Virus record (IMG/VR): IMGVR_UViG_3300047510_001118
Span: 214,127 to 278,126 of that record
DNA length: 64,000 bases
Direction: 5' to 3' (one strand)
Shown here: positions 1 through 64,000 of the stretch, in pieces
How positions within the stretch are numbered: position 1 is the first letter of the stretch
Layout of the letters: each line of letters opens with the position of its first letter
Notes under the pieces: model-generated
The model's database searches: none
What the model was told of the DNA's origin: nothing
The model's input: only the letters and a program-made list of their open reading frames with translations
Program-made: the position numbers and the translations under genes

Positions 1-81
1 TCTGAGGAAGAACAAAAAGAAGGAGCACCAGCAGAGTTTGAAGCACCTGTAGTCCTGGACGCATCAAATTTTTTCGGGTAA
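1..81 (+). CDS. C-terminal fragment of a T4 gp26-like baseplate hub assembly / tail chaperone protein (5' truncated by window)
   Basis: Frame 1 reads SEEEQKEGAPAEFEAPVVLDASNFFG* (TAA 79-81). The xxFF(G)* ending directly before a gp51-like ORF resembles gp26 homologues. Only 26 aa visible. Confidence 0.5.
   Translation, partial: SEEEQKEGAPAEFEAPVVLDASNFFG
69..75 (+). other. Candidate -1 ribosomal frameshift heptamer T TTT TTC
   Basis: X XXY YYZ heptamer phased with frame 1. The -1 frame is stop-free from 69 into the ORF at 111. Confidence 0.6.
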
Positions 82-110
82 AGCTCTTTAATCTGCCGCT
101 CGATGAAGCC

Positions 111-305
111 ATGCGGGTGATTAAGGGGCTTGAAAGTGAAATCAAGTCGTTGAAGTTAGAATTATTAAAACTCTGTTGGTATATGAGAGGTGGTATTTCA
201 TTAGAAGAATGTTACAATCTATCATATGATGATCGAGCATTAATTGTAGACATTGTTAAAGAGAACATGGAAACTACTAAGAAATCAGGATTACCTTTCT
301 TCTAA
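111..305 (+). CDS. T4 gp51-like baseplate hub assembly / tail chaperone C-terminal module
   Basis: 64 aa with LxWYMRGGISLEE.YNLSYDDR pattern resembling gp51-like proteins; follows gp26-like ORF; no clear SD before ATG 111. Confidence 0.55.
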   Translation: MRVIKGLESEIKSLKLELLKLCWYMRGGISLEECYNLSYDDRALIVDIVKENMETTKKSGLPFF

Positions 306-312
306 CCTATAT

Positions 313-401
313 AGATGAACTACGTTCATCTGTTCTTCGCTTTCGCTCGAACTATTTCTTCTTTTCTTAACTATTGAACTATTATTAAGTGCGAAGCACT
401 T
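313..401. terminator. Hairpin cluster between convergent transcription units (terminator and/or DNA hairpins)
   Basis: AGATGAAC-tac-GTTCATCT (313-331) followed by a T/C-rich tract; GTTC...GAAC (332-352); AAGTGC-gaa-GCACTT (387-401). Confidence 0.5.
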
Positions 402-404
402 TAG

Positions 405-765
405 TATTATCCAGATTGTTCAGGTCACACTTAGCCCTAGCGGGCTAAGAAAATGAACATTATCCGAGTTGCACAATGTCACACAGCGTTATGGCATTAC
501 AGAGGCGGTCGTCCGGTACCTCGAGCCACGTCTTATCACGACGGCAGGCATATAAATGTACGCTATCACACTTATATCCGTTAGGGAATTACCCTTCATT
601 TAGCCTTTTTAAATTCTTTTCAAACAGCAAAACCAGTTGTATATAGGCATATCTGATCTTCGTCCTGTCAAGGATAGTTGCTGAGTACTCTTAACGGCAA
701 GAGAGTTTCCGTCCCTGCGACTCGTAGTCCAGGTATTAGGGCGCACGACATTGGCCTGCGCGAGC
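405..765 (-). ncRNA. Putative large structured ncRNA directly 3' of the GIY-YIG gene
   Basis: No ORF of 60 aa or more. Visibly more GC-rich than flanks. At least ten nested or serial stems (430-449, 417-422/454-459, 525-545, 550-559/568-577, 583-595, 625-630/678-683, 663-674, 688-703, 714-733, 741-745/757-761). An A.C mismatch on + (556/571) is a G.U pair on -. Confidence 0.6.
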
Positions 766-1212
766 TTATTGACCGTTTAATTTTGCCTGAGCTTGTTCTT
801 GTAGGCGTTGTCGAAGTATGTTTGAACCACCCACTCTAACGTTGATAATGCCGTTATAGTATTCGTCAGATTCTAAAACTCTGCGTTCAAACTGTTCTCT
901 TGCCTCTAAATATGACAGTTCTGCCTTGCTTTTACAGTAGTAAAGTATTTCTCTTGTGAAGTTTTCTGGACCTAATGATTGAACATCTGCGTTTAACCTA
1001 TCAGATGAGCCCCAGTATTCGCGCCAATCGCTTTCTACTGTGCTACGTCTTTTAAGTTTTTTGCCTTTGAGTGGTGGTTTAGTACGTTTGAATTGAGCTA
1101 ATTTCTTGCCTATGTACTTTTGTCCAGTTTTGAGGTTAGTAATGAGATACACAAAGCCAATATGACCTTCTGGTATTTCTTCAACTAAAGCATTTTGATA
1201 GTGCCATGACAT
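766..1212 (-). CDS. Stand-alone GIY-YIG family endonuclease
   Basis: GFVYLITNLKTGQKYIG motif, downstream LEAREQF (Glu) and YYNG (Asn); 148 aa with no obvious NUMOD/HTH DNA-binding extension. Confidence 0.85.
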   Translation of the reverse strand: MSWHYQNALVEEIPEGHIGFVYLITNLKTGQKYIGKKLAQFKRTKPPLKGKKLKRRSTVESDWREYWGSSDRLNADVQSLGPENFTREILYYCKSKAELSYLEAREQFERRVLESDEYYNGIINVRVGGSNILRQRLQEQAQAKLNGQ

Positions 1213-1227
1213 GCTCGTATATACCGA

Positions 1228-1458
1228 TCAGTCACTGTCCTCATCCTTGGTTTTGGTTTTGCCTATAAGTTCTTTACGTTTTGACAGTATTTCTATGCGC
1301 CTTTTAGTAGCCATCTCTCGCACTGTTCTCAGTGCTTCTCTGGCTTCTACACTTGATCCAATGTAACCATATCGTTCAAAGCGATCATTCCATCTACAGT
1401 AGGCAATAATCGCTTTGATCAACTCTTCATGTGTGTCGTTATCGAACTCTTCACTCAT
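1228..1458 (-). CDS. Small helical basic protein, possibly Hc1 / histone-H1-like
   Basis: RFER.G..SSVEAREALRTVREMATKRRIEI resembles the KF..G.KAA..RARKAL.E..K...R pattern; K/R-rich C-terminus. Confidence 0.4.
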   Translation of the reverse strand: MSEEFDNDTHEELIKAIIAYCRWNDRFERYGYIGSSVEAREALRTVREMATKRRIEILSKRKELIGKTKTKDEDSD

Positions 1459-3235
1459 AAATTTCTACATCATTGGCATAACTGGTGAACCCGTTTTCTT
1501 TTACTACCTTGAGCACGTTGTTCACGCGACCCACTAATTCATCCCTATGAGAAATTAGATAGATATTCTTATGTCGTTCACGGCCCATCTTTTTCAAGAT
1601 ACCTAGAGAGTTTTCAACTCCGTTGGCGTCCATGCCCGAATCAATAAGTTCATCTATGAATAAGAGATTGATGTTCTGGTATAACGACTCCCAAACATCA
1701 CGGAACGCCCACGACAATCCTAAGATTAAGCGATTCCTTTCTCCTCGACTCAAGTTATCAAAGTCTAAATCTTGACCGAGTTGGGTTATTTCTACCGTTA
1801 GGTCATTTTGGAATACAACGGTGTGAGGTAGACCCACCTTATCAAGGTAGTAAGTGAGACGATTGTTTAGATAAGCAAGATTTTGGTCAATGATCTTCTT
1901 ACGAATAAACGAATCTTTGTTTGTTAAAAGTTTAAGAAGAAACTCTTGATGATCTTTTACAAGAGTTAAACTGTTTATAGAATCCCACGATACATCCTGT
2001 AACGCAGTATTTTCTAACTCTGTGATCTGTTCTTGATACATATCAGTTTCTTCTTGTTTGGATTTTAGTTGGTTAGCAAGACTTTCCAAATTACTTCTGT
2101 GATTGTATGCTTCATTAAGTGTGTCGTAGAACGTCTGTGGCCGACCGTTGATGTCTCCAATCTGTTCTAATTCTTTAATAATTAAAGTTAAATCGCCTGT
2201 GACCTTGGATTTGTATGTATCCGCATCTAGAAGATTTTTTTCTGCCGCTTTAATCATTTCGTCATGTTTGTGATCATGTAGTTCTTGTTCACAAGCCGGA
2301 CATGTTTTCTTGTCTAATTGTGTTATTTCTTTAGAATATTTCTGTACAGACTTATCAGCCTGCATAACTGCTGTTTCAAGAGTGGCTTTTTCTTTGTTAA
2401 GACTCTTAATTAATGCGGCTTGTTCGTTATAGACTTTGAGTTTTTCGTGTTGAGATATCTCGTTTTCAATGTCAACTTTTGAAAGTTCATCAATGGCCTT
2501 TTCTATTTTTGCTATTTCTGCTTCACGATTCTTTTGCCAAGCACTTTGTTTTAATTTTAAACTGTTAATACTTTCTTGTATACGTTCATTTGACTTTTTA
2601 ACCGCATCAATCCGTATAGTCTCTTGCGTAATTTCGTCTTTGGTAATACGTACTTGTTCTTTTAACAGTTCTGCTTTCTCACTGAGTAGGGTTATTCCTA
2701 ACAACTGTTCAATAATTACTCGTTGATCACCCGACTTCATAGATAAAAACGGTTCAGTATAGGTGTTAAGAGCAATGATATGCTTAAACATATCGTGACT
2801 CATACCAATAAGCTCGTCAATATCTTTCTGTGTTTCTCTGCTGTCGCCTTGCCCTTCGTCATCTACGTCAGCATTTTCCTGTTCTTGATCATCAACATAG
2901 AACTTTAATACGTTAGGCTTACGTCCACGCTCAATTCTATACAATCGTCCATTCTTTTCAAACTCTACACAGACTAACATATTTTTACCGTTAATCTTGT
3001 TTACAAGATTATCTTTTTTAATGTTAGTTAGAGCCTGTCCAAATAAAGCATAACTTAGTGCGTTTACAATAGTGGTCTTACCCGTGCCGTTTCGAGAGCC
3101 GGAATCGTCACCTCCTTGGTCCAAGTTCTCGCCTAATACGAGGGTAAGTTGTTCTTGATTAAAATTTATAGCCTGAGTAGCATTACCCACGCTCATAAAA
3201 TTTTTAACAGTTAAATCTTTTATTTTTATTATCAT
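1451..3235 (-). CDS. gp46: Rad50/SbcC-like recombination ATPase (T4 gp46-like)
   Basis: Walker A (GSRNGTGKTT), coiled coil with CPAC zinc hook, LSRGE signature, Walker B LLFIDE, ISH H-loop. Confidence 0.95.
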   Translation of the reverse strand: MIIKIKDLTVKNFMSVGNATQAINFNQEQLTLVLGENLDQGGDDSGSRNGTGKTTIVNALSYALFGQALTNIKKDNLVNKINGKNMLVCVEFEKNGRLYRIERGRKPNVLKFYVDDQEQENADVDDEGQGDSRETQKDIDELIGMSHDMFKHIIALNTYTEPFLSMKSGDQRVIIEQLLGITLLSEKAELLKEQVRITKDEITQETIRIDAVKKSNERIQESINSLKLKQSAWQKNREAEIAKIEKAIDELSKVDIENEISQHEKLKVYNEQAALIKSLNKEKATLETAVMQADKSVQKYSKEITQLDKKTCPACEQELHDHKHDEMIKAAEKNLLDADTYKSKVTGDLTLIIKELEQIGDINGRPQTFYDTLNEAYNHRSNLESLANQLKSKQEETDMYQEQITELENTALQDVSWDSINSLTLVKDHQEFLLKLLTNKDSFIRKKIIDQNLAYLNNRLTYYLDKVGLPHTVVFQNDLTVEITQLGQDLDFDNLSRGERNRLILGLSWAFRDVWESLYQNINLLFIDELIDSGMDANGVENSLGILKKMGRERHKNIYLISHRDELVGRVNNVLKVVKENGFTSYANDVEIYE

Positions 3236-4236
3236 AGATTATTATAAATTGCCAATAATACTTTGGGATCATAGTTATCGCTTTGTATACTTGCGATTTG
3301 ATTGCTGACAATTTGGTCAATACTTTCAAATTGTTCTACATTTAGATCTGTGTTAATCTCTATTTCTTTTTTCTCTGGAATAAGTGTTAACTCTCTAAGA
3401 TTATTTTGTTTTACAAATGTTTCTTTGATAAAACTTGCCTCTTCAAAACTAATTGGAAGGTCAATACCTACTCTAAGATATGTTTTAGGTAGAATAAGTT
3501 TTTCACTGTTGTCTAATAATTCACTGAGTTTAAGTGTTTTAAATTTAGGAGCATCGTTCCATATCTTATATACCGGAGATTTTCCATGCTCTAAGATCAT
3601 CATACCACGGTCATCGTCCCAGGCATCAGCATAATTGTGCGGAAATGCGTTGCCAATATACACAATATTCTGTTTAGCCTGACGCTTATGGAAGTGTCCT
3701 GAAAACACATATTCGGGATTCTTAAAATGATCTGCCTGTAACTCGCCATGATCTGGCATCTGTACCATAGCATTCATCATAAACAAGGGAAGTTCAAAGT
3801 GACCAAACACATAGCGGCTCTTTAATTTTTCCATTTTACGCCATTCGTCACCAACTAACCACGGGACTAGAGTAACGTCGTCGATAGTTAGTATGTCACT
3901 GACAATGGTGACTCCGGGAATATGGCGTCCCCAGTCTACAGAGTGTACATCGCGTTTATCTTTGTAATATAAATCGTGATTACCGGGAAAGAAAAAGAAT
4001 TGGTCAAAGGCTTTGCCTAATTTTTCTAGGCTTCGAATGCTACTAACCATAGTTAACATATTAAGGCTGTTGCGATTATGATGCCAATCGCCTAGAAAAA
4101 TTCCAGTATCACAGCCTTCTTTTTTAGCCTCAGCAATAAACCAATCTACGAAATCTTCGCAGTCTTGATTATGTGCTGCCGAATTTGATTTTAATCCAAA
4201 GTGTATGTCTGTAAAACACGCAACCTTTTTAAACAT
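3232..4236 (-). CDS. gp47: Mre11/SbcD-like metallophosphoesterase nuclease (T4 gp47-like)
   Basis: DIHFG, GDWHH, GNHD, GHFH motifs. Start set at ATG 4236 using SD AGGA. Confidence 0.93.
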   Translation of the reverse strand: MFKKVACFTDIHFGLKSNSAAHNQDCEDFVDWFIAEAKKEGCDTGIFLGDWHHNRNSLNMLTMVSSIRSLEKLGKAFDQFFFFPGNHDLYYKDKRDVHSVDWGRHIPGVTIVSDILTIDDVTLVPWLVGDEWRKMEKLKSRYVFGHFELPLFMMNAMVQMPDHGELQADHFKNPEYVFSGHFHKRQAKQNIVYIGNAFPHNYADAWDDDRGMMILEHGKSPVYKIWNDAPKFKTLKLSELLDNSEKLILPKTYLRVGIDLPISFEEASFIKETFVKQNNLRELTLIPEKKEIEINTDLNVEQFESIDQIVSNQIASIQSDNYDPKVLLAIYNNL

Positions 4237-4260
4237 TAACAATTCCTATAGTTTTGGTAT

Positions 4261-4289
4261 ATTTTAACAGAAATATTGTAAAAGAACAA
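4261..4289 (-). promoter_or_regulatory. Sigma70-type promoter for gp47/46
   Basis: TTGTTC-17 nt-TAAAAT with extended -10 TG. Confidence 0.55.
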
Positions 4290-4293
4290 CAGG

Positions 4294-5118
4294 TTATTCG
4301 CTCGAATCTGCTTCTCTCTTCATGGCAGCATCGTATTCTGCGTTGATCATTCGGGTATAACTAGGACTCATACCGTTCATTTCTAAAATATCATCACGTA
4401 TATTCTGCATTTTCTTTTCAATATTGATGACTCGAACAAACGAATTAGTAACAGCCGCAGTAAAATAGGCAAATGGATTGTCCGATTTCGATTCATCAAA
4501 CTGTAGACCAATCTGCGTTAACTGTAGAATAGCCTGGCCTTTCATTTCTTCATTATAAGTATAACCACGAACGTTGCCACGGGTGGCATATCTTTCACAG
4601 AGCTTGATATACATACGAGCTAAGGTATCTGTGATCTGTCCGTGATCCTTGCTGAACTTGCCTTTGAGCATGCCGCCTCGCCAATGGCTTTTTCCTACAC
4701 AAACTAGTTGATCGTTTTCGTCAAACATCCAGTGTTGAAATGGAGGAAAATTAACTTTTTCTCTGTGATCTGCCGCACTTTTTGGTGTACGTTTACGTCC
4801 GGGCTCTAGCGGAACATGGTCGTAGGTCATAATACGAAAAACTAAATCGCTTTTTTCTATTTTTTTATAATCTACTTCAAACTCGGCTAGTTTAACTTTT
4901 ATATTTTCTGCTTTGGCTTTTTCAAATGCTTCTTGTCCTAGACGTTTTGCTCTTGCTCGTTTAGCATCAGCGACAGTTCTAATATTAATCTTGTCTACGC
5001 TGGGCAATATAATATCATATTGATGATATTCAGGCTTAACAAAACTACAGTAAGTGTTTTTACTTTTGTGTATTTCTGATAACAAATCTTTGTTATTTAG
5101 GTAGTTAACTTTTTTCAT
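4294..5118 (-). CDS. gp55: Late-transcription sigma factor (T4 gp55-like)
   Basis: YTYNEEMKGQAILQL...FDESKSDNPFAYFTAAVTNSFVRVINIEKK region 2 signature; adjacent to gp47/46 as in T4-like phages. Confidence 0.85.
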   Translation of the reverse strand: MKKVNYLNNKDLLSEIHKSKNTYCSFVKPEYHQYDIILPSVDKINIRTVADAKRARAKRLGQEAFEKAKAENIKVKLAEFEVDYKKIEKSDLVFRIMTYDHVPLEPGRKRTPKSAADHREKVNFPPFQHWMFDENDQLVCVGKSHWRGGMLKGKFSKDHGQITDTLARMYIKLCERYATRGNVRGYTYNEEMKGQAILQLTQIGLQFDESKSDNPFAYFTAAVTNSFVRVINIEKKMQNIRDDILEMNGMSPSYTRMINAEYDAAMKREADSSE

Positions 5119-5142
5119 TATTCTTATGACTCCTCACTATAA

Positions 5143-5171
5143 ATTATAAACTCAGCACTTAATAAAGTCAA
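5143..5171 (-). promoter_or_regulatory. Sigma70 consensus promoter for gp55
   Basis: TTGACT (5171-5166)-17 nt-TATAAT (5148-5143), then SD GAGGAG. Confidence 0.85.
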
Positions 5172-5177
5172 TAAATA
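5171..5177 (+). promoter_or_regulatory. T4-type late promoter ATAAATA for baseplate operon
   Basis: ATAAATA 22 nt before ATG 5200; the same motif recurs before other structural genes. Confidence 0.65.
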
Positions 5178-5199
5178 TGTTTAACAAGGATAACCAAAT

Positions 5200-6111
5200 A
5201 TGCCAGTCGACTTAAACAATTTTGTAAGTGGTGCTAGATCAATTGCTGGTACTGCCGCTAATACATTAGGAACAGTAGTAAACTCTGTAAACACCTTAAA
5301 GACTCAAGGATTTGGAGCATTTGGCGCAAACATTGCGCAGGCTATCAGAGGAAAAAACCTATTACCCGGAGGAATGACAGGTAAATCTTCATCCCCGACT
5401 AGCGCAATTTTTTCTTCTAATTCTAGAGACTGGCGAGTACGATTAAACTTTCCTCCTAATTTTGCTTTTATCACTAGTCCGTTGCTAAGACCATTAATAG
5501 AAACTCAGGGATTAGTGTTCCCATACACACCGCAGATACAGATTACACATTCTGCCAATTACAGTGATATGAGTCCGGTTCATAATAATTATCCCTTTCT
5601 ATCTTATGAGAATAGCAAAGTTGATAACATAACTATTAATGCTCCTTTTTATGTTGAAGATTCTCTAGAAGCCGCATATTGGGTAGCGTGTATGCACTTT
5701 TTAAAAGCAGCCACAAAAATGCAGTTTGGTGAAGATTCAAATGCCGGCGCACCTCCTCCTATTTTTAAATTAAACGGTTACGGAGATTATGTGTTTAAAG
5801 ATGTACCAGTGGTAGTTAAATCATTTACAATGGATTTACCTAACGATTCAGATTATATTTCAACAGGCCTTGCCGCACAAGGCGGTGCTACAGGCAATAC
5901 TGCGGCAAGAATTGCTTCACAGGTTACCGGAATAAACTTTACTGGCTCTGCAACAGCTCAGGGAGTGTCCTGGGCACCAGTAAAAAGTACAATTAATATT
6001 ACAGTAGTGCCATTATACACTAGACAACAGGTTAGAAACTTCAGTCTTGAAAAATTCGTCAGCGGCGATTATGTTATTGGATCTACTGGAAACAAAACAG
6101 GATTTATCTAA
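5200..6111 (+). CDS. Baseplate tail-tube cap / initiator (gp48/gp54-like)
   Basis: LVFPYTPQIQITHSANY, PPPIFKLNGYGDYVFKDVPVVVKSF, tube-like fold signature; first gene of baseplate cluster. Confidence 0.7.
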   Translation: MPVDLNNFVSGARSIAGTAANTLGTVVNSVNTLKTQGFGAFGANIAQAIRGKNLLPGGMTGKSSSPTSAIFSSNSRDWRVRLNFPPNFAFITSPLLRPLIETQGLVFPYTPQIQITHSANYSDMSPVHNNYPFLSYENSKVDNITINAPFYVEDSLEAAYWVACMHFLKAATKMQFGEDSNAGAPPPIFKLNGYGDYVFKDVPVVVKSFTMDLPNDSDYISTGLAAQGGATGNTAARIASQVTGINFTGSATAQGVSWAPVKSTINITVVPLYTRQQVRNFSLEKFVSGDYVIGSTGNKTGFI

Positions 6112-6413
6112 TGGCGTCAGATTATAAAAATAAAAGTCCGTGGCATACTACTACAATTTTTCCAGGATATCTTGGAAATTTAAATGTACGATCTGTAAGT
6201 GCCGAACCCGACGACTGGGAATACACCATAGAACCACAATATAATTATAGGCCAGATCTGTTGGCATTTGACTTATACGGAACTCCTAAACTATGGTGGG
6301 TTTTTGTACAACGAAATATGGATGTATTAAAAGATCCTGTATTTGATTTTAAAACCGGAACTAGCATCTACATACCAAAGCAGACTAGTTTATTTTCTGT
6401 TCTAGGAATTTAA
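6111..6413 (+). CDS. Baseplate wedge LysM-type protein (gp53-like)
   Basis: YRPDLLAFDLYGTPKLWWVF..RN...DP..DFK.G..IYIP motif. Confidence 0.8.
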   Translation: MASDYKNKSPWHTTTIFPGYLGNLNVRSVSAEPDDWEYTIEPQYNYRPDLLAFDLYGTPKLWWVFVQRNMDVLKDPVFDFKTGTSIYIPKQTSLFSVLGI

Positions 6414-6414
6414 T

Positions 6415-8706
6415 ATGACTCAGGGTAATGATAGTATTGGTATCATACCAAACGTCTTAGAAGGTTTTGCTTCATATAACACAATTTTTACAATCAGCGC
6501 ATTAACTACGGAACAATTAAATTTTCCAGAATCTGCCAACAGTTACAAAAGCAATCAACTAGGCGAAATTATACTACGTAGTGGATCAGGTCAGCCCTCT
6601 AATCGAATTAGAACAGCCTTAACTACCTACGACAACCCTTCGGGACAATACGAATTTTTTATCGACAATATAAACATTGAAGCAATTATTTCTTTTGATA
6701 AAAGAACCAAAGGTTCAAACGCTACAGATATTACCTTTGAAATTGTTGAACCGTATTCAATGGGGTTATTTTTACAAAGTTTACAATTAGCCGCTGCCGC
6801 TGTCAGCGATGCTGGCACTCTTGCTACCTATACAGAAACTCCTTTTTTATTAACAATACAATTTATAGGGTATGATGAAACAGGAAATGTAGTTCTTGTA
6901 GATGATTCGTTAGACAGGCATATACCTTTTACTTTTACGAATATTGAAATGGAAGTAGCAGCCAGCGGTTCAAAATATAAATGTACAGCAATTCCTCATA
7001 ATGAAGAAGCTCTCAAAGATTCAGTAAACAAAGTCAAAGAAGACATTGCTATAAGTGGATTAACAGTACAAGAATTATTACAGTCGGGAAAAAATAGTTT
7101 ACAATATAGATTGAACACTTACAAAAAAGAAATTGCTAAACAAGGATCAGAAACAAATAAGGAAGAATATGTTCCTGATCAAATTGTTATAATTTTTCCT
7201 AAAGATAAATCAGCAGGTATTTCTGCTCCAGGGATAGGAGAAGATCTTGGACAAGCAACAGCAGTAAATCCTGGCAGTAGCGCAAGTAACTCCCAAGTCA
7301 AACAAAAATTGTCTCTAACCCAAGAAACAATACAAGCAGGATCTGGATCAGAACAGACTATTACAAATTTATTAGTACAAGACTCGGCTTCTTTAAACAG
7401 TATTGGATCAGCAAAAATGGGCTTCACAGCCAACACCGGCGGAGAGTCGCAGCCTGCTCCAGCAAATCAAATACAGAATGCGGCAGACAAACCAGCCTCA
7501 AGAAAAAATAACGTCTATGATCCTAAAAATAAAGTTTTTAGATTTCCACAGGGCTCGTCGGTTATTAATATAATAACAGAAGTTTTATTAATGAGTGAAT
7601 ACTGTAAAAAATCTGTAGAACAACCCTCAGACGAAGCAGGTCTTAAGTCTTGGTTTAGAATTGAAACACAAGTTTATAATTTAAAAGCCAATGCTGGTAA
7701 TGCTAATAGAGCAAAAAGACCTAAGTTGTTTGTTTATAAAGTAGTTGAATATAAAGTACACGAACATAGATTTAAACCACCAGGAGCGATTCCGCAGGGA
7801 TACGATGCTCTTAAAAAGAATTGTGTAAAAGAATACAATTATATCTATTCAGGTAAGAACGTTGATATATTAAATTTTAATATTAGTTTAAAGACGTCAA
7901 TGTTTACAACTGCCTATTCTGATATGAATGCGTTGTCGGGATCAGTGTATGGGCAGATTAACGGAGCAGCCACTGAAGCAAATTCTCAACCAACAAATGC
8001 TGATGCTAACAAGGCAGCAGCCGATTCGGGAATGCCGGTTATTCCTGTTGGTGAGCTAAACACTCGATATAAAAATATTGGCGGTGGTCCCAACGACGAC
8101 TACCGCAGTCTAGTATCTAAAAACTTTCAAGAAGCATTGTTAAACAGTCCAGCAGACATGATGAGTATAGAGATGGAAATTATGGGAGATCCTTATTATC
8201 TTGCTGACAGCGGAGTTGGAAACTTTAGTGACATGCCTGCTAATTTTAATATTAATGAAGATGGCTCAATGAACTATCAAAGCGGAGAAGTTGATGTTAT
8301 TATTAATTTTAGAACTCCTCTTGACTACAACTCTTTTGGTTTAATGGACTTTGCTCAAGGAGTAGATGCTACTGGATTCAGTGGATTATATAATATCTAC
8401 GAAGTAACAAATACATTTAATCGCGGTAAATTTACACAGTTATTAAAAGCCATTAGGCGGCCTGTACAGAAACCTACAAAAGAAGCCGAGGCCGCTGCCA
8501 AAAAGTATGGAATCTCCGCCCGATCAGACCAGGCAAGAATGTTAGCCGAACAAGACAAAGACTTTGAAGATGAAGGTAAACCGGCAACTGTAAATCCAAA
8601 CAGACCACAAACAAACACAGCAATAGATTCAACACCACAGGGAACCAGGACCGGTCAGGTAGAATACGTCCCAGGTACAAATACAAGAGTCCCAGGAAGA
8701 ACATAA
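6415..8706 (+). CDS. Baseplate hub protein (gp27-like, enlarged)
   Basis: Position between gp53-like and spike; C-terminal IEMEIMGDPYYL...SGLYNIYEVTNTFNRGKFTQLL typical of hub proteins. Confidence 0.65.
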   Translation: MTQGNDSIGIIPNVLEGFASYNTIFTISALTTEQLNFPESANSYKSNQLGEIILRSGSGQPSNRIRTALTTYDNPSGQYEFFIDNINIEAIISFDKRTKGSNATDITFEIVEPYSMGLFLQSLQLAAAAVSDAGTLATYTETPFLLTIQFIGYDETGNVVLVDDSLDRHIPFTFTNIEMEVAASGSKYKCTAIPHNEEALKDSVNKVKEDIAISGLTVQELLQSGKNSLQYRLNTYKKEIAKQGSETNKEEYVPDQIVIIFPKDKSAGISAPGIGEDLGQATAVNPGSSASNSQVKQKLSLTQETIQAGSGSEQTITNLLVQDSASLNSIGSAKMGFTANTGGESQPAPANQIQNAADKPASRKNNVYDPKNKVFRFPQGSSVINIITEVLLMSEYCKKSVEQPSDEAGLKSWFRIETQVYNLKANAGNANRAKRPKLFVYKVVEYKVHEHRFKPPGAIPQGYDALKKNCVKEYNYIYSGKNVDILNFNISLKTSMFTTAYSDMNALSGSVYGQINGAATEANSQPTNADANKAAADSGMPVIPVGELNTRYKNIGGGPNDDYRSLVSKNFQEALLNSPADMMSIEMEIMGDPYYLADSGVGNFSDMPANFNINEDGSMNYQSGEVDVIINFRTPLDYNSFGLMDFAQGVDATGFSGLYNIYEVTNTFNRGKFTQLLKAIRRPVQKPTKEAEAAAKKYGISARSDQARMLAEQDKDFEDEGKPATVNPNRPQTNTAIDSTPQGTRTGQVEYVPGTNTRVPGRT

Positions 8707-8707
8707 T

Positions 8708-10105
8708 ATGCCATATGATACCCGAACGCCGGAAAATATTTCACCAGATTTTAAAGCCGGCCCCTACCTTGCTCGAATTATCAATAATTTTGATCCCAAA
8801 TATATGGGAACCTTACAGGTTCAACTGCTTAGGGACGTAGGTAATATTCCTGAAAGTGAAGGCAGTCTTTTTCAAGTCAAGTATCTAAGCCCATTCTATG
8901 GAGTTACGGGTTTAGACCATGTAGGAAAAAATAACACCTACGGCGACACACAAAAAAGTTACGGAATGTGGATGATTCCTCCTGATGTAGGAGTAGTAGT
9001 ATTAGTAATGTTCGTTGACGGTGACCCTAAACAAGGCTATTGGATTGGCTGTGTTCAAGACGAGTTTATGAATTTTATGATTCCTGGTTTAGCGTCCACA
9101 TCGTTAAAAGTTCCGTTCAACGCAGAAAAAGCGCCAGTCGCCGAATATAACAAAAAAATTAATCCAAACGAACAGGTTGATACAACATTAATTAAAAAAC
9201 CAGAACATCCGTTTACTAATATATTAACTGAGCAAGGGTTACTCAGTGACGAAACAAGAGGTATTACAACTTCTAGTGCCCGTCGAGAAAGTCCCAGCAA
9301 CGTATTTGGTATTAGCACACCTGGACCAGTTGATAGAACGTCATCGGGTACTAAAGGTAATATAGGTAGCAAAGAAAACAGAATAACCGGAGCATTTGTT
9401 AGTCGGCTCGGCGGCACTACTTTTGTTATGGACGACGGTGATGAAAACTTTTTAAGAAAAAAATCTGCCGGGGAAGATAAACCAGAGTATGCCAGCGTAG
9501 AAAATGATGAAAAAGGAGGAGATCCTAAGATACCTCACAACGAGCTAGTGCGTATAAGAACACGTACTGGTCATCAAATACTTTTACATAATTCAGAAGA
9601 CCTAATCTATATTGGAAATGCCAAAGGTACAACTTGGATAGAACTAACCAGTAACGGTAAAATAGACATCTATGCCAAAGACAGTGTCAGCGTTTACAGT
9701 GAAAATGATATTAATTTTACAGCGAAACGAGATATAAATCTTACAGCAGAAACAGGAAATGTTAACATCAACGCCAGCGTTAATTTTAATGTAACTGCGG
9801 GCACTAACTATGAAATCAAAGCAGGTGCCGACGGCAAATTAACAGTTGGCGGCAACAGCAACATTAAAGCCGGCGGCAATCATGTAGAAACAGCGTCTAA
9901 CATTCATATGAATGGCCCAGCAGCCGCTACAGCCCAAACTGCTCCAAAAGCCAATCGAGTTCCTAAACATGAGCCTTGGCCAGGACATGAAAATCTAAAT
10001 CCTAAAAATTTTACTGCTGACAAAACAAGAGCAAAATTAACACCAGATGTTCCAGCAGAACAGTTTCCTAAGATACTAGATACATTCAAAAAAATAGGAA
10101 AATAA
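8708..10105 (+). CDS. Baseplate central spike (gp5/VgrG-like), no lysozyme domain evident
   Basis: N-terminal OB-fold pattern (DPKYMGTLQV...PPDVGVVVLVMFVDGDPKQGYWIG), RTRTGHQILLHNSE, beta-helix repeats. Confidence 0.8.
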   Translation: MPYDTRTPENISPDFKAGPYLARIINNFDPKYMGTLQVQLLRDVGNIPESEGSLFQVKYLSPFYGVTGLDHVGKNNTYGDTQKSYGMWMIPPDVGVVVLVMFVDGDPKQGYWIGCVQDEFMNFMIPGLASTSLKVPFNAEKAPVAEYNKKINPNEQVDTTLIKKPEHPFTNILTEQGLLSDETRGITTSSARRESPSNVFGISTPGPVDRTSSGTKGNIGSKENRITGAFVSRLGGTTFVMDDGDENFLRKKSAGEDKPEYASVENDEKGGDPKIPHNELVRIRTRTGHQILLHNSEDLIYIGNAKGTTWIELTSNGKIDIYAKDSVSVYSENDINFTAKRDINLTAETGNVNINASVNFNVTAGTNYEIKAGADGKLTVGGNSNIKAGGNHVETASNIHMNGPAAATAQTAPKANRVPKHEPWPGHENLNPKNFTADKTRAKLTPDVPAEQFPKILDTFKKIGK

Positions 10106-10108
10106 ATA
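10102..10108 (+). promoter_or_regulatory. Late promoter ATAAATA overlapping gp5 stop
   Basis: ATAAATA 7 nt before ATG 10116. Confidence 0.4.
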
Positions 10109-10115
10109 ATAAACT

Positions 10116-10553
10116 ATGGCAACTACAATAACCGGTAAAAAAGTAATTCCTTCTTATCAAAATTCTGATCTCGCTCCTACCGGACGAGCATATCGCGGAA
10201 TAAGCACAGTTGCCAATGTCAAGGGCAGTTATACTATTTTTGATTTAAATTTAATCAAACAAGATATTTTAAATCATTTACATATTCGTCAGGGTGAACG
10301 TTTAGAAAATCCTAATTTTGGTTGTATTATTTGGGATTTATTATTTGACCCCCTAACTGATGATTTAAAAGATTTAATCGCACAAAACGTCACAGAGATT
10401 ATGAACTACGACCCGCGAGTAAAGGTTGATAGTTTAATAGTCAGTCAATACGAGAGCGGAATTCAAGTTGAATGCGAGCTTACATACTTGCCTTACAACA
10501 TATCAGAAGCATTGAGATTCCGCTTTGATCAAGACAACAATATCCTAAACTAA
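10116..10553 (+). CDS. gp25: Baseplate wedge gp25-like protein
   Basis: DLNLIKQDILNHL...GERLENPNFGCIIWDLLFDPL...DPRV, GPW/gp25 signature. Confidence 0.88.
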   Translation: MATTITGKKVIPSYQNSDLAPTGRAYRGISTVANVKGSYTIFDLNLIKQDILNHLHIRQGERLENPNFGCIIWDLLFDPLTDDLKDLIAQNVTEIMNYDPRVKVDSLIVSQYESGIQVECELTYLPYNISEALRFRFDQDNNILN

Positions 10554-10560
10554 AAATTAA

Positions 10561-10602
10561 CTGCCCACTTTATGAATACAATAAATATAGTATCGAGGGC
10601 AG
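10561..10602 (+). promoter_or_regulatory. Late promoter inside an RBS-sequestering stem-loop upstream of gp6
   Basis: CTGCCC (10561-66) pairs with GGGCAG (10597-602, overlaps SD GAGG); inner ATAC/GTAT; ATAAATA (10581-87) in loop. Confidence 0.6.
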
Positions 10603-10605
10603 AAT

Positions 10606-13600
10606 ATGGCAAGTGTAGATAGACAAAATAAATTAATAGCCGCAGAAGATTGGAAAAAAGTATACCAGTCTTTTAAGAACGCAGACTTTAAATCCTACGA
10701 CTTTGATAACCTACGTCGTACAATGATCACGTATCTGCGTGAAAATTATCCAGAAGATTTTAACGATTATATTGAGTCAAGTGAGTACTTGGCCCTTATT
10801 GACCTTATTGCTTTCCTAGGTCAAAACCTAGCATTTAGATTTGATTTAAATGCTCGAGATAACTTTTTAGAACTGTCAGAACGCCGTGAAAGTGTACTGC
10901 GTCTAGCACGTCTTTTGTCTTATAACCCTAAACGCAATCAATCAGCAAACGGGCTATTAAAATTTACAGCAATTTCTACAACAGAATCTGTTGTAGATAG
11001 TAACGGTCGAGATATTTCAGGACAAACTATTGTTTGGAACGACAGTGCCAATGCTAACTGGTACGAGCAGTTTATTAAAGTAATTAATGCTTCCTTGCCA
11101 GAAACAAGTCAGTTTGGGTTACCTCAGGATTCTGCTACTATCAGCGGAGTTCCAACTCAGCAATATAGATTTAATGCGTCAAACACAGAAATACCTGTCT
11201 ACGGTTTTAGCAAAAACATCGATGGCCGAAACATGGACTTTGAAATAGTGTCTACGGTATTTGCCGGCAGCAATAAGATCTATGAAGAAGCACCATTTCC
11301 AACAAATAGTCTAGCGTTCCTACACCGAGATGATGGCGGCGGTCCAGCCAGTAGCAACACAGGATTTTTTGTACACTTCCGTCAAGGTACACTACAAGAA
11401 AGTACATTTGCTATTGATCGTCCAAGCACCAGCGAGACAGTTGATATCAACACACAAGAAATCAATAATTCAGATATTTGGTTGTATTCTTTAAATTCAA
11501 TCGGTTTTGAAAACGAACTATGGACTAAGGTTGATGCTGTAGAAGGCAACAACATCATCTATAATAGCATTAGCAAAAATATAAGAAACATTTACAGCGT
11601 TCTTACACGTTCATTAGACAGAGTAAGGTTAATTTTCTCTGACGGTGTGTTTGGTAATTTACCTCAGGGAAATTTTAAAGTTTATTATAGAACTAGTAAT
11701 GGTTTGAGTTACTCAATAAATCCAGCAGATGTACGCAATGTGACTATTGATATTCCTTATATCAGTCGAGTAGGTAAACGAGAAATTGTAACAATTACTT
11801 TAGGATTAAAATATACAGTGGCAAACGCCACAGCCGCTGAAACCACAGACAGCATTAAAACAAATGCTCCGGCTACTTATTACACACAGAATCGCATGAT
11901 CACTGGAGAGGATTATAATGTTTTTCCTCTTAGTGTAAATCAAGAAATTGTTAAAATTAAATCAATTAACCGCATTAGTAGTGGTATTAGTAGGTATTTT
12001 GATTTAAAAGATGCCTCAGGAAAATACAGTACAACAAATCTATTTGGCACCGACGGTGTGCTTTACAAAGAACAGACTAATGACTCATTTACTTTTACAG
12101 TAGCAACTAGAACCGACATCGAAAGCGTTATTCGTAATCAAGTCGAGCCGTTATTGTCGTCACGTAAGATTAAAGATTTTTATATTGATAACTTTCCTAG
12201 TATTAACCAAGGACCAAACTTCCACTCGTTTTATCAACAGACCAGTGCCGTTAATCTATGTACCGGGTATATTGGAGATCCATCTAGTGCCGCAATTAAA
12301 AAAGTAGGAACTTTCACATCTTCAAATTTAAGATTTATTACGCCTGGCGCAATAGTAAAATTTATTCCTAGAGAGGGATACCTTTTCACTAAAGATAACG
12401 AAGAAGTTTTGATAGCAGATGCCGATAAAGAAGCCAAATCTTATATTTGGACAAAAATAATCAATGTTGTTGGAGACGGCACAGCCTCTGGTACAGGACT
12501 ATTGCCCAACGGTCAAGGACCAATTACGTTTAATGACATTGTACCATCAAACGCTGTTATGGATTTAACATACTCTAAATTTGTAACAGGATTAGAAACT
12601 AGTGTTAGAAATAGAGCCATTGATCTTATTTTTGCTAATAAAGAATTTGGCTTTAGATATGATTCGAATTCTTCTTCGTGGAAAATTATCACAGACGCAA
12701 ACTTAGATAAGAAGAACGAGTTTAGTCTAGGAAAATCAGGCGACGCAAGTAATCAACAATTAGATGCTAGTTGGTTAATTCTTTTTGAAACCAACGGGGA
12801 AACCTATACTGTAACTGTTAGAGGTACACGATACGTGTTTGAAAGTGAAAAAGAAATACGCTTTTTCTATGACAGTTCAGATAAAGTATACGATAGTAAC
12901 ACAGGAAAAATTGTTAGAGATAAAGTTGTAGTTTTAGGTATTAATACTAAACCATCAGACATTGCTCCTATTAATCAAGATATTGATTGGGAAATAGTCG
13001 ATGATTATAAAGGCGCCGACGGATATATCGACAGTAAAAAAATATCAATAAGTTTTTATGACAATGACGAAGACGGTGTTATAGACAACCCAGAAATTTT
13101 TGATATAGTAGTTGCTCCTGATACTGCTCTATTAGTAGACCGATACGTTTTTCAAAAGAGTCGTGTAAGCATTGATGGTGTTACAGATTATTATTACATC
13201 AAAAACGAAAATGATTTAATTAAAATATTTCAAACACAAAATGCTGTTGATCCTAACACGTTAGTAGATCAACAATTAATTTATATTATTGAAGAAAACT
13301 TAGTTAAAATTTTTAATAAGTCAAGTATTACATATACAGTAACAACTGATTATAAAGCGTTTATAGGTAGAGATGAGTTAAAATTTCAATATATTCATGC
13401 CGCAGATGAAAGTTCTAGAATAGATCCGTCGTCTACAAATATTGTTGATGTGTTTATGTTAACTAAGTCATATGACACTAATTACCGTAGATGGCTCAAC
13501 GGTGACATTGCTACAAAACCGTTGCCACTAAGCAGTGATGCTTTGTTTATTAACTTTGGCAGCGACCTTAATAAGATTAAAGCAATGAGTGACGAGATCA

Positions 13601-14040
13601 TTTATCACCCAGTAAAATATAAAAATTTATTCGGATCTAAAGCAGATACTAGTCTACAGGCTATCTTTAAAGTTGTTAAAAATTCCTCAATGGTAGTCAG
13701 CGACAACGATATTAAAACCGGAGTAATCAACGCAGTCAACGAATTCTTTTCAATTGAAAACTGGGACTTCGGCGATACTTTCTATTTTGGAGAATTAGCC
13801 ACTTATGTTATGACTAAACTAACTCCTAAAATTGCTAATATTGTTTTAGTTCCAAAAAATCAAAATCTTGCGTTTGGTAGTTTGTATGAAATTAAATCAA
13901 ACCCCGACGAAATTTTTGCTAGTTCGGCCACAGTTGAAAGTGTTGAAATCATTTCAGAGATTACTGCGGCAAGACTCAATTCAAGTGGCACAGTATTAAC
14001 AGCAGTGTCTAGTGGCACATCAAGTATTGAAAGTAATTAA
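10606..14040 (+). CDS. gp6: Baseplate wedge protein gp6-like (extended)
   Basis: FKSYDFDNLRRTMITYLRENYPEDFNDYIESSE...RESVLRLARLLSYNPKR; TQNRMITGEDY motif. Confidence 0.88.
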   Translation: MASVDRQNKLIAAEDWKKVYQSFKNADFKSYDFDNLRRTMITYLRENYPEDFNDYIESSEYLALIDLIAFLGQNLAFRFDLNARDNFLELSERRESVLRLARLLSYNPKRNQSANGLLKFTAISTTESVVDSNGRDISGQTIVWNDSANANWYEQFIKVINASLPETSQFGLPQDSATISGVPTQQYRFNASNTEIPVYGFSKNIDGRNMDFEIVSTVFAGSNKIYEEAPFPTNSLAFLHRDDGGGPASSNTGFFVHFRQGTLQESTFAIDRPSTSETVDINTQEINNSDIWLYSLNSIGFENELWTKVDAVEGNNIIYNSISKNIRNIYSVLTRSLDRVRLIFSDGVFGNLPQGNFKVYYRTSNGLSYSINPADVRNVTIDIPYISRVGKREIVTITLGLKYTVANATAAETTDSIKTNAPATYYTQNRMITGEDYNVFPLSVNQEIVKIKSINRISSGISRYFDLKDASGKYSTTNLFGTDGVLYKEQTNDSFTFTVATRTDIESVIRNQVEPLLSSRKIKDFYIDNFPSINQGPNFHSFYQQTSAVNLCTGYIGDPSSAAIKKVGTFTSSNLRFITPGAIVKFIPREGYLFTKDNEEVLIADADKEAKSYIWTKIINVVGDGTASGTGLLPNGQGPITFNDIVPSNAVMDLTYSKFVTGLETSVRNRAIDLIFANKEFGFRYDSNSSSWKIITDANLDKKNEFSLGKSGDASNQQLDASWLILFETNGETYTVTVRGTRYVFESEKEIRFFYDSSDKVYDSNTGKIVRDKVVVLGINTKPSDIAPINQDIDWEIVDDYKGADGYIDSKKISISFYDNDEDGVIDNPEIFDIVVAPDTALLVDRYVFQKSRVSIDGVTDYYYIKNENDLIKIFQTQNAVDPNTLVDQQLIYIIEENLVKIFNKSSITYTVTTDYKAFIGRDELKFQYIHAADESSRIDPSSTNIVDVFMLTKSYDTNYRRWLNGDIATKPLPLSSDALFINFGSDLNKIKAMSDEIIYHPVKYKNLFGSKADTSLQAIFKVVKNSSMVVSDNDIKTGVINAVNEFFSIENWDFGDTFYFGELATYVMTKLTPKIANIVLVPKNQNLAFGSLYEIKSNPDEIFASSATVESVEIISEITAARLNSSGTVLTAVSSGTSSIESN

Positions 14041-14050
14041 AGGACAGTAA

Positions 14051-17000
14051 ATGGCATTTACTAAAGATCAAAAAGAACCAAAACTACCAATAGGTCAAGA
14101 CAGCACTCGAAGTGCTTCAGATTTTTTACCTAGATATTTTAGAACAAATACTAATCGTAAAATATTAAACGGAACACTTGATCAGTTAATATCTGTTGGT
14201 AATGTAGATAAAATTAATGCTTACATCGGTAGAAAATCTACCAAGGCGTATACGCCTACTGACAATTACTTAGAAGAAATATCTTTAGATCGTCAGTCAT
14301 ACCAACTTGAGCCTGCGATCTTAGTCAAAGACAAATTAGATAATGTAACATTTTTTAAAGATTACAACGATTATATTAATCAGTTACTATATTTTAATAC
14401 TTTTGATATTGACCACGAGCTAACTAATAGCCAAGAATTTTACAGTTGGAATCCGCACATTGATTGGGACAAATTTGTAAACTATCGTGAATATTATTGG
14501 CTACCAATGGGACCGCAGTCAATCGCAGTTAAAGGTCAGTCTAAAGACATTGTTAGCACATACTCGATTTCTTTAGTAGAAGATTCTGATAATTTTGCTT
14601 ATATTTTTACTCCTGACGGACTGACACGTAATCCTACACTAAAACTTTACAGAGGTCAAACATATAATTTTGACATTGACTGTGAAGGACAGCCTTTAAC
14701 TTTTTCTACTAATCGTTCTCAAGATATTACATTTGTCTATAAGGACGGTGTGACTAAAGATTCTGAATATGTTGAAAAAGGAACAATTACATTTAAAGTT
14801 CCTGACAATGCGCCTGATATTATCTATTATGTTAGTAAAAATAATATCAACACATCAGGATTTTTTAAAATATATGACATTGAAGAAAATACAGCCATCG
14901 ATGTTGAAAAAGAAATATTAGGTAAAAAAACTTACTTAATCGACGGAATAACTCCGCTGTCAAGTGGAATGAAAATTAATTTTATTGGTAATGTTACCCC
15001 TGAAAAATACAGTACTGGATTTTGGTATGTAGAAGGCGTGGGAAATGCTATTAGATTAGTTGATTCAGTTACTCTTGAAAATCCTGGAGGATATACATTC
15101 AGTGAAGACATTGACTTTGATAGTGAAAAATTTGATACACAAGGATTTGACAGCAACAATAACTATCCTTCTAACAAAGATTATATCACTATTAATAGAT
15201 CAAGCCGAGATAGAAACCCGTGGTCAAGATATAATAGATGGTTCCACAAATCTGTTATCGAAACATCGGCAGCATATAATAATCAACCTATAGATCTTGA
15301 CCAAGAAGCAAGGGCTAAAAGACCTATTGTTGAATTTGATAGAGATATCCAACTTTGGAATTTTGGAGTAGAAGCAAAAAATTCAATAGACTTAATTGAT
15401 TTATATACTAAAGATGTTTTTAGCACGGTAGAAGGATCATTTGGATTTAAAGTTGATGGTGTTTCGTTAGTCGAAGGCATGCGTGTATTGTTTGCCGCAG
15501 ACACTGATAAAACAGTCAATGGTAGAATTTTTAAAGTAACATTTGTTACGCACCTAGGACAAAAAAGAATTTCTCTAATTGATGTTGATGATACAAATCC
15601 TATCGAAGGAGAAAGTGTATTAGTACTACAGGGAGATTTTTTAAAAGGAAAAACATTCCATTATTCGTCTGGTGTATGGAATTTAAGTCAAGAAAAGACT
15701 GGTCTTAATCAGCCACCGTTATTTGATACTGTTGATGTATCTGGAAATAGTTTTGGAGATCGATCTGTTTATATCGGTTCTACTTTCCAAGGAACTAAAA
15801 TTTTTAGTTATGCTGTAGGAGACGTACTAGATCCAGTGTTAGGCTTTAACATTGATTATCGCAATATTGGCAACATCGGAGATATTGTTTTTGATTTTAA
15901 TTTACAAAAAGATCAGTTTACCTATCAAGGTGAAGTTGAATTAATTACAAAAAAATTAGATAGAGGTTATCTAAAGAAAAATATTTCTATTTCAACTTTT
16001 AATTTAATAAACGGTTGGGTTAAGGCAGAATTTAATTCTAAGCAACCAGTTATTCGTCAATACGACACAACAACTCAAAACAATTTATTTGAAATTGATG
16101 TTTATAAAAATAGTGCCACACTAGACGATCTTGAAGTGTCAGTGTTTGTTGATGATATCAAACAGCCTTCTACTTCCTATGAAGTATATAGACAAAATAG
16201 CATAGCCTACATTCAATTTAACAGCGACTTAGACACGAACAGATCTGTAGTATTAGAAACACGGTCAGCGGCAAAGAAATTAAAAGATGTTGGTTATTAT
16301 AAGTTTCCAAGCAATCTTGAAAGTAATCCTCAAAATTTAAGTCTTGACGATTTAACACTGGGAGAAATCACAAATCATTTAAAAACTATTGTTGATAATT
16401 CTCCAAGTTTTTCAGGACAAATGCCAGGAATTAGTAATCTACGAGATATCGGAGATCAAACTGGATACGGTAGTCAAATAATTCAACACTCTGCTCCGTT
16501 GGCACCAATTATCTATTCTTTTACTAACAAAAATGTTAATATAATTAAGTCTCTAAGATATGCCAATGATGAATACTCAAAGTTTAAAAGAAACTTTATT
16601 AGAACTGCTACAACATTAGGATATGATGGGGAAACTCGAGATCATGTTGATTTAATTTTTAAAGAATTAAGAAAAAATTCTACTACATCATCACCATTCT
16701 ATCTCAGCGACATGGTACCGTTTGGTGTAAACTTTATCTACGAACAAGAAATCATCGACGATAGTTTTACTGATTATCCGTTGACATTTGATTTTAATTT
16801 AGAAACATTAAGTCGTAAATCAGTTTTAGTTTACTTAAACGACACATTATTATTATATGGTAGAGATTACATCTTTACAAATGACAGTTTTGTTAGATTG
16901 TTAGCCCCAATCACTACAGGTGACAATTTAAAGGTAGCACAATATGAAAACAGCCTTGGCTGCTGTGTTCCACCGACGCCTACTAAGTTAGGATTATATC

Positions 17001-20000
17001 CAAAATTTGAACCTAAAATTTTTATTGATAACACATATCAAACACCAACGTTGGTAATTCAAGGGCACGATGGCAGTATCACAGTAGCCTTTAATGATTA
17101 TAGAGATAATCTAATATTAGAATTAGAATATAGAATTTATAATAATATTAAGAAAGAATATGATCCTTCATTGTTTGACATTAATAATTTCATTGAAGGC
17201 CACCATAGAAAAACTAACCTTTCAACTAATGAATTAAATCTTGCTTTAAGACAAGAATTTTTAACTTGGTTAGGTTTAACTAATAAAGATTATACAAAGC
17301 ACGATTTCTTTGATAGAAATAATCCTTATACATTTAATTACAAGTCTTATTCAAGCTCTGACGGAACGCCATTAATTGGATTCTGGAGAGGAATATACAA
17401 ATATTTCTATGACACTGACAGACCGCACACACACCCATGGGAGATGTTAGGTTTTTCAAATAAGCCAACTTGGTGGGACAGTGTATATGGAATTGCGCCT
17501 TATACTAAAGATAATTTAATTTTATGGAATGATCTAAGAGATGGAATAATTAGAGAGCCTGGCATACTACCAAAACAAAATAAAAAATACGTTAGGGAAG
17601 ATTTATTAACTTATATTCCTGTTGATGCTGAAGGCAATCTTTTAAATCCTTTAGAAATTGGATTAGTAAGAAATTATGTAGCAACGTCTGCTGAAAAAGA
17701 ATTTACGTTCGGCGACTGGGCGCCTGTTGAAACTGCTTGGAGACGCGGCAGTCAATATCCGTTTGCTTTAATTACAGCCTTAACACTGTTAAGACCTGCT
17801 CAAATGTTTGCTGTTTGCTTTGATAGAGAGCGTCAATATAGAGACGGAACAGGGCAAATTGTATATAAAATGCCAGCAGGAAATCTAAGATTTAATACAA
17901 CTAATTTAGTCTTTCCTAATACAGTAAAAGAATCTGAAAATAGATTTACCAGTGGACTAATCAACTATATGTGCGATTATGCTATAAGTAAATCTTTTGG
18001 ATTTTTAGAAGAGTTTAAAACTGAGTTATCAAGTTTACAAATAAAAATTTCTAGCAAGTTGGCAGGATTTACTAGCAAAGAAAAATTTAAACTTATTCTC
18101 GACAGCCGTAGTCCTTTAAATCAAGGAAATGTTTTTATACCGCAAGAGAATTATAATATAATTCTTAATACTAGCAGTCCTATTTTATCAATATCTTATA
18201 GTGGTGTAATTATTGAAAAAACATCTAGCGGTTTTGTAATCAATGGATATAATAAATCAAATCCTGACTTTAGATATTTTAAACCATTAGATACAGTTTC
18301 AGACCCAACAGTTAATGTGGGCGGTATTTCAGAAACATATCTCGAGTGGACTTCGGGTAAAACATACACTAAAGGCCAAGTTGTAAGAGTTGATCAAAAC
18401 TTTTATAGAGTAACGGCTTCTCATGATGGCGGCCCTTCTTTTGAATTAAAATATTTTGCTAAACTACCAGCACTACCAATCGTGGGCGGCAGAGAAGTTA
18501 TTATTAGAAGAAACTTTACCACAGAAGTTTCAACAATACACTACGGGGCCGAATTAAAAACAACACAAGAAGTGGTTGATTTTGTATTAGGTTACGGTAA
18601 ATGGTTAGAAAGCCAAGGATTTATTTTTGACAGTTTTAATCCTGTAATTAAAACAGTTACAGACTGGCAAACTAGTGCCAAAGAGTTTGCCTTCTGGACA
18701 ACTCAAAATTGGAGTACTGGATCTGTAATTACCCTAAGCCCAGCAGCCGAAGAAGTAACATTTGGAAAATTATATGCGGTTGCTGACAGCATCTACGATC
18801 CGTTCTATGAATATACAGTGTTCAAACAAGACGGTCAAACATTAGATCCAAATTTTACAAATACTGTAAGAGAGAATAATTCTTTTAGTATCCGTCCTAA
18901 AGATACTGGAGATGGTGTTTATCACATTACATTAAATTTAATTCAAAAAGAACATGTGCTAATATTAGATGATGTTACGGTGTTTAATGATGTAATATAC
19001 GATCAAACACAGGGATATAGACAGGATAGGATTAAAGTTGTAGGCTATAAAATATCAGACTGGAACGGCGATTTTGTTATTCCTGGATTTGTGTATGACA
19101 GAGCAGTATTAACTGAATGGAAACCTTGGAGAGATTATGCTCTAGGAGAAACTGTAAAATACAAAGAATTTTATTACAGTGCTAGAAAAAATATTCCAGG
19201 AACTGAGCTATTCAACGACGACGAGTGGTACAGATTAAACGGTAAACCAGAAAGTAAATTAATTCCTAACTGGGACTATCGTGCTACACAGTTTGAAGAT
19301 TTTTATGATCTAGATACAGATAGTTTCGATGTTGATCAACAAAAGTTTGCTCAACATTTAATTGGTTATCAAAAGAGACAATATCTTGAAAACATTATCA
19401 ATGATGATGTAAGCCAGTATAAGTTTTATCAGGGCATGATTCAAGAAAAAGGAACAAAGAATAGCCTTTCAAAATTATTTGACGTATTAAGTTCTACAGA
19501 TGCCGACAGCCTTGAATTTTATGAAGAGTGGGCAATTAGATTAGGTCAGTACGGAGCCAGCGAAGGATTTGAAGAAGTTGAGTATCTATTAGACGAGTCT
19601 CAATTTTTAATAAATCCACAGCCTATTGAATTAGTTGATTCAGTACCTCCGGGCGTGAATGATTTTGTCTACAGAATTACTAGAGATAAAGTTTATCTAA
19701 AACCAGACACATACGATCACAAACCTATTCCTACAGTTAGGTCTAAGAAAGAATATATTCCTACTGCTGGCTATGTACATTTAGAAGATATAAAATATAT
19801 TATAACTTCTAAAGATCAAATTGGTGACTATAATATCAATGATCTAAAAGAGGGCGATTATTTTTGGTTAGGATTTGATAAAACATCTTGGAATGTTTAC
19901 AGATTTACTCTAGTTGTTTCTTCAGTAAGATCCTTCCAAGAATTATCTAATCTAAGAATTAATTTTAATTCAGCAAGTAGTTTATTTTCTGTAAATGATT

Positions 20001-23000
20001 TTATCGGAATTAACAATACAAATTCATCTGTTGAAGGAATAAAACAAGTTTTAGCAGTCGGCCCAGGATATATTGAAATTGAACTTCCTCAAGATCTTGA
20101 TACTGAAGCCATTGCGGCACTTAATAACAATCTACAAGTAAACTTATTTGCTTTTACGTCGCAGAGATTAGCAACTACAAGTTCTAAAATTTCAACAATA
20201 GACGACTTAAATGATTTACCTGTTCCTAGAAAAAAGAACGGAGAACTTGTTTGGATTGACGGTGCTAATAATGACTGGAGTGTGTGGAAGTTTGACAAGT
20301 CATATTCTCGATCAGTGATATCTAACACTGCTGATTATTTTGGTAGAACATTAGCAGTAAGCGAAGACGATTCTATTTTTGCTGTTAGCAGTCTAACAAC
20401 TCTAGTTGATAGCAATGGGGATCCTAGAGTAGACGATAACGGAGATATATTAAAGTCTGATGTCTTATCTTTTTATACAAGATCTACTGAAAAGTTTTCA
20501 TGGCTCCTAAAGGGAGAAATATCAAAATTAACAACAATTATTCAGAACGAAAGTTTTCAAAATACAAACTATAGTTTTGGAGAATCGTTAGCCCTTAGCG
20601 CCGCCGGCGACTATCTATTAGTTGGAGCACCAGCATACGGAATAGTTGAGATTCCTCAACCACCGTTGCCACCGATTGAAATAGTTAAAAATTGGGGTTA
20701 TGTTGCCAAGTATAATAAAAACAGATTTAATAATTTTGAATTTGACAGAGTTATTTTAAGTCCAGTACAAACAGATAATGAGTTCTTTGGTCATAAGATA
20801 GCAATATCTGGTAACGTTGCGTTTATTGCCGGTAAAGGCAGTGACACGGCGCCTGCGTCTTTGACAGCATACAATCTAGCATCTAATACAACGACCGTAA
20901 GAATTACTTTCTCTAATGTAGAAATTATTGATTTAACAACAGGTTCTGATAATACTGTGGTAATTTCTAAATCAGACTCAACTGTAGCAGTATACAAACT
21001 AGTAGGAAATTCTTTAACATTAATACAAAATATATCATCAAGTGTTGTTCCAGGTACGCTAATTGACGACAAGTTTGGCCAATCTGTATCAATTTCTAAA
21101 GATAATTCTATGATTGCTGTGGGAATTCCATACTACAGTGAAGTGAATTCTAATCAGGGCACAGTGGCAATTTTAATTAAATCTGGTTCAACTTATCAGT
21201 ACAGTTATCGTGTCAACAGCCCATTAAAACAAGAATCGGAAAGATTTGGTTACAGAGTTAGATTTAATCCTACTGGAAATAGATTGGTAGTTTACAGTTA
21301 CGGTGGCGACCAAACCATTGACACAACGATTGATCAAGGTACAACTACGTTTGACCTAGACGCAATGAAATTTGTAGAGCGCAGTGAAAATGTTGGAAGT
21401 GTGCGTGTCTATGAAAAATACGGAAACAAGTTTATATTCGATGACGAACTTGAGCCTCAAGAAGTCATAGGAATTAATTACGGCGACAATTTAGTAGTGG
21501 GTAGAAACAACATATATGTCAATGACTACACAGCCGTAGAAGGACGTTTCTATGAATTTGTAGGACGATCAACTTCGTGGACAAAATATAGAAGTCCAGA
21601 TCCTATTGTTGACCTAACAAAGATAAAATCTATCTTCTTATACGATACTGTTAAAAATAATATTATTCAAAATTTAGATTTCATCGATCCAATCAACGGA
21701 AAAGTTTTAGGTGTTGCTGAACAAGAACTAAGTTTTAAAACTTATTACGATCCGGCTGTATATTCAACAGGTACTGATGCTGTAGTTGTCGATAGTTTAA
21801 TGCCATGGAAACAACAGCAAGTTGGAAAGTTATGGTGGGATTTAAGTACAATTAAATTTGTTAATCCTAATCAAGGTAGTGTTGTCTATAAAGCAAATAC
21901 ATGGAATAATGTATTTGCTGAAGCAGAGGTTGATATCTACGAATGGGTTGAGTCAGAATATTCACCAGAAGAGTGGGATAGTCTAGCAGACACTGAAGCC
22001 GGCCTTACACTAGGAATCAGCGGAGTATCAAAATATGGTGCTCAGGTATACAGCGTTAGTCAAACTTATGACAACGTAAGCAAAACATTTAAAAACATTT
22101 ATTATTTCTGGGTTAAAAATAAATCAATAGTTCCTGATGTAACCTTCCGTAAAGTTTCAGCCAGAGAAGTCTCAGAATTAATTTCTAATCCTAAATCTAA
22201 AGGCATTAGATATGTTACTTTATTAGGAAATAATCAATTAGCGTTAGTTAACTGTAAAGAATTAATCACTGACAAAGATGTTGCTTTAAATATTCGCTAT
22301 TGGATTATTGACAAAACAGATCAAAATATACACAGTCATTATCAATTATTAGCCGAAGGCAACGTTGACAAAAAACTTAACAAGTATGTTGAACAAAAAT
22401 GGTTTGATAGTTTAATTGGATATGATAACCAGGGTAGAGAAATTCCTGATCCAAGTTTGCCACCGAAGTTAAAATATGGTATTTTAAGCAAACCTAGACA
22501 GTCAATGTTTGTTAATAGATTAGAGGCATTAAAACAGGTTATCGAAAGAGTTAATTCTGTATTAGTAAACAATTTATTAATTGATGATTTTGATTTTGAT
22601 ATTTTAAATTCTAAAGAAGAACCTCCGTCAGAATTTTCAAGAGAATATGACATAGCAATTGACACTCAAAGTCAAATTAGATTTGTTGGATCTACCGGCT
22701 TTGACCAAGCCACTGCTAGTTTAGTAATCAAAGAAGGCAAAATTGAACGAGTAATAGTAACTAGTGCGGGTAGAGGATACAAGATTCCTCCTTCTGTAAA
22801 AGTTATTTCTAATACCGGCTCAGGAGCAAGATTATCAACAGTTATCAACTCTTCAGGAGAGGTTACTGCTATTAATATTGACAATGCTGGTAGAAATTAT
22901 CAAACATCGACCTTTGTAGAAATTAGACCGTTTACTGTATTAGTTACTACTGACGAAACTGCGGCTAGTAAGTGGTCACTGTACACCTGGAACTCAGCAA

Positions 23001-26000
23001 TCGCTAACTGGACCAGAAGTCGTACACAAATTTATGATGTAACAAAACATTGGAACTATATTGACTGGTATGCCACCGGATTCTCATCTTATACTAAAAT
23101 AAATCATCAAATCGATTTAGCATACGAAATGAGCTTTATTGATATTGCCATTGGCGATATAGTTAAGATTAACAATGAAAAAACAGGTGGCTGGATATTA
23201 TTACAAAAAATTAATAATCTTGATACCGATAACGTATCCTTAAATTATAAAACAGTAGGCCGTCAAAACGGAACTATACAATTTAACTCAAATCTTTATA
23301 AGTTTAAGAACAGTAACATAGGTTACGATAGTACAAGTTATGACAGAGATGTCTATGACGACGAGCCTAAAGAAGAATTAAGATTTATTTTAAGTTGTAT
23401 AAAAAATAATTTACTAATTGATAATTTAGAAATTGAATATAACAAATTATTCTTTTCAAGTTTGAGATACGTGTTTACTGAACAAGGTTTTGTTGATTGG
23501 GCATTTAAGACTAGTTTTATCAAAGCCAAACATAATTTGGGAGAGCTTAAACAGAAGGTTACTTTTAAGAGCGACAATCTAGAAAGTTATGAAGATTATA
23601 TTAATGAAGTTAAACCATACAGAACTAAGATTAGAGAATTTATCAGTAATTATACAGCCTATGATCAAACTAATTCTGCTGTAACTGATTTTGATTTACC
23701 TCCAAGGTATGTAACAGCCGAAGGTCAAATTTTACCTTTTACTGTTAAAGTTAAAAATTCTCAGATTGAATATATAGAATCAGACATTCTAAAAGAGCCG
23801 TATCAAGATTGGTTGTCTTCTGTTGGTTACCAAGTAGTTGAGATTAGAGTAATTGACGGCGGCACAGGATATCAAGGGCCTCCTCAAGTAGAAATAGTCG
23901 GTGACGCCGAAACAACAGCAACAGCAAAAGCCTATGTTTCTCAGGGAGCAGTTTCTAAAGTAATAGTTGAAACGCCAGGTCAAGGATATGTAACTATCCC
24001 AACAATACGTTTTAATGGATCAGTTGGTGCTACAGGTAGACCTGCTAAGGCCATTGTAGTATTAGGAAACTCTTTAGTAAGAACAAATAATCTTGGAATT
24101 AAATTTGATAGAATTTCACCTGAGTTTACAGTATCGTCTATTACAGTAACGCAGGCATTTGACGGTACAGGATCAAGAACTAGATTTGAATTACGCTGGC
24201 CAGTTGATTTATCTGTTGAAAAAACCACAGTGTTCATAGATACTGAAGAACTACTATCTAATGACTTTGAAGTTTCAAACGAACTAGATACTACCTCAAA
24301 GTATACTAGATATAAAGGAATTTTAACCTTAACCAAAGCCGCGCCTATAACAACTACAGTTACTATCAATTATGCCAAAGACATAAGATTATTAGACGCC
24401 GCTGATAGAATTCAATATTATTATGAACCTGGAATTGGCCAATTAGGAAAAGATCTTGGTCAATTAATGGAAGGTGTTGATTATGGCGGTGTTGAAGTTA
24501 CCGGGTTAGACTTTGACCTTGGTGCTGGCTGGGATGGCTTGCCTTGGTTTACATCTGGATGGGACGACTTTGATGTAAACTATACTGATCATTTAGTGGT
24601 AACTGACGGTGTACAAAGAACATTCGAATTACCATACACACCCGCAGACGGTGAAGCACTTAACATTTATCTAAACAGTGTTAGAATCGACGATCCAAAT
24701 TACGATGTATATACTCTAGCAGAAGACAATTACAATAGTTTAGTTGCTGAACTTGTGATACTTCAACAAGAAGAAGAAGTATTACAGCAGGCATATGACC
24801 AAGCAGTAATTGATTATGATAATATTATAGCCGAACAAGTTGCTCGTCAGGAACAGTATGATAACCTTACAGCAGATTATGCTCCTGATTCAGGTGCTGA
24901 ACCCGATCCCGATCGTCCTTGGGCAGTGCCTGGCGGTACAGATCCAATTAATATACCGCTTGAAAATCTATTAACAGAGATTCTCGCAGACATTGCGGAT
25001 CTACAGGCCCAGGCAATCGCTGCAGCAACTGTTAGAAATAATGCTCTAGATGATTTAACTGACAAACAACAAGAAGTAGCAGATAAAGAAGATGAAGTAA
25101 GCGATGCTCTTGACACACTTAATGCCGCTCCGGAAATTACAAATCCAACAGCGTCAATGAATACATTCTACGGTGACGGCATAACCAATGAAGTGGTTAT
25201 TCCAAATAATGTTGTTATCGCTGATAAAGATCAGTTTATCTTCCGTAAGATTACCAGTGACGGTAGTTTTAAACCAAACGAAAAGTTTTACGATTCTGAA
25301 ATTATTGGCGGACTTCCAAATTCAACAACAGGCGGCATGAGTTACGAAACTGCCAAAGGAATCCTAGCAGAAGAAATTATTATCGATGGCGATAATTTTG
25401 TAACTACGACATCAAGTCATGCTCCAGAAGAAGTAGTTACTGGGCAGGTGCTAGATTCTGTTTCAATAACAGTCTATGACACAGTTAGCGACGGTTCTCC
25501 GGTGATTTTAAATAGACATTATATTGCCGATGGTGTTCAAACTGAATTTGCTATTGGACAAAAACCAAATACGACTCAAGCCGCATTGGTTAAAATAAAT
25601 GGTTTTGTTAAAAAACAAGATGTTGATTATACTTTTGATTATATAAATCAAAAAATTATTTTTGATACAGCGCCTCAAAAACTTGATGAAGTTGTTATTA
25701 CATCAATGAGTAGAAACGGTCTAAATGTATTAGATGCTGATTCTTTTGTTGGCGACGGTATTACTAAAGAATTTATTACAGTTGCTCGTTGGGAGGAAGA
25801 CAAGTATTCTGTATTAGTGACAATTAACGGCGAAGCAGAAACAGTAACAACATTTATTACAGATTCGTCTTACAGTGAAGTTGGTAATATAGGAATTATT
25901 TTTGATACAGCACCAGTAGCCGGAGCAATCATTGATTACACTGTATTAAGTTCAACAGTTAATACTATCAGTTATATGAAAACTGAAACAGTAATACATG

Positions 26001-27997
26001 ACGGAACGGCTGATTCTTATGTATTAACTCAAATACCTTCTAACTTGAAACCTTTTGAGAATAATGTAATAGTTGAAGTTGCCGGCGAAGTTCTTCGTCC
26101 ATCAGACGCAGTGTACTTTGACGTTCAGGGAACTAATAGAACCTACATAGTTGATGTAGGAGATTATGCTTTAAATTCTATCGATACTTCACAAGTTGAA
26201 GTTTATAGAAATGGAGTAAAACTTTCAGTGTCAATTCAGTATACGTGGACTTCAACTAAAAATGAATTAAAGATTAAACGTGGTATTGCTAATCCGGGTG
26301 ATAAGATTGTATTAGTAATAGTTGATCAAGGTCAATACTATATCGAACCCGACGGCACCGATTTAAAACTAAGACTAGTTGGCACTTATACAGCAGGTGA
26401 TAAAATTTCTGTAACAACTTTTTCAAATCATGATATTCTTGAAATTGAAAGAAATAATACTTACATTAGATCTGCCTCAGAACTAATAAGAGGAACACCA
26501 GAATATTACACAATTAACGAGGTTATCAATGGAAGATTTAAATTAAGATATCCTATTAGTTCTGCTTCTTATGTGTGGGTAACATTTAATGGTAAGTTAT
26601 TAACATCTGAATTAGATTATATTCTTGAAGATAATAACGAATACATCCAAATAGATAAAAATCGAAACCTATTAGAAACTGATTTAGTTGAAATTATCGT
26701 ATTCAATGATGAGTATACTAAACGTCCTTTTGGTTACAGAATTTTTAAAGATATGCTTAACAGAACATTCTATAAGAGAATTGACGATACTATATCTACA
26801 AAATTAGCAACACCTTTAAATTATTTTGATACAGAAATAGAAGTAGAAGATGCCAGCGGACTCTTAGAACCAAATAGAGATCAAAACGAAGCAGGCATCA
26901 TTTATATTAATGCGGAACGTATTGAGTATCTTGAAAAAGATGGCAACACTTTAAGATATCTTCGTAGAGGTACATTAGGTACAGGAACTCCAGCAAGTCA
27001 TCCAATAGGATCATTTGTAAGAGACCAAGGTAAAAATCAAACTATTCCTTACAAAGACGAAACTGAAACTGTGGTATTAGTAGCCGATGGTTACCTAAGT
27101 GCGCTAACTGATTTTGAAAATTCTTCAACAGTAACAGTTACTGATATTAGATACGCAAGCCCAGTAAACAATAATACTGCGTTTCCGTTAGGCGGACAAA
27201 CTGTTACAGTTAAAGGTACAGGATTTAAATCTAACGTTAAGGCCTATGTTGGTAATACCGAATGTCCTACAACTTATATTAGTCCAACAGAATTAACATT
27301 CGTAAACCCACAAAAAACAGTTGGAGCATATGATCTTGTTATTACAAATCCTTCAATAATCATTGACGGCAATCTAATTCCTTCTACAAGCAGAGTAGTG
27401 CCTGGCGCAATTAAGTATCTACAGATACTTCTACCTTTTAGTCCTGCGCCAAACCCAAGTACGGAAACAGGATGGTATAAGAATACTGAAATATTAAATG
27501 TCTCAAAAATACAGATTGGTCGATATTACACTATTTCAGAATCTGGAACAACAGACTTTATTGCGATGGGTGCTGGCTCTAATAATCCGGGACATAGTTT
27601 CTTGGCTACTGCTACTGGTACAGGAACTGGAACAGTAATTAATTATTCTAGTATTCCGTATGAGTATTGGGAAGGACAAGACATTGAAATGTTCATTGGC
27701 GGTAAGAGATTACGTAAGAGTCCGTTGAGCATTTGGGACGAATCGTTAGGCCCAGACAGTCCTAGCGGTGACAAAACATTAGAAGCAGAGTTTGCAGTAA
27801 ACAAAAACATAGGACCCTATGTAAGGTTAACTACACCTCCTCCTAAAGGATCTAAGATTATAGTACAGAAGAAACTTGGACAAATGTGGACAGCACCGGG
27901 AGTACAATTATCAGATAGTCAAACCGATCAGGCTAAGTTTATTAGGGCCGGTGTTGTCTATCTACCAGGAAAAACCCAAATAAATAATGGGAATTAA
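14051..27997 (+). CDS. Giant multidomain baseplate wedge / structural protein (gp7-position), 4648 aa
   Basis: Uninterrupted ORF after gp6; N-terminal LPRYFRT.TN.K.L..TLDQL; CBM-like W-x4-Y repeats, FG-GAP-like propeller, KPYRTKIREF, repeated beta modules, IPT/TIG-like domain near C-terminus. Confidence 0.75.
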   Translation: MAFTKDQKEPKLPIGQDSTRSASDFLPRYFRTNTNRKILNGTLDQLISVGNVDKINAYIGRKSTKAYTPTDNYLEEISLDRQSYQLEPAILVKDKLDNVTFFKDYNDYINQLLYFNTFDIDHELTNSQEFYSWNPHIDWDKFVNYREYYWLPMGPQSIAVKGQSKDIVSTYSISLVEDSDNFAYIFTPDGLTRNPTLKLYRGQTYNFDIDCEGQPLTFSTNRSQDITFVYKDGVTKDSEYVEKGTITFKVPDNAPDIIYYVSKNNINTSGFFKIYDIEENTAIDVEKEILGKKTYLIDGITPLSSGMKINFIGNVTPEKYSTGFWYVEGVGNAIRLVDSVTLENPGGYTFSEDIDFDSEKFDTQGFDSNNNYPSNKDYITINRSSRDRNPWSRYNRWFHKSVIETSAAYNNQPIDLDQEARAKRPIVEFDRDIQLWNFGVEAKNSIDLIDLYTKDVFSTVEGSFGFKVDGVSLVEGMRVLFAADTDKTVNGRIFKVTFVTHLGQKRISLIDVDDTNPIEGESVLVLQGDFLKGKTFHYSSGVWNLSQEKTGLNQPPLFDTVDVSGNSFGDRSVYIGSTFQGTKIFSYAVGDVLDPVLGFNIDYRNIGNIGDIVFDFNLQKDQFTYQGEVELITKKLDRGYLKKNISISTFNLINGWVKAEFNSKQPVIRQYDTTTQNNLFEIDVYKNSATLDDLEVSVFVDDIKQPSTSYEVYRQNSIAYIQFNSDLDTNRSVVLETRSAAKKLKDVGYYKFPSNLESNPQNLSLDDLTLGEITNHLKTIVDNSPSFSGQMPGISNLRDIGDQTGYGSQIIQHSAPLAPIIYSFTNKNVNIIKSLRYANDEYSKFKRNFIRTATTLGYDGETRDHVDLIFKELRKNSTTSSPFYLSDMVPFGVNFIYEQEIIDDSFTDYPLTFDFNLETLSRKSVLVYLNDTLLLYGRDYIFTNDSFVRLLAPITTGDNLKVAQYENSLGCCVPPTPTKLGLYPKFEPKIFIDNTYQTPTLVIQGHDGSITVAFNDYRDNLILELEYRIYNNIKKEYDPSLFDINNFIEGHHRKTNLSTNELNLALRQEFLTWLGLTNKDYTKHDFFDRNNPYTFNYKSYSSSDGTPLIGFWRGIYKYFYDTDRPHTHPWEMLGFSNKPTWWDSVYGIAPYTKDNLILWNDLRDGIIREPGILPKQNKKYVREDLLTYIPVDAEGNLLNPLEIGLVRNYVATSAEKEFTFGDWAPVETAWRRGSQYPFALITALTLLRPAQMFAVCFDRERQYRDGTGQIVYKMPAGNLRFNTTNLVFPNTVKESENRFTSGLINYMCDYAISKSFGFLEEFKTELSSLQIKISSKLAGFTSKEKFKLILDSRSPLNQGNVFIPQENYNIILNTSSPILSISYSGVIIEKTSSGFVINGYNKSNPDFRYFKPLDTVSDPTVNVGGISETYLEWTSGKTYTKGQVVRVDQNFYRVTASHDGGPSFELKYFAKLPALPIVGGREVIIRRNFTTEVSTIHYGAELKTTQEVVDFVLGYGKWLESQGFIFDSFNPVIKTVTDWQTSAKEFAFWTTQNWSTGSVITLSPAAEEVTFGKLYAVADSIYDPFYEYTVFKQDGQTLDPNFTNTVRENNSFSIRPKDTGDGVYHITLNLIQKEHVLILDDVTVFNDVIYDQTQGYRQDRIKVVGYKISDWNGDFVIPGFVYDRAVLTEWKPWRDYALGETVKYKEFYYSARKNIPGTELFNDDEWYRLNGKPESKLIPNWDYRATQFEDFYDLDTDSFDVDQQKFAQHLIGYQKRQYLENIINDDVSQYKFYQGMIQEKGTKNSLSKLFDVLSSTDADSLEFYEEWAIRLGQYGASEGFEEVEYLLDESQFLINPQPIELVDSVPPGVNDFVYRITRDKVYLKPDTYDHKPIPTVRSKKEYIPTAGYVHLEDIKYIITSKDQIGDYNINDLKEGDYFWLGFDKTSWNVYRFTLVVSSVRSFQELSNLRINFNSASSLFSVNDFIGINNTNSSVEGIKQVLAVGPGYIEIELPQDLDTEAIAALNNNLQVNLFAFTSQRLATTSSKISTIDDLNDLPVPRKKNGELVWIDGANNDWSVWKFDKSYSRSVISNTADYFGRTLAVSEDDSIFAVSSLTTLVDSNGDPRVDDNGDILKSDVLSFYTRSTEKFSWLLKGEISKLTTIIQNESFQNTNYSFGESLALSAAGDYLLVGAPAYGIVEIPQPPLPPIEIVKNWGYVAKYNKNRFNNFEFDRVILSPVQTDNEFFGHKIAISGNVAFIAGKGSDTAPASLTAYNLASNTTTVRITFSNVEIIDLTTGSDNTVVISKSDSTVAVYKLVGNSLTLIQNISSSVVPGTLIDDKFGQSVSISKDNSMIAVGIPYYSEVNSNQGTVAILIKSGSTYQYSYRVNSPLKQESERFGYRVRFNPTGNRLVVYSYGGDQTIDTTIDQGTTTFDLDAMKFVERSENVGSVRVYEKYGNKFIFDDELEPQEVIGINYGDNLVVGRNNIYVNDYTAVEGRFYEFVGRSTSWTKYRSPDPIVDLTKIKSIFLYDTVKNNIIQNLDFIDPINGKVLGVAEQELSFKTYYDPAVYSTGTDAVVVDSLMPWKQQQVGKLWWDLSTIKFVNPNQGSVVYKANTWNNVFAEAEVDIYEWVESEYSPEEWDSLADTEAGLTLGISGVSKYGAQVYSVSQTYDNVSKTFKNIYYFWVKNKSIVPDVTFRKVSAREVSELISNPKSKGIRYVTLLGNNQLALVNCKELITDKDVALNIRYWIIDKTDQNIHSHYQLLAEGNVDKKLNKYVEQKWFDSLIGYDNQGREIPDPSLPPKLKYGILSKPRQSMFVNRLEALKQVIERVNSVLVNNLLIDDFDFDILNSKEEPPSEFSREYDIAIDTQSQIRFVGSTGFDQATASLVIKEGKIERVIVTSAGRGYKIPPSVKVISNTGSGARLSTVINSSGEVTAINIDNAGRNYQTSTFVEIRPFTVLVTTDETAASKWSLYTWNSAIANWTRSRTQIYDVTKHWNYIDWYATGFSSYTKINHQIDLAYEMSFIDIAIGDIVKINNEKTGGWILLQKINNLDTDNVSLNYKTVGRQNGTIQFNSNLYKFKNSNIGYDSTSYDRDVYDDEPKEELRFILSCIKNNLLIDNLEIEYNKLFFSSLRYVFTEQGFVDWAFKTSFIKAKHNLGELKQKVTFKSDNLESYEDYINEVKPYRTKIREFISNYTAYDQTNSAVTDFDLPPRYVTAEGQILPFTVKVKNSQIEYIESDILKEPYQDWLSSVGYQVVEIRVIDGGTGYQGPPQVEIVGDAETTATAKAYVSQGAVSKVIVETPGQGYVTIPTIRFNGSVGATGRPAKAIVVLGNSLVRTNNLGIKFDRISPEFTVSSITVTQAFDGTGSRTRFELRWPVDLSVEKTTVFIDTEELLSNDFEVSNELDTTSKYTRYKGILTLTKAAPITTTVTINYAKDIRLLDAADRIQYYYEPGIGQLGKDLGQLMEGVDYGGVEVTGLDFDLGAGWDGLPWFTSGWDDFDVNYTDHLVVTDGVQRTFELPYTPADGEALNIYLNSVRIDDPNYDVYTLAEDNYNSLVAELVILQQEEEVLQQAYDQAVIDYDNIIAEQVARQEQYDNLTADYAPDSGAEPDPDRPWAVPGGTDPINIPLENLLTEILADIADLQAQAIAAATVRNNALDDLTDKQQEVADKEDEVSDALDTLNAAPEITNPTASMNTFYGDGITNEVVIPNNVVIADKDQFIFRKITSDGSFKPNEKFYDSEIIGGLPNSTTGGMSYETAKGILAEEIIIDGDNFVTTTSSHAPEEVVTGQVLDSVSITVYDTVSDGSPVILNRHYIADGVQTEFAIGQKPNTTQAALVKINGFVKKQDVDYTFDYINQKIIFDTAPQKLDEVVITSMSRNGLNVLDADSFVGDGITKEFITVARWEEDKYSVLVTINGEAETVTTFITDSSYSEVGNIGIIFDTAPVAGAIIDYTVLSSTVNTISYMKTETVIHDGTADSYVLTQIPSNLKPFENNVIVEVAGEVLRPSDAVYFDVQGTNRTYIVDVGDYALNSIDTSQVEVYRNGVKLSVSIQYTWTSTKNELKIKRGIANPGDKIVLVIVDQGQYYIEPDGTDLKLRLVGTYTAGDKISVTTFSNHDILEIERNNTYIRSASELIRGTPEYYTINEVINGRFKLRYPISSASYVWVTFNGKLLTSELDYILEDNNEYIQIDKNRNLLETDLVEIIVFNDEYTKRPFGYRIFKDMLNRTFYKRIDDTISTKLATPLNYFDTEIEVEDASGLLEPNRDQNEAGIIYINAERIEYLEKDGNTLRYLRRGTLGTGTPASHPIGSFVRDQGKNQTIPYKDETETVVLVADGYLSALTDFENSSTVTVTDIRYASPVNNNTAFPLGGQTVTVKGTGFKSNVKAYVGNTECPTTYISPTELTFVNPQKTVGAYDLVITNPSIIIDGNLIPSTSRVVPGAIKYLQILLPFSPAPNPSTETGWYKNTEILNVSKIQIGRYYTISESGTTDFIAMGAGSNNPGHSFLATATGTGTGTVINYSSIPYEYWEGQDIEMFIGGKRLRKSPLSIWDESLGPDSPSGDKTLEAEFAVNKNIGPYVRLTTPPPKGSKIIVQKKLGQMWTAPGVQLSDSQTDQAKFIRAGVVYLPGKTQINNGN

Positions 27998-28036
27998 CTA
28001 GGTTTAAAGAAATAACTGCGCAGATTAAATTAACGG

Positions 28037-28042
28037 TAAATA
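28037..28042 (+). promoter_or_regulatory. Late promoter TAAATA
   Basis: Intergenic TAAATA 21 nt before ATG 28064. Confidence 0.5.
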
Positions 28043-28063
28043 TAGAATACAGGTGACAAAAAT

Positions 28064-28672
28064 ATGATTACAAATGACAAATCCGGAATACTAGTACAAG
28101 GGCATATTAAAATATATGACCCAAATACTAAAGAAATCTTTATTGACAAGAAAAATGCTATTCATTATGAAAACATGAGTATTAGTCTAGCAGAAAGTCT
28201 TGCCAATGCCGGACAAGGATTTATTTACGAAATGGTGTTTGGCAATGGGGGTACCACAGTTGATCCAACAGGAGTTATCACATACCTTACGCCTAACAGC
28301 ACAGGATCTAATGCTAGTTTATATAATGAAACTTATACAAAAGTAGTTGATGATCGTAGTACAAATAATTTAGATCCTACAAGAAATAAAATTGAAACTC
28401 GTCATGTTACTGGAACAAACTATACTGATATTTTAGTAACTTGTTTGCTAGACTACGGCGAACCCAGCGATCAGGATGCGTTTGATAACGCTACCTATAC
28501 AGACGGGCAATATGTTTTTGATGAGTTAGGACTTAGAAGTTATGATCCAACGGGCACAGGGCGTTTACTAACACACGTGATATTCCATCCTGTACAAAAA
28601 AGTTTAAATCGTTTAATTCAGATAGACTATACTGTTCGTGTACAGAGTTTAACCGGTTTTAATGAGGCGTAA
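28064..28672 (+). CDS. Baseplate / tail-fibre attachment structural protein
   Basis: GHIKI...KKNAIH, FGNGG, FDELGL...LLTHVIFHPVQKS..R.IQIDYTVR pattern of tail-collar-fibre-like adaptors; context. Confidence 0.6.
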   Translation: MITNDKSGILVQGHIKIYDPNTKEIFIDKKNAIHYENMSISLAESLANAGQGFIYEMVFGNGGTTVDPTGVITYLTPNSTGSNASLYNETYTKVVDDRSTNNLDPTRNKIETRHVTGTNYTDILVTCLLDYGEPSDQDAFDNATYTDGQYVFDELGLRSYDPTGTGRLLTHVIFHPVQKSLNRLIQIDYTVRVQSLTGFNEA

Positions 28673-28674
28673 TT

Positions 28675-30975
28675 ATGGCATATCAAGTTAGATACACCGA
28701 TTCAACAAATTTAGATAAACCAGCATTGACGGTAGAAGACAATACTATCAATGCCACGACTAGTATTCAGTTTCCTGGTAGAAATATTACAGGTTACGGA
28801 ACAATTATAGCAGAAAATTTTCTTCACATACTAGAAAATTTTGCCAACGATAGTGCTCCAGTTAGCCCAATAGAAGGCCAACTATGGTATGATAACACAG
28901 CCGGAGTTAATCAATTAAAAGTCTATGATGGCACAAGTTGGAGTTCAGCAGGCGGACTAAAGAAGGGTAACTCGGAACCAGATTTAAACAGCAGTTTACC
29001 AGGAGACCTTTGGGTAAACACAGATACTCAACAATTATATCTATACACAGGTTCGGGTTGGATTTTAGTTGGTCCAAGATTTAGTTCGGGATCACGTACA
29101 GGCGCCGAGCCAGAGTTTATTGAAGATACTCTCAGTAACGAACAGGCAGTAGTTAGCAATTATGTTAACGGTGTTCGTGTAGCAATTATAAGTAACACAG
29201 AATTTACACCTAAAGTTTTAATTCCAGGATTTACAAAAATTAATCCTGGCGTTACTTTAAATTCAAATTATAACACATATTTTGGAGTAGCAGAAAAAGC
29301 CAGTGCGCTGTTAGTTGGAACCACAACAGTTGATGCTAGTAATTTTTTAAGAGGCGATGCAACAAGTAATACTAACTTTCCATTAAATGTTAGAAATGCT
29401 AACGGAATGTCTGTTGGTGAAGATACACAGTTAAACATAGGTATTGACGGAGCAGCCGGTGTAATTTTTCACAAAACTTCTGGCAGTAACTTAGATATTC
29501 GTATGAATAACAACGGTTCAATCCGTACAGTTATTCGAGTTGACAGCTCAGAACGTGTGGGTATTAACAATCCTAATCCGCAAACAGATCTTGATGTTGG
29601 GGGATCTATTACAGCATCTGGATCTATTAGTGCTACCGGAACAGAAGAGTCTACTTCAGTATCAACAGGTAGTGGTATATTTGGCGGTGGCGTAGGTATT
29701 GCTGGCAACTTAAATGTTGGCGGAGGAGTCTCGTTTGGTGGTGATGTTCGTATAGCAACTAATTTACTACCTGATGTTGATAACGGTGCGGTCATCGGCG
29801 GCCCTGATCTTAAGATTAGCAGAATTTATGCTTCAAGGGTAGACGGCGATGTATATGGTAATGTGTTTGGGACATTAACAGGAAACACAACAGGTAGTTC
29901 AACTAAGTTGGCTAGTCCTACAATTTTTGACCTAGACGGTGACATAACCAGTAACGAAGTTGAATTTGACGGACAGACAGGCACCCCTACTTTAAATACA
30001 CTGTCGGCATCAGGCGACGGTGTTACAGCAAGATTAACATTTACGGCACAAACAGTGGCACCGTTCCCAACAGGATCACAGATTATTGTTTCTGGTATTG
30101 CTCCTACAGGATATCGAGGCACTTATACAGTCACAGAAGGCGGCCTCGATTATGTTGAATACGCTAATATCACAGTAGGGTCACAAACTACTGTGGGTAG
30201 TATTTCTAGATTTGGTATAAGTGGAAATAGAAAAAGATTTTTTACAAGACTAAGCGAATCATTTATCGCAGATAAACCAGAAGCAGAAGGTGTACAGGAA
30301 AACGACACCTTTGTAGTTAGTCGTGGCGCCGAAGGTTTAAAGAAAATGTCTAAGTCGCAGTTGTTTGGTGCGATTCCTAAAACGCCTGCGGGTGTATTGT
30401 TACCATTTGCGGGTTTAAATGCTCCTATTAATTGGTTGCTGTGTGATGGTGCTGAAGTACCAATTTCATCGTATCCCGAATTGTTTGACGCCATTGGTTA
30501 TCAATTTGGAGATATTGCCACTCTTCAAGGCCTCGGTACATTTAAATTACCAGACATGAGGGGTAGAATGGCATTGGGTCTAGATAACATGGACAATGAC
30601 ATTAAAGTTCCAAATAAATTAGATCCAACAAATCAGATTAAAACTAGCGGTGGCCCAGCAAATAGGGTTACTGCTCCGGAAGCAGACAGTGTTGGTTTGT
30701 CTTCTGGTTCAGAATCGAGATTAGTAGACCAATCGCAGATTCCAAATCACGTACACGATATGAAAGGTTCTGATGAGAACCAATACTATGCGTTTAGAAA
30801 TGTCCCAGGAGCACCAACAGATACAGATGCTATTTCTGGAGAGGGTTCTACAGTAACAGCAAGAGGTCAATATTTGTTAAACAGCGGTGGAATACAAGAT
30901 TACACTACACAAAGTCCTCTAAATGTTATGAATCCTTATCTTTCTATAAACTATATTATCTACACCGGAAAATAA
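28675..30975 (+). CDS. Tail fibre 1 with C-terminal phage tail collar domain
   Basis: Shared N-terminus (ENF..LENFA...GQLWYD); PAGVLLPFAG..AP..WLLCDGA..YPELFDAIG...FKLPDMRGR collar motif; NPYLSINYII end. Confidence 0.85.
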   Translation: MAYQVRYTDSTNLDKPALTVEDNTINATTSIQFPGRNITGYGTIIAENFLHILENFANDSAPVSPIEGQLWYDNTAGVNQLKVYDGTSWSSAGGLKKGNSEPDLNSSLPGDLWVNTDTQQLYLYTGSGWILVGPRFSSGSRTGAEPEFIEDTLSNEQAVVSNYVNGVRVAIISNTEFTPKVLIPGFTKINPGVTLNSNYNTYFGVAEKASALLVGTTTVDASNFLRGDATSNTNFPLNVRNANGMSVGEDTQLNIGIDGAAGVIFHKTSGSNLDIRMNNNGSIRTVIRVDSSERVGINNPNPQTDLDVGGSITASGSISATGTEESTSVSTGSGIFGGGVGIAGNLNVGGGVSFGGDVRIATNLLPDVDNGAVIGGPDLKISRIYASRVDGDVYGNVFGTLTGNTTGSSTKLASPTIFDLDGDITSNEVEFDGQTGTPTLNTLSASGDGVTARLTFTAQTVAPFPTGSQIIVSGIAPTGYRGTYTVTEGGLDYVEYANITVGSQTTVGSISRFGISGNRKRFFTRLSESFIADKPEAEGVQENDTFVVSRGAEGLKKMSKSQLFGAIPKTPAGVLLPFAGLNAPINWLLCDGAEVPISSYPELFDAIGYQFGDIATLQGLGTFKLPDMRGRMALGLDNMDNDIKVPNKLDPTNQIKTSGGPANRVTAPEADSVGLSSGSESRLVDQSQIPNHVHDMKGSDENQYYAFRNVPGAPTDTDAISGEGSTVTARGQYLLNSGGIQDYTTQSPLNVMNPYLSINYIIYTGK

Positions 30976-30979
30976 GAAC

Positions 30980-33022
30980 ATGACCTATAGAATTAATAAA
31001 ACAGACGGAAATCAATTAGTAGATTTGCCTGACGGTACCTTTGATACCGATACAACATCTATTACATTAATAGGTAGGAATGTTACTAGTTTTGGTGAAG
31101 CAATTAACGAAAATTTAGTAAAACTTTTAGAAAATTTTGCCAGTGCCAGTGCTCCTGAAAATGCTCTTAAGGGTCAACTATGGTATGATACAGGATCTGG
31201 AAGATTAAATGTTTACGATGGAAATACTTTTAGATCTGCCGGTGGCCCGGTTATTAGTCCAAGAACACCTCAGGATTTAGTTGCTGGAGACCTATGGTTA
31301 AACAATGATACAAATCAACTTTGGTTTTATGATGGTTCAGACTTAGTATTAGCAGGGCCAATATATACAAATCAGCAAGGAACTACCGGATTTGTTGTAG
31401 AAACAATACTTGATAATTTTAATAGAAGTCATGTAATTTCAAAATTAGTTGTTTCTAATGTGTTACTTGGAATTTTTAGTCGAGATCAATTTACTCCAGC
31501 ATTGCCTATAGCAGGATACTCAACAGCAATTAAAGAAATAAAAATAGGATTCAACGCTGCCGAACTAGCAAACATGAAGTTTGATGTTACTGTTACTAAA
31601 ACAGAAAATATTTTAACAGATGCCGGCGAATTAAAAAATGCTGCACAGATTGTGTATAATGACGAAGACGGTACAATCTTAGGCAGTTTAGTTTTACAAT
31701 CTAACAATGGTATCTCGTTTGGTGCTCCGCCAGTTGTTGATATGAAGATTGCCAATGATAAGTTTGTTATAGAACAAACACAAACTGGTCAGCCATTTGC
31801 ACTAAAAACTAAAACACCTACAGGAACACGAGAAGCGATATCAGTTGATGCTGTTAATTCTCGAGTAGGATTTTGGACTGAAACTCCTCAAGCAGATGTA
31901 GATATACAGGGAAATTTAAGAGTTGCTGGTGACATAATAGTTGGCGGTGAAACTGCTACAATCAATGTTACAGTATTACAAGTAGAAGATAAGAATATTG
32001 TATTAGGTAATACTCCTCAGACTCCAACTGATACAGCAGCCGATGGCGGCGGAATTACATTATTAGGTGATACAGATAAAACTCTAGAGTGGAAAAACAA
32101 TAGTGACTCGTGGACTAGCAGTGAAAATTTTGATTTAGCCGCAACTAAGGTTTATAAAATTAACACTACAGAAGTTTTAAGCATAGACGAGTTGGGTCCA
32201 ACAGTACTAACATCAAATTTACAAAATTTAGGTAATTTAAATGAAATTAATATGGCAGGTGGAACATCTGCTATTAGAATAGAAACTAATGAAATATCTA
32301 CAGGTATTGTTGATCTAGTATTACGCCCAATTGGTCCAGGTACTAATGTAAGTGTAAGTAACAAACGAGTTATTAATCTAGCAAATCCAGTAGGTGAGCA
32401 AGATGCTACTACTAAATCGTATGTAGACACAGCAGTTTATCTACGTGGTATTGGTATGAGTATGGATATTACTTCGCCAACTGTTCCCGGAACAGCCATG
32501 GATAATCCTGAAATTGCTATTATTTTAAATGCCATTGTTCCTTTTTATGATCCTATAACAGCACCATTTGGTGTTGCTGTTAACGGAACAAGATTAAGAC
32601 TACATGGAACTTATTCAACAGTAACTAACTCTACAGTTTCTTATACACCGCAAGAAGACGTTGGCAGCGGCGGCGATTTTTCTCGTGTAGTAGTATATAC
32701 AGCAGTTTTTCAAGGGTCTATAGCAAGTACTACTTTAACTGTTTCTAGCGTAATTGCTGGTAATATACAAGCAGGTATGTCTATAACAGGCCCAGGAATA
32801 TTAGCAGGAACTATAATTCTTTCGGGTTCAGGTTCTACTTGGACTGTAAATAACTCACAAGCAGTAGGACCAATAACAATAAACGGTAATACTTCGGTAA
32901 TTAGGGATATTTCAACAAGCCAAACGCTTGATGCGCCTATAGCAACAGTTACAGTAACCCGTGTAAACAAGTTGTTTATTATGACTAACGGCAGTTGGCT
33001 GTATACTGAACCGTTTGCATAA
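30980..33022 (+). CDS. Tail fibre 2 (paralogue)
   Basis: Same N-terminal module; VEDKNIVLG...ADGGGITL and NLANPVGEQDATTKSYVD fibre repeats. Confidence 0.8.
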   Translation: MTYRINKTDGNQLVDLPDGTFDTDTTSITLIGRNVTSFGEAINENLVKLLENFASASAPENALKGQLWYDTGSGRLNVYDGNTFRSAGGPVISPRTPQDLVAGDLWLNNDTNQLWFYDGSDLVLAGPIYTNQQGTTGFVVETILDNFNRSHVISKLVVSNVLLGIFSRDQFTPALPIAGYSTAIKEIKIGFNAAELANMKFDVTVTKTENILTDAGELKNAAQIVYNDEDGTILGSLVLQSNNGISFGAPPVVDMKIANDKFVIEQTQTGQPFALKTKTPTGTREAISVDAVNSRVGFWTETPQADVDIQGNLRVAGDIIVGGETATINVTVLQVEDKNIVLGNTPQTPTDTAADGGGITLLGDTDKTLEWKNNSDSWTSSENFDLAATKVYKINTTEVLSIDELGPTVLTSNLQNLGNLNEINMAGGTSAIRIETNEISTGIVDLVLRPIGPGTNVSVSNKRVINLANPVGEQDATTKSYVDTAVYLRGIGMSMDITSPTVPGTAMDNPEIAIILNAIVPFYDPITAPFGVAVNGTRLRLHGTYSTVTNSTVSYTPQEDVGSGGDFSRVVVYTAVFQGSIASTTLTVSSVIAGNIQAGMSITGPGILAGTIILSGSGSTWTVNNSQAVGPITINGNTSVIRDISTSQTLDAPIATVTVTRVNKLFIMTNGSWLYTEPFA

Positions 33023-33033
33023 TGGGCGAAGCG

Positions 33034-33040
33034 ATAAATA
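33034..33040 (+). promoter_or_regulatory. Late promoter ATAAATA
   Basis: Intergenic, 23 nt before ATG 33064, preceded by GCGAAGC (33026-32). Confidence 0.6.
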
Positions 33041-33063
33041 TTATAAATTAGGGGCTTTAGTAA

Positions 33064-35034
33064 ATGGCGTATACAATAAATCGATGGGACGGAACAGCAG
33101 TAGCAGTTATCGAAGACGGTACTGTTAACCAAAGTTTAGATGTTAAACTTATTGGTAAAAATTATGCTGGTTACGGCGAAATACAAAACGAAAATTTTTT
33201 ACATTTAACCGAAAATTTTGCTGGTTCAATATATCCAGCAAGTGCGATTCGCGGTCAATTATGGTATGACACAGCCAATAAAAAACTAAAAGTTCATACA
33301 GGTGACCTAGTAGGAGCAGTAAAACAATGGAAAACTATTGGTGGTGCCGATTACGGTATTACTGAACCTGCTTTTCCAAATAATGGTGACTTATGGTTTG
33401 ATACTACAAAAGACCAATTGAAGGTTAGAACTGGAGAAACTTGGTTATCCGTTGGTCCACAAAGTGCTGGCGCTGGTACTACACAGATGCTTAGTAAGCA
33501 AGTTCGTGGTTTTGGTATTGGAAGTACAACACCAGAAAACTTCTCAATTATTATTGCTACAATCAACGATGAACCAGTTTACATGATTTCTAGAATTGAT
33601 TTTACTCTAGATATCAGTGATGCTGATAGTAATATTCCAGGATTTAATAATGCTGGAGTATCTAATTTAGTTAAAACAGGTGTTACCCTAGCAAATACTA
33701 ATTCTGTCACTGGCATTAGCGGTGTTAACTCTGATCATTTATATTGGGGAACTTCTTCTAATGCTTTACGTTTAGGTGGCTTCTTAGCATCGGATTATGT
33801 ACGTTCAGGAAGTTCTTCATTTACTGCTACAGTTCGTTTTAGTGATGCGGGCTATACAGTCGGCGACAGCAACGATTTAGCAGTATTCATCGATGGCGGC
33901 ACAGAACCAATTATTCAAAATATCACTGGACCAAATATTACATTTAGAGTTCGTGACGGTGCTGACATTAAATCACCTTTATCAATTAATCCAACTGGAT
34001 TAATTCCTAGTGTTACTGAAACATTTAACATTGGTTCAAATATACGTAAATGGAAAGACATTTACGCTGAAAATTTATTTGGCATTGCCACACAAGCCAA
34101 CGAACTACGTGTAGGAACAGAATATAGAGTGGCATCAACTAGCGCAGGAGCAAACACCATTGCGGCTAGAGATGCCAGCGGAAATTTATCAGCCAATACA
34201 TTTAATGGTAATGCTACAAGTGCTACACGTTTAGCAACTATTAGAACAATTAACGGTGTTAATTTTGACGGTACTAACAATATCATAGTTGAAGATGCTA
34301 CTAAAGTTAGACTTGATGGCAGTACAATGACCGGTTTCCTTACATTAAGTGCCGATCCTACAAGTCCTTTACATGCCGCAACTAAGAATTATATCGATAA
34401 CAAGTTTGGTATTGGTGGCATTTTACAAGTATCCTTTGGTGGTACTGGTGCTACTACTGCTGAAAACGCTAGAACAAACTTAGACGTTCCTTCTAGATCG
34501 GGATCAGGAGCCACAGGAACTTGGGCTATTAATACTTCTGGTACAGCAGGAAATGCTTTGTTACTAGAAGGATTCGGTCAAACTACTGCGGCAGTCATTA
34601 ATACAGTTGCCAGAAGAGACGGCAGTGCTAATTTAACAGCCAACGTTTTTGTTGGTACTGCTACATCAGCACGTTACGCTGACTTAGCAGAAAAATATCT
34701 AACAGATAATGACTACGAAGTTGGAACAGTGGTTATGATTGGCGGAGAAAAAGAAGTTACTGCCTGTACATTTGGCTCAAGAGCCGTCGGTGCGATTTCT
34801 GGAAACCCTGCTTATATGATGAACAGCGGCCTAGAAGGCGGACAATATGTTGCTCTAAAAGGTCGTGTTCCAGTTAAGGTAACAGGTAGTGTTAAGAAAG
34901 GTGATAGAATGATAGCCAGCAACGGGGGAGTTGCTATTGCAGGACAACATCATACTGCCGCTGATACTTTTGCTATTGCTTTAGAAAGTAATGATAATAC
35001 AGATATTAAACTAGTTGAGTGTTTAATTCTTTAA
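33064..35034 (+). CDS. Tail fibre 3 (paralogue) with putative C-terminal intramolecular chaperone/autoproteolytic domain
   Basis: Same N-terminal module; TATSARYADLAEKY...GAISGNPAYMMN...VALKGRVPVKV end. Confidence 0.8.
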   Translation: MAYTINRWDGTAVAVIEDGTVNQSLDVKLIGKNYAGYGEIQNENFLHLTENFAGSIYPASAIRGQLWYDTANKKLKVHTGDLVGAVKQWKTIGGADYGITEPAFPNNGDLWFDTTKDQLKVRTGETWLSVGPQSAGAGTTQMLSKQVRGFGIGSTTPENFSIIIATINDEPVYMISRIDFTLDISDADSNIPGFNNAGVSNLVKTGVTLANTNSVTGISGVNSDHLYWGTSSNALRLGGFLASDYVRSGSSSFTATVRFSDAGYTVGDSNDLAVFIDGGTEPIIQNITGPNITFRVRDGADIKSPLSINPTGLIPSVTETFNIGSNIRKWKDIYAENLFGIATQANELRVGTEYRVASTSAGANTIAARDASGNLSANTFNGNATSATRLATIRTINGVNFDGTNNIIVEDATKVRLDGSTMTGFLTLSADPTSPLHAATKNYIDNKFGIGGILQVSFGGTGATTAENARTNLDVPSRSGSGATGTWAINTSGTAGNALLLEGFGQTTAAVINTVARRDGSANLTANVFVGTATSARYADLAEKYLTDNDYEVGTVVMIGGEKEVTACTFGSRAVGAISGNPAYMMNSGLEGGQYVALKGRVPVKVTGSVKKGDRMIASNGGVAIAGQHHTAADTFAIALESNDNTDIKLVECLIL

Positions 35035-35858
35035 ACAGCCATATCTGCTTTAATAGCAGGATCTGGATTGTAATTATCTAATATAAAATCGTCGACTACA
35101 TAGTCGGCGATTTTTTTATTGACAGTCATAAACAGAGTCGGTAACTCTTTAGGTGTTCTTGATAATTGTTCTTTTACAGCATCAACGTGATTATTATAGA
35201 TATGACAATCACCACCGGTCCAAATAAAATCCCCAACCTTTAATTTGCATTCTCTAGCAATAATATGTGTAAGTAAACTGTAACTGGCAATGTTAAAAGG
35301 CACACCGAGAAACATATCGCAACTACGCTGATACATCTGGCAACTTAAATGCCCATCTGTAACATCAAATTGGCTCAATACATGACAGGGTGGTAGAGCC
35401 ATGTCTGAAAGTTCAGAAGGATTCCAAGCAGTTAAAATATGTCTACGTCCGCTAGGATCGTTTTTAATACCATCAATTAATTGTTGTATTTGATCAACAC
35501 CAAGAAAGTCCCTCCACTGTACTCCGTAGACACGACCAAGGTCGCCTTCATAGTGTGCTTTAGGTAACCAATAGTCTGCTTTAGCGTTAGCAGTCCATAT
35601 AGTTGTTTTTGATAAGTCTCTAGTACCATGTAGGATCTCCGCAAGTCGGCGTTCGTCACCGCTCCCCTCTAAGAACCAAAGAAGTTCCGAAACTACTGCT
35701 CGCCAGGCGAGCTTCTTAGTAGTAACGGCTGGGAAGCCTTCTTGCAGATTAAAACGCATTTGATAACCAAATACGCTACGGGTTCCTACGCCCGTCCTAT
35801 CAGTCTTGCTTTTTCCGTTTTCTAGAATGTGTTGTAGTGCTTGATGATATTGTTTCAT
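35031..35858 (-). CDS. thyA: Thymidylate synthase
   Basis: DRTGVGT, TTKKL, ELLWFL, ALPPCH, YQRSCD..LGVPFNIASY motifs. Confidence 0.97.
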   Translation of the reverse strand: MKQYHQALQHILENGKSKTDRTGVGTRSVFGYQMRFNLQEGFPAVTTKKLAWRAVVSELLWFLEGSGDERRLAEILHGTRDLSKTTIWTANAKADYWLPKAHYEGDLGRVYGVQWRDFLGVDQIQQLIDGIKNDPSGRRHILTAWNPSELSDMALPPCHVLSQFDVTDGHLSCQMYQRSCDMFLGVPFNIASYSLLTHIIARECKLKVGDFIWTGGDCHIYNNHVDAVKEQLSRTPKELPTLFMTVNKKIADYVVDDFILDNYNPDPAIKADMAV

Positions 35859-36333
35859 TGTTATATTCTTCTACGATACATGAACCAAGGTTGGTGGTGT
35901 TTGTTAAAGTCATTCCTGTTAAAAATTCATCGATGTTTATTTTAACATCATTAAAATATTCTCCAGGGACTCGAGTCAAATAAACTTTATCTAATACTGG
36001 TTTACTTTGTATTAATAAGTTAGGCCCGCCTATTATAAAAACTTTTTGTTTTTTATCTTGATATATGATTGATTTTAATGCTTCGCAAACATCACCACGA
36101 ACTTGCTCAATGTCGTCACATTCAAAAAAATTGTTTGTAAAAACTACATTGTGTCTGCCTGGTAAAGGTTTTGGCATATCATTACTTTCCCATGTACGCT
36201 TGCCCATTACAACAACATGACCTTGAGTTAATGTTTTAAACCATTTCATGTCGTCTTTATTATGTGGCCACGGAATACAACCTTTCCAACCCATGCTTCC
36301 TATGTCGTCAATTGCAAATACGGCTGCTATCAT
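35800..36333 (-). CDS. folA: Dihydrofolate reductase
   Basis: IPWPHNKDDMKWFK, VVMGKRTWES..KPLPGRHNVV, IIGG motifs. Confidence 0.93.
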   Translation of the reverse strand: MIAAVFAIDDIGSMGWKGCIPWPHNKDDMKWFKTLTQGHVVVMGKRTWESNDMPKPLPGRHNVVFTNNFFECDDIEQVRGDVCEALKSIIYQDKKQKVFIIGGPNLLIQSKPVLDKVYLTRVPGEYFNDVKINIDEFLTGMTLTNTTNLGSCIVEEYNNETISSSTTTHSRKRKKQD

Positions 36334-36647
36334 TTTTGTTTTGGCTTTTTAAGAAAATTTTTTGTTTTTTTAATTATATCTTTCTTAACCCGATCAACAT
36401 CTAACCTAAAATCAATATGTTCTATTGATTCTTCGTAGTTACCGATTAATTCTTGTAGATGTTGATCAAGATCTTGAATACCATTTTTTCTAGCATGAGC
36501 GGCAATGTTTAAATCCCATACTTTACCATCTGAAAAAATGATTCGCATGGAGTGCAAATACTCTAACGGTACTGCTTTAACATCTACATCACTAAAAATT
36601 TCTGGCCATTGATCTACTACATCTTTAGGCAGAGATTTTTTCTTCAC
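36330..36647 (-). CDS. Hypothetical phage protein
   Basis: 105-aa ORF with 4-nt overlaps to both neighbours. Confidence 0.7.
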   Translation of the reverse strand: MKKKSLPKDVVDQWPEIFSDVDVKAVPLEYLHSMRIIFSDGKVWDLNIAAHARKNGIQDLDQHLQELIGNYEESIEHIDFRLDVDRVKKDIIKKTKNFLKKPKQK

Positions 36648-37285
36648 GCTTCAACGTTGGCTTTTTTTGTCTTTGCTGGAGCAAGTTTTTCTGCTTCGGC
36701 ACGTAAACGTGCGGCTTCTTTATAAAGACGATCAGCATCGCTACGCATTTTTCTAGCCAAATCTTCGTCAGTTAGCGGAGCATCAATTTTAGCAACTTGA
36801 CTTTCTGCTACAACATTTGATTTAGTAGTATCGCTGATATCTCTAACTTGTGCCACTTCTTCGACTACTGGCTCAGTTAATGACTGAGCACTTGATCCAT
36901 TACCTAGAGCAAGGTCGTTAACGCTAATACCTCTCTGTTCAGCAATAACTTGATTTAATTGATCAAGGCCGATTGTAGTCTGCATGTTTGGAATCATTTC
37001 TACAGTCGATGTTTTAACTTTAACTAATTTAGAATTAAAGTGTAAACTTGATAACATTACACTGCCGTCGGAGAATCTAGACCTTGCCAACACTTCAGCA
37101 AACTCATATGAGTTTTGTCCAGCCGGACTTTCAACTAACGTAATTATAGCATCGTGTTGTTCCGGAGTCAGAGCCTCTGTTTGAATAATTAGGGCAGAGT
37201 CACTTTCACCGGGTAAGGTTCTATAAGCAACTAGAACTTTACGACCGGTTGATTTGATTCTTCCGATATGTTTTAAATTAGCCAT
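36644..37285 (-). CDS. Hypothetical phage protein, C-terminal coiled coil
   Basis: 213-aa ORF in operon. Confidence 0.75.
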   Translation of the reverse strand: MANLKHIGRIKSTGRKVLVAYRTLPGESDSALIIQTEALTPEQHDAIITLVESPAGQNSYEFAEVLARSRFSDGSVMLSSLHFNSKLVKVKTSTVEMIPNMQTTIGLDQLNQVIAEQRGISVNDLALGNGSSAQSLTEPVVEEVAQVRDISDTTKSNVVAESQVAKIDAPLTDEDLARKMRSDADRLYKEAARLRAEAEKLAPAKTKKANVEA

Positions 37286-37286
37286 T

Positions 37287-37511
37287 TTATTTTTGTCCTT
37301 TGTTGACGCTCTCTAAGAATGTATTCAACTTATTATAAGTTGCGCCCACAGCAGTCATTTCAGCCGGTTTAAATGCGCCTCTCTGTGCGGCAATATCAAT
37401 AATGCTACGAAGCATATTGAGGTCTTGTACAGTTAGATCAGCACTTGGCTGTTGTTGCTCCGGTGTTTCCGGATTAGCAATTACTTCTTTAGTTTCGGTG
37501 TTTTCAGTCAT
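37287..37511 (-). CDS. Hypothetical protein (start refined to MTENTE)
   Basis: SD AAAGGAG before ATG 37511. Confidence 0.7.
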   Translation of the reverse strand: MTENTETKEVIANPETPEQQQPSADLTVQDLNMLRSIIDIAAQRGAFKPAEMTAVGATYNKLNTFLESVNKGQK

Positions 37512-37543
37512 AGTTATACTCCTTTGTGCTATTATATATGCTG

Positions 37544-37822
37544 TTAATGATTTGTGTACTTTAAATGTGAGCAAGCCAGTAAAAAGAAACTAAGCTCTTT
37601 TGGCTCTTCAAAACCAATTTTAGTTTTAATTTGAAATTGGTTATTCTCTAATGTTAGCGTTTCTCCAATATAAAATCTATACCGAAGATTTTCGTAAACC
37701 CATTCTCTAATTGCTTCAGTTAAATTGTACTTAACATCCAAATAATGATAATGAAAATAGGGAGGCGGATCTGGCACCTCCCTACAATCCAAAACATTTA
37801 GCGGATTAATCTTACGATTCAA
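37544..37822 (-). CDS. Hypothetical phage protein
   Basis: 92-aa ORF overlapping the VWA gene stop. Confidence 0.65.
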   Translation of the reverse strand: MNRKINPLNVLDCREVPDPPPYFHYHYLDVKYNLTEAIREWVYENLRYRFYIGETLTLENNQFQIKTKIGFEEPKELSFFLLACSHLKYTNH

Positions 37823-38991
37823 TTTTTTCCTTCGTAATACGCATAAGAACCAAATGGTGGAACAACAGTGTCGTTACCGTGAATGATAAAGATTGTATCA
37901 CAGTAATCTTCGTCACCCCAACTGTCCCAAGGATAGCCATCTGTAAACATGATGAACTTTTTAGGAACAATGTCATGTTCTTTCATATATTCCCAATTAC
38001 AGGTAAAGTCAGTGCCGCCACCGCCCATAACTTCGTAGTCGTTGATTTGATCTGCTGAGTATCCGTCAAAATCTTGTTCGTTATATACACGAGTATCAAA
38101 GCACCAAACTTTCATGTTAAAGTCTTTGAACTCTTCCATAATACCTTTGATTTCACTCATAAAATCTGAGGCTTGATCGTCACCAATAGAACCTGACATA
38201 TCAATACCAATACAAATATCAATAGTAGTATCAAAGTTACAACCTGGTATAATTGCTCCAGTCATTTGACCTTTGCGGCTAGGACGACTCCAACTAAAGT
38301 CATTCTTAATTGTGCTTTGGATTTGTTGACGTAGTAACTCACGCCAATTCATCTTAGGCTCAGTCATTTCTTTAATCATTCGAGCAATTTCCCCAGGCAC
38401 GTTACCTGCGCCTGCGGCCTGTGCGGCTTGGATCATTGCTTCTTTAATTTCGTCACGAATTTTCTTTAATTCTTCTTTAGAATATTTTGGACCATTTCCG
38501 TCACCGTCTTTGTCTGGATCCAAATGCTGATCCAAAAGTTCGCCTAATGCTGATAGTTGTTCTTCGTCATACTTGCTGTAAATTTCGTCATAGACTTGTT
38601 CAGCACTCCAGCCGTCATACTTACGATCATAGAAGAATTTAACAGGAGGATCATCGCCGATGCGTTCACGCTTCAATAGACCATTAACACAATAGTCAGC
38701 GGCAATATTCCAAACTTGTTTATCTCTGCCTTCGTTACGCATCATGTGATCGTAAACACAATGTAAGATTTCGTGAGCAACAACAAATTCGACTTGTCGC
38801 GGAGTCATCTTTTCAAAGAATTCTCTGTTAAAAAAGAAATTACGGAAATCAGTAGCGGCAGTAGGAAGCCAATCACTTGCGTCTACTAATTTCATACGAG
38901 TAGCCATATTACCAAAAAATGGATGACGTAGTAAAAGTCCTACTCTGGCTACAACAATTTTATCAATAATTGGATCTTGTGAATGCGACAT
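37819..38991 (-). CDS. VWA-domain protein with N-terminal HExxH metallopeptidase-like domain (DUF2201-like)
   Basis: AHEILH, WNIAADY..N, MIDAS DMSGS, GGGGTDF, FTDG. Confidence 0.88.
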   Translation of the reverse strand: MSHSQDPIIDKIVVARVGLLLRHPFFGNMATRMKLVDASDWLPTAATDFRNFFFNREFFEKMTPRQVEFVVAHEILHCVYDHMMRNEGRDKQVWNIAADYCVNGLLKRERIGDDPPVKFFYDRKYDGWSAEQVYDEIYSKYDEEQLSALGELLDQHLDPDKDGDGNGPKYSKEELKKIRDEIKEAMIQAAQAAGAGNVPGEIARMIKEMTEPKMNWRELLRQQIQSTIKNDFSWSRPSRKGQMTGAIIPGCNFDTTIDICIGIDMSGSIGDDQASDFMSEIKGIMEEFKDFNMKVWCFDTRVYNEQDFDGYSADQINDYEVMGGGGTDFTCNWEYMKEHDIVPKKFIMFTDGYPWDSWGDEDYCDTIFIIHGNDTVVPPFGSYAYYEGKN

Positions 38992-39021
38992 TTTGGCTCC
39001 GTTTGTTTACTGTATGTATAT

Positions 39022-39050
39022 ATTATACAATCGTTCTAAATTTTTGTCAA
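39022..39050 (-). promoter_or_regulatory. Sigma70 consensus promoter
   Basis: TTGACA-17 nt-TATAAT with TG extension. Confidence 0.88.
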
Positions 39051-39052
39051 GA

Positions 39053-39076
39053 CAAAGGCGCATTTCTGCGCCCTTG
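39053..39076 (-). terminator. Probable terminator hairpin after AAA+ gene
   Basis: CAAGGGCGCA-gaaa-TGCGCCTTTG; weak U tract. Confidence 0.55.
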
Positions 39077-39085
39077 TTTTTTAAA

Positions 39086-40186
39086 TTAGCGGCTCTTTTC
39101 TTGAGCAGCCGCAATATACTTACCAAACTTCTCATGAAACTCATCGAAGCAGTCGATCTCGTCTGGATCCAATGGAAGTTGATATTGGGTAAGAGCAAGT
39201 TTAGTACCCATAACAACCAATTCAGTTTCAAAATTGTCCATGATAAAACGGAAGAAATGGTTTACTTTTTCGTTGAACTTTTTATCGTTTTTGTCTGAAG
39301 CATCTTTAAGTTCGTAGCACAGACTAACAGTCAACGAGTACATAGCACTAATTTCTTTAGTGTCCATTTTCTTAACTTTACCTGCCAAAATATCTTCTGG
39401 CTTTGGCAGTTTAGACGAAACTTTACGGTGAGCCATGAATTTAATAGCCAAACCTTCACCGACGGCACCTGAGATAAGATCGGTTAGTGTACTTTCGTCA
39501 GTGTCATCGTCTTCCAACAACTCGCTGACAAATGACCAAGAACGAGGAGTAGCAAACGCACGGCTTGAACTTTTTGGATCAAAGTCGTACAGATCTTTCT
39601 TAGCAAAAGTACAGTAACCAACTACATCCTTATGTACTCGATTATCGGTAGCCCACTGTGCCCAGTCATCAAAGTCTACACGCATTTCCAAGTGAACGAA
39701 TCGGTTTGCCAACGGAGCAGGCATACGATAAGTAACACCCTTATCTGCTTCACGGTTACCTGCGGCAACGATTAGGACGTTATCGGGCAGACGATACTGT
39801 CCAACACGTCGATTCAAAATAAGTTGATAAGCCGCCGCCTGTACACTAGGAGCCGCACTGTTCATTTCGTCCAAGAACAAAATTACGTGGGGGAAATTTT
39901 TAGCAAATTCTTCAGTTGGAAGTTCGCTAGGTTGTCCCCAAACCATTGTTTTTTGTACAGAATCAAAATAAGGGATACCCTTAATGTCAGTGGGTTCCCA
40001 AAGACTCAAACGGATATCAATTACATGAGCATTGAGTTCTTCACCAATTTGATGAATGATATCAGATTTACCAATACCTGGAGGCCCCCAAAGAAACAAT
40101 GGACGTTTCTTTTTAAATGCTTTACGTACAGCATTTTTAGCACCATTTGGGCTAACTTGACGATTAATGACTTCTGCTTTAGACAT
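39086..40186 (-). CDS. MoxR-like AAA+ ATPase
   Basis: GPPGIGKS, LFLDEMN, AAGNR, PAPLANRF, TPRSW. Confidence 0.9.
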   Translation of the reverse strand: MSKAEVINRQVSPNGAKNAVRKAFKKKRPLFLWGPPGIGKSDIIHQIGEELNAHVIDIRLSLWEPTDIKGIPYFDSVQKTMVWGQPSELPTEEFAKNFPHVILFLDEMNSAAPSVQAAAYQLILNRRVGQYRLPDNVLIVAAGNREADKGVTYRMPAPLANRFVHLEMRVDFDDWAQWATDNRVHKDVVGYCTFAKKDLYDFDPKSSSRAFATPRSWSFVSELLEDDDTDESTLTDLISGAVGEGLAIKFMAHRKVSSKLPKPEDILAGKVKKMDTKEISAMYSLTVSLCYELKDASDKNDKKFNEKVNHFFRFIMDNFETELVVMGTKLALTQYQLPLDPDEIDCFDEFHEKFGKYIAAAQEKSR

Positions 40187-40224
40187 ACTTGCTCCTGTGT
40201 GTTAATAAGTTTCGCAGTATCATT

Positions 40225-40253
40225 AGTATAAGCTCGCTCCGCGATTCTGTCAA
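40225..40253 (-). promoter_or_regulatory. Sigma70 consensus promoter
   Basis: TTGACA-17 nt-TATACT; SD CAGGAG before ATG 40186. Confidence 0.85.
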
Positions 40254-40269
40254 CAAGAATTTTGGACTT

Positions 40270-40668
40270 TTATTGCTCTTTTAGAGGTTTTGGATGTTCT
40301 CGTTTCATTGCTTTGATAATGCCATATTTTCGAACATCACCAGCAAATAAATGGAGTTCAACGGCTTTGCGCTCGCTGAGTACTATAATAGCATCTTCGG
40401 TTAAGTGATATGGACAGTCGATAAACTTGTCCAAATATAATAATACTTGAGGTTTTAAATCTAAGTCGGGGGGAAAAGGAACTTCGTATGTTTTGATGTC
40501 TAAAATTTTAGTTAAAAACTCTAGACCTTGATCTGTGAGACGCAAACTGTGATTAAAATTGGATCTGTTGTTTTTCCACCACAGTCTTGTTTTAATTTTT
40601 ATATTTTCTTCGCTGAGAGCCTCGCCAGCAGTTTGTATAAAAATTTTAGTATAGGCTCTTTTGTCCAT
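40270..40668 (-). CDS. Hypothetical phage protein
   Basis: 132-aa ORF coupled to upstream stop (TAATG). Confidence 0.7.
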   Translation of the reverse strand: MDKRAYTKIFIQTAGEALSEENIKIKTRLWWKNNRSNFNHSLRLTDQGLEFLTKILDIKTYEVPFPPDLDLKPQVLLYLDKFIDCPYHLTEDAIIVLSERKAVELHLFAGDVRKYGIIKAMKREHPKPLKEQ

Positions 40669-40952
40669 TACTTAATTTCTTCACCTGTGGTCAATTTATA
40701 AACGGAAAAGTTTTTGGTATTGAACATTGTGTTTAATTTTTTAGCCAAATTGTGTGCGTGTCCGGGATTAGAGAAAGATACCTTTTTATATTTGCTACCA
40801 GAGTATCCACCAAGACTATTTTGGCTTTTTAAATTAAAAGGTTTCCCATCATAAAAGACTGCCCAAATGGCTTCTGCTTCTAATATTTGATCGCTCTTAA
40901 AATTTTTCTTATTAATGTTTTCTAGTACTACAGTTGGCTTAGGTCGACTCAT
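40668..40952 (-). CDS. Hypothetical basic phage protein
   Basis: 94-aa ORF with SD GAGG and upstream ATAAATA. Confidence 0.7.
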   Translation of the reverse strand: MSRPKPTVVLENINKKNFKSDQILEAEAIWAVFYDGKPFNLKSQNSLGGYSGSKYKKVSFSNPGHAHNLAKKLNTMFNTKNFSVYKLTTGEEIK

Positions 40953-40985
40953 ACGTATTCCTCAATTATATACGTATATATTTAT
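40951..40985 (-). promoter_or_regulatory. Late promoter ATAAATA with two ATACGTAT palindromes
   Basis: ATAAATA at 40985-40979; TATATACGTATATA 40967-80; ATACGTAT 40951-58. Confidence 0.55.
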
Positions 40986-40991
40986 CCGAAT

Positions 40992-41243
40992 TTATTCGGA
41001 TTTATTCCAACTGCCTCCGTCCATTTCTACTTTAACTACAGTGTCTTTTTCTTCTTTTTGTATATTTAAAATAAGGTTTTCGTAATTACCGGCTAATCTA
41101 GTCATAACTAGTCCTAGTGTATAAGATAAATTTTTAGCCGTAGTAATATCCAATCTTACTTCTCGTTGGTTACTCATATCTGCGGCTTTAATCGCAGATA
41201 TCACCTGCTGTAAAACTGCGGTATTGATATTATTTTGAGACAT
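40992..41243 (-). CDS. Hypothetical protein
   Basis: 83-aa ORF in operon. Confidence 0.65.
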   Translation of the reverse strand: MSQNNINTAVLQQVISAIKAADMSNQREVRLDITTAKNLSYTLGLVMTRLAGNYENLILNIQKEEKDTVVKVEMDGGSWNKSE

Positions 41244-41703
41244 TACTTAACCTTTGTTTCATTTCTAATTCTGTTTTAAATGGTCCTTGATATTGATATC
41301 GTTCAACAGTAATTAATTTAGGACAAAAACTTTTGACCCAACCTTTATCAAAACGAATAATATAATATCCAGCACAATAAACAGATTTAGATTTATTACT
41401 CTTAGTAAAGAGTGGTAAATGTCTTTTTACATCATACAATGGATTGTGCGGAATTGAACTAGTAGGATAGTCGTGAACTGTTTTATCAACAACAACAGAT
41501 TTTTGAATTTGTTCTTTTACAAAAAAATTTGTACCAAATGTTTCAAAAAGTTTTTTCTTATTATCAAATGTAGTAATATTGTCTTTACTACTAAAGACAT
41601 ATTTCTTTTGTTCAGTAACTTTTAAAATACCTACTTTGTTTCCCTGATCTTCGACAATCCAAAATTTTCCATCTACTACTGGTTTGGCATGTAATTCGGT
41701 CAT
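41230..41703 (-). CDS. Hypothetical phage protein
   Basis: 157-aa ORF overlapping rnh stop. Confidence 0.7.
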   Translation of the reverse strand: MTELHAKPVVDGKFWIVEDQGNKVGILKVTEQKKYVFSSKDNITTFDNKKKLFETFGTNFFVKEQIQKSVVVDKTVHDYPTSSIPHNPLYDVKRHLPLFTKSNKSKSVYCAGYYIIRFDKGWVKSFCPKLITVERYQYQGPFKTELEMKQRLSNVSK

Positions 41704-42668
41704 TGATGATACCTCGCATTAAGTGGTTCGGCGTATTGTTGCGCCTGTTCAGAAATCTTTTTTAAATCGTAAAGTTGACAAAATTTAAGCAGTCGAATTC
41801 CAACTTGGCTGACATTTTTTTCTTTATCGATATTTTCTTTAATGGTGCCAAAAATTTTACTTTTAACATCATCTGGTTGTTGTGTTAAATCAATTAACTG
41901 TCTGTTTCGTTCGTAATCTTCTAATACACGATGTTCTTCACCGTTGTGATCAACCCAACGTTGCAACATGAGATTGTTCCAAGCAAAGCCTTTATTTTGA
42001 CGATCTTTAAATGCTTCTTCAAGTTTGTTTTTACGCACTTTAGGAAAGGCACTAAAAACGTTATCACTGCTATCGCCACGAATACATTTTTCAAAAAGTA
42101 ACCATTCTGGATTAGGAACTGCTTTAGGTTCTTTAGTTTTATTGTCTAAAACACGATTACCTTTTTTATCAACTATACCTTCGTGTGTAATATGATGTTC
42201 CATAACACCATTATATTGACTTACGTTAGGAGCAATTAACTGTACAAAATCACTGTCTGTACTAATAATAACGTGTTTTGAATCGGGGTGACTCTGTATC
42301 CACCCTGCGATTAAATCATCTGCTTCTAATTCTTGATGTTGTAATACTGTACAGTTAGTTTTTTCAACAATAAATTCTTTAAACTTGTCAAAACTTTCCC
42401 AGAACAATTGATCTTCTTCTTGTTCTTTAGGAGTTAAAGCGGCTCGAGCATCACTGCGATTGCGTTTATAAGGAGCATAATAGTCTTTGCGCCACGACCG
42501 TCCTTCTAAACAGAATACCACATGAGTGCCTCCAAAATCTTGCCACGCTTTTTTGATACTGTTTAGTGTAATATGAAAAGCCATGCCCAGTTTAGTGTCA
42601 GCGTCACCTTTAATGACGTGACGGGCACGGAAGAATGTGTTAGCAGTATCAACTAAAATATATGTCAT
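41700..42668 (-). CDS. rnh: 5'-3' exonuclease / T4 RNase H-like (FEN family)
   Basis: ILVDTAN, LEGRSWRKDYY..YKRNR, LEADDLIA, ISTDSDF, GDSSDNV. Confidence 0.9.
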   Translation of the reverse strand: MTYILVDTANTFFRARHVIKGDADTKLGMAFHITLNSIKKAWQDFGGTHVVFCLEGRSWRKDYYAPYKRNRSDARAALTPKEQEEDQLFWESFDKFKEFIVEKTNCTVLQHQELEADDLIAGWIQSHPDSKHVIISTDSDFVQLIAPNVSQYNGVMEHHITHEGIVDKKGNRVLDNKTKEPKAVPNPEWLLFEKCIRGDSSDNVFSAFPKVRKNKLEEAFKDRQNKGFAWNNLMLQRWVDHNGEEHRVLEDYERNRQLIDLTQQPDDVKSKIFGTIKENIDKEKNVSQVGIRLLKFCQLYDLKKISEQAQQYAEPLNARYHQ

Positions 42669-43096
42669 GAGACTTCTGATTTACCTTCGGCTAGTTTTTT
42701 AACATTGATATATCCACCTGTTCGATCAGTCATATCAATACCCTCTTCGTCGGCTACGTCCTTACACAGTGTTCGAAACCAACGATCTACAATCTGTTCT
42801 TCAGGATCTCCCTCAAAACCATAACCTTCTTGCTTTAATTGTAGCACGAATTGTTCATTCCAGTCAAGCTCAAAAAATCCGTTACGTAAATTTTCTTTAT
42901 TGACATGAGTTTCCAAAACTGCCACATAGGGCTCTCCTAAGGCAGTGGCACGCTCTTTTGGAGACATCTTTGCCAATTCTTCTTCTTTTTTAGCAGCCTC
43001 TGCTCTAGTTTTAGCCAATGCTGTTTCGACAACTAGTTGTTCTTTTTCTTCTTCTAGTTTTTTAATCCCAGTAATTTTTTTAAGCCAATCTTTCAT
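42665..43096 (-). CDS. Hypothetical phage protein (start refined to MKDWLKK)
   Basis: TAATG coupling with queE stop; GFFELDWN motif. Confidence 0.7.
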   Translation of the reverse strand: MKDWLKKITGIKKLEEEKEQLVVETALAKTRAEAAKKEEELAKMSPKERATALGEPYVAVLETHVNKENLRNGFFELDWNEQFVLQLKQEGYGFEGDPEEQIVDRWFRTLCKDVADEEGIDMTDRTGGYINVKKLAEGKSEVS

Positions 43097-43950
43097 TATG
43101 TCCCCCATTCATTTTTAAATAGTGGAACTTGTAGTCTATCACTATATCTTAAACCGTTTTTCATTGCTAGTTCAGCAACTCTACGATTATTCAGAGTATA
43201 AACTGATTCAACACCACCTACGGGCATAAGATAACAAGATCCAGTAAAACCATTTTCTCGATACACATCTAATGTCTCTAATGCTTCTTCGGCATCTTCT
43301 TCTGTAGCAACTACAAATTTAAGATATGTATGACCAACTTCTTGATATTCGCAAATAACGTCAGGTTGAATTGCTTCGTTACGTTCTTCGCCTGAGCAAC
43401 TTAATTTAGCACTTACACTAAATGTAATTTCTTTATGATAATCTAATTCTGGCATTTGCCATTGTATTAGATAATCTTTAAATTCTGAACTTAACTTTTG
43501 AGTACCATTTGTTTCAAATGTAATTTCTTTTAGTCCTGCCATTTTAGGATGATTTAATAAATCTGGATAAGCACGTTGCCAACCCAACAACGGTTCCCCG
43601 CCTGTGATAACTAGATGTTCGTCTCGCCATTCATTGAACGGCAATATTTCCATTATACGCTCAGCAATAGCATCACTAGTAAGCATAGGACTAAGATCCT
43701 TGAACCTTGGATCCCAACTTGCGTAACTATCGCAGCCAGTAGTAACAAGAGGTAGTTCTTCATATTTGTTAAATTTATCTACTATTTGCGCGATTGCGTC
43801 TACTTCTGTGCTTAGTTGGCCTCTAGGCATACCAAAACCACTACATTTAAAGTTACAGCCAAAGGTACGCAAGAAAACAGAAGGAACGCCCATATAGCGT
43901 CCTTCACCTTGTATGCTGTAAAATAATTCTGCTATTTTTATTTTACTCAT
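43096..43950 (-). CDS. queE: 7-carboxy-7-deazaguanine synthase (radical SAM)
   Basis: ELFYSIQGEG..GVPSVFLRTFGCNFKC...CDS, VITGGEP, FETNGT, YLKFVV, LMPVGG, RLQV. Confidence 0.9.
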   Translation of the reverse strand: MSKIKIAELFYSIQGEGRYMGVPSVFLRTFGCNFKCSGFGMPRGQLSTEVDAIAQIVDKFNKYEELPLVTTGCDSYASWDPRFKDLSPMLTSDAIAERIMEILPFNEWRDEHLVITGGEPLLGWQRAYPDLLNHPKMAGLKEITFETNGTQKLSSEFKDYLIQWQMPELDYHKEITFSVSAKLSCSGEERNEAIQPDVICEYQEVGHTYLKFVVATEEDAEEALETLDVYRENGFTGSCYLMPVGGVESVYTLNNRRVAELAMKNGLRYSDRLQVPLFKNEWGT

Positions 43951-44240
43951 TGTTTTAATATTTCCATTGTTGCGATTTTAGCAATACGATCGCCAAAATC
44001 TTGATCATTGGTAATGATATAGGTTTGATTAAAATTACGATCTCGTTGACGATCATAATGTCTAAACTCTACAATCTTTCCACCTACGGCACTAAACACT
44101 CTAAAATTTAGAATAGGGTCTGAATCTGAAACTGATTCAACGTCTCGGCTGGCAACTAGCACTTCGCCGCGACTAACTTTATTAGCATTTTCCCAATCGT
44201 CACGCACCCAGCGGACTACCATTTTTTTAAACCAATTCAT
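43947..44240 (-). CDS. Hypothetical protein (start refined to MNWFKK)
   Basis: ATGA overlap with upstream stop. Confidence 0.65.
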   Translation of the reverse strand: MNWFKKMVVRWVRDDWENANKVSRGEVLVASRDVESVSDSDPILNFRVFSAVGGKIVEFRHYDRQRDRNFNQTYIITNDQDFGDRIAKIATMEILKQ

Positions 44241-44452
44241 GCTCGATCCTTTAACCACAAATCAACCTGTGCTTCTGCTTCTTCTTGTGTGACAGCATAA
44301 GCATAGATCCAATAACAGTCATCCTTGCCTTTGATATCGAATGGTACAGGACCATTAAACAAGATGCCGTCTTCTAGCATACGTTTGACTTCAAACTTTT
44401 TTAAATTTTTGGCACGATTAATTAAATCGTTAGCCATATCTACTGAATTCAT
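44237..44452 (-). CDS. Hypothetical protein
   Basis: 71-aa ORF coupled to folE. Confidence 0.65.
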   Translation of the reverse strand: MNSVDMANDLINRAKNLKKFEVKRMLEDGILFNGPVPFDIKGKDDCYWIYAYAVTQEEAEAQVDLWLKDRA

Positions 44453-45273
44453 CTTGGGGCAAACTCCTGTTGTAATTTAATATTATCAAAGAATTCTTTC
44501 TTTGTATTACCATCTTCTTTAAACGCACCTTTAAGCACTGTAGTCTGTGTTAAACTGCTATGTGCCATGATACCACGGTTTTCACAACAACCGTGCGTTG
44601 CTTGAATATAAACACCTAGATCTTTGGCTCCTGTAGCCTTTTCGATCTCCCTAGCAATGTCATTAGCAAGTTCCTCCTGGAGAGTACCACGTCGGGCGCA
44701 CCACTGTGCGATGCGTGTGTACTTACTGAGTCCGATGAGTTTCTGAGCCGCAATAATACCAATATAAGCAACGCCACTAACGGGTTGGTGATGATGGCTA
44801 CACATACTGCGAAGCTCACTGCGAACAACCAACATACCTTCGTAGCGGTCCTCCGAATCATTTGGGAAAGCCGTCGCGTCTGGTGATGGTTCATATCTTC
44901 CTGCCATTATTTCATTAAAGTACATCTTGGCAAGCCTACGTGCTGTGCCTTTTGAGTTAGGATCGTTCTCACGATCAATTAAGAGTCTATCTAATACAAG
45001 TTCAAAGGCTTCTGTGGCTTCGTCGATAAGTTTAGATTTATCTTCTTCACTTACATAGTCTGAGATGTTGTCGCCTGCCCAAAAACGCTTGTTATCACGT
45101 TTCATCTTAAAGCGAATAGTATCGCCCAAATACGCTTCTTTGTAACCTTTATCAGACATCATGTCTGCGGCTTTAACAAATACTTCTTTGCCCAAAGGTT
45201 GATATTCGTCTTTTACAAAGTCTTTATCGATCTTATGATTAATTATTGGGTCTGGTTTAAATTTTTCTGTCAT
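44449..45273 (-). CDS. folE: GTP cyclohydrolase I with N-terminal extension
   Basis: TARRLAKMY, SMCSHHHQP, IGLSKYTRI, LQEEL, HGCCENRG, TTVLKGAF. Confidence 0.93.
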   Translation of the reverse strand: MTEKFKPDPIINHKIDKDFVKDEYQPLGKEVFVKAADMMSDKGYKEAYLGDTIRFKMKRDNKRFWAGDNISDYVSEEDKSKLIDEATEAFELVLDRLLIDRENDPNSKGTARRLAKMYFNEIMAGRYEPSPDATAFPNDSEDRYEGMLVVRSELRSMCSHHHQPVSGVAYIGIIAAQKLIGLSKYTRIAQWCARRGTLQEELANDIAREIEKATGAKDLGVYIQATHGCCENRGIMAHSSLTQTTVLKGAFKEDGNTKKEFFDNIKLQQEFAPR

Positions 45274-45289
45274 TGTAATTCTCCGAGTT

Positions 45290-45342
45290 ATAGACGTGGA
45301 TGTCTATGTTTTATTATATAGGTTTATTTAGGTTTTTGTCAA
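45290..45342 (-). promoter_or_regulatory. Sigma70 promoter (18-nt spacer containing TAAATA) plus leader hairpin for folE
   Basis: TTGACA (45342-37)-18 nt-TATAAT (45318-13); ATAGAC-atccac-GTCTAT hairpin 45307-45290. Confidence 0.7.
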
Positions 45343-45637
45343 TAATTACATTGCCGTTTTCATCGTAGGTATACCAACTATTAAGTTCAGAATCCCAATG
45401 GCGATTATCATAAATTCGAAATGCTATTCCGTAACCTAACACACCTAAAACAAATTCTAATCCAGCATGATCTCCCTTGGTAGCGAATTTAAATTCAACA
45501 TCCAATAATTGATTGCTGTAATAGGTATGCTCTAATTCCCAAAATTTGTTTTTAGAAATTTGTCCGTGAAGACAACCGAGGTTACGAAAATAATCCCAAC
45601 TCCAGGGACTGGCAATTTCTAAACGAAAATTAATCAT
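45314..45637 (-). CDS. Hypothetical protein
   Basis: 107-aa ORF in operon. Confidence 0.6.
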   Translation of the reverse strand: MINFRLEIASPWSWDYFRNLGCLHGQISKNKFWELEHTYYSNQLLDVEFKFATKGDHAGLEFVLGVLGYGIAFRIYDNRHWDSELNSWYTYDENGNVIIDKNLNKPI

Positions 45638-45858
45638 GTTCTATATAAATTGGTTTGTCCGTTTTCTTGATTTTTACGTATTTCTTCTCTGCGAAGTTGT
45701 CTACATTCTTCTTTAACACGGGCAGGAATATCTGGATGCCATTCTGCCATACCGCAATCGTAGGCTTTGGATCTTTCTTCGTTTATGCCCATTAGAAGAA
45801 AGATAGTAAAAATCAGCAAGATTAAAATTATAATCTTTCCGACAATAAGATTCGACAT
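45634..45858 (-). CDS. Small membrane-anchored protein
   Basis: N-terminal hydrophobic IIILILLIFTIFLLMG; CGMAEWHPDIP..VKEEC. Confidence 0.65.
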   Translation of the reverse strand: MSNLIVGKIIILILLIFTIFLLMGINEERSKAYDCGMAEWHPDIPARVKEECRQLRREEIRKNQENGQTNLYRT

Positions 45859-46046
45859 AAGTCAGCGTCCCTTAGTGATTTAAAAATAAAAGTCATTGAA
45901 TCTTGTTCTGGGTGACTAGTATATCGATTTCCAGGAAGTCCAAATACTTCCAAAACCATAGCACAGGTTTCGTTCCACCAAAATCCGTTTTGATTATCCC
46001 AAAGAATACAGATCTTATGCTGATCTGTTGCTAGTGCAACTGTCAT
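45828..46046 (-). CDS. Hypothetical protein
   Basis: 72-aa ORF in operon. Confidence 0.55.
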   Translation of the reverse strand: MTVALATDQHKICILWDNQNGFWWNETCAMVLEVFGLPGNRYTSHPEQDSMTFIFKSLRDADLCRILLSERL

Positions 46047-46212
46047 TCCACATTTCCTGTGCTTGTTTTTTATATTCGTTTAAATCCCACTCGGCTTGCT
46101 TGGCTTGATATTGTTCTTCACTTAATCCGTGCCAGCCTATACAATCTCCAGTGGGGCTACGACCGCAACCACAAGTTCCAATTTTTCCTTCTGGATTAGC
46201 TCTTACTTGCAT
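46015..46212 (-). CDS. CDGSH-like iron-sulfur / zinc-finger protein
   Basis: CGCGRSPTGDCIGWH matches the C-x-C-x7-C-x3-H ligand spacing; start refined to MQVRAN. Confidence 0.65.
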   Translation of the reverse strand: MQVRANPEGKIGTCGCGRSPTGDCIGWHGLSEEQYQAKQAEWDLNEYKKQAQEMWNDSCTSNRSA

Positions 46213-46579
46213 TTTTATAATTTCCTTTACTTGGTATAACGTGACGTACCCCGCCACGAGGATCTTCCATGTCTCCCTTTCTGCGGGGAATCATATGGAT
46301 GTGCGGATACATCACTGTTTGGCCAGCAGCCTCGCCACAGTTTTGCCCGACGTTAAAAGCGTCCCAACGTTCCGAGAGGACTCCGTCGGCACCAAACTTG
46401 TAGGCTGCTCTGTAACATTCCATAATGTTTTCAAAGCGTTCTTGGGTTGGCACAAAGAGCAAATGTCCCTCCGATACGGGATAGGCGTCTCTAAAAACCC
46501 AAAAGTCTTTTGTTCGATATTCAATTTCTGTCCACGGTGCTCGTCGTTCATTTAGTGCTTTCTCCAGATCATTAATCAT
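46196..46579 (-). CDS. HIT-family nucleotide hydrolase
   Basis: DAYPVSEGHLLFVP, NVGQNCGEAAGQTVMYPHIHMIPRR.GD; start at ATGA overlap. Confidence 0.88.
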   Translation of the reverse strand: MINDLEKALNERRAPWTEIEYRTKDFWVFRDAYPVSEGHLLFVPTQERFENIMECYRAAYKFGADGVLSERWDAFNVGQNCGEAAGQTVMYPHIHMIPRRKGDMEDPRGGVRHVIPSKGNYKNASKS

Positions 46580-47154
46580 TTCCAGTATTCCTCCCAAGGA
46601 TATACTAACCAGCAATCTTCTTCGGCTTTGTTGACTTCCCAAGCATAATAATCTATGTCTGCTTGACTAGATAGATTATTTGTCAGTACAGCGAATCGAA
46701 CATTTTGATGCCAAATGTCTTGATCCCAGGAAGGATCATTGGGCATACATCCACTACGCCAATCTTCTTTAATCCAATTAATTGTAGCACCTGTATCATT
46801 AATATCGTCTATGATCAAGATATTTTTATAACTGTCGCCTTTTTCTAAAAGATCAGCCGCCGCTTCGAATATGCCTTCGATATCGTTTTCATCTTCAACA
46901 AATCGTTCAGATTGATATCCAAAGGCATCTTCGGCCATGCCTAAATCACTAACGGTTTGACCACCATCTCTGAGACTGACTTCTAACGGACGCATAGGAA
47001 CGCCTAAAAACTGACTGATCATTACAGCAGGAATAGCACCACCTCTGGTGATGCCGACAACATAATCAGGACGCCATCCGCTGGTAATAACACTTCTTGC
47101 TATTTCTAAACAAGCACCTTCAACATCCGACCAACTGTAATAGATTTTTTTCAT
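46576..47154 (-). CDS. Type I phosphoribosyltransferase (Gpt/xanthine-guanine PRT-like)
   Basis: VVGITRGG.IPA, PRPP loop ILIIDDINDTGAT, WLVYPWE. Confidence 0.85.
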   Translation of the reverse strand: MKKIYYSWSDVEGACLEIARSVITSGWRPDYVVGITRGGAIPAVMISQFLGVPMRPLEVSLRDGGQTVSDLGMAEDAFGYQSERFVEDENDIEGIFEAAADLLEKGDSYKNILIIDDINDTGATINWIKEDWRSGCMPNDPSWDQDIWHQNVRFAVLTNNLSSQADIDYYAWEVNKAEEDCWLVYPWEEYWK

Positions 47155-47381
47155 GATGTTAGTGCTGACGCTAATAATGACATTTCTTCTTTGGTCATGA
47201 AAAAATTGTAAACAGCAGTGTCAACAATTTCGCCGTCTTTTAGTGATTGTTGTTCAAAATCAACACTAAAAAGACCTTTGGGATTTATTACTTCGTGTTG
47301 TTTTAACACAAGTCGAAATCCTTCGTGATTTTTAATTACTGTTTCTTTATAAGTCTGTCTAACTGATTCATGTAGTTCCAT
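47151..47381 (-). CDS. Hypothetical protein
   Basis: SD AAAGGAG 6 nt before ATG 47381. Confidence 0.6.
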   Translation of the reverse strand: MELHESVRQTYKETVIKNHEGFRLVLKQHEVINPKGLFSVDFEQQSLKDGEIVDTAVYNFFMTKEEMSLLASALTS

Positions 47382-47778
47382 CTTCATCTCCTTTAATTGC
47401 TTCCCATGTTCTATATTTGGCCAGTGCTTTAATATAGTCGTCGTACATCTTTTTAAGTTTTGGATGTTTCTTTTCTAGTTTAACATCTCTTTCGGGCATA
47501 TTCAAGACTTTTTCAATAGTTTCCAAACGTTCTTCTAAGTCAACACCGTTAATAATCATATTACCTTTGACTTCTAAAGTGGGCGGATTACCTTGTTTAA
47601 TTGTCATTGCCTCGTTTGGATTGGTCCAGGTTACATTCGTTCCTGTTGAAGTATAGATCAAAGGACCAGTAGTAGTTCCCGTGCCAATAGTGTAACTACT
47701 GCCACTAGCACCTGTACCGGTTAAGGTTACTGTGCTATTGCTGTTTGTTAAGTTTCCGATCGTATAAGTATTTGTCAT
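47368..47778 (-). CDS. Hypothetical protein, T/G/S-rich N-terminus and coiled-coil C-terminus
   Basis: LEVKGNMIINGVDLEERLETIEKVL; start refined to MTNTYT. Confidence 0.65.
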   Translation of the reverse strand: MTNTYTIGNLTNSNSTVTLTGTGASGSSYTIGTGTTTGPLIYTSTGTNVTWTNPNEAMTIKQGNPPTLEVKGNMIINGVDLEERLETIEKVLNMPERDVKLEKKHPKLKKMYDDYIKALAKYRTWEAIKGDEDGTT

Positions 47779-48196
47779 TGTGAATCCAATTATCGTCAAC
47801 AAGAAATCCCCATTCTCGTCGATGTGGACCAGGCATAAACAGCGTCCATGCTGTAACGCCTTCCTTTAATTCAATACGATGGTAACTTGTTGGACTACAT
47901 ATACGAAAGTGTCCGGGGCCACGCCATTTTCTTATTTCGCAACTTTTTGTTCCATCAGCATTAAATTGGGGAATCCATTCGTAGTAACCACCTTTGAGAA
48001 TAAGGGTGGCATAAGGCCAAGGATGATCGTGAACATCGTCCGGATCACCTTTTAAAAATTTATGTAAAAAGATATTGAAAGGAAAACGATTCCTTTCTTT
48101 TAAAAACAAATAATAACGTTCTAGATACGGCTCATTATATTGACGATCCATGATAATTCGTTTACGTCCGAGTTTATCTAAAAGTTTTAAAATCAT
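47735..48196 (-). CDS. Cupin-fold protein
   Basis: HDHPW..ATLILKGGYYE motif 1 and YHRIEL..TAWTLF motif 2. Confidence 0.75.
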   Translation of the reverse strand: MILKLLDKLGRKRIIMDRQYNEPYLERYYLFLKERNRFPFNIFLHKFLKGDPDDVHDHPWPYATLILKGGYYEWIPQFNADGTKSCEIRKWRGPGHFRICSPTSYHRIELKEGVTAWTLFMPGPHRREWGFLVDDNWIHNDKYLYDRKLNKQQ

Positions 48197-49290
48197 ACAA
48201 GTCTTTCTAAAAGTGTATCTGCTGAAAAGAAATTATCTGTTAAATCTTTAGTCTGTTTACGTAGTTGTGGCAAGAACTTGTCATAGTTATCCATGTATTG
48301 AATAATCTTAGCACAAAGTTCTGGACGATGTGTTTGATATGTTTCAAAGGACTCGGTCCAGGTACTTGGATATTTGAAAGTATCGTAATACATTTCTTTA
48401 TAACTTAGTCGATCCGGCACCATAGGAATAGCATCTACAACAGCACCTTCATAACAACTGATGCCTAATGTTTCTTGTAGATTAGCACTGAACACTAGTT
48501 TTGCTTCACCTAACAAATTATGGTATTCGTTCTTTGTAAGTTGTTGATCCTGACAAACAACAAATTCATATTGTGGTAAGTGTTCTTTTAGATCTCTAAA
48601 GATTTCTACTTGTTTTTCTGGAGCAATGCGATGTGGAAACAGAATTAGATTACGTTTAACCATTCCTTTATATGTGGTTAAAGTATCTTCCATATATTCC
48701 ATAGGCCACCCTGATCGAACAATCTTTGGAATCTTTCCTTGAAGAGCATCTTGAATGTCTTCTTCCAACCAAGGGTTTTCTATCATACTATCATTTAACA
48801 AATTCTTCATAAACATTTCAATATGAAAATTTGTAGCAAAATAATTATAGTTGATAGCATGAAAGAAACTTTTTTCAGCGTGTCTAACCCACGGAGCATC
48901 ACCGATAAGTCGACCTAAGAAGTCTTGAGGATCATAACTACCAGCATGCCAAAGTGCGTGAATTTTTACAGGAATCTGTAATAGTTCACTCATATACTTT
49001 AAGTTTATGATACCAGGATGCCAAGCATCAGTAAAGATGAAGTGATCATTAGGAGCCACTGATCCACCGCAAAACAGCCGGCCCATCTGTTCAACTTGAG
49101 CAGACTTATATATATTGGTGCCGCCAAAATTAAGGAAAGCACCAGGAGTGGTCGCACTAGGAATATCTGTAGGACCAGATATAATTTGAACATTGTGTCC
49201 TCTCTTCCGTAACAGAGTTGGTAGATGTGTCTTCCACTGTGAAGTGTAGCGTGTTTCTACCGACTCTAGATCTACAAGGTAGATCGTCAT
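48193..49290 (-). CDS. GT-B (GT4-like) glycosyltransferase
   Basis: LFPHRIAPEKQ, ETLGIS.YEG..VDAIPMVPDRLSYKEM donor-binding motif. Confidence 0.75.
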   Translation of the reverse strand: MTIYLVDLESVETRYTSQWKTHLPTLLRKRGHNVQIISGPTDIPSATTPGAFLNFGGTNIYKSAQVEQMGRLFCGGSVAPNDHFIFTDAWHPGIINLKYMSELLQIPVKIHALWHAGSYDPQDFLGRLIGDAPWVRHAEKSFFHAINYNYFATNFHIEMFMKNLLNDSMIENPWLEEDIQDALQGKIPKIVRSGWPMEYMEDTLTTYKGMVKRNLILFPHRIAPEKQVEIFRDLKEHLPQYEFVVCQDQQLTKNEYHNLLGEAKLVFSANLQETLGISCYEGAVVDAIPMVPDRLSYKEMYYDTFKYPSTWTESFETYQTHRPELCAKIIQYMDNYDKFLPQLRKQTKDLTDNFFSADTLLERLV

Positions 49291-49496
49291 TGACGATTAT
49301 TCCTGTAGTTATTTTGGCCTCTCGGCTTCCACTCTTTGCGTTCAAATCTTCTTGGACGCTTACTTGCCTCGTAGGCCTGCCAAATTTTACTTTGGCGGTT
49401 ATACAAATCTGCCGGATTATACGGCAACATTTCAAACCTGCAGAAATCCAACAGGGCGTCGAGATCATCAAAAATCCTAACGACTTCTTGTTTCAT
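49287..49496 (-). CDS. Hypothetical protein
   Basis: 69-aa ORF, R/N-rich end, SD AAGGA. Confidence 0.65.
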   Translation of the reverse strand: MKQEVVRIFDDLDALLDFCRFEMLPYNPADLYNRQSKIWQAYEASKRPRRFERKEWKPRGQNNYRNNRQ

Positions 49497-49513
49497 CTTT
49501 TTATTTCCTTTAA

Positions 49514-49909
49514 TTAATATTTGATGAACGAACCATTTTCTCCATCTTCGGAGACCTCAATCCAAACCTCACGGCCAGGATACTTCTTGCTAATGATGTC
49601 ATATAAATCGTCTGACATCATTTCGCAACTCTTGTAGTCAAGGCTCAAAACGGAACCTTGACCATTATACAGCGACTCGAGCCATCGTTTGAACTGGATG
49701 AACTCGATGTCCCTGTCATTGTGTTGCACATTGATCCACACCCTGAAATGAAAGATGTGGCGATGAGGATAACCAAGAAACGATACATCATATTCATCTC
49801 CTGTTTTTAATTTTGGATCTTCTAGGGCCGCAGGATATTTGTGAATTCCTTCTTTGCGGAAAGTAACCCAGATCATTTTGTTAGGGCGAACATCTTGTTT
49901 AATGATCAT
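49514..49909 (-). CDS. QueD-like T-fold protein (6-pyruvoyl-tetrahydropterin synthase family)
   Basis: EGIH, HRHIFH metal motif, SCEM, IEVSEDGENG; sits in queE/folE/tgt cluster. Confidence 0.65.
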   Translation of the reverse strand: MIIKQDVRPNKMIWVTFRKEGIHKYPAALEDPKLKTGDEYDVSFLGYPHRHIFHFRVWINVQHNDRDIEFIQFKRWLESLYNGQGSVLSLDYKSCEMMSDDLYDIISKKYPGREVWIEVSEDGENGSFIKY

Positions 49910-50424
49910 TTAATAATTTTATCGTTGATATATTGTGACCAGTCTGTGAACTTACTACGATCCATTAGTGTGTGTAGACTGTGGGACCACACACCGGGAT
50001 TAGTTGCCTTAAAATCTTTGTCATCGATTTTAAGCATTGTATTATAATTCCAAAGTTTTATGTAAGGAATTGGAACACGAATCTGCGGAATAAAGTTATT
50101 GTATTCGCAGTAACCGCTTTCATGAAATTCTTCAACTTGATTAATTGGAATATCTAAACTACAAAGAATTCCTTCTTCTAACAAAGGAAAAATCATATTT
50201 TCCCAAGATTTGTGTTCTTCATAATTTTGCGGGTTAAAACTGTGATTAGCGCCAAAGAAAATATGTTTACAAAGTTCGTTGGCGTAGTGCTGTTTAATTT
50301 CAGTATATGATTGTACACCAGTTACAAACAGTGTTTTCAAACCATAGGCGGGCGTGTGTTCTATCTCTTCTCCAACGAAGAAAATAATTTTATCTTGAGA
50401 ACCGTCTTGATAATCTCTTATCAT
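49906..50424 (-). CDS. Conserved-looking hypothetical protein in deazaguanine cluster
   Basis: FFVGEEIEHTPAYGLKTLFV, HIFFGANHSF, DFKATNPGVW; start refined to MIRDYQ. Confidence 0.7.
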   Translation of the reverse strand: MIRDYQDGSQDKIIFFVGEEIEHTPAYGLKTLFVTGVQSYTEIKQHYANELCKHIFFGANHSFNPQNYEEHKSWENMIFPLLEEGILCSLDIPINQVEEFHESGYCEYNNFIPQIRVPIPYIKLWNYNTMLKIDDKDFKATNPGVWSHSLHTLMDRSKFTDWSQYINDKIIK

Positions 50425-50425
50425 T

Positions 50426-50674
50426 TTAGTACTTGGTTTTTGATTTTGTACAAAGGAAGGTGCTACCTGATTCTTTTCCAACCATCGTCCACAACCGATA
50501 ATCGGCCGATAGAATACATTCGTTATAGGTTGAAAAACTATCGTCGCTCATTTTCATTAAATTTCCAGTTTCTCGAAATTCTAAGGCTACAACATATTTA
50601 GGTTTAGACCATGCTTGATATGAAACAAACAGAGCACATAGCAAAATTGTTACTAATAGGATTCGAGTTTTCAT
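50426..50674 (-). CDS. Small exported protein
   Basis: Signal-peptide-like MKTRILLVTILLCALFVSYQAWS; two Cys in mature part. Confidence 0.6.
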   Translation of the reverse strand: MKTRILLVTILLCALFVSYQAWSKPKYVVALEFRETGNLMKMSDDSFSTYNECILSADYRLWTMVGKESGSTFLCTKSKTKY

Positions 50675-52233
50675 TCCATGCCTTCTTCAAGTTTATCTAA
50701 ATTTTGAGCCTCTTCATCGGTAAATTCTTCACCGTGTTCTAATTGTACAGTCTCTTCTTCTGTTTCGTCAAAGAATTTGGCAAAGTTAGTGCTGGCATTG
50801 ATTGTTTTCTTACCAGTAGCACCGCGAGTTCCAATAATACTAATCCAAAATTTACTGTATTCAGTTATTATGGCTTCTGCTTCTGCTCTATCGCTGGTAG
50901 CAAAAATAGCCTCAACTATGTCTTTGAAAAACAGTCTATCAAATTTTTCTTGAACCAACATAGCAGGAACAATTCCAGCATCATATTGTCGATTGGCTTC
51001 TTGAACAGCATTAATATGCATCCAAACATTATGTCCCATTTGAATAGCATAACTAAAACTATCCCAACTGGTTTTACCAATTTTTCCAATCTTGTTCATA
51101 TCGGTTGGACCATATATACAGACATCAGATACTTTTAATTCTGCGCTGATTGGACTATCTTCAAAACCTTTGAATCGTCCATCTTGAACACCAACTGCTC
51201 CAAACGGACGATTGTCTTGATAATATTTTTTATCATCTATACTAGGAACCATTCGATACACCCACTTGGTGCGATCTTCAATTTCTGTTTGAATATAAAT
51301 TTGTCCATTGGCAGTTGCTAGGAATGGACTAGCACAGTCAAAACTAATAGTAAAATTAGGATTATGATATTTTCTAACAGCACGTTGGATGTCAGTGAGT
51401 AACGTAGCCCACTCTAATTTACTAGTACCAAGAAAGTGCATCCAGTCATGTACACCAGGTTCTAACAGTCCATCAAATCTTAACGCTACTAATCTACGCA
51501 ATACCAAATGAACATCACACATATTCTGACCACCCATAGCCCAGCCATTAAAATGACGTCCGGGATATTGTTTTGGATCGCAGTATTTTTTCATACGATC
51601 ATACCAATCATCTGCCTCGGCATGATTCTCGCCTTGTAGAACATTAAGAAACTTACAAGAACCAGTTCTATTGTTAATAAACCAATCGTTGTTAATGTAA
51701 GTACCTTGAACGGCTTCCATATAACTGTTAATACCAGTGGCTTCTCTGCCACGAGGACTACGGCAGACCCAGGCAGGAATATCAAGAATCATGCCATAAT
51801 CCATGTAAGCGTCCATCCACTTAAGAACCTGCTCACGTTTCTTTTGTGCTTTAGGACAGTTAGGATTTTTCCAATCTCCTTCCCAAACACCTTTACCAAT
51901 TTGGAAACCGCCCGAATCGCCTAACAGCCAACTGTCAGCACGATTACGATTACGTACCATATCTTCTTTAGGAGAAAATTTATTAGTATCTAAATCTGCG
52001 TGTCCAGCAGAGTATAGGCTCCAATGATATTGAAACTGTCCCTGTTGCGGATTTAACCAATTAAGACTTTCTACACCGTTGGTGAAGTTACTAGGTACTC
52101 TAGCAGGATCCACATACAGTCCTTTGACAGGATCTGGAAAACGTTGTTTTCCTACATAGGTAGCATAAAACCCGCTAAGTGCCGGTAAAAAGATAGCGTA
52201 GTCGTTCTGTGCGGCTGTTAAATTTTTATTCAT
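50671..52233 (-). CDS. tRNA-guanine-transglycosylase-like protein (DpdA-type DNA 7-deazaguanine insertase candidate)
   Basis: LGDSGGFQIG, MILDIP, FLNVLQG, GWAMGG, MHFLG, SFDCAS match TGT barrel motifs; clustered with queE/folE/queD-like. Confidence 0.8.
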   Translation of the reverse strand: MNKNLTAAQNDYAIFLPALSGFYATYVGKQRFPDPVKGLYVDPARVPSNFTNGVESLNWLNPQQGQFQYHWSLYSAGHADLDTNKFSPKEDMVRNRNRADSWLLGDSGGFQIGKGVWEGDWKNPNCPKAQKKREQVLKWMDAYMDYGMILDIPAWVCRSPRGREATGINSYMEAVQGTYINNDWFINNRTGSCKFLNVLQGENHAEADDWYDRMKKYCDPKQYPGRHFNGWAMGGQNMCDVHLVLRRLVALRFDGLLEPGVHDWMHFLGTSKLEWATLLTDIQRAVRKYHNPNFTISFDCASPFLATANGQIYIQTEIEDRTKWVYRMVPSIDDKKYYQDNRPFGAVGVQDGRFKGFEDSPISAELKVSDVCIYGPTDMNKIGKIGKTSWDSFSYAIQMGHNVWMHINAVQEANRQYDAGIVPAMLVQEKFDRLFFKDIVEAIFATSDRAEAEAIITEYSKFWISIIGTRGATGKKTINASTNFAKFFDETEEETVQLEHGEEFTDEEAQNLDKLEEGME

Positions 52234-52474
52234 TCAATTTTATCCAAATCTCGTAGTACGGATCATAGACCCATCCCTCTGGCGGCTCGCAAGGATCGAA
52301 CATCCAAGGATGAGTCTGAGGTGTTTTTTCTTGAGGTGTAGGTGCCCATCTTTTAAGATAATCTTTTCTTATTTGATCCTGTCGTGTTTCTGGATATTGA
52401 TGCGCCATAACCCCTTCTACAAGATCATCATAGTTTGTTTCACCAAAAAAGATTTTTTTAAGAAGTTCTTTCAT
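52226..52474 (-). CDS. Hypothetical protein
   Basis: 82-aa ORF; FDPCEPPEGWVYDPYYEIW motif. Confidence 0.65.
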   Translation of the reverse strand: MKELLKKIFFGETNYDDLVEGVMAHQYPETRQDQIRKDYLKRWAPTPQEKTPQTHPWMFDPCEPPEGWVYDPYYEIWIKLNE

Positions 52475-52487
52475 TTGGAAATCCCTA

Positions 52488-52856
52488 TCATTTAACTAAG
52501 TGCTGTGCTAATACCATACAACTTATCCATACCCACAACGTGTTAAATCCTACTAGTGTAGGTAACAATTTTTTGTTACTGGCCCATATCAGTGTTAGAG
52601 AAGTTGCCAGTGTAAAAAAATACAACCACCAAAGACTAATACCAAAAATTAAACCTGGAACGATAATAACTGCCTTTGCTAACCAACTGGCAAATTCTAC
52701 TTTATTATAATCAGTCCAATACTCTTTGGTAAACCACATTCCATAACAGTTTTTAATAGCAGGCCATGTGCTGTGGGCATAACTAACTCCAACTAGTACC
52801 GCCCAGGCTAGTGTAGCATATAAAACTTGTTCGATCGTCAATCTATTCTCCCCCAT
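52488..52856 (-). CDS. Small multi-pass membrane protein
   Basis: 3-4 hydrophobic segments; alternative TTG start at 52841. Confidence 0.7.
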   Translation of the reverse strand: MGENRLTIEQVLYATLAWAVLVGVSYAHSTWPAIKNCYGMWFTKEYWTDYNKVEFASWLAKAVIIVPGLIFGISLWWLYFFTLATSLTLIWASNKKLLPTLVGFNTLWVWISCMVLAQHLVK

Positions 52857-53041
52857 TTAATTTTTAACCAAATTCTTTCATGTATATAATAATCGATGCT
52901 TAAAAGAATATGTAATGCTGTGGCAAATCCGGTGGCATTTCCTATGTCACCGGTAAACATATAAGTCCAAAGAATAGTAAACAGCCAGGCAGTAAGCCTG
53001 TATGTTACCATTCTTGTTATAGTTCTTTTTTTAGTTTCCAT
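52838..53041 (-). CDS. DUF2061-like small membrane protein
   Basis: ETKKRT..RMVTYR...YYIHERIW.KIKWG pattern. Confidence 0.7.
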   Translation of the reverse strand: METKKRTITRMVTYRLTAWLFTILWTYMFTGDIGNATGFATALHILLSIDYYIHERIWLKIKWGRID

Positions 53042-53775
53042 TACTTGCTTTGTGCTGGTAAAATGTAATCATAAACAGCAACACCGCTATCAACAGTGAT
53101 CTGCATAGCACCTGCGTCTGCGATCTTCATAGTAATTTCGCCGTCGAGTCCTAAGATGCTCTGTACTTGACTAACTGGCCAAGCCCATGTATGTTTTAGT
53201 TTACCGCCAACATCGTGTTGGAATACAAATGAACCTGCGTGTGTGCTGGCGTCACCAAAGAAAAATACTAGGTTGTTATCTTCTGTACGAACTTGGAATA
53301 CAGTTTCTTCGCTGTGTGCGGCACTTTGTAGTTTAAGTCTTTGAATAGCGGCCACTGTTGGTTTAAATTCAACTTCCCATGAAGCACCTTTAAACTTCAC
53401 TGACTTTAGTTTTTCGCTGATAATTTCACTGCTCATAAAGCGATAATCGTTTTGAAAATCGCCAGCGGCATTTACAAAATGTAAACCAGTTGGCACAGTA
53501 CTGCCATTGCGCTCGGCCTTGACTACATCAACCTTGGCATTTTCTTTATACTCTGGATTCTTCAAGTGAAGATTCAACTTGTCTAAATTAGGCATACCAA
53601 ACGTGCCATCAAATTCTGCTACAGCCTTGTGTGCTTGGGCAGTAACAATTACAGAGCGATCTTCCGCCATAGATTCGATCTGTGTTGAATTTGCGTCACC
53701 GGTAATTTTAACCAACGGCAAGAAGCCTAGGCTATGTGTATGTGCTACGATATCTGTTAGAATGTCTTTAATCAT
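53041..53775 (-). CDS. DNA polymerase sliding clamp (gp45-like)
   Basis: 244 aa directly downstream of the polymerase; GDFQNDYRFMS, MQITVDSG...YDYILPA ending. Confidence 0.65.
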   Translation of the reverse strand: MIKDILTDIVAHTHSLGFLPLVKITGDANSTQIESMAEDRSVIVTAQAHKAVAEFDGTFGMPNLDKLNLHLKNPEYKENAKVDVVKAERNGSTVPTGLHFVNAAGDFQNDYRFMSSEIISEKLKSVKFKGASWEVEFKPTVAAIQRLKLQSAAHSEETVFQVRTEDNNLVFFFGDASTHAGSFVFQHDVGGKLKHTWAWPVSQVQSILGLDGEITMKIADAGAMQITVDSGVAVYDYILPAQSK

Positions 53776-53795
53776 TATAGTTCTCCTTAAGATTG

Positions 53796-53824
53796 ATTAT
53801 ATTTAGGTTTTTGGTCAAAGTCAA
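53796..53824 (-). promoter_or_regulatory. Sigma70 consensus promoter with embedded TAAATA
   Basis: TTGACT-17 nt-TATAAT; CTAAATA overlaps -10; SD AAGGAG. Confidence 0.85.
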
Positions 53825-53828
53825 CCTA

Positions 53829-56498
53829 TTAAAACTCGAATAACTTATTAAAAGTATTCTTTTCTTCAGTTGATTTAATATCCCAACCTAGAACACCTAT
53901 TAAGTTTTCTAATTTATTGTCGATAATGGTATTTTCCATTTCGGCATCATCAAATGGCAATTCCATAAACCATTTGGGTAAACGCAGTTCGTCTACAGGA
54001 TAAGCCACTGAAGTATAACCTAAAGGATTATTTTTAAGTTTACATACAATGACTTTTTGCCCATCGACAATCTGCATTGAATATTTGTCACCGTTCATGC
54101 GTCGAAGTGTATTCCAATTAATGCTGGCACGTACATGACCTGGCATGTTAGTCTTACCAGCCTTTTCTTCTTTACCTTGATACTCGGTAATATTGTTGGC
54201 ACGTTTGGGACTACCTTTCTCCCAACCTGGCCGAGATTTAAATTCGGTTCTAAACGCAGTAATAAAGTCTAAGACCTGCTGTTCTGTTGCGCCTGTTAGA
54301 ACAAGTTCAAGAATGTCGCTTAGAAAGTCTTGAATAAATGCCGGAGTATCAGATCTTTTTAGATCAAGACCCATGGCTTTGATTTTTCCAGGCTTTCCGT
54401 CTATGTCGGCTCGCTTGCCTTCTTTGTCATAGACTAGCACAGCATATCGCTTTTTAGTAATAAACAAGCCTTTAGATCCAACAATCTCACGACCTGCTTT
54501 AATAACTTCACCACGACTTGGCGGACAATGAAACGCCTGTTCCATAAACTTTATAAAGGTACCATTTACTTCATCAGCAATTTGATCATACAATGCGGTA
54601 ATGTTTTCTTTAGTCCAAGGAATAGCACCAGACTCAATATCTTTTTTCAGTGTATTGTACGCTGAAAAATAACAAGAGTCAGTATCACCGTAGATTACTG
54701 CTTTACCTACGTGGTTGTATTCACCTGTGATGATTTCATTTACCTTGCCAGCCATATGTTTAGCAATTTGGCGCCCAACAAGTGTTGTTGACTGACCAAT
54801 ACGCTTGTCGAAAAAACGACAGCCAGGATTAAGAATAGCACCATACAAACTGTTGAGATTAATCTTTTTAACCAACTGTCTTTTATCCCAGTATTCTTCT
54901 TCAATTTTGTTTCCACTGGTAATACACTCCTTTAGTTTGGCCTGCATCTCTTTACGTTCAGCATACCAACGCTTTAACAAGCCGGGAATAATACCTTCTT
55001 TTTCATAAGTGAAAATAGTACCATTGGCTGAAATCATCCAAGGTTGATTACTGTCAAAAATTAGTTTATAGACTTCGGCAGCACTGTGTACAGTATTTTC
55101 ACCATCTTCCCAGTCAATGGTAATTTCTGTGTCACGACGCTGAGCCATTACTGCTTCATATTCTTCAGAACCAAACTTACCTTCCCAACTTGCGGCAAAT
55201 GATTTCTTTTTTAGATTCATTTGTTCATGGATGTATGCTTGTGTGTATACTGGTCGTAGTTGTCCAATGATTGTCTCTGGACCCATGTTCAGCGCACGAA
55301 TAGCACTTGGATACAGTGAGTTAATGTCTAGAGAACCAATCCAGTCTTGAATACCTTCTTTGGGATAGGCAACATACGCACCAGCGGCCTGAGTATCTTC
55401 GCTGTCGTCTCGTTTAGGACGATTAGGAACTTGGAAGCCTCTACGATGTGCTTCATTAATAATAGCCTGTTCTGTAACAGCCACAGCACCCATTGTAGTC
55501 TGTAACAATACAGTATTTTCGTGTGCGATTTTATTAGCAAGATCAATAAACTTTAGTTTATCGTCTAATTTGTTTAACAACGCAACGTCTTGTCTATTAT
55601 ATTCAATAAACTTTTTAAAGTCTTTGTTATATAATTGGTCTAAGGTGCCTTCGTAGACAGTTTTAGTTTCGCCAATCTCTGTTTCACCGATAGCATCTAA
55701 TCGATATGTATGACGTTCTTCATAGGTAAACTTACGATAAAGTTCAAGACTGTCTAAGTGAACTCGACCGATTAGGTCATAAGTTTGAGCAGTCTTGCCG
55801 TACTTTTCATATTCTCTCTTTTTAGGAAATTGCCCCCAAAGACAAAAACGTTTAGTATCTTCTTTACTCAATACCTGTGTTATACGGTTTACAGTATAAG
55901 GAATATCATAACCTTCTGAGTTCCAACCACTTAAAATATCTGCGTCATCGATAAGTTCAAGAAACGTTTCTAGCATATCGGACTCGTTGTCAAATATGTA
56001 AGTGTTTGGAAATTCTTTAACTGCTTCAGTGGCCTGCGCAGTGGTCATGGTCTTAGGAGCCAATGCTAGAGTAATAAGTCTATCTAACCATTTCAGATGT
56101 ACTGAAATAGCAGTGATTGGCATAAACGCATCTTCAGGTGTGGAGTAACCTCTTTCCGGATCAAAGTCTACCTCAATGTCGAAGAAGCAGATGTTTAATT
56201 TAGGTGCGTCTTGATTAAGATAGTTTTCACTGAGATGAACAAAGATAGGATTAATATCTGATTCGTAAAGTTCTTTGCCATTGTTAATAGCCAACTCTTT
56301 ACGAAAGTCTTTACTGTTCTTACAGACTACTCGAGTAAGTGGATCTCCAAATATACTTTGAAATTTACCACGGGGATCTGGATAGTAAAATGTATAGCGT
56401 ACAGGATGTTCTTTATATACCCGTTCGCCTTGGTCGTTTCTTTCAACGACTTTGATGATATCATTCTCTCTATCAAAGAGAGCGTCTACATAACTCAT
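53829..56498 (-). CDS. gp43: Family B DNA polymerase (gp43-like), 889 aa
   Basis: Exo FDIEVD; SLDINSLYPS, KINLNSLYG, YGDTDS, KKRYA. Start MSYVDAL with SD AAGGAG. Confidence 0.96.
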   Translation of the reverse strand: MSYVDALFDRENDIIKVVERNDQGERVYKEHPVRYTFYYPDPRGKFQSIFGDPLTRVVCKNSKDFRKELAINNGKELYESDINPIFVHLSENYLNQDAPKLNICFFDIEVDFDPERGYSTPEDAFMPITAISVHLKWLDRLITLALAPKTMTTAQATEAVKEFPNTYIFDNESDMLETFLELIDDADILSGWNSEGYDIPYTVNRITQVLSKEDTKRFCLWGQFPKKREYEKYGKTAQTYDLIGRVHLDSLELYRKFTYEERHTYRLDAIGETEIGETKTVYEGTLDQLYNKDFKKFIEYNRQDVALLNKLDDKLKFIDLANKIAHENTVLLQTTMGAVAVTEQAIINEAHRRGFQVPNRPKRDDSEDTQAAGAYVAYPKEGIQDWIGSLDINSLYPSAIRALNMGPETIIGQLRPVYTQAYIHEQMNLKKKSFAASWEGKFGSEEYEAVMAQRRDTEITIDWEDGENTVHSAAEVYKLIFDSNQPWMISANGTIFTYEKEGIIPGLLKRWYAERKEMQAKLKECITSGNKIEEEYWDKRQLVKKINLNSLYGAILNPGCRFFDKRIGQSTTLVGRQIAKHMAGKVNEIITGEYNHVGKAVIYGDTDSCYFSAYNTLKKDIESGAIPWTKENITALYDQIADEVNGTFIKFMEQAFHCPPSRGEVIKAGREIVGSKGLFITKKRYAVLVYDKEGKRADIDGKPGKIKAMGLDLKRSDTPAFIQDFLSDILELVLTGATEQQVLDFITAFRTEFKSRPGWEKGSPKRANNITEYQGKEEKAGKTNMPGHVRASINWNTLRRMNGDKYSMQIVDGQKVIVCKLKNNPLGYTSVAYPVDELRLPKWFMELPFDDAEMENTIIDNKLENLIGVLGWDIKSTEEKNTFNKLFEF

Positions 56499-56509
56499 TT
56501 TTCTCCTTA

Positions 56510-56556
56510 TGCGATTTACGGCTCGCAAACACCAAACGTGCGGCTTATGGCCCGCA
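56510..56556 (-). promoter_or_regulatory. Tandem hairpins upstream of polymerase RBS (candidate translational operator)
   Basis: TGCGG-gccataag-CCGCA and TGCGA-gccgtaaa-TCGCA, compensatory G-C/A-T change, 1 nt before AAGGAG. Confidence 0.7.
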
Positions 56557-56570
56557 AACCTTACTGTATA

Positions 56571-56864
56571 TTAATTAATTAGCATTCTAACTAGTCCCAG
56601 TGAGTCAATAGTGACTAGCAAGAGATAGTTAGCCAGCATGCCAAAACTTCTACGAGTCCATGCAGCCCAGCCGTACATAGCACAACCAGCGATCCAAATA
56701 GGATACAAAACCAACAAAGGTGGCGTAGGGACTGTAAGGGCCATTGTGATGCTACAGCCAATACTAACAGCCCAAGCAAGAAGCTCGACACAAAAACGGA
56801 AAGGATTACTACGCCAATCATCTTTTATCCATTCGATGGTTGGTCGAAATACAGAGTCAATCAT
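56571..56864 (-). CDS. Small 3-TM membrane protein
   Basis: Three hydrophobic helices; VE..AW / LY / W...RR / N.L pattern. Confidence 0.7.
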   Translation of the reverse strand: MIDSVFRPTIEWIKDDWRSNPFRFCVELLAWAVSIGCSITMALTVPTPPLLVLYPIWIAGCAMYGWAAWTRRSFGMLANYLLLVTIDSLGLVRMLIN

Positions 56865-57121
56865 TTATCCTTTCCAACAGTAACAATGATAGTCTCTAAA
56901 TCATCAAACTCTGAATATACATCATTCCAGTTACCCTTGTGAGCAATTTTAATTGCTTTGGTAATTAAAGAGGGTTTAACATTCAGTTCTTCAGCAACTG
57001 CTTTTACTGTTTCTTTTAAACCTTCATTGAGGCTTTCAATTTCGTATTGAATTTGAACACCTTCGTTAATTAGTCTTTCTAATTTGGCTTTTTCTTCTGG
57101 TCCGTAAGTTCTGTCGCTCAT
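56861..57121 (-). CDS. T4 DsbA-like double-stranded DNA-binding protein
   Basis: 86 aa; EIESLNEGLKETVKAVAEELNVKPSLITKAIKIAHK helical pattern. Confidence 0.6.
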   Translation of the reverse strand: MSDRTYGPEEKAKLERLINEGVQIQYEIESLNEGLKETVKAVAEELNVKPSLITKAIKIAHKGNWNDVYSEFDDLETIIVTVGKDK

Positions 57122-57145
57122 GCGATTCTCCTAATAATATAATTG

Positions 57146-57174
57146 ATTATATATGTATGCTCAACAGAAGTCAA
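57146..57174 (-). promoter_or_regulatory. Sigma70 consensus promoter heading the replication operon
   Basis: TTGACT-17 nt-TATAAT; SD AGGAG. Confidence 0.88.
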
Positions 57175-57194
57175 TGATTATTTTTTCAAAAGAT

Positions 57195-57220
57195 AAAAAA
57201 AGGCCCCAAAGGGCCTTTTT
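57195..57220 (-). terminator. Intrinsic (bidirectional) terminator
   Basis: GGCCC-tttg-GGGCC followed by T7 on - strand and T5 on + strand. Confidence 0.88.
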
Positions 57221-57233
57221 ATTTTGACACAAA

Positions 57234-59642
57234 TTATGCGGCAGGTGTAGAAATAGTATTGCCACCAGGTTCCGCTGCCGGCGCCGCCGCAGTTTTCATA
57301 CTGGCTAGTTTATCTGCTTTCTTTAGAACGTTGTTTAATCTAGTCTTAATGTCATCTGGTAAAGTTTGAACTGCTTTTTCATCTTTAGCATATTTCTGTA
57401 TGATTTCTAGATTTTTCAATAATTCTGCTTTGTCCGCTGGATCCATTTGGGCTTCGGGACTCTTTAACCAATTATATAGAGCAGCCACACCGCCTGCTAT
57501 TCCGAGGGTAATAAAAGCACCTCGTTTTGTAACTTTGCCTAGAACTTTTTTACCAAATCCTTTAAGTCTTTCCCAAGCAGAAGGCTTACCAGGTTCTGGT
57601 GCTGGTGTAGGTCCTGGTCCTGGTGTAGGTCCTGGTCCTGGTACTGGTAGACCCTTTCTCATCTTCTCAATGTCAAACGAAGAAAGTTTTTCTGAAGGGT
57701 TAGCACGATTAAAATATTGATCAGGTACACCAGGAACTTTTTCCCAAGTTTTGCCACCTACTCTAATAACTCCAGGCAACGGTGGTCCTGGATCAAGTGG
57801 GCCAGCCTCACTTAAAATTTCATTTTCGGATAACAATGTTAGTTGAAGTATAGATATTTGTTCACTGGGAGTAAAATCATTAATGTTTTCAAGTACAAGT
57901 TTTTTAAGGTCTTTAATAGATAGCTCGTCAATACTTTCGGCAATCTTATATTTGCCCATGATTCTTTCTACAACAGTTAATGCCTGTACCAATTGATTCT
58001 TGGCCAAAATTGCTTTTCCGTTTTCTAATGCTTTGATTAACTCTGGAGTAATTTTGCCAGTTTCGGGCATACCAGCCATCTTCTCAAATTGTTTAATTGC
58101 GTCTGCGGTCTCAGTTCCCATCTTACCGTCTGCGCCAAATCTAGGTAATTTAAAACCTAAACCTAGTAATAACTCTTGAACTTTTTTAACATCACCGCCG
58201 CCTGTAGTTGTTGTAGGATCTGTTTTAGTATCTGTCTTATTATCTGTTTTAGTATCTGTCTTATTATCTGTCTTAGCATCTGTATCTGTTTTAGTATCAG
58301 AACTAAATTGTGCTGGGAGATTAAGGGCACGATTTGCCAATTGTAAAATTTCAGGATCATCTGGGAAATCTGTTTTCAATCCAGCGGCATAGGTCTGTAA
58401 TTCTTTGTATTCTGCAGCAGTTAATTCTTCACTTAGTGTTGTACCTTCAGCAATACGTTGTATACGAGCTATTAATTCGCTCATACTTTCAGGAACAACT
58501 TTTGATTGTCCAGATGTAGTGCCTGGTGCTGGAGATGTAACTTTAGGTTGATTAGCCTTGGCTAGTAATTCTTTTACTCTGGCCAATCTTTCTTCTTTGG
58601 ATTTAGCAGTTCCGTCTTTGTTGTAATCTGCTGGAAACTTTTTCTCAGGTTCAGGCTTAGTTAAACTGTAGTCAACTTTGCCTTTTGTAGGATCTTGATT
58701 TCCTGGTTTAGCAGGGTTTAAAGTAGTAGTATCGGTTTTAGACAACGCATCGGCTTTGGCCTTCTCGTCGGCTTTGTTTTTTTCTTCCACTGCTTTGATT
58801 GCGGCTACAATTTCTGCTTTAACTGCTTCAATTTCTTTTTGTGTTTCAGGATCTTGTTTTAGTTGATCAGACATGCTGTCAAATTTTAAAACTATAGAAT
58901 TAATTTCGTCAATAATTTTTTTAAGTTCGGCATTGCTATTTTGCGCACCACCAAATCCTTTGCCACTAGTTGTGCCGTCTGGATTGATAGTTACTCTTTC
59001 TTCAACGTCTTGATCAATAATTTCGTCTTGGAATTCGTTGATCAATGATTCAAAAATACTTGATTCAGTTTTAAATTTAAATTTATCTGGGTTTAAACCA
59101 AAAAATGTTCCACTGCCTGAAGCGGCACTGTCGGAGCCACTAGGACCAGCAGTTTTCATTTTTTCTACAGCGGCTTTTAATTGTGCTCCTAGATCTTTAA
59201 GTTTAGGAAGATTTTCTGTTTTAAATTTTTCGTACTTTTGCTTAGTTACAACACCTTGGCTTCTAGTTCTAAGATCTTGGTCGTATTGGCCTTTTTCGTC
59301 GCCTCTAAAAGCTCGTCCTAGTGCTGTAGAAGTTTTAGCATTATCGGGGATTAAGCCTAGGTCTGCTAGGGCACGATCGGATCTTTCGCTACCAGTGGCT
59401 CCTATGCTGATTCGTCCAGGACCACCCATTCCTTGATTTACGCTCTGTTTTCCAACAAAGCCTCCACTAATAGGATCATATAACCCAGGAAGTTTGTGTT
59501 TCCATGCTAGATCGTTAAGTATTTCAGCACGAGCTTGCTCATCATTTTCTTTGCCTTTTACAGCCGCTTCAACATCGTCTAATGATATTGCTTCAGCAAG
59601 TACTACTTCGTCTAGTTTGTTTAAAATTGCTCTTATATCCAT
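57234..59642 (-). CDS. Large low-complexity virion (internal head-like) protein with peptidoglycan-binding domain
   Basis: PG_binding_1-like GGDVKKVQELL..LG..LPRFGADGKMGTETADAIKQFEK..G...TG; many xxE-S/A motifs; late promoter upstream. Confidence 0.65.
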   Translation of the reverse strand: MDIRAILNKLDEVVLAEAISLDDVEAAVKGKENDEQARAEILNDLAWKHKLPGLYDPISGGFVGKQSVNQGMGGPGRISIGATGSERSDRALADLGLIPDNAKTSTALGRAFRGDEKGQYDQDLRTRSQGVVTKQKYEKFKTENLPKLKDLGAQLKAAVEKMKTAGPSGSDSAASGSGTFFGLNPDKFKFKTESSIFESLINEFQDEIIDQDVEERVTINPDGTTSGKGFGGAQNSNAELKKIIDEINSIVLKFDSMSDQLKQDPETQKEIEAVKAEIVAAIKAVEEKNKADEKAKADALSKTDTTTLNPAKPGNQDPTKGKVDYSLTKPEPEKKFPADYNKDGTAKSKEERLARVKELLAKANQPKVTSPAPGTTSGQSKVVPESMSELIARIQRIAEGTTLSEELTAAEYKELQTYAAGLKTDFPDDPEILQLANRALNLPAQFSSDTKTDTDAKTDNKTDTKTDNKTDTKTDPTTTTGGGDVKKVQELLLGLGFKLPRFGADGKMGTETADAIKQFEKMAGMPETGKITPELIKALENGKAILAKNQLVQALTVVERIMGKYKIAESIDELSIKDLKKLVLENINDFTPSEQISILQLTLLSENEILSEAGPLDPGPPLPGVIRVGGKTWEKVPGVPDQYFNRANPSEKLSSFDIEKMRKGLPVPGPGPTPGPGPTPAPEPGKPSAWERLKGFGKKVLGKVTKRGAFITLGIAGGVAALYNWLKSPEAQMDPADKAELLKNLEIIQKYAKDEKAVQTLPDDIKTRLNNVLKKADKLASMKTAAAPAAEPGGNTISTPAA
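57590..57653 (-). repeat. Pro/Gly/Thr coding repeat (PVPGPGPTPGPGPTPAPEP)
   Basis: GGTGTAGGTCCTGGTCCT repeated twice on + strand. Confidence 0.8.
58218..58298 (-). repeat. 12/24-nt coding tandem repeat (KTD-x)
   Basis: ATCTGTTTTAGTATCTGTCTTATT x2 plus degenerate 12-mers encoding DTKTDTDAKTDNKTDTKTDNKTDTKTD. Confidence 0.85.
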
Positions 59643-59667
59643 TTTGAATCCCCAAATTCTTATCTAG

Positions 59668-59674
59668 TATTTAT
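59668..59674 (-). promoter_or_regulatory. Late promoter ATAAATA
   Basis: 25 nt before ATG 59642. Confidence 0.6.
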
Positions 59675-59676
59675 CA

Positions 59677-59761
59677 GTGCTCACTTTAACTAACAAGGGT
59701 AGCGAATCCAGTTAGTAGCCCAGCAGCCGGACACATAACCCCAAACGGTCCTAGGGTATGT
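59677..59761. ncRNA. Candidate structured RNA element with H-type pseudoknot
   Basis: ACTAAC/GTTAGT stem with inner GGG-tagcgaa-TCC; interleaved GGAC/GTCC and ACATA(A)CCC/GGGTATGT stems; GC-rich island. Confidence 0.45.
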
Positions 59762-59843
59762 TCCTTCCTTCATAAAATAGACCGCCTAGACCGCAGCCTA
59801 GACGAGCCAAACATTCTATGAAAGTATCTAATATTTCTTTCAT
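59751..59843 (-). CDS. Unannotated 30-aa peptide MKEILDTFIECLARLGCGLGGLFYEGRNIP
   Basis: ATGA overlap with upstream stop (59840-43); below ORF-track size cut-off. Confidence 0.55.
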   Translation of the reverse strand: MKEILDTFIECLARLGCGLGGLFYEGRNIP

Positions 59844-60760
59844 CTTAGACCTGCGATGCGAAGCATTTGTTGTAATAAACGATTATCTTTTTCGTGGTAC
59901 TCGATACTTTCACGTTTTGTACGGCCAGTGCTTGGATCCCACTTTCCCGCGCCTGGATACTGTGCTCCAGTCATGTTCCAATTTGGGTTCTTAGCTCTCC
60001 AAGCATACTCATCTTGAGATGCTGTAGTAATATTAGTAGTTCCACCTGTTCCAGTTTTTACTTGTCCCGGAACTGTGCTTAATCCAGTGTCAGTGTTAAC
60101 GCCTGGTTCAGCCTGTGTTGGCTGTCCGTCGGCTGCGGTAGCAGACTGGGCATAACCACCTTGACTTTGTTGTGCTGGTGCGTATCCGCTTGCGCCACCT
60201 GCTGGTGCTGGAGCAGGTTCAGGTTCGGGAGTTGGTTGTGGAGTCTCTGCAGGTGGATTTGGTTTGTCTGCTTGCGGCTGAGGAGTGCCAAACGCTGGAC
60301 TACTACTTTGAGCAGTTACTCCTAACGCATTTTTTTCTGGAGGAGGAGTAACTGCTGGAGTTGGCGCTGGCGTTGCCGGTGTTGCTTGTTGAGCCTGAGC
60401 AGGATTGGTTATTGTAGTAGCAGTTCCTGCTGTCTGAGAACCTTTTGCAGCATCAACGGCAGGTCCAAATTGTTGTTCAGCGGCTCGTGTCTGTGGTCCC
60501 ATAATACCGTCTGCTTTAATTTTAGCACCAGCCTTGATTAATTCTTGCTGTCTTGCTAGTACCTGAGGATCTTTTTTAGCAGCCGGTTTAGCAGCCGGCT
60601 TAGCCGCTGTTGTTGGCTGTGGGGTTTTCATAGCAATAGCCTGTTGAGCCATTGCAGCCGGATCCATACCTGCGCCTTGCGGCCCTGGAGTTGTAACATT
60701 TCCTGGTTTTCCAATGTTACCTGTCTGATATTCTTGTATAAGTAAATCTCTAATTTTCAT
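59840..60760 (-). CDS. Pro/Ala/Gln-rich virion-like protein with partial PG-binding motif
   Basis: MKIRDLLIQE start; QQELIKAGAKIKADGIMGPQTRAAEQQF; ES...MLRIAGLR end. Confidence 0.7.
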   Translation of the reverse strand: MKIRDLLIQEYQTGNIGKPGNVTTPGPQGAGMDPAAMAQQAIAMKTPQPTTAAKPAAKPAAKKDPQVLARQQELIKAGAKIKADGIMGPQTRAAEQQFGPAVDAAKGSQTAGTATTITNPAQAQQATPATPAPTPAVTPPPEKNALGVTAQSSSPAFGTPQPQADKPNPPAETPQPTPEPEPAPAPAGGASGYAPAQQSQGGYAQSATAADGQPTQAEPGVNTDTGLSTVPGQVKTGTGGTTNITTASQDEYAWRAKNPNWNMTGAQYPGAGKWDPSTGRTKRESIEYHEKDNRLLQQMLRIAGLR

Positions 60761-60913
60761 TTAATGTTCTCCGTATGGATTTTTTGGTCTGTCAGTACCG
60801 TCGTCTTCTGGAAAAACTTCGTATTTTTCTTCCTTCGCTGGTTGACTTATATCTTTCTTTAATTCTTCTTGAGCACGTTTAATGTAATCTGCTAGTGTTT
60901 TATCTAAGATCAT
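60761..60913 (-). CDS. Unannotated 50-aa acidic protein
   Basis: MILDKTLADYIKRAQEELKK...NPYGEH*; ATGA overlap with dps stop, TAAATG junction with next gene. Confidence 0.6.
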   Translation of the reverse strand: MILDKTLADYIKRAQEELKKDISQPAKEEKYEVFPEDDGTDRPKNPYGEH

Positions 60914-61344
60914 TTTAATGTAGCCCTTAACATCCAACTGTGCTTGCGATGTGCGTCTTGACGACCTGCTAAAAAATCAGCAAGACCATGTTCTCCATTA
61001 CGTTCAGCAATGTCAAACACTAGTTTAAAAATATTAGCCATCCTATCAGAGTCTTCTAATAAGATTTCTGTCATTGATCTAGCATCTGGAATTTCAGTTT
61101 CGTCATCAATTTTTGATAACATTGAAAATCTTTCAAAACTGCCAGGAGTATAACTGCCTGCTTTGCGAATGTTTTCAGCAAAGTCATCAATACTACCATA
61201 GACTTCTTCGTAGATTCCGCCAAACAGTTCGTGATACTGTTGAAAGTTTTCGCCTTCTACGTTCCAATGAAAGTACTGTGCTTTTAGATAAAAACTAAAT
61301 TCACTGGCAAAAGAAATTTTAAGTGCTTTGATTAATTCATCCAT
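60910..61344 (-). CDS. dps: Dps / ferritin-like DNA-protection protein
   Basis: KAQYFHWNVEGENFQQYHELF..IYEE...DDFAENIR, HRKHSWMLRA. Confidence 0.92.
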   Translation of the reverse strand: MDELIKALKISFASEFSFYLKAQYFHWNVEGENFQQYHELFGGIYEEVYGSIDDFAENIRKAGSYTPGSFERFSMLSKIDDETEIPDARSMTEILLEDSDRMANIFKLVFDIAERNGEHGLADFLAGRQDAHRKHSWMLRATLK

Positions 61345-61345
61345 T

Positions 61346-61576
61346 TTAACAAACCTGTAATATTCCGTAAATTCCTGTGACTAACATAGACTTTAATGCT
61401 ATATCGTCTGCTTCACTATCTAATTTATCTGTTCTAATTAAATCTTCTAATAATTCTTTGGCTTCTGCTTGACCAATCTGACCATTTTGTAATGCTTCGG
61501 CGATCTGTAATGCTACTTGAGCACGTTCTGCGGCCCAACCTTTTCCTGAATTAACACAATTTAAAAGTTCTTGCAT
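61346..61576 (-). CDS. Hypothetical protein
   Basis: 76-aa ORF coupled to lipoprotein (TAATG). Confidence 0.65.
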   Translation of the reverse strand: MQELLNCVNSGKGWAAERAQVALQIAEALQNGQIGQAEAKELLEDLIRTDKLDSEADDIALKSMLVTGIYGILQVC

Positions 61577-61968
61577 TAGAATCTCCCTAGCACTGCTTCA
61601 CTGGCACGTTTAGCCTGTGTCTGCATAATTTTCTTTTTAATGTTACAATATGTTTCTGTACCTTGGCTGTCTTTGCTACGTTTTACAAAATCACTAACAG
61701 TATCCTGTAAAGGTTTAACTAATTTTAAAACATCTTGTTGTCTAAAACCTTTGCTTTCGCTGTACAACTGGAACCAAAGAATATCAGTTTCAATTTTTTC
61801 TGCTTGTGGAAGATGTGGCTTAGAACAATCTAAAGTTTCAACACTGTGTCTAACATCAATTATTTTAGCACTTTGATTGTCGTCCCAGAAACTAGGAATT
61901 ATGCTTTTTATATTAGCACAGCCTGATAACGAAACAACAATAGCAGTTGACAATAAAATTTTTTTCAT
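61576..61968 (-). CDS. Lipoprotein
   Basis: MKKILLSTAIVVSLSG-C lipobox. Confidence 0.8.
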   Translation of the reverse strand: MKKILLSTAIVVSLSGCANIKSIIPSFWDDNQSAKIIDVRHSVETLDCSKPHLPQAEKIETDILWFQLYSESKGFRQQDVLKLVKPLQDTVSDFVKRSKDSQGTETYCNIKKKIMQTQAKRASEAVLGRF

Positions 61969-63150
61969 TTAAAAATCTTGACTTTTTGATTGTTTTAATT
62001 CTTGTGCGGCTTTGTTAATAGCCCCCCACTTCCCGCCCATTGGACCTGGAAAACCAGGATTAGGACCTTGAACTCCTAATTGTTTTGCAACCTGCTCTGG
62101 AGACATACCCTTGGCTAGTAATGGTCTTGCTTTGGCAAGCGTTTCAATATATTCTGGTGTAGCACCGCCCTCACTTAGTGAATTTGACACACTTTCTTTT
62201 GGTACGCAGTTATTAACTCTTACACCACCTTTGACTTTGGTCTTAGGATTACCTATTTTCTTTCCAGACCAGCACTTAGGATCTAAACGTGTTTTAGTTG
62301 CCTTGGCTTCTGCTAGAAAATTTTGCTCTGCTTCTTGTAGGTAATCTAAGAAAGATTTCTTACCTTCTGTAGCAGGAGCATTAACCTGAGCCATTGCTCT
62401 ATTGTAAGTTGCTTCTTTATCTTTATTGCCCATAGCATATAAATCTTTACCACTTGGCGCATTATTTGGATCTTGGGTAGTCATACGTTTAGATGTTATA
62501 CCTTTAGCGTTTTTATTCATGCCTACAGTAGTGGTGCCCATGTTATACTCTGCGTCAGTTTCTAAAGGTTTACCAGTTTTATCGTATGTTTGAGAAGTGT
62601 TCAGTGGTCCAGCCATGTATCTTACAGTGATGTTTCCTGTAACTAGGTCATGTTCTTGACTTAGTCCACTAAAACTAGGGCTTCGATACATGATTGGTTT
62701 GTTATTTTTGTCAAATTTAAACAAGCCTTGACCGCTAGTGTGTTCTTTAGAACCGTCGGGATTAAGTTTAATTGATACACCGTCTCCCATGTCATTGGCG
62801 CCGGGCTGTAGTTGTACATTGGGCAATACAGGTGCTGTAGGAACTTGGAGATTAGGTTTAAAACCTGGATCTCCGGGTTTACCTTGTTCGCCTAAATCGT
62901 TGTCTTCTTTTTTACTAGAATTATCCGCAGTCTTAACGCCATACATCTTAGCCACTGCTTTTTCATCGTATGGCCTAAAGTCGCTGAGTTTATCTCTAGT
63001 AGCACTACCGGCCGCAACAATTTTATCAGCAACTGTTTTTAATGTATTGTTTTCATGGACAATAGACACGAAACGGCGCATATCATTTGCGCCTTCCACT
63101 TTGCGACTAGATGCTTTGTCTAGTGCTTGTAAGATTCGTTTCATGTCCAT
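61969..63150 (-). CDS. Putative internal head protein
   Basis: MDMKRILQALD start; KCWSGKK...KVKGGVRVNNCVPKES motif; LxE/ES motifs. Confidence 0.6.
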   Translation of the reverse strand: MDMKRILQALDKASSRKVEGANDMRRFVSIVHENNTLKTVADKIVAAGSATRDKLSDFRPYDEKAVAKMYGVKTADNSSKKEDNDLGEQGKPGDPGFKPNLQVPTAPVLPNVQLQPGANDMGDGVSIKLNPDGSKEHTSGQGLFKFDKNNKPIMYRSPSFSGLSQEHDLVTGNITVRYMAGPLNTSQTYDKTGKPLETDAEYNMGTTTVGMNKNAKGITSKRMTTQDPNNAPSGKDLYAMGNKDKEATYNRAMAQVNAPATEGKKSFLDYLQEAEQNFLAEAKATKTRLDPKCWSGKKIGNPKTKVKGGVRVNNCVPKESVSNSLSEGGATPEYIETLAKARPLLAKGMSPEQVAKQLGVQGPNPGFPGPMGGKWGAINKAAQELKQSKSQDF

Positions 63151-63154
63151 GGTG

Positions 63155-64000
63155 TTATCCGTTCAAACGTGTTAGGAATTGTTTCATACGAATCAACTCG
63201 GCAGATTCGGCAATCATGCTTTCTGACATTGAGCATTCTTTCATACCATGTACTGGGCAAGATTCACCTTTTGGTGACTCGTTGCACTTACCTGAAGATT
63301 CTTTAACTTTTTCGTCTTTCTTAGCAAAAGGATTTTCTTTCTTATCAGCAATAGCCTTTTTCATTGTTTCTTTCTTGTCGCCGTCTTTGTCCATATCTAA
63401 GAAGTCTGGCTTACCTTTGCCTGCTTTCTTTTCAGCAACAACTTTTCTAACAATACTCTTAACTAGGTCTTGGTCTTCTTTAAATGCTGGATTTGTAGGA
63501 CCAGGAGTTTTTTCACTCCACTCTTTACCTTTGTTTGGACCAGAAGTTACTTTAGGATACTTGCCAGTCTTTGGATCTTTCTTAGGAGCGGCTGTAGCAC
63601 CATCTGGTGGACTCATCTCGTTTGTTGGCTCTGGTGAATTTAACTCGATTTCGCTTTTATATTTTCCGGCTTTAGCTCTTTTTGCGTAGACATCCTCATC
63701 GGGTTTTTCACCGGCTGTGTCCTTCTTCATTAAATTACTGACACCCTTTCCTATTTTTCTTCCTAATTTTGAAATAGGATCAGTTGGTTCAGGCATCTTA
63801 AATCCGCCAGCAGTTCCTAAAGATTCGTCAGTTTTCTTTTTCTTTTCTGGAAGACCTTTGTGTTTTGTACTGGCAAAGTCTTCAGCATCTTTCTTGCTCA
63901 TGCCTTTAGCGGCTTTGGCAACTTCTTTGCTGGCTGGCTTTTCGCCTTTCTTGGCCGCATGTACCATACCCATAAATTTTTGTTGTGCTTTGCTCACAGC
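63155..64000 (-). CDS. Lys-rich putative internal head protein with DUF3008-like motif (5' truncated)
   Basis: AVSKAQQKFMGMVHAAKKG...DFASTKHKGLPEKK; DMDKDGD EF-hand-like; CPVHG; frame open to window end (GTG 63997 preceded by GCT). Confidence 0.65.
   Translation of the reverse strand, partial: AVSKAQQKFMGMVHAAKKGEKPASKEVAKAAKGMSKKDAEDFASTKHKGLPEKKKKTDESLGTAGGFKMPEPTDPISKLGRKIGKGVSNLMKKDTAGEKPDEDVYAKRAKAGKYKSEIELNSPEPTNEMSPPDGATAAPKKDPKTGKYPKVTSGPNKGKEWSEKTPGPTNPAFKEDQDLVKSIVRKVVAEKKAGKGKPDFLDMDKDGDKKETMKKAIADKKENPFAKKDEKVKESSGKCNESPKGESCPVHGMKECSMSESMIAESAELIRMKQFLTRLNG

Follow-up and report, generated by a model that had tools for sequence, protein, structure and literature searches.

A predicted programmed -1 frameshift in the gp26/gp51-family hub assembly gene of Rak2/121Q-like jumbo phages

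A baseplate hub gene of the gp26/gp51 family (PF12322) very likely gives rise to both a short and a long protein through a programmed -1 frameshift, as judged from sequence comparison of its slip signal, reading frames and relatives. The gene lies at the start of the DNA analyzed here (the window), 64,000 nt that form the final 64 kb of a linear 278-kb viral record with a completeness rating of about 75%. The sequence of the window recurs across freshwater and lake metagenomes from several studies. Short and long tail-assembly proteins made by -1 frameshifting are known; what appears to be new is the frameshift in the gp26/gp51 family and in this clade of jumbo phages. No published frameshift in gp26/gp51 or in a jumbo-phage baseplate gene was found in the literature outside subscription journals. 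The word "frameshift" does not occur in the genome papers on these jumbo phages that a literature search returned, and neither "gp26" nor "baseplate" occurs in the accessible part of a recoding review (PMC5009743).

The window begins within the gene, and upstream DNA fetched from the record places the start of the reading frame, ORF1, 777 nt upstream. ORF1 matches Pfam family PF12322 (T4_baseplate; E 3e-8, 34 bits against a curated cut-off of 24.5, residues 46-247) and the PHROGs family phrog_150, "baseplate hub" (E 1e-11), and no second PF12322 copy was found in the 278-kb, roughly 75% complete record. A T4-type late promoter, TATAAATA, is located at L002 11176-11183, ~824 nt upstream of the window start and ~40 nt 5' of the ORF1 ATG, and GGAG also precedes ORF1. 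The promoter motif suggests T4-like late transcription in the jumbo clade. The features of this region are as follows.

L002 11224-12081, plus strand: ORF1, 285 aa, with PF12322 and phrog_150 matches; its 3' end is window 1-81, with the TAA stop at 79-81.
Window 69-75, plus strand: slippery heptamer T_TTT_TTC in X_XXY_YYZ phase, one codon before the ORF1 stop.
Window 75-305, plus strand: -1 frame extension, 76 codons plus TAA at 303-305; a conserved protein with HMM matches.
Window 81-131, plus strand: predicted stimulatory hairpin from folding, a 13-bp stem (81-93/119-131) with an inner stem.
Window 111-305, plus strand: 64-aa ORF with ATG at 111, the gene-caller view of the extension.
Window 311-343, plus strand: terminator-like hairpin by pattern match only, a 10-bp stem (311-333) and then a T-rich tail, TCTTCGCTTT.

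Slip site and its conservation

Window 61-81 reads GCA TCA AAT TTT TTC GGG TAA, with ORF1 in frame 1. At T_TTT_TTC both the P-site and the A-site tRNA-Phe are able to re-pair in the -1 frame, which is open from position 42 (after TGA at 39-41) through the 64-aa ORF to the TAA at 303-305, and which reads R-V-K-L-F-N-L-P-L-D-E-A-M-R... after the slip. A sequence-only reading of this DNA had described the end of ORF1, the in-phase heptamer and the open -1 frame in just these terms, and re-reading of the letters found it exact. ORF1 residues 1-284 plus the extension make up the predicted 360-aa long form, in which ..VVLDASNFF is followed by RVKLFNLPLDEAMR...

The same reading had proposed that a programmed -1 signal joins the gp26-like gene to the downstream ORF, to be checked by looking for the heptamer and the open -1 frame in homologues. 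A viral-contig scan with ORF1 found 182 related loci, and the best 80 of these, at 46-99% protein identity, were taken. All 80 contain the in-phase heptamer, 3-18 nt before the stop, and in all 80 a homologue of the downstream ORF lies in the -1 frame, open across the heptamer. Removal of duplicates left 59 distinct junctions (from 84 loci), 56 of them environmental and three from cultured phages. T_TTT_TTC in the same phase, with a homologous extension in the -1 frame, is present in 59/59, and the proposed signal is borne out at this level; the 59 junctions are related sequences, and their counts are not independent trials.

The nucleotides of the slip site are held more tightly than the encoded residues. 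The codon preceding the heptamer is NNT at all 59 junctions, whichever of N, T, D, H or S it encodes. For the second Phe, every junction has TTC, a codon that makes up only 14% of the Phe codons in these genes; other Phe-Phe pairs within the same genes are mostly TTT TTT. Unconstrained synonymous sites should show many changes at 46-67% protein identity. The -1 frame, whose first codon is an invariant Arg (CGN), is a further constraint on the C of the heptamer. Homogeneous-pyrimidine heptamers, like UUY codons, have been reported to be shift-prone in Escherichia coli (PMC4066793).

The closest isolates are jumbo myoviruses of the Rak2/121Q/GAP32/PA5oct/Atu_ph07 group. Among ten cultured jumbo phages, T_TTT_TTC is found in eight (Atu_ph07, Phosso, 121Q, K64-1, XbC2, Serratia BF, GAP32 and PA5oct) and T_TTT_TTT in the remaining two (Xoo-sp13 and RsoM2USA), and in all ten the -1 frame continues as a homologous extension (70-82 aa). 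In 121Q, the predicted trans-frame junction runs ..PSHFFR and then VMLLQSSPEEIQEVLK. None of the ten records annotates a joined CDS; the extension appears there as a separate "hypothetical protein", as a 40-aa fragment, or is uncalled. A tblastn search with the Atu_ph07 extension as query matched only four phage records because the extension is too divergent.

A homopolymer sequencing or assembly artefact, or a recent inactivating mutation of an in-frame long ORF, would also separate the two frames, and in-frame long forms do exist in related lineages. Against this, T6C and its frame relation recur in 59 distinct sequences from many metagenomes, and the T6C of eight of the ten cultured genomes was determined by different sequencing groups, the other two having T_TTT_TTT. 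Contigs assembled over window 1-342 from four freshwater runs, belonging to four studies, agree apart from a few substitutions, none of them in the heptamer, and have no indel in 61-305. The agreement of the four runs together with the isolates rules out homopolymer error, and we consider an artefact or inactivating mutation scarcely credible as an account of the site.

The -1 extension and the downstream hairpin

Protein-level conservation of the extension sets in directly at the slip and runs from R-x-R-I-L-x-L-x-x-x-E-I-L.. to ..T-K-K-S-G-L-P-F-F. Every one of the 56 distinct environmental sequences has an extension of exactly 76 aa, and seven residues are invariant (R1, W35, M37, R38, G39, N64 and K69).

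The 64-aa ORF is unlikely to be a gene in its own right. Nearly all homologues have Leu or Ile in place of the Met at 111, and the first start-capable codon falls at ~20 different positions among them. An ATG is conserved only at codon 37, within the invariant W-Y-M-R-G. Homologues of the 64-aa ORF in databases are called at 40-98 aa with ragged N-termini, because only the codon-37 ATG is conserved and other possible starts are scattered. The ATG at 111 has no AGGAG-like Shine-Dalgarno sequence ahead of it, so that the lack of a clear one noted in the sequence-only reading holds and extends to the lack of a conserved start. Pfam and PHROGs searches with the 64-aa ORF and with the 87-aa open -1 frame returned no match beyond a marginal one to phrog_8170 (E 0.011).

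Gene callers and GenBank entries nevertheless treat the downstream frame as a gene of its own (121Q gene 595, XbC2_245, GAP32_242, Atu_ph07 gp687), and the window does offer an ATG at 111. Under this interpretation a small gene of 40-64 aa would be translated by its own initiation or by reinitiation, and the heptamer would merely encode a conserved Phe-Phe. T4 gp26 likewise has Phe-Phe near its end, hence the pair is partly a protein-level motif. The T4 pair is written TTC TTT, however, while the jumbo-clade junctions always have T TTT TTC. Moreover, neither a start codon nor a Shine-Dalgarno sequence is conserved, the 36 codons before the sole conserved Met are conserved as protein up to the slip site, and natural in-frame fusions are joined at the same point (see below). 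A separate gene is highly improbable on this evidence, and a frameshifted extension of ORF1 remains the preferred reading.

Downstream of the heptamer, the predicted hairpin begins after 5 nt. The 89 nt following the heptamer in the window fold with a minimum free energy (MFE) of -25.0 kcal/mol, compared with a mean of -11.1 for synonymous resamples (z -4.6). Across the 59 junctions, the mean MFE is -18.5 versus -10.6 for resamples (mean z -2.6), and the structure starts 5-6 nt after the heptamer in most; a minority (e.g., loci L005, L022 and L024) fold no better than controls. RNAalifold on 51 aligned junctions from all clades gave no single consensus structure, because the distance to the 3' arm of the hairpin differs among clades (~25, 40 or 60 nt). 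After this result, subclades were tested separately. In a ten-sequence subclade that includes Atu_ph07, a 15-bp helix has 92% of its cells paired and five pairs in which both partners have changed; none of 500 shuffles did as well, and sliding the partner by 1-3 columns reduced pairing to 27-54%. A second subclade again contains compensatory changes, with a weaker result. A frameshift stimulator under coding constraint would be expected to look like this, with a stem that moves yet is maintained and keeps its distance from the slip site.

The hairpin also bears on whether the shift takes place on the ribosome. RNA polymerase could produce the same fusion by adding or dropping a U in the T6 run, so that the mRNAs themselves would carry joined frames. 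The site is a homopolymer, with nine T in RsoM2USA and seven in Xoo-sp13, and since such transcriptional slippage yields the same protein, comparative data alone cannot separate the two routes. However, a run of six T is shorter than those known to give appreciable slippage by bacterial polymerases, which counts against this route. The exact X_XXY_YYZ phase is kept although it is irrelevant to the polymerase, and the hairpin stands at the spacing of a ribosomal stimulator and has compensatory changes. The fixed phase and the hairpin favor slippage on the ribosome, and we regard the transcriptional route as quite unlikely.

In-frame long forms and the T4 gp26/gp51 pair

An HMM of the extension was compared with 1.84 billion representative proteins and gave 463 matches, most of them to short ORFs called on their own. 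About 19 matches are to proteins of 319-351 aa that end in the domain: it makes up their last 76 residues and continues the frame of a PF12322 body. The junction in these proteins, ..D-L-D-x-S-x-x-F-R-N-K-I-L.., lies at the place predicted from the slip (window ..V-L-D-A-S-N-F-F followed by R-V-K-L-F..), and the predicted 360-aa product of the window is 32% identical to two of these natural long forms over ~350 residues. An AlphaFold model of one natural long form (pLDDT 90, pTM 0.84) predicts a mostly helical extension consisting of a junction helix, a 30-residue helix and a small helical end. In BFVD, this model matches predicted gp26/gp51-type proteins of many myoviruses (E down to 1e-17); Foldseek searches of the PDB and AFDB Swiss-Prot and a wide VIA-align search found nothing beyond a generic helical hairpin. 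The four cysteines of a zinc ribbon (CxxC...CxxC) are invariant in the in-frame long forms and present also in 121Q, Atu_ph07, PA5oct and T4 gp26; ORF1 and the "short" paralogues lack them.

Two lineages with long forms (L106 and L109) were read at contig level. As in the window, a portal gene and a gene for a ~830-aa protein are followed by divergent PF12322 genes, and a related contig has GIY-YIG and Rad50/Mre11-like genes, again as in the window. The long gene carries the same 76-aa domain as the window's extension. Unlike the window, these lineages have two tandem PF12322 genes, a short one (287-297 aa) and a long one (331-342 aa), which are paralogues with 23-34% identity, and neither contains the slippery heptamer. 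The short genes end in ..SNFMS* or ..ADFFQKK* and have no slippery site. By contrast, a single PF12322 copy is present in each of seven frameshift-type records searched whole, four of which are complete (the window's own record, complete Atu_ph07, 121Q and PA5oct, a 354,680-bp relative rated 100% complete, and larger fragments). At the sequence level, one frameshifted gene is equivalent to the two-gene arrangement.

T4 was searched in the same way as the frameshift records and has two PF12322 copies. T4 gp26 (208 aa) and gp51 (249 aa) each span the whole PF12322 profile, and are therefore paralogues. Like the two forms predicted for the window's gene, they are a short/long pair differing by a C-terminal extension. 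T4 gp26 ends ..K-E-F-F-E-L-L*, its F-F occupying the position homologous to the end of the window's short form; at the aligned place gp51 reads ..D-V-F-K-L-L-V-N-P-D-E-I.. and then continues for ~48 residues, versus 76 aa in the window. In contrast to the single gene of the window, 26 and 51 are two distinct genes with divergent transcription, and the end of gene 26, ..GAG TTC TTT GAG.., is not slippery. With TTC TTT and divergent genes, T4 is unable to use the frameshift device.

The relationship between the two extensions was approached by several alignments. BLASTP of the extension against T4 gp51 gave no match. An alignment of jumbo extensions compared by hhalign with 12 gp51 C-termini gave a weak match over 28 columns (P 9.5e-4, probability 22%); smaller alignments had given P 0.027. 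In the profile alignment, the gp51 extension (RGGISLEECYNLSYDDRALIVDIVKENM) falls on the distal half of its jumbo counterpart, and the same register is obtained by eye. Aligned with gp51 by hhalign, the whole fusion gave no global alignment, and local mode reached the C-terminus weakly. A region search with the T4 gp51 C-terminus returned only three close relatives (precomputed Pfam PF28602). These results are suggestive, but not proof, of a relationship between the gp51 extension and the jumbo extension. The downstream ORF had been called gp51-like in the sequence-only reading. The label does not fit the 64-aa ORF as such, which has no Pfam, PHROG or BLAST match of that kind, but it receives some weak backing for the ~48-aa C-terminal extension of gp51. 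The counterpart of gp51 would be the whole predicted 360-aa frameshift product, and the 64-aa ORF is probably a gp51-type extension, not a gp51 homologue.

In a maximum-likelihood (ML) tree of PF12322 bodies, unrooted and with long branches that meet, gp26 and gp51 of T4 and T4-like phages make up a single group (100/99) outside the jumbo clade. For the in-frame long forms, the position inside the jumbo clade is basal or unresolved. The frameshift genes cluster (95/89), and this cluster also takes in the two "short" paralogues, which sit on a long branch. Duplication probably happened separately for the T4 pair and for the jumbo two-gene pair. An earlier suggestion that this lineage "retains" the frameshift presumes a direction of evolution that the tree does not settle.

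We tentatively propose, as a view for which the odds are somewhat against, that gp26/gp51 is the T4-type counterpart of lambda G/GT. The ancestor of T4-like and Rak2/121Q-like myoviruses would already have needed short and long forms at a set ratio, a need met interchangeably by -1 frameshifting or by duplication, with separate duplications in T4 and in some jumbo lineages. If so, the long-puzzling "catalytic" gp51 of T4 would be a GT-like long form. The roles of gp26 and gp51 in hub assembly, long unclear, would be those of one assembly factor in its short and long versions, which is a testable reading. All single-copy jumbo phages of the group would share a previously unrecognised, clade-wide recoding event. 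Apart from this proposal, the comparison offers a clean natural example of frameshifting and gene duplication as alternative routes to the same protein pair. It also corrects the annotation of a core structural-assembly gene of a large jumbo clade (including 121Q/PBECO4, RaK2/K64-1, GAP32, PA5oct and Atu_ph07), to which phages under study for therapy or biocontrol belong.

Predicted role, known frameshifts and gene surroundings

We propose the following course of events. The late-expressed PF12322 hub assembly gene would give two proteins with a common N-terminal part of 284 residues. For most ribosomes, reading TTT TTC GGG TAA would end translation with the 285-aa short form. Some would pause over T_TTT_TTC owing to the hairpin 5 nt downstream, and the two tRNA-Phe would slip back one base, so that reading would proceed as CGG GTA AAG... 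for 76 further codons to the 360-aa long form. By analogy with lambda G/GT and T4 gp26/gp51, the short and long forms would act jointly as non-virion assembly factors for the hub and the tape-measure core, with the extension serving as an extra contact and the slip rate fixing the short:long ratio. That both forms are assembly chaperones is a reasonable inference from this analogy and from T4 genetics, one that we hold somewhat more probable than its opposite.

Both T4 proteins are listed as hub assembly chaperones, and gp51 is required yet absent from the particle (PMC3004832); GenBank MN709128 labels gp26 and gp51 "tape measure protein assembly chaperone". With their separate, divergent genes and the non-slippery end of gp26, the description in the sequence-only reading of genes 26 and 51 as a proposed chaperone pair made without frameshifting was broadly right. 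In the PA5oct record, a neighboring structural protein is marked as identified by virion mass spectrometry and gp336, the ORF1 counterpart, is not, a pattern that is weakly consistent with a non-virion role of the gp26-type gene.

A conserved -1 frameshift in tail genes is established for lambda gpG/gpGT, P2 E/E+E' and Mu-type chaperones (Xu, Hendrix & Duda, 2004, as summarized in PMC5009743). Like lambda G/GT, the window's gene is a late tail-morphogenesis gene with two predicted products (285 aa and 360 aa) that share an N-terminus, and the slip lies near the 3' end; its T4 homologues are assembly factors reported as absent, or doubtfully present, in the virion. Unlike the lambda, P2 and Mu chaperones, the body is a much larger PF12322 protein of ~285 aa. 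Also unlike lambda, the gene stands alone, divergent from a 786-aa virion structural gene, and not between tube and tape-measure genes. There is no tape-measure gene directly downstream on the same strand, where a terminator-like hairpin, a ~460-nt gap and opposite-strand genes are found. For the tail tube protein (PF06841), the record of the phage has only a sub-threshold match, in a 470-aa ORF. Similarity to the chaperone family was found neither for ORF1 and the extension in Pfam or PHROGs nor for the long-form model among solved structures. The gene is predicted to work like lambda G/GT, from which it differs in gene position and in the outcome of the fold searches for that chaperone family.

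The E. coli dnaX gene (tau/gamma) also relies on a -1 slip at an X_XXY_YYZ heptamer with a hairpin downstream. In contrast to the window, the dnaX slip yields the shorter product and uses an upstream Shine-Dalgarno-like stimulator; no conserved upstream element of this kind was seen at the jumbo slip site.

ORF1 adjoins the divergent 786-aa gene, whose sole match is "virion structural protein", and genes for portal, protease, scaffold and major capsid lie farther out. On its other side, the terminator-like hairpin comes directly 3' of the stop codon of the extension. A separate observation concerns the portal gene of the P0121 contig (GCA_015689235.1), which encodes 1015 aa with an intein (PF14890) inside the T4 portal domain.

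Between the extension stop and the next gene, on the other strand, are ~460 nt with no convincing ORF (window 305-766). A similar unannotated gap of 700-800 nt follows the same gene in 121Q, XbC2, Serratia BF and GAP32. At window ~480-540, the summed depth of Logan contigs from four freshwater runs rises 10-100-fold, to ~3460, and many of these contigs run from this segment into unrelated sequence on both sides. The rise in depth and the unrelated flanks indicate a short element common to many different genomes in lakes; the segment is not repeated elsewhere in the phage's own record. On the minus strand, window 622-766 matches Rfam RF01718, "Polynucleobacter-1 RNA", strongly and over its full length (105 bits, gathering score 37, E 2e-23) and lies directly upstream of a 148-aa GIY-YIG-like ORF (766-1212, minus strand) that matches homing-endonuclease PHROGs. 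The position of this phage copy ahead of a homing-endonuclease-like gene may be a clue to the role of the orphan motif.

Farther along the minus strand, window 1451-4242 contains genes for Rad50-like (594 aa) and Mre11-like (336 aa) nucleases, in the order Mre11 and then Rad50. This would be the opposite of the T4 order, in which gene 46 comes before gene 47. A Rad50/Mre11-like pair is also found near the hub gene in Atu_ph07, 121Q and one related contig.

What the first reader, a model, noticed from the sequence alone, without database searches (positions are those of the whole stretch)
405..1212. Minimal GIY-YIG nuclease followed immediately by a ~360-nt densely structured RNA: candidate nuclease-RNA system
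Seen: the 148-aa GIY-YIG ORF has only the catalytic domain and a short basic tail, with none of the NUMOD, Zn-finger or HTH modules that give homing GIY-YIGs such as I-TevI specificity. Its stop codon abuts a GC-elevated non-coding stretch with at least ten nested stems, including multi-way junctions (CAGCAA/TTGCTG enclosing TCCT/AGGA; TGTTCA/TGAACA enclosing an 8-bp stem; a 10-bp stem with a G.U pair only on the - strand). No separate promoter lies between them, so the RNA is probably co-transcribed. I could not match it to group I/II intron, RNase P, tmRNA or known ribozyme cores. Inference: the layout resembles nuclease-plus-RNA loci such as IscB/HEARO or TnpB/omegaRNA, so the RNA may scaffold, guide or regulate the nuclease.
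Basis: partly seen in the sequence, partly recalled or inferred. Interest (0 to 1): 0.85.

Follow-up and report, generated by a model that had tools for sequence, protein, structure and literature searches.

The report
Phage nuclease gene beside large RNA
A freshwater T4-like phage carries a conserved, pseudoknotted RNA of about 455 bases, whose first third is the orphan Rfam motif Polynucleobacter-1, almost always next to a tiny nuclease gene, but the evidence points to two linked neighbours rather than an RNA-guided nuclease.

Summary
Window 766..1212 (-) encodes a 148-aa catalytic-domain-only GIY-YIG protein, and a structured non-coding RNA starts at its stop codon.

The RNA is longer than reported, about 455 nt (766 to about 310, - strand). 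Its first 145 nt are Rfam RF01718, Polynucleobacter-1 (105 bits). That orphan motif was already noted in 2010 to lie downstream of one gene family. The 3' two-thirds are not in Rfam. They have strong covariation, three pseudoknot pairings, a UUCG hairpin, a GNRA module and a terminator hairpin.

More than 200 uncultured phage contigs carry the RNA. In an RNA-first sample of 98 loci:
- 88 have a GIY-YIG gene upstream.
- 4 have an unrelated PD-(D/E)XK nuclease gene upstream.
- 2 have a GIY-YIG gene downstream.
- 4 have no nuclease; three of these have tRNA genes nearby and two also a tmRNA.

Homologous GIY-YIG genes occur without the RNA in cultured phages. No guide-like variable end exists.

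One feature is unexplained: two 13-nt direct repeats whose heptamers change in concert across lineages.

Best reading (about 0.45): an autonomous stable phage RNA gene with homing-endonuclease-like nuclease genes beside it, as segB sits in the T4 tRNA cluster. An RNA-dependent nuclease is not excluded (about 0.2).

The parts
766..1212 (-). Gene for a 148-aa GIY-YIG nuclease: catalytic domain plus a C-terminal helix, with no DNA-binding module
   Evidence: ORF. Pfam PF19835 at 2e-35. phrog_447 at 5e-39. Invariant Y22, Y33-G35, R87, E103 and N120 in alignment A2. AlphaFold pLDDT 86.8, with I-TevI catalytic domain as best PDB fold.
622..766 (-). 5' domain of the RNA, the Rfam RF01718 Polynucleobacter-1 motif. 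It starts at the last base of the stop codon.
   Evidence: cmscan gave 105.2 bits against a gathering score of 37, E 1e-21, over model positions 1-141.
583..595 (-). Small hairpin, the first helix of the 3' domain
   Evidence: Covarying pairs 595/582, 593/583 and 592/585. The covariation is visible in alignment A1.
547..579 (-). Long hairpin of about 10 bp plus GG/CC. Its loop, AUAGCGU (566..560), forms a pseudoknot with 489..483.
   Evidence: RNAalifold pairs with 7-31 double changes each. MI pairs 577/550 to 568/559. Loop pairs 561/488 (GC:52, AU:26), 560/489 (UA:57, GC:19) and 566/483.
483..542 (-). Pseudoknotted, nearly invariant core. Helix 542..539 pairs with 511..508, which lies in the loop of helix 522..519/505..502. 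Helix 529..525 pairs with 495..491. Strand 489..483 pairs with the loop of the long hairpin.
   Evidence: MI pairs 540/510 (UA:47, CG:32), 539/511 (GC:50, AU:23), 528/492 (GC:39, CG:18, UA:12) and 526/494. Invariant columns listed. RNAalifold helix.
459..471 (-). Twin element copy 1: CAA-CUC-GGAUAAU
   Evidence: The heptamer is identical to copy 2 in 85 of 88 loci. There are 16 versus 15 state changes on a tree built without these columns. Normalised MI is 1.0 for 465/412, 464/411 and 461/408.
430..449 (-). 8-bp hairpin between the twin elements, followed by the conserved GUGUGAC
   Evidence: Helix 1: 8 of 8 pairs have compensatory changes and 96% of cells are paired.
406..418 (-). Twin element copy 2: CAA-UCU-GGAUAAU
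   Evidence: Exact coordinates were checked.
389..399 (-). Hairpin with a C(UUCG)G tetraloop, which indicates that the - strand is the RNA strand
   Evidence: Covarying stem in helix 2 and MI pairs 400/388, 399/389 and 398/390. GCUUCGC is conserved in most of the 56 copies.
332..352 (-). Helix enclosing GAGCG-GNRA-GCGAA: a GNRA-capped two-pair stem flanked by G/A residues. It is shared by all clades of the RNA.
   Evidence: Helices 3 and 4. Present in clade C.
310..331 (-). Terminal 7-bp hairpin. In many relatives a U-run follows it, making it an intrinsic terminator and the 3' end of the RNA. In the window it also serves the convergent + strand gene.
   Evidence: Helix 5: 7 of 7 pairs compensatory and 99% of cells paired. 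U-runs are seen.

Best explanation
Window 766 to about 310 (- strand) encodes one RNA of about 455 nt. It is a pseudoknotted, strongly conserved phage non-coding RNA whose 5' third is the orphan Rfam motif Polynucleobacter-1.

It is probably made by read-through from the small GIY-YIG gene just upstream and ends at its own terminator hairpin. This step is inferred from two facts: no promoter was found, and the terminator is conserved.

The most likely relation between the two parts is linkage, not guidance. On this reading the RNA is an autonomous, trans-acting stable RNA gene of T4-like freshwater phages. In some other phages it lies near tRNA genes, in two of them also near a tmRNA. Its two identical 13-nt elements would address a common partner that is still unknown.

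The small nuclease genes beside it have no DNA-binding domain. Most are GIY-YIG and one lineage has PD-(D/E)XK. I read them as homing-endonuclease-like genes that sit at this very conserved RNA gene and promote inheritance of the locus, as SegB does for the T4 tRNA cluster.

Shown: the RNA, its structure, its conservation, the linkage statistics, the nuclease replacement and the exceptions. Inferred: transcription, trans action and homing.
For: The RNA:
- RF01718 at 105 bits.
- The whole element of about 455 nt is colinear in 116 of 122 loci.
- The RNA keeps 65% identity where four-fold degenerate sites of the adjacent gene are saturated at 32-35%.
- Covariation and pseudoknots.

Linkage:
- 42 of 42 loci.
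- 88 GIY-YIG upstream, 4 PD-(D/E)XK upstream and 2 GIY-YIG downstream among 98 loci.

Signs of independence:
- Melnitz GIY-YIG is 67% identical, sits after nrdB and has no RNA.
- PD-(D/E)XK replaces GIY-YIG upstream of the same RNA.
- Unrelated ORFs are inserted between the gene and the RNA in 5 loci.
- Four loci have no nuclease. Three of them have tRNA genes nearby. Two of those (L375, L327) also have a permuted tmRNA, and L375 has about 18-20 tRNA genes.

Homing-like behaviour:
- GIY-YIG lineages are shuffled relative to the backbone. The rank correlation of GIY-YIG with gp46 identity is 0.18, and 36 pairs have gp46 above 80% but GIY-YIG below 65%.

Precedent:
- T4 SegB is a GIY-YIG enzyme in the tRNA gene cluster (PMC2330249, PMC13096335).
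Against: - A selfish homing gene should be sporadic. Here a nuclease gene is present and intact in about 96% of RNA loci and is under purifying selection. No degraded copies were seen.
- Both nucleases lack any recognisable DNA-binding domain, so it is unclear how they would find a specific site.
- No allele that has the RNA but lacks a nuclease was found in the gp46 context.
- No transcript data exist, so co-transcription and stability of the RNA are unproven.
- The function of the RNA itself remains unknown.
Confidence: 0.45

Rival explanations
1. Functional ribonucleoprotein. The RNA binds the small nuclease, which has no DNA-binding domain, and supplies specificity or scaffolding. The twin 13-mers would pair with a DNA or RNA target, giving an RNA-dependent nuclease analogous in logic to group II intron RNPs or OMEGA systems.
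For: - Very tight adjacency across three GIY-YIG clades down to 43-55% protein identity.
- The nucleases have a catalytic domain only.
- The twin elements behave like specificity determinants: 17 variants, always matched within a locus, with about 15 concerted changes.
- Both pyrimidine triplets could pair with the same purine triplet.
Against: - The same GIY-YIG family works elsewhere without this RNA.
- It is hard to see two unrelated small folds, GIY-YIG and PD-(D/E)XK, both binding the same RNA.
- The RNA occurs without a neighbouring nuclease.
- Genes can separate the two parts.
- Neither RNA end is variable.
- No complementary target was found in cis or enriched in 0.9 Mb of phage flanks.
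Confidence: 0.2
2. Cis-acting or antitoxin-like control. The RNA is a long 3' UTR that stabilises, silences or neutralises a potentially toxic nuclease. It could act by protecting the mRNA 3' end or by acting as an RNA inhibitor, as in type III toxin-antitoxin logic.
For: - The RNA abuts the stop codon and no promoter lies between.
- Any small nuclease type is tolerated upstream, as expected if the RNA handles 'a nuclease' generically.
- The RNA contains two repeat units.
Against: - About 455 nt of pseudoknotted, nearly invariant core is far more than a stabiliser needs.
- The RNA occurs without a nuclease and near tRNA genes.
- In 2 loci the GIY-YIG gene lies downstream.
- In 5 loci another gene intervenes.
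- Type III toxins are RNases and their RNAs lie upstream.
Confidence: 0.15
3. Mainly a DNA-level element. The conserved region would be a replication or recombination initiation site next to gp46/gp47, and the twin repeats would be nuclease cut or binding sites. The nuclease would make breaks there that seed recombination-dependent replication.
For: - The position is directly downstream of the Mre11/Rad50-like gp47-gp46 pair in most loci.
- Direct repeats kept identical could reflect DNA-level homogenisation.
Against: - Compensatory base-pair changes, G-U pairs, UUCG and GNRA loops and pseudoknots show selection on a folded single strand of defined polarity.
- The element also occurs away from gp46, near tRNA genes.
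Confidence: 0.08

Closest known systems
Polynucleobacter-1 RNA motif (Rfam RF01718; Weinberg et al. 2010, PMC2864571)
   Same: Window 622..766 (-) matches the full model at 105 bits. The freshwater origin is the same, and so is the position downstream of one gene family. The 2010 supplement says 'downstream of GOS11034 genes, possible homology to PSSM2_218 of cyanophage P-SSM2'.
   Different: - The family describes only 141 nt. Here it is the 5' third of an RNA of about 455 nt.
- The upstream gene is now identified as a GIY-YIG nuclease.
- A sister clade keeps the 3' half but has a 5' domain the model does not recognise.
- The function is still unknown.
T4 segB: free-standing GIY-YIG homing endonuclease gene inside the tRNA gene cluster (PMC2330249; PMC13096335)
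   Same: A GIY-YIG gene of a T4-like phage lies next to stable RNA genes. The nuclease and the flanking RNA genes are inherited together. In some phages this RNA lies near tRNA genes, in two of them with a tmRNA.
   Different: - Seg proteins carry a C-terminal DNA-binding region, from my own knowledge. This protein is the catalytic domain only.
- segB is sporadic among T-even phages. This gene is nearly always present.
- Cleavage activity was not tested here.
OMEGA systems (IscB with HEARO/omega RNA, TnpB with omega RNA)
   Same: A nuclease gene is directly followed by a large structured RNA on the same strand.
   Different: - The nuclease fold differs: GIY-YIG rather than RuvC/HNH, and no RNA-binding domains.
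- There is no transposon end.
- There is no variable guide at an RNA end.
- Co-occurrence is not obligatory.
Large ornate phage-associated RNAs of unknown function (GOLLD, ROOL)
   Same: These are large, highly structured, conserved RNAs of phages or prophages, often near tRNA genes (my own knowledge). Their biochemical role is unknown.
   Different: No sequence or structure match was found; Rfam holds these families and reported no hit. This RNA is smaller and linked to nuclease genes.

Membership tests
Rfam RF01718 Polynucleobacter-1 RNA | Covariance-model score at or above the curated gathering score (37 bits) over the full model | tested here: met
   105.2 bits, E 1e-21, model positions 1-141 of 141, window 622..766 (-).
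Rfam RF01718 Polynucleobacter-1 RNA | Location downstream of the GOS11034 / PSSM2_218-like gene family (Weinberg 2010 supplement) | tested here: inconclusive
   The RNA lies downstream of a GIY-YIG gene whose relatives are found in 22 Prochlorococcus and 339 Synechococcus phage records. Identity of that family with GOS11034 / PSSM2_218 was not checked directly.
GIY-YIG nuclease superfamily (Pfam PF19835 SegE_GIY-YIG) | Profile match above the curated cut-off | tested here: met
   122 bits against a cut-off of 25, E 2e-35, residues 3-123.
GIY-YIG nuclease superfamily (Pfam PF19835 SegE_GIY-YIG) | Conserved catalytic motif residues (GIY, YIG, Arg, Glu, Asn) and the GIY-YIG fold | tested here: met
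   F20-V21-Y22, Y33-I34-G35, R87, E103 and N120 are invariant in 19 sequences down to 56% identity. The best PDB fold is the I-TevI catalytic domain with target-normalised TM 0.64-0.66, though the Foldseek E-value is weak at about 0.5.
Free-standing homing endonuclease (Seg-like) | A DNA-binding module that gives site specificity | tested here: not met
   No domain beyond the catalytic one was found by Pfam or PHROGs. The model shows only one extra helix.
Free-standing homing endonuclease (Seg-like) | Sporadic presence or absence among close relatives | tested here: not met
   Of 80 loci chosen by gp46, every locus with enough downstream DNA had GIY-YIG, except one lineage with PD-(D/E)XK. However, lineages are shuffled against the backbone and the nuclease family is replaceable.
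Free-standing homing endonuclease (Seg-like) | Cleaves the cognate locus of genomes lacking it and is copied in by repair | not testable with these tools
   This needs enzyme assays and mixed infections.
RNA-guided nuclease systems (OMEGA / CRISPR-like) | A variable guide segment in the RNA that matches targets | tested here: not met
   Both RNA ends are conserved. The only lineage-variable single-stranded elements are the twin 7-13-mers, and no complementary target was found.
RNA-guided nuclease systems (OMEGA / CRISPR-like) | Obligatory co-occurrence of the nuclease family and its RNA | tested here: not met
   Nuclease without RNA. RNA without nuclease. Replacement of the nuclease family.
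Group I intron with embedded or adjacent endonuclease gene | A group I catalytic core and flanking exons of an interrupted gene | tested here: not met
   No Rfam intron hit at E up to 1. No gene is interrupted: stop codons occur in all frames and the downstream gene is convergent.

The most novel reading that the evidence does not exclude
The RNA is the specificity or scaffold subunit of a new kind of ribonucleoprotein. In it, interchangeable mini-nucleases (GIY-YIG or PD-(D/E)XK) are aimed by two identical, lineage-programmable 13-nt elements at a nucleic-acid target.
Probability: 0.13. Interest if true: 0.92.

Novelty: new variant of a known kind. Interest (0 to 1): 0.62.

Why it matters
Polynucleobacter-1 has been an orphan Rfam motif since 2010. 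This analysis adds the following:
- The motif is only the 5' third of a much larger pseudoknotted phage RNA.
- Its partner gene family is a minimal GIY-YIG nuclease.
- A sister clade has a different 5' domain.
- In one lineage an unrelated nuclease takes the partner's place.
- Some copies lie near tRNA genes, two of them also near a tmRNA.

It also uncovers two internal 13-nt elements that change in concert about 15 times. That is the signature of a shared base-pairing partner or another identity constraint, and it gives a concrete handle for experiments.

If the RNA works with the nuclease, this would be a new class of RNA-dependent nuclease. If not, it is still a widespread, highly constrained phage RNA of unknown function. 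It also shows homing-type nuclease genes gathering around a conserved RNA gene.

Tried and rejected
- blastn of the locus and of the clade-C RNA against 50,697 phage records found no match, so no cultured phage carries the RNA.
- The PDB sequence search with the protein found nothing.
- T4 endonuclease II was considered because the Melnitz homologue sits after nrdB. It appeared in neither the sequence search nor the fold search.
- Coding potential of the RNA region is rejected: stops occur in all frames and indels are not in threes.
- The UGUUCA/UGAACA stem is not conserved.
- Pairing of the twin heptamers with the CUAUCC of the 5' domain shows no covariation.
- A cis complement of the heptamers was not found: no consistent site within 3 kb either side and no third covarying column.
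- A trans complement in flanking phage DNA is not enriched over controls, and none is shared in the tRNA/tmRNA-rich loci. A third copy at window 10745 is a chance match inside a gene.
- Genes inserted between or after the parts are heterogeneous, have no Pfam match and are absent from the window.
- The genome-contig scan hit only metagenome-assembled-genome (MAG) contigs that look like mis-binned phage. The isolate Polynucleobacter copy reported in 2010 was not recovered with my 3'-domain pattern.
- Stop-codon recoding of the window phage is not indicated: 89% coding with the standard code.
- PA5oct has the closest cultured gp46 at 50% identity but has no such cassette.

Full report
**What is at the coordinates.** The - strand ORF 766..1212 encodes 148 aa. 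It matches Pfam PF19835 (SegE_GIY-YIG) over residues 3-123 at E 2e-35. It also matches PHROG 447, whose label 'NAD synthetase' is a misnomer carried over from GenBank. Nineteen relatives down to 56% identity keep the GIY, YIG, Arg, Glu and Asn positions. An AlphaFold model (pLDDT 86.8) shows the nuclease fold plus one C-terminal helix. Its best PDB matches are the I-TevI catalytic domain, with target-normalised TM 0.64-0.66 and a weak E-value. No DNA-binding module was found. The window is part of a T4-like myovirus. It holds gp47/gp46 directly upstream, baseplate genes and a gp43-type polymerase. No cultured phage is close; the best gp46 match is 50% identical.

**The RNA, 5' third.** Rfam reports one hit in the 64-kb window: RF01718 Polynucleobacter-1 at 622..766 (-). 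It scores 105 bits against a gathering score of 37, covers the full model and begins at the last base of the stop codon. The 2010 description calls it a freshwater motif of unknown function with 16 representatives. It places the motif 'mostly downstream of genes of family GOS11034, possibly homologous to PSSM2_218 of cyanophage P-SSM2' and reports it absent from purified phages.

**The RNA, 3' two-thirds.**
- Region 621..about 310 has no Rfam match, but it is at least as conserved as the 5' third.
- The whole element of about 455 nt is colinear behind the gene in 116 of 122 loci. The other six are cut contigs.
- It has stops in all frames.
- It keeps 65% nucleotide identity where four-fold degenerate sites of the neighbouring gene are saturated at 32-35%.
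- In 56 copies less than 90% identical to one another (alignment A1), RNAalifold and a mutual-information scan support several helices: a small hairpin (595..583), a long hairpin (579..547), an 8-bp hairpin (449..430), a C(UUCG)G hairpin (399..389), a helix enclosing GAGCG-GNRA-GCGAA (352..332) and a terminal hairpin (331..313).
- Three crossing pairings are also supported by Watson-Crick-only covariation. Loop 566..560 pairs with 489..483. Strand 542..539 pairs with 511..508, inside the loop of helix 522..519/505..502. Helix 529..525 pairs with 495..491.
- A covariance model of the 3' half was aligned to 51 hits. It gives 95.1% paired cells against 65.9% in shuffles (0 of 500 reach it). Compensatory changes occur in 24 of 25 pairs, and the covariation score is 0.69 against at most 0.125 when partners are slid.
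- UUCG and GNRA loops, G-U pairs and U-runs after the last hairpin in many relatives fix the - strand as the RNA strand. They also mark an intrinsic terminator.
- No sigma-70-type promoter lies between gp46 and the RNA on that strand. Transcription from upstream is therefore the simplest reading, but this is inferred.

**How tight the linkage is.**
- A scan of viral contigs with a pattern from the RNA alone returned 42 true copies and 75 chance matches. All 42 have a GIY-YIG gene upstream on the same strand, with proteins only 43-80% identical to the window's.
- Synteny is gp47, gp46, small variable ORFs, GIY-YIG, RNA, 0-1.5 kb of variable genes, then a convergent 64-aa gene.
- Eighty loci were chosen through gp46. 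Of these, 45 have the known pair and 22 are cut too short to tell. Twelve have a third GIY-YIG clade (69-75% identical) with no RF01718 hit.
- Those twelve have their own conserved ORF-free stretch of about 480 nt. The 3'-half model detects it at E 1e-11 to 1e-20. The same model finds nothing in Melnitz, S-SRM01, phiN3, PA5oct or chance loci. The RNA family therefore has a conserved 3' half and at least two kinds of 5' domain.

**Evidence against an obligatory nuclease-RNA machine.**
1. The closest cultured homologue, in Methylophilales phage Melnitz (67% identity), lies after nrdB. It is followed by an unstructured 148-nt spacer with no RNA hit. S-SRM01 and phiN3 homologues also lack the RNA.
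2. In the one gp46-selected locus without GIY-YIG (L253), the gene upstream of the RNA is a 171-aa PD-(D/E)XK endonuclease (PF24608, E 1.6e-27). All 8 related loci with downstream DNA carry the RNA.
3. Five loci have unrelated 257-324-aa ORFs between the gene and the RNA.
4. A second RNA-first scan used a 3'-half pattern and returned 112 loci, 98 of them with enough upstream DNA.
   - 88 have GIY-YIG upstream.
   - 4 have PD-(D/E)XK upstream.
   - 2 have GIY-YIG immediately downstream, with Cys-rich ORFs upstream.
   - 4 have no nuclease and no remnant of one.
5. Three of those four have tRNA genes nearby.
   - L375 has about 18-20 tRNA genes, a permuted tmRNA and a tRNA with anticodon CUA.
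   - L327 has two tRNA genes, a permuted tmRNA and a tRNA with anticodon CUA.
   - In L375 and L327 the RNA has an RF01718 domain at 83 and 64 bits and is followed by a T7 gp0.7-like kinase gene.
6. GIY-YIG lineages are shuffled relative to the backbone. The rank correlation with gp46 identity is 0.18. Thirty-six pairs have gp46 above 80% but GIY-YIG below 65%.

**The twin elements (new and unexplained).**
- The 3' half holds two direct repeats 53 nt apart: 471..459 (CAA-CUC-GGAUAAU) and 418..406 (CAA-UCU-GGAUAAU).
- Seventeen heptamer variants exist across loci, following the rule R-S-A-U-R-A-N. Within a locus the two copies are identical in 85 of 88 cases and 98 of 112. Most of the exceptions are mis-registered pattern matches.
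- On a tree built without these columns the state changes 16 and 15 times. Position 1 flips eight times in both copies, and 6 of 6 independent supported contrasts go the same way.
- The triplet before the pyrimidine triplet also changes in concert. Clade C follows the same rule with ACAUGAA, or ACGUGAA in both copies of one locus.
- No third column covaries with them and no cis complement exists. No complement is enriched in 0.9 Mb of flanking DNA.
- Both pyrimidine triplets could pair with one purine triplet, so both copies could bind one and the same 13-nt partner. Positions 4-6 are always UAA or UGA. I could not assign a meaning.

**Interpretation.**
- The best-supported reading (about 0.45) is that the RNA is an autonomous stable phage RNA gene. 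The small nuclease genes would be homing-endonuclease-like neighbours of a very conserved target. The precedent is T4 SegB, a GIY-YIG enzyme in the tRNA cluster, which promotes inheritance and even amplification of that RNA gene region (PMC2330249, PMC13096335).
- Replacement by another nuclease family, occurrence on either side, and lineages that do not track the backbone all fit this reading.
- Three things do not fit: the near-universal presence and purifying selection of the nuclease, the absence of any DNA-binding domain, and the lack of nuclease-free alleles in the gp46 context.
- Those points keep a ribonucleoprotein reading alive (about 0.2). A cis-regulatory or antitoxin-like reading (about 0.15) and a DNA-level reading (about 0.08) are weaker.

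**Novelty and score.**
- The 5' third and its gene linkage are known.
- New here are the full extent and pseudoknotted architecture, the nuclease identity, the second 5'-domain clade, the PD-(D/E)XK replacement, the tRNA context (with a tmRNA in two loci) and the concerted twin elements.
- Full-text searches found no paper describing any of this or a natural RNA-dependent GIY-YIG enzyme.
- I rate the finding a new variant of a known kind, with interest 0.62.

Noticed in passing
window 14051..27997 (+): A single 4648-aa ORF lies in the structural module, between a baseplate-wedge-like gene and tail-fibre-like genes.
   Followed up: no
window 37819..38991 (-): A 390-aa ORF matches phrog_1314 'HNH endonuclease' at E 2e-113. 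This may be a second nuclease-type gene in the window.
   Followed up: no
window 45274..46195, 56499..57233, 40669..41229, 37286..37818: Stretches of 530-920 nt have no ORF of 120 aa or more. Rfam at gathering threshold found nothing there. They were not examined for small genes or new RNAs.
   Followed up: no
L375 (whole locus, - strand); L327: Other phages carry the same RNA among tRNA genes (about 18-20 in L375, two in L327) with a two-piece (permuted) tmRNA and a tRNA with anticodon CUA. A T7 gp0.7-like protein kinase gene lies directly after the RNA.
   Followed up: partly
L304:3382-3822 (-) and L344:4509-5003 (+): Homologous Cys-rich ORFs of 146 and 164 aa (34% identical, no Pfam or PHROG match) sit upstream of the RNA in the two loci where GIY-YIG lies downstream.
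   Followed up: partly
window 311..333: The terminal hairpin of the RNA is followed by a T-run on the + strand. It probably also terminates the convergent 64-aa gene (111..305), making it a bidirectional terminator.
   Followed up: partly
alignment A2, columns 49-54: GIY-YIG clade B carries a six-residue insertion in a very basic loop (KLKNGxKKKKK) that clade A, including the window, lacks. Clade A instead has a longer C-terminal helix.
   Followed up: no
L002, L087, L140, L159, L101 (alignment A1 columns 160-217): Some copies of the RNA have a 20-60-nt insertion rich in UAUAG repeats after the pseudoknotted core. It marks a tolerated expansion site.
   Followed up: no

Follow-up and report, generated by a model that had tools for sequence, protein, structure and literature searches.

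Does a glycosyltransferase encoded within a 7-deazaguanine DNA-modification cluster of a freshwater giant phage belong to that pathway, and could it place a sugar on the modified base? The cluster lies in a 64,000-nucleotide stretch (the window) of IMG/VR record IMGVR_UViG_3300047510_001118, positions 214,127 to 278,126, and the sequence was found only in assembled contigs of freshwater metagenomes. A first-pass annotation had described folE, queD-like, queE and TGT-fold (DSGGFQ) genes at 43096-52233, co-oriented with GT-B glycosyltransferase (GT), cupin, PRTase and HIT genes and with no queC, queF, gat-queC or arcS in the window. It proposed that the inserted base may be CDG (7-carboxy-7-deazaguanine) or a derivative, which is then glycosylated. 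The description is confirmed, as all of these genes exist on the minus strand (Table 1), with the single correction that the queD-like gene is DpdL. The interpretation holds only in part: this is a 7-deazaguanine DNA-modification cluster without queC in the window, and the GT belongs to it, but the lack of queC is a published pattern and the base expected in DNA is 7-deazaguanine or a derivative of it, rather than CDG. The new element is the GT. No paper linking a glycosyltransferase to 7-deazaguanine DNA was found, and it appears about as likely as not that the sugar goes onto the deazaguanine. The GT is built into the pathway in many unrelated phages, so these phages may carry the first sugar-decorated purine seen in DNA.

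Table 1. Features of the cluster, with the number of related loci in which each gene is present.
Coordinates	Strand	Feature	Length	Domain or family match	Related loci
50671..52233	-	DpdA-like DNA guanine transglycosylase, divergent TGT fold (DSGGFQ motif at 51918)	520 aa		
49906..50424	-	p191, conserved protein of unknown fold and function	172 aa		66 of 67
49514..49909	-	DpdL, QueD paralog (T-fold), proposed CDG decarboxylase			60 of 62
49287..49496	-	p69, small conserved protein, function unknown			most
48193..49290	-	GT-B (GT4-like) glycosyltransferase, fold predicted	365 aa		47 of 47 with room for it
47735..48196	-	Cupin-fold protein, accessory		phrog_4786, 1.4e-37	19 of 43
46576..47154	-	Type I purine phosphoribosyltransferase (XGPRT-like)		PF00156, 2.7e-11	32 of 39
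46196..46642	-	HIT-family nucleotide hydrolase or transferase, accessory; likely true start near 46579		PF01230, 9e-9	16 of 39
45313..45342	-	Perfect sigma-70 consensus (TTGACA-18-TATAAT) in the gap upstream of FolE			
44449..45273	-	FolE, GTP cyclohydrolase I, with a 75-aa N-terminal extension		PF01227, 5e-39; NCBIfam FolE, 7e-39	32 of 35
43096..43950	-	QueE, 7-carboxy-7-deazaguanine synthase (radical SAM)		PHROG QueE-like, 2.7e-52; five NCBIfam QueE models, 1e-11 to 1e-14	27 of 33

Start and stop codons overlap between DpdA and p82, p191 and DpdL, p69 and GT, and GT and cupin, indicating a single transcription unit. The sigma-70 site is a consensus match only, and promoter-like sites are not enriched in the region as a whole. 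The cupin assignment is supported by a cupin fold in the ESM Atlas, where some relatives are fused to NUDIX, while the best NCBIfam match of the PRTase is xanthine PRTase. The p69 protein is conserved at 38-70% identity in most related loci and occurs also in a sister lineage (see below).

We first asked how the pathway proceeds without QueC. No QueC, QueF, QueD or ArcS domain appeared in any sizeable ORF of the window scanned with Pfam and NCBIfam, and neither a PTPS domain nor a CxxxHGH motif (the QueD signature) in any real ORF was found. The annotation had named a wider search for queC and queF as a test of its reading: neither was detected within plus or minus 10 kb around 80 relatives, but one syntenic relative, L094, does carry QueC, and since the remainder of this genome was not examined, whether the phage itself lacks QueC, QueF and QueD is left undecided. 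The T-fold protein contains LGYPHRHIF, matching the DpdL signature LxxxHRHxF, and tblastn connects it to gp040 (DpdL) of Cellulophaga phage phiST at 1e-9. This motif is present in all but one of the homologs found, including phiST gp040, with PA5oct having HFH in place of HRH. DpdL is the proposed CDG decarboxylase of the QueC-less route to 2'-deoxy-7-deazaguanosine (dDG), which was measured to replace all G in phiST (Hutinet et al. 2023, PMC10516641). The nucleosides of the present phage were not measured, and the decarboxylase activity of DpdL has itself never been shown in vitro.

The phiST system shares with the window FolE, QueE, DpdL, a very divergent TGT-fold DpdA, a position next to the DNA polymerase and, as far as the 64-kb window shows, the absence of QueC. 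It differs in having no homolog of the GT, p191 or the PRTase, and in encoding its own QueD. The phiST DpdA3 (CGPG_00065) is 259 aa, half the length of the window protein; hhalign gave 69% probability over 82 columns, a weak relationship that does not settle membership of the DpdA3 subfamily.

The DpdA-like protein has no Pfam, NCBIfam or PDB sequence hit, and no match to Pfam TGT (PF01702) or an NCBIfam DpdA model was obtained even at E up to 1; the same holds for the ACP17, BUDD, PA5oct and phiST proteins. However, an AF2 model (pLDDT 90) gave as its ten best Foldseek PDB matches Z. mobilis TGT and DpdA 7ui4, with probability 1.0 and E 7e-6, albeit with modest TM scores of 0.31-0.48. The TIM-barrel fold of TGT is thus supported. 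Residues D106, S107, G109, D151, P153, H266, G269 and D299 are invariant in 49 diverse homologs. The three aspartates belong to the DSGG, LDxP and (F/Y)D(C/S) motifs and align with the same motifs in the ACP17 and BUDD DpdA proteins; they are taken as equivalent to TGT D102, D156 and D280, although no superposition was made. Comparison by hhalign gave 96% to the ACP17 DpdA and 94.6% to the BUDD 'queuine tRNA-ribosyltransferase'. The conserved p191 lies directly after DpdA in the related loci and directly before it in ACP17 (E 3e-25). It has 35 invariant residues, and its AF2 model (pLDDT 80) has no significant PDB match, the only probable match in BFVD being the ACP17 homolog (E 3e-3).

That the TGT-fold protein might act on tRNA had been named as an outcome that would count against the annotation. 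The closest solved folds are indeed tRNA-guanine transglycosylases. In contrast, DpdA 7ui4 is among the top matches, the gene sits between the sliding clamp and replication genes, no tRNA gene occurs in the window, and the family has no conserved cysteine cluster corresponding to the Cys3-His zinc site of TGT. Furthermore, DNA of PA5oct, which carries a homolog, resists G-specific restriction enzymes (PMC12191111). We consider a tRNA substrate highly improbable.

The GT of the window itself falls below the Pfam threshold, but 8 of 22 family members hit PF00534 (best 6.8e-12), and E273-x7-E281 (the EX7E motif), R221 and K226 are conserved, with the catalytic motifs retained across all lineages. 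A family profile gave weak hits to GT4 structures. ESM Atlas neighbours are GT4/GT1 families, with TM 0.7-0.8 to GT4 models; this was seen only through the model of a near-identical cluster, none having been made of the window protein, so the two-Rossmann-domain GT-B fold is not settled by this observation. No T4 alpha-GT or beta-GT family appeared among the hits of the 22 members, and no QTMAN_N domain was detected.

To determine whether the GT is coupled to the pathway, we examined its co-occurrence with dpdA-like genes across phages, a comparison the annotation had named as a check of its proposal. The GT follows the DpdA-like gene in 47 of 47 related metagenomic loci that have room for it, at a median of 1.6 kb. 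Of 23 GenBank phage records with a GT homolog, 18 have DpdL within 3 kb; these are PA5oct-like phages, Phosso, ACP17, BUDD, X1, BCSR5 and BUCT-ZZ01, seven cultured lineages with seven different gene orders. Searching from the GT side, 75 of 80 loci with a BUCT-type GT and 4 of 4 with a BUDD-type GT carry DpdL. Neighbours transferred together as a block are not independent observations. A sister lineage keeps the order DpdA-p191-DpdL-p69-GT with a GT only about 23% identical, so the slot is conserved while the enzyme is replaced. The syntenic relative L094, which has QueC, lacks DpdL, the GT and p191. Further sugar enzymes lie in these clusters: a PIG-L deacetylase in BCSR5 and a second GT in BUCT-ZZ01.

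Acidovorax phage ACP17 and Pseudomonas phage PA5oct have the same GT family (34% and 39% identity, respectively) directly after the DpdA-like gene, plus DpdL and QueE, ACP17 additionally having p191. The DpdA-like protein is 32% identical in PA5oct and detectable only by profile in ACP17, and neither phage has the PRTase, HIT or cupin in its cluster. In most of these records the GT is annotated as hypothetical; where it is called a glycosyltransferase it is not linked to the pathway. PA5oct is reported to have a modified G of unknown chemistry, its DNA resisting enzymes whose sites contain G and being attacked by nucleases that sense hypermodified DNA (PMC12191111). ACP17 DpdL plus DpdA alone gave no dDG in E. 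coli, and the authors suspected that enzymes were missing.

We propose that the cluster is a QueC-independent, DpdL-type 7-deazaguanine DNA-modification module of a freshwater jumbo phage, extended by a GT. In this model, phage FolE converts GTP to dihydroneopterin triphosphate, a QueD not in the window (host-encoded or elsewhere in the genome) makes CPH4, phage QueE makes CDG, and DpdL removes the carboxyl group to give 7-deazaguanine. The divergent DpdA-like transglycosylase would exchange guanine in phage DNA for this base after replication, possibly helped by p191, and the XGPRT-like PRTase most likely recycles the released guanine to GMP. The GT4-like enzyme would then transfer a sugar from a nucleotide-sugar onto the deazaguanine, most likely once it is in DNA, with the cupin and HIT proteins as optional tailoring enzymes. 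Sequence establishes the family assignments of FolE and QueE, from which their reactions are inferred; the DpdL and DpdA steps rest on homology to the phiST/ACP17 system, with dDG measured in phiST; the QueD, PRTase and GT steps are inferences, the last from gene neighbourhood only. No chemistry was measured for this phage or any GT-positive relative, and 7-deazaguanine has no hydroxyl group, making the acceptor atom not obvious. The attachment atom and sugar have not been identified, candidates for the former being C7 of the pyrrole ring freed by decarboxylation, N2, or O6. The window has a canonical ThyA and DHFR and no hydroxymethylase, and hence no obvious pyrimidine acceptor. Overall, we regard this model as slightly more likely than not.

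A plain dDG system as in phiST, with the GT in the replication module acting on something unrelated to DNA (a host envelope glycan, a phage protein or a small thiol-like metabolite), is the main alternative. The phiST group has DpdL and plain dDG without this GT, which is thus not needed for insertion, and GT4 enzymes usually act on lipids, sugars or small molecules. More distant GT homologs (about 25% identity) in PhiXhv-type phages lie with GlmS and a BshB/PIG-L-like deacetylase, with no annotated deazaguanine-pathway gene nearby, so the wider GT family has other acceptors. The co-occurrence in seven lineages and in 47 of 47 and 75 of 80 loci, and the loss of the GT together with DpdL in the QueC-carrying variant, make this alternative unlikely.

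It is also possible, although doubtful, that the GT acts on a free intermediate, either the deazapurine base or a pterin, as cyanobacterial pteridine glycosyltransferases do, yielding a glycosylated substrate for insertion or a separate metabolite. FolE together with a T-fold enzyme and a GT is also the logic of pterin-glycoside synthesis, the predicted DpdL structure suggested action on the free base, and the clusters hold nucleotide-handling genes (PRTase, HIT). However, QueE (at the frequency given in Table 1) and a DNA transglycosylase accompany the GT, known phage DNA glycosyltransferases act after replication, and a bulky glycosylated base would be an unusual substrate for a TGT pocket.

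Entry of the deazapurine through nucleotides is considered very unlikely. In this view the PRTase couples CDG or DG to PRPP, as TubE and ToyH do in tubercidin and toyocamycin synthesis, the nucleotide is reduced and polymerised, and the TGT-like protein has a secondary or repair role. The frequent PRTase, which lies next to QueE in BUCT-ZZ01, the presence of HIT, whose family handles nucleotides, and the position beside the DNA polymerase agree with this. In contrast, the PRTase is absent from the PA5oct, ACP17, BUDD and BCSR5 clusters, whereas the DpdA-like gene accompanies the GT-DpdL module in all seven cultured lineages and 74 of 80 sister-lineage loci. Every phage with deazaguanine DNA studied so far encodes a DpdA (PMC10516641), and the best family match of the PRTase, xanthine-guanine PRTase, fits guanine salvage.

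The proposed role can be compared with other nucleic acid modification enzymes. The T4 alpha- and beta-glucosyltransferases acting on 5-hydroxymethylcytosine DNA are GT-B phage enzymes that add a sugar to a modified base after replication as a defence against restriction, with GT types swapped between related phages. No sequence similarity to them was detected, and their acceptor is a hydroxyl group on a pyrimidine, whereas the acceptor inferred here is a deazapurine without a hydroxyl. QTMAN (GTDC1), the mannosyltransferase that glycosylates queuosine in tRNA, is a GT4-type GT-B enzyme acting on a 7-deazaguanine derivative in a nucleic acid, and a QTMAN cluster is among the structural neighbours (TM 0.74), a score no better than for generic GT4 enzymes. 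Its acceptor is the cyclopentenediol of queuosine, which this pathway cannot make. The bacterial Dpd system (DpdA, DpdB, DpdC; preQ0 and ADG in DNA) also exchanges guanine in DNA for a 7-deazaguanine using a TGT-fold enzyme, but uses preQ0 made by QueC, needs the DpdB ATPase, has no DpdL and no GT, and modifies only a small fraction of G.

The window is AT-rich (GC about 0.32-0.41) and originates from freshwater metagenomes. Positions 35-64 kb form a single minus-strand replication and nucleotide-metabolism block that runs ThyA, DHFR, a MoxR-type ATPase paired with a VWA protein, a 5'-3' exonuclease, the deazaguanine cluster (43096-52233), a sliding-clamp-like protein and a family-B DNA polymerase. 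The polymerase is closest to those of the jumbo phages Phosso (52%), Atu_ph07 and the Rak2/121Q group. The co-located genes reported by the first-pass annotation are indeed present, and its observation is thus confirmed. Start and stop codons overlap at four junctions, so the genes look co-translated. No QueC, QueF, QueD or ArcS was detected in any sizeable ORF scanned against Pfam/NCBIfam, and no CxxxHGH motif occurs in a real ORF. A megablast search of the region against GenBank phages returned no match.

Coordinates of the cluster genes and of other features in the window and in related loci
Feature	Coordinates	Strand	Observation
QueE	43096-43950	-	PHROG QueE-like 2.7e-52
FolE	44449-45273	-	PF01227 5e-39
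HIT protein	46196-46642	-	
XGPRT-like PRTase	46576-47154	-	
Cupin	47735-48196	-	
Glycosyltransferase (GT), GT-B/GT4 group	48193-49290	-	
T-fold protein	49514-49909	-	131 aa
DpdA-like protein	50671-52233	-	520 aa, DSGGFQ
ORF between DpdA and p191	50426-50674	-	82 aa, signal-peptide-like N-terminus
Sigma-70 consensus sites, near-perfect or perfect	53796-53824 and 45313-45342	-	Upstream of the clamp gene and upstream of FolE
SegE-type GIY-YIG homing endonuclease	766-1212	-	PF19835, 2e-35
SbcC- and SbcD-like genes	1451-4242		Next to the homing endonuclease
Giant ORF	14051-27997	+	4648 aa
MoxR-like AAA ATPase and DUF2201 metallopeptidase/VWA protein	37819-40186	-	Paired, inside the replication block
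Ferritin-like protein	60910-61344	-	PF00210, 1e-19
Inositol-1-phosphate-synthase-like gene and QueC	L094:8452-10845		Syntenic relative
PAPS-reductase-like (PP-loop) protein	L084:4885-5379 and L086:10267-10914		BUDD and BCSR5 clusters

The 520-aa protein has no hit by sequence in Pfam, NCBIfam, PHROGs or PDB, either alone or as a 51-sequence profile, and only comparison of the predicted fold was informative. It is nevertheless very common: about 8000 word-sharing candidates in the 90%-clustered database passed E 0.001, and about 990 clusters at 50% identity matched in an exhaustive search. An AlphaFold2 model built on 49 diverse homologs is confident (pLDDT 90), and its ten best PDB matches are all Zymomonas tRNA-guanine transglycosylase or the DNA preQ0 insertase DpdA 7ui4 (probability 1.0, E 7e-6 to 6e-4). 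The TM scores are modest (0.31-0.48), so the barrel is distant. The invariant residues are D106-S107-x-G109, D151-x-P153, H266-x-x-G269 and D299 in an SFDC context. These motifs align with the same motifs of the ACP17 DpdA (hhalign 96%) and of the BUDD 'queuine tRNA-ribosyltransferase' (94.6%), while the 259-aa phiST DpdA3 matches only weakly (69%). The TGT zinc-binding cysteines are not conserved. We therefore consider the protein a DpdA-like transglycosylase of a distinct long subfamily that is new, abundant and unannotated, and do not assign it to DpdA3. The published subfamily of the ACP17 DpdA was not part of the comparison. As the protein is invisible to Pfam, NCBIfam and PADLOC-style annotation, deazaguanine DNA in environmental phages is strongly under-counted.

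The T-fold protein, described as queD-like by the first-pass annotation, is not QueD. It carries LGYPHRHIF, and Hutinet et al. (PMC10516641) define DpdL, the proposed CDG decarboxylase, by the change of the QueD motif CxxxHGH to LxxxHRHxF. This motif is present in all homologs collected, including phiST gp040 (LSLNHRHLF), with the sole exception of PA5oct, which has HFH. The window protein hits phiST DpdL at 1e-9. Phage phiST has FolE, QueD, QueE, DpdL and DpdA3, has no QueC, and contains dDG in place of all G. The missing queC is therefore the hallmark of a published pathway, and the base to expect is 7-deazaguanine rather than the CDG suggested initially. Some close relatives of the window (loci L007, L030, L040, L041, L043, L047-L049 and L051) have replaced DpdL by a subtype only about 35% identical (motif LENEHRHIF), which is also found in cyanophage BUCT-ZZ01, while the neighbouring genes stay 68-78% identical.

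The glycosyltransferase of the window falls below Pfam thresholds when searched alone, but three lines of evidence place it in the GT-B/GT4 group. Its neighbours in the structural Atlas are GT4/GT1 families, 8 of 22 family members hit PF00534, and the GT4 hallmarks E273-x7-E281, R221 and K226 are invariant or nearly so. The same holds for an unusual N-terminal E9...R14-Y15-T16 motif that may mark the acceptor site.

Co-occurrence of this GT family with dpdA-like genes across phages, proposed at the outset as a check on the link between the two, was examined in metagenomic and cultured phages, and the comparative evidence places the glycosyltransferase in the pathway. Using the single DpdA-like protein as query, we collected 80 IMG/VR loci holding a 68-100% identical gene, and every locus with enough downstream sequence has the GT (47 of 47). 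Among loci with room for each gene, p191, a conserved protein that accompanies the DpdA-like gene, is present in 66 of 67, DpdL in 60 of 62, FolE in 32 of 35, the PRTase in 32 of 39, QueE in 27 of 33, the cupin in 19 of 43 and the HIT protein in 16 of 39. The 82-aa ORF wedged between DpdA and p191 is not conserved in relatives and looks like a moron gene. In GenBank the GT family occurs in 23 records, 18 of which have DpdL within 3 kb. These form seven lineages with seven gene orders: the PA5oct-like phages (DpdA-GT-DpdL), ACP17 (QueD-FolE-p191-DpdA-GT-DpdL-QueE), Phosso (DpdL-GT-x-FolE), BUDD and X1 (GT-DpdA-DpdL-QueE), BCSR5, and BUCT-ZZ01, a T4-like cyanophage (DpdL-GT).

When searched from the GT side, 4 of 4 loci with a BUDD-type GT and 75 of 80 loci with a BUCT-type GT carry DpdL. 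Those 80 BUCT-type loci are a sister group of the window's lineage (PolB 65%, DpdA 54%, DpdL 72%). They keep the order PolB-clamp-DpdA-p191-DpdL-p69-GT, where p69 is a small conserved protein, but their GT is only about 23% identical to that of the window. Hence, the slot is conserved while the enzyme is exchanged. The association is not universal: DpdL occurs without the GT in the phiST group and in five other phages, and GT homologs at about 25% identity sit with GlmS and a deacetylase, with no annotated deazaguanine-pathway gene nearby. Small, probably temperate phages (L092 and L093, 33-kb contigs with an integrase) carry the DpdA-like gene alone, without any biosynthesis gene, and presumably use a host-made deazaguanine. 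Several distant DpdA-like representatives lie on contigs too short to show context. A natural contrast is provided by the syntenic relative L094 (PolB 47-55%, QueE 44%, DpdA-like 33%), which has an inositol-1-phosphate-synthase-like gene and QueC where the window has p191, DpdL and the GT, and which lacks DpdL, the GT and p191. This suggests a different, also uncharacterised, deazaguanine derivative.

Further sugar enzymes lie in the cultured clusters, with a PIG-L-type deacetylase next to the GT in BCSR5 and a second GT next to DpdA in BUCT-ZZ01. In addition, the BUDD and BCSR5 clusters, and 3 of 4 BUDD-like metagenomic loci, contain a PAPS-reductase-like (PP-loop) protein between FolE and the GT. 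It belongs to the same superfamily as QueC and may amidate or otherwise activate the carboxyl group of CDG.

With respect to mechanism, sequence evidence shows the family assignments of FolE and QueE, whereas decarboxylation by DpdL and base exchange by the DpdA-like protein are inferred from homology to the phiST system, and all further steps are inference. QueD would be supplied by the host or by another part of the genome. We considered p191 as a QueD substitute, but rejected this because ACP17 has both. The PRTase would salvage the guanine released by the exchange, as its best family match is xanthine-guanine PRTase and GMP feeds back to GTP, the pathway's own precursor. A TubE/ToyH-like use of CDG plus PRPP is an alternative that we consider less likely, because the PRTase is missing from four of the GT-positive cultured lineages. 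The GT would add a sugar to the deazaguanine, at an attachment point that cannot be deduced. A hydroxymethyl-pyrimidine acceptor was rejected, because the window has a full-length ThyA next to DHFR and no other thymidylate-synthase-like gene. The cupin (fused to NUDIX in some relatives) and the HIT protein are optional, and could tailor the nucleotide-sugar or the base. p191 is an enzyme-like protein with 35 invariant residues and no recognisable fold relative: Atlas scores were 0.42 or lower, PDB gave no match and BFVD gave only the ACP17 homolog. It may be a DpdA partner.

The interpretation offered by the first-pass annotation is partly supported: the QueC-less architecture is already described, while the constant association with a diversifying glycosyltransferase is, as far as we can tell, unreported and predicts a glycosylated deazapurine in DNA. 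Full-text searches found no paper linking a glycosyltransferase to 7-deazaguanine in DNA, although subscription-only papers were outside their reach and earlier work cannot be excluded. Apart from Hutinet 2023, no relevant paper on DpdL appeared among the hits examined, and none mentions DpdA3. The PA5oct study (PMC12191111) infers a modified G from QueE and a PTPS-like gene, without chemistry and without noting the DpdA-like gene or the GT. Hutinet et al. report that ACP17 DpdL plus DpdA gave no dDG in E. coli, and suggest that other enzymes are needed.

We consider it roughly as likely as not that phages combining DpdL, a DpdA-like transglycosylase and this glycosyltransferase carry a glycosylated 7-deazaguanine in their DNA, which would be the first sugar-modified purine base in any genome. 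The sugar might be joined to the electron-rich C7 freed by decarboxylation (a C-glycoside), or to N2 or O6. The sugar type would be diversified by swapping the GT and by extra tailoring enzymes, namely a PIG-L deacetylase, a second GT, a cupin and a HIT protein. Sequencing runs hold the region only as assembled contigs of freshwater metagenomes, so no raw or nanopore reads were inspected for base-calling anomalies at G. The group includes an abundant freshwater jumbo-phage lineage and cultured phages such as PA5oct and ACP17, and as at least six cultured phages carry the module the hypothesis is directly testable. All sugar-decorated DNA bases known so far are pyrimidines (glucosyl- and arabinosyl-hmC, base J, glycosylated hmU and glycosylated 5-hydroxycytosine), and a glycosylated deazapurine would open a new chemical class of DNA hypermodification. 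It would explain the undefined modified G of the therapeutic jumbo phage PA5oct, and could also explain why DpdL plus DpdA alone failed to produce dDG in E. coli.

The two sigma-70 consensus sites lie in the only sizeable intergenic gaps, and may split the cluster into two host-polymerase-driven units. Outside the replication block, the giant ORF is located in the structural module, between baseplate-like genes and tail-collar or fibre-like genes, and probably encodes a giant fibre or adhesin.

Follow-up and report, generated by a model that had tools for sequence, protein, structure and literature searches.

A covariation-supported tandem pseudoknot leader of the DNA polymerase gene in a freshwater jumbo phage

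Autogenous translational control of a replicative DNA polymerase is so far known only from phage T4 and its close relatives, where it gave rise to the first SELEX experiment. The family B polymerases (gp43) of T4 and RB69 repress translation of their own mRNA by binding a hairpin next to the Shine-Dalgarno (SD) sequence of gene 43 (PMC3014915). The T4 operator is a plain hairpin with a 5-bp stem and an 8-nt loop (AAUAACUC) located 7 nt from the SD, and the 3' AC/AA loop bases have been highlighted in T4, RB69, and RB49 (PMC3014915). The single-strand-binding protein gp32 also represses its own synthesis, but through a small H-type pseudoknot 5' of the ribosome-binding site (RBS), followed by more than 40 nt of unstructured UUAAA/UAAA repeats along which gp32 spreads to reach the RBS (PMC535899). 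The preQ1-I translational riboswitches are the smallest H-type pseudoknot aptamers, and ribosomal-protein leaders such as the L20 operator combine a pseudoknot and a stem-loop to control the RBS of the regulator's own operon (PMC1888825).

A structurally different RNA occupies the equivalent position in front of a distant gp43 homologue in a large, uncultivated clade of freshwater jumbo phages. The sequence analyzed (the window) is a stretch of 64,000 nt at the end of a 278-kb IMG/VR viral record (IMGVR_UViG_3300047510_001118, positions 214,127 to 278,126), which is estimated to be 75% complete and therefore represents a jumbo phage. Sequencing runs listed as holding it were freshwater and lake DNA metagenomes, with no RNA run among them. 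A sequence-only reading had proposed two tandem covarying hairpins before the polymerase RBS, constituting a duplicated autogenous operator that works as in T4 but with a new loop sequence and two sites, allowing cooperative binding or coregulation by a second factor. The hairpins it described were confirmed in every detail. Its interpretation is only partly supported: a conserved, covarying, duplicated, gene-specific RNA element is tied to the polymerase RBS, but its units are pseudoknots rather than simple hairpins, the RNA is not a relative of the T4 operator, polymerase binding is inferred by analogy, and cooperative binding or a second factor remains speculation.

Organization and conservation of the polymerase leader

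The element lies on the minus strand, the strand of the polymerase gene, within a 72-nt intergenic gap (Table 1). Both stems are perfect 5-bp helices enclosing 8-nt loops (GCCATAAG in the first and GCCGTAAA in the second), and the closing pair differs between the two copies (G-C versus A-U). The second hairpin ends 1 nt before AAGGAG, and ATG follows 4 nt later. The downstream gene encodes a family B polymerase with an exonuclease domain (Pfam DNA_pol_B, 3.6e-35; DNA_pol_B_exo1, 3.8e-19). By tblastn, its product is 52% identical to the polymerase of Sinorhizobium phage Phosso, 47% to that of Atu_ph07, and about 44% to those of the Escherichia phage 121Q/PBECO4 group of large (~350-kb) phages, and it is about 32% identical to T4 gp43 over the N-terminal part. 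The start giving the conserved N terminus MSYVD is the real one, rather than a TTG at 56528 reported by automated open reading frame (ORF) listing.

Table 1. Coordinates of the leader and its surroundings in the 64,000-nt window
Feature	Coordinates	Strand	Description
Pseudoknot 1 (distal)	56539-56560	-	S1a GGU 56560-56558; L1 U 56557; S2a UGCGG 56556-56552; S1b GCC 56551-56549; L3 AUAAG 56548-56544; S2b CCGCA 56543-56539 (hairpin 1, 56539-56556)
Conserved A	56562	-	2 nt upstream of pseudoknot 1
Spacer	56534-56538	-	CGUUU here; 3-6 nt and variable in relatives
Pseudoknot 2 (proximal, putative core operator)	56510-56533	-	S1a GGU 56533-56531; L1 GUU 56530-56528; S2a UGCGA 56527-56523; S1b GCC 56522-56520; L3 GUAAA 56519-56515; S2b UCGCA 56514-56510 (hairpin 2, 56510-56527)
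Shine-Dalgarno sequence	56503-56508	-	AAGGAG
DNA polymerase gene	53829-56498	-	Family B (T4 gp43-like), 889 aa; start ATG 56498-56496
97-aa ORF	56571-56864	-	Long hydrophobic stretches, possibly a membrane protein; stop TAA 56573-56571, 10 nt before pseudoknot 1; context only
DsbA-like gene	56861-57121	-	86-aa small DNA-binding protein
Sigma-70-like promoter	57146-57174	-	TTGACT-17-TATAAT, 11 of 12 consensus matches
Terminator-like hairpin	57197-57220	-	Strong; 10 bp plus a T run
AT-rich block	56563-56580	-	Upstream of pseudoknot 1
802-aa protein gene	57234-59642	-	Peptidoglycan-binding domain
244-aa protein gene	53041-53775	-	Just downstream of the polymerase gene; phrog_12062

A 21-nt consensus of the two copies, allowing up to 3 mismatches, matched only these two sites in the window (0 expected from 100 shuffles) and only these two in the entire 278-kb genome. 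Thermodynamic folding alone was not significant (z of -0.5 to -0.9), and the support is comparative. The minimum-energy fold predicted for the 64-nt leader (56499-56562) is one long G.U-rich helix between the two repeats (GGUUUGCGGGCC with GGCUCGCAAAC), but this helix is specific to this sequence and is not conserved in relatives, and it was rejected as the functional fold.

A blastn search against 50,697 phage records found no match, and relatives were therefore reached through the protein. A polymerase-based search of IMG/VR returned 80 loci at 77 to 100% amino acid identity. The element is present in all 79 of those with upstream sequence, and this presence includes 4 loci in which a small ORF sits between the element and the polymerase gene. 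In 77 of the 79, both hairpins lie directly before the polymerase start, while in the other two (loci L030 and L061) both units precede a 40- to 46-aa ORF that is itself followed by the polymerase gene. In 61 distinct sequences found through the protein, hairpin 2 is paired in every sequence, and 4 of its 5 pairs change on both sides. In an extended set of 139 distinct sequences, 94.9% of all cells are paired, compared with 77% in shuffles and at most 39% in structures slid by 1 to 3 columns, and hairpin 2 is paired in 139 of 139, with three pair types at one position. Hairpin 1 is more plastic, with 4- to 6-bp stems and sometimes a bulged base, but all five of its pairs change on both sides, giving 9 of 10 pairs over the two stems. 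The A upstream of pseudoknot 1 is conserved in 138 of 142 distinct sequences.

A DNA-level or termination feature (a protein-binding palindrome, an origin-type hairpin, or an intrinsic terminator of the upstream genes) is very unlikely and was rejected. A simple scan flags hairpin 1 as terminator-like because CGTTTGGTGT follows it in the window, but the spacer is variable in relatives and usually has no U run (e.g., CACAG, AACAUG, and CACC). Furthermore, the stems covary while their sequence is free, which is the opposite of a protein-binding palindrome. G.U pairs, including the U.G in the pairing of the loop with its upstream triplet (S1, below), would be C.A mismatches on the other strand, so the folded strand is the sense strand, which argues for RNA of the polymerase message and against a double-strand DNA site. 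The upstream gene also changes between relatives, whereas the element stays attached to the polymerase RBS.

Pairing of the hairpin loops with upstream triplets

A GGU (or GGC) lies 1 to 3 nt upstream of each stem, and the first three loop bases are GCC, apart from the variants described below. The two triplets can pair as G:C, G:C, and U.G, making each unit a compact H-type pseudoknot, and this pairing was examined in exact scans of IMG/VR. At pseudoknot 1, all 19 loci whose loop begins GCU have AGU, never GGU, upstream, and these represent about 9 distinct sequences with different stems and different polymerase N termini. Among 136 parsed elements, the combinations are GGU/GCC in 104, GGC/GCC in 20, AGU/GCU in 11, and none in 1, such that the first pair is G:C in 124 and A:U in 11. 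On a FastTree phylogeny of the polymerases, the loop base changed at least 8 times, and in 6 of 6 independent contrasts on supported branches the upstream base changed with it (sign test, P = 0.03).

At pseudoknot 2, GGU and GCC are invariant in the 61 sequences found through the protein alone. In the scans, GGU+GCC was found before at least 76 polymerase genes and AGU+GCU before two, whereas GGU+GCU and AGU+GCC were never found in that position, although these patterns occur 76 and 52 times, respectively, by chance elsewhere in the collection. The support for S1 is nevertheless limited by its length of 3 bp. Its middle pair never varies, and a scan for GUC loops, which would show a compensatory change there, found none. 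The third pair is only loosely kept, occurring as U.G, C:G, or U:A; 5 of 6 ACC loops pair, with one C.A exception, and one UCC loop gives a U.U mismatch.

Each unit is therefore a 22- to 24-nt pseudoknot with a 3-bp S1 (GGY:GCC), an L1 of 1 to 3 nt, a 5-bp S2, no L2, and an L3 of the form NNAAN. Although the unit nominally shares the stem and loop lengths of the T4 gene 43 operator, its position next to the SD of a homologous gene, conserved A residues in the 3' half of the loop, and single-copy, gene-specific status, the first three loop bases are paired rather than free. The loop consensus is GCCNNAAN rather than the T4 type with its -UAAC-/-UAAA- core, there are two units and the second abuts the SD, and no alignable homology or regA-43 context was found. 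The closest isolated phages (Phosso and Atu_ph07, at 47 to 53% polymerase identity) lack the element, and this points to independent origin rather than descent. In contrast to the gene 32 operator, the element precedes the polymerase gene, is duplicated, and has no long unstructured tract before the RBS. The L20 operator shares the use of two related sites, one a pseudoknot, but involves an unrelated protein family, and there is no rRNA mimicry to appeal to here.

Specificity and coupling to the ribosome-binding site

A covariance model of the two stems gave one hit of 73 bits (E = 1e-19) in the 278-kb genome, with the next at 13 bits, and one hit in each of two other large relatives. It gave none in Phosso or Atu_ph07, whose polymerase leaders also look different by eye. 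Of 78 hits to a strict pseudoknot 2 pattern in IMG/VR, 74 immediately precede an MSYVD-type polymerase start, 2 precede a small ORF followed by the polymerase gene, and 2 are chance matches with unpaired stems. In 185,579 bacterial and archaeal genomes, the tandem pattern was absent, and a single-unit-plus-SD pattern gave 8 hits, all attributed to chance. Six of these have stems with at most 4 of 5 pairs, and the two with 5 of 5 (L440 and L442) lie in sequence with no nearby start, that of L440 being GC rich. Polymerases that carry the element are 67 to 100% identical to that of the window over the N-terminal 450 aa.

In the window's clade, the SD core begins 0 to 6 nt after pseudoknot 2 in 153 of 154 cases, whichever ORF comes next: the polymerase, a Cys-rich ORF of 40 to 63 aa, or a short upstream ORF whose stop codon overlaps the polymerase ATG. 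In four relatives (L030, L061, L097, and L123) the first gene after the element is a 40- to 63-aa ORF, mostly Cys rich (F-x-F-E-A-C-E-x-C type). It was considered as a hidden regulator, but it has no homologue in the window's genome. In loci L240 (minus strand, ~5524 to 5620) and L277, a single-pseudoknot variant (AGU-AUU-UGUCA-GCU-AUAAA-UGACA) plus SD precedes a short upstream ORF of 15 to 28 codons, whose stop codon overlaps the polymerase start (ATGA), suggesting translational coupling.

A sister clade was reached with the polymerase of L240, which is about 67% identical to that of the window. Its leaders have a different upstream hairpin followed by one pseudoknot of the same family (GGY-L1-S2-GCC-AUAAN-S2'). 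In 41 of 53 parsed cases, the SD GGAG begins inside the 3' arm of S2, and that arm covaries with its partner (CCG/CGG-AG, CCA/UGG-AG, and UUCCG/CGGAG). Folding of this pseudoknot family is thus directly coupled to access to the SD, and control of translation initiation is the most economical function. The sister-clade leaders (L361 to L439) also carry a second conserved module ~30 to 70 nt upstream of the polymerase start, ahead of the pseudoknot, consisting of GAGUC, a covarying 4- to 5-bp hairpin (loops ACGUUAC or CGUAA), and then AUGAAUCA or AUGUAGAAC. About 10 of 69 leaders in this clade lack the whole element, which, together with its absence from the nearest isolated phages, indicates that it is dispensable.

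The sister-clade unit has the topology of preQ1-I riboswitches, with a 5' stem, a short L1, a second stem whose 3' strand carries the SD, and an A-rich L3 crossing the first stem, and tandem repeated small aptamers are found in other riboswitch classes. A tandem riboswitch, in which each unit binds a small molecule such as a nucleotide-related metabolite and ligand-stabilized folding shuts the RBS, is therefore conceivable but unlikely. No Rfam family matched credibly (two noise hits only at a permissive threshold of E up to 10). The first stem is 3 bp rather than 5, the unit is 22 to 24 nt rather than 34, and there is no L2 in which a ligand-pairing base could sit, presumably leaving little room for a ligand pocket. 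Furthermore, riboswitch classes normally control several genes of one pathway, whereas no true hit was found here before any other kind of gene, including queuosine genes, or in any cellular genome. If this reading were nevertheless correct, the units would be the smallest known ligand-sensing pseudoknots and would couple a nucleotide-pool or DNA-precursor signal directly to translation of a replicative polymerase.

Putative effector and neighboring genes

The attachment of the element to one gene, its presence once per genome, and its absence before other kinds of genes are the classical signature of an autogenous, protein-binding leader. In the best-supported model, the 62-nt leader folds into two pseudoknots, and a protein binds pseudoknot 2 first and keeps the 30S subunit off the adjacent RBS. 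The effector would most likely be the polymerase itself when not engaged on DNA, by analogy with T4 gp43 and gp32. Pseudoknot 1 would be a duplicated auxiliary site that may add affinity or cooperativity or may stabilize the mRNA. The comparative data demonstrate conservation, stem covariation, the pseudoknot pairing, single-copy status, exclusive linkage to the polymerase operon, and tight coupling to the SD, whereas polymerase binding and repression as the outcome are inferred. Confidence falls accordingly: a conserved, structured cis-regulatory RNA is all but certain, the pseudoknot architecture and an action on translation initiation are both likely (the latter slightly less so), and the identity of the polymerase as ligand is no better than an even proposition. 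In the window's clade the SD lies outside the pseudoknot, so repression would require a bound factor, and the conserved loop bases are largely explained by the fold and do not by themselves demand a sequence-specific protein.

Two sites suggest a dimeric or cooperative binder, whereas T4-type polymerases are monomers. The effector could therefore be another protein blocking the RBS through the same RNA, such as the 86-aa DsbA-like protein, the phage single-strand-binding protein, or a host factor, although this is considered unlikely. The DsbA-like gene (phrog_639 “transcriptional regulator,” 5e-11; Pfam Phage_DsbA, 0.0011, below the curated cutoff) is the conserved upstream neighbor of the leader in nearly all relatives, and the same C-terminal sequences precede it in L030, L061, and many other loci. 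A GapR-like identity was considered for this protein, but only the weak DsbA-like assignment is supported. In T4, the gene upstream of gene 43 encodes the translational repressor RegA. However, DsbA-type proteins are annotated as double-strand DNA binders, and Phosso has the same small gene, annotated “DNA binding protein,” upstream of its polymerase gene but no element. A general regulator would also be expected to have more than one site per genome, yet only one exists. No RegA-family match was found in the genome, although the control for that search was uninformative.

A role without a dedicated ligand is also possible but unlikely: the pseudoknots could protect the mRNA from 5'-end-dependent decay or processing, set a fixed low or temperature-dependent initiation rate, or serve as a ribosome standby or enhancer element. 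The conserved bases can be explained by the fold alone, and in the sister clade the fold itself sequesters the SD. In addition, an AT-rich block lies at -20 to -7 from pseudoknot 1 in the window and at the equivalent positions in 142 relatives, with TAAATA at -17 in 35 sequences and extended -10-like TGnTATAAT boxes in one subclade. These boxes, 5 to 15 nt upstream in some relatives, could be a phage promoter placing pseudoknot 1 at the very 5' end of a transcript, or simply stop codon context. However, restriction to a single gene in a genome of more than 278 kb would be odd for a generic stabilizer or enhancer. Pseudoknot 2 is also conserved far beyond what pairing requires (L1 is RUU, the first two stem pairs are fixed, and L3 is NNAAA).

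In the window, the leader follows two ORFs and a near-consensus sigma-70-like promoter about 600 nt upstream, so it is probably intercistronic there. This promoter, a consensus match only, follows a terminator-like hairpin upstream of the DsbA-like gene, and the polymerase gene may be transcribed from it as the third cistron. The 97-aa ORF, which had no family match, has been inserted between the DsbA-like gene and the leader; in most relatives the DsbA-like gene abuts the leader directly.

Full-text literature searches on polymerase operators and pseudoknot leaders in phages returned only the T4 literature and no description of this element. The tandem pseudoknot is thus a new RNA motif, a clean candidate for a new RNA family with strong covariation support, within the established principle of gene-specific translational control of a phage replication gene. 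More than 150 distinct natural variants already provide a mutational map of the fold. If the polymerase is the ligand, this would be a second, independent solution to the same regulatory problem, showing that autogenous translational control of B-family replicases arose at least twice with unrelated RNAs, and would provide a compact 24-nt RNA tag for a B-family polymerase. If it is not, the element is a new gene-specific RNA regulator with a different ligand.

ARAGORN found no tRNA or tmRNA genes in the window. The 244-aa gene downstream of the polymerase gene belongs to a family of unknown function, but in Phosso the second gene downstream of the polymerase, after a small hypothetical ORF, is annotated as a sliding clamp, and the 244-aa protein may be a divergent clamp. 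The 802-aa protein has a PG_binding_1 domain and a weak endolysin-family match and is probably a virion-associated or lytic cell wall enzyme.
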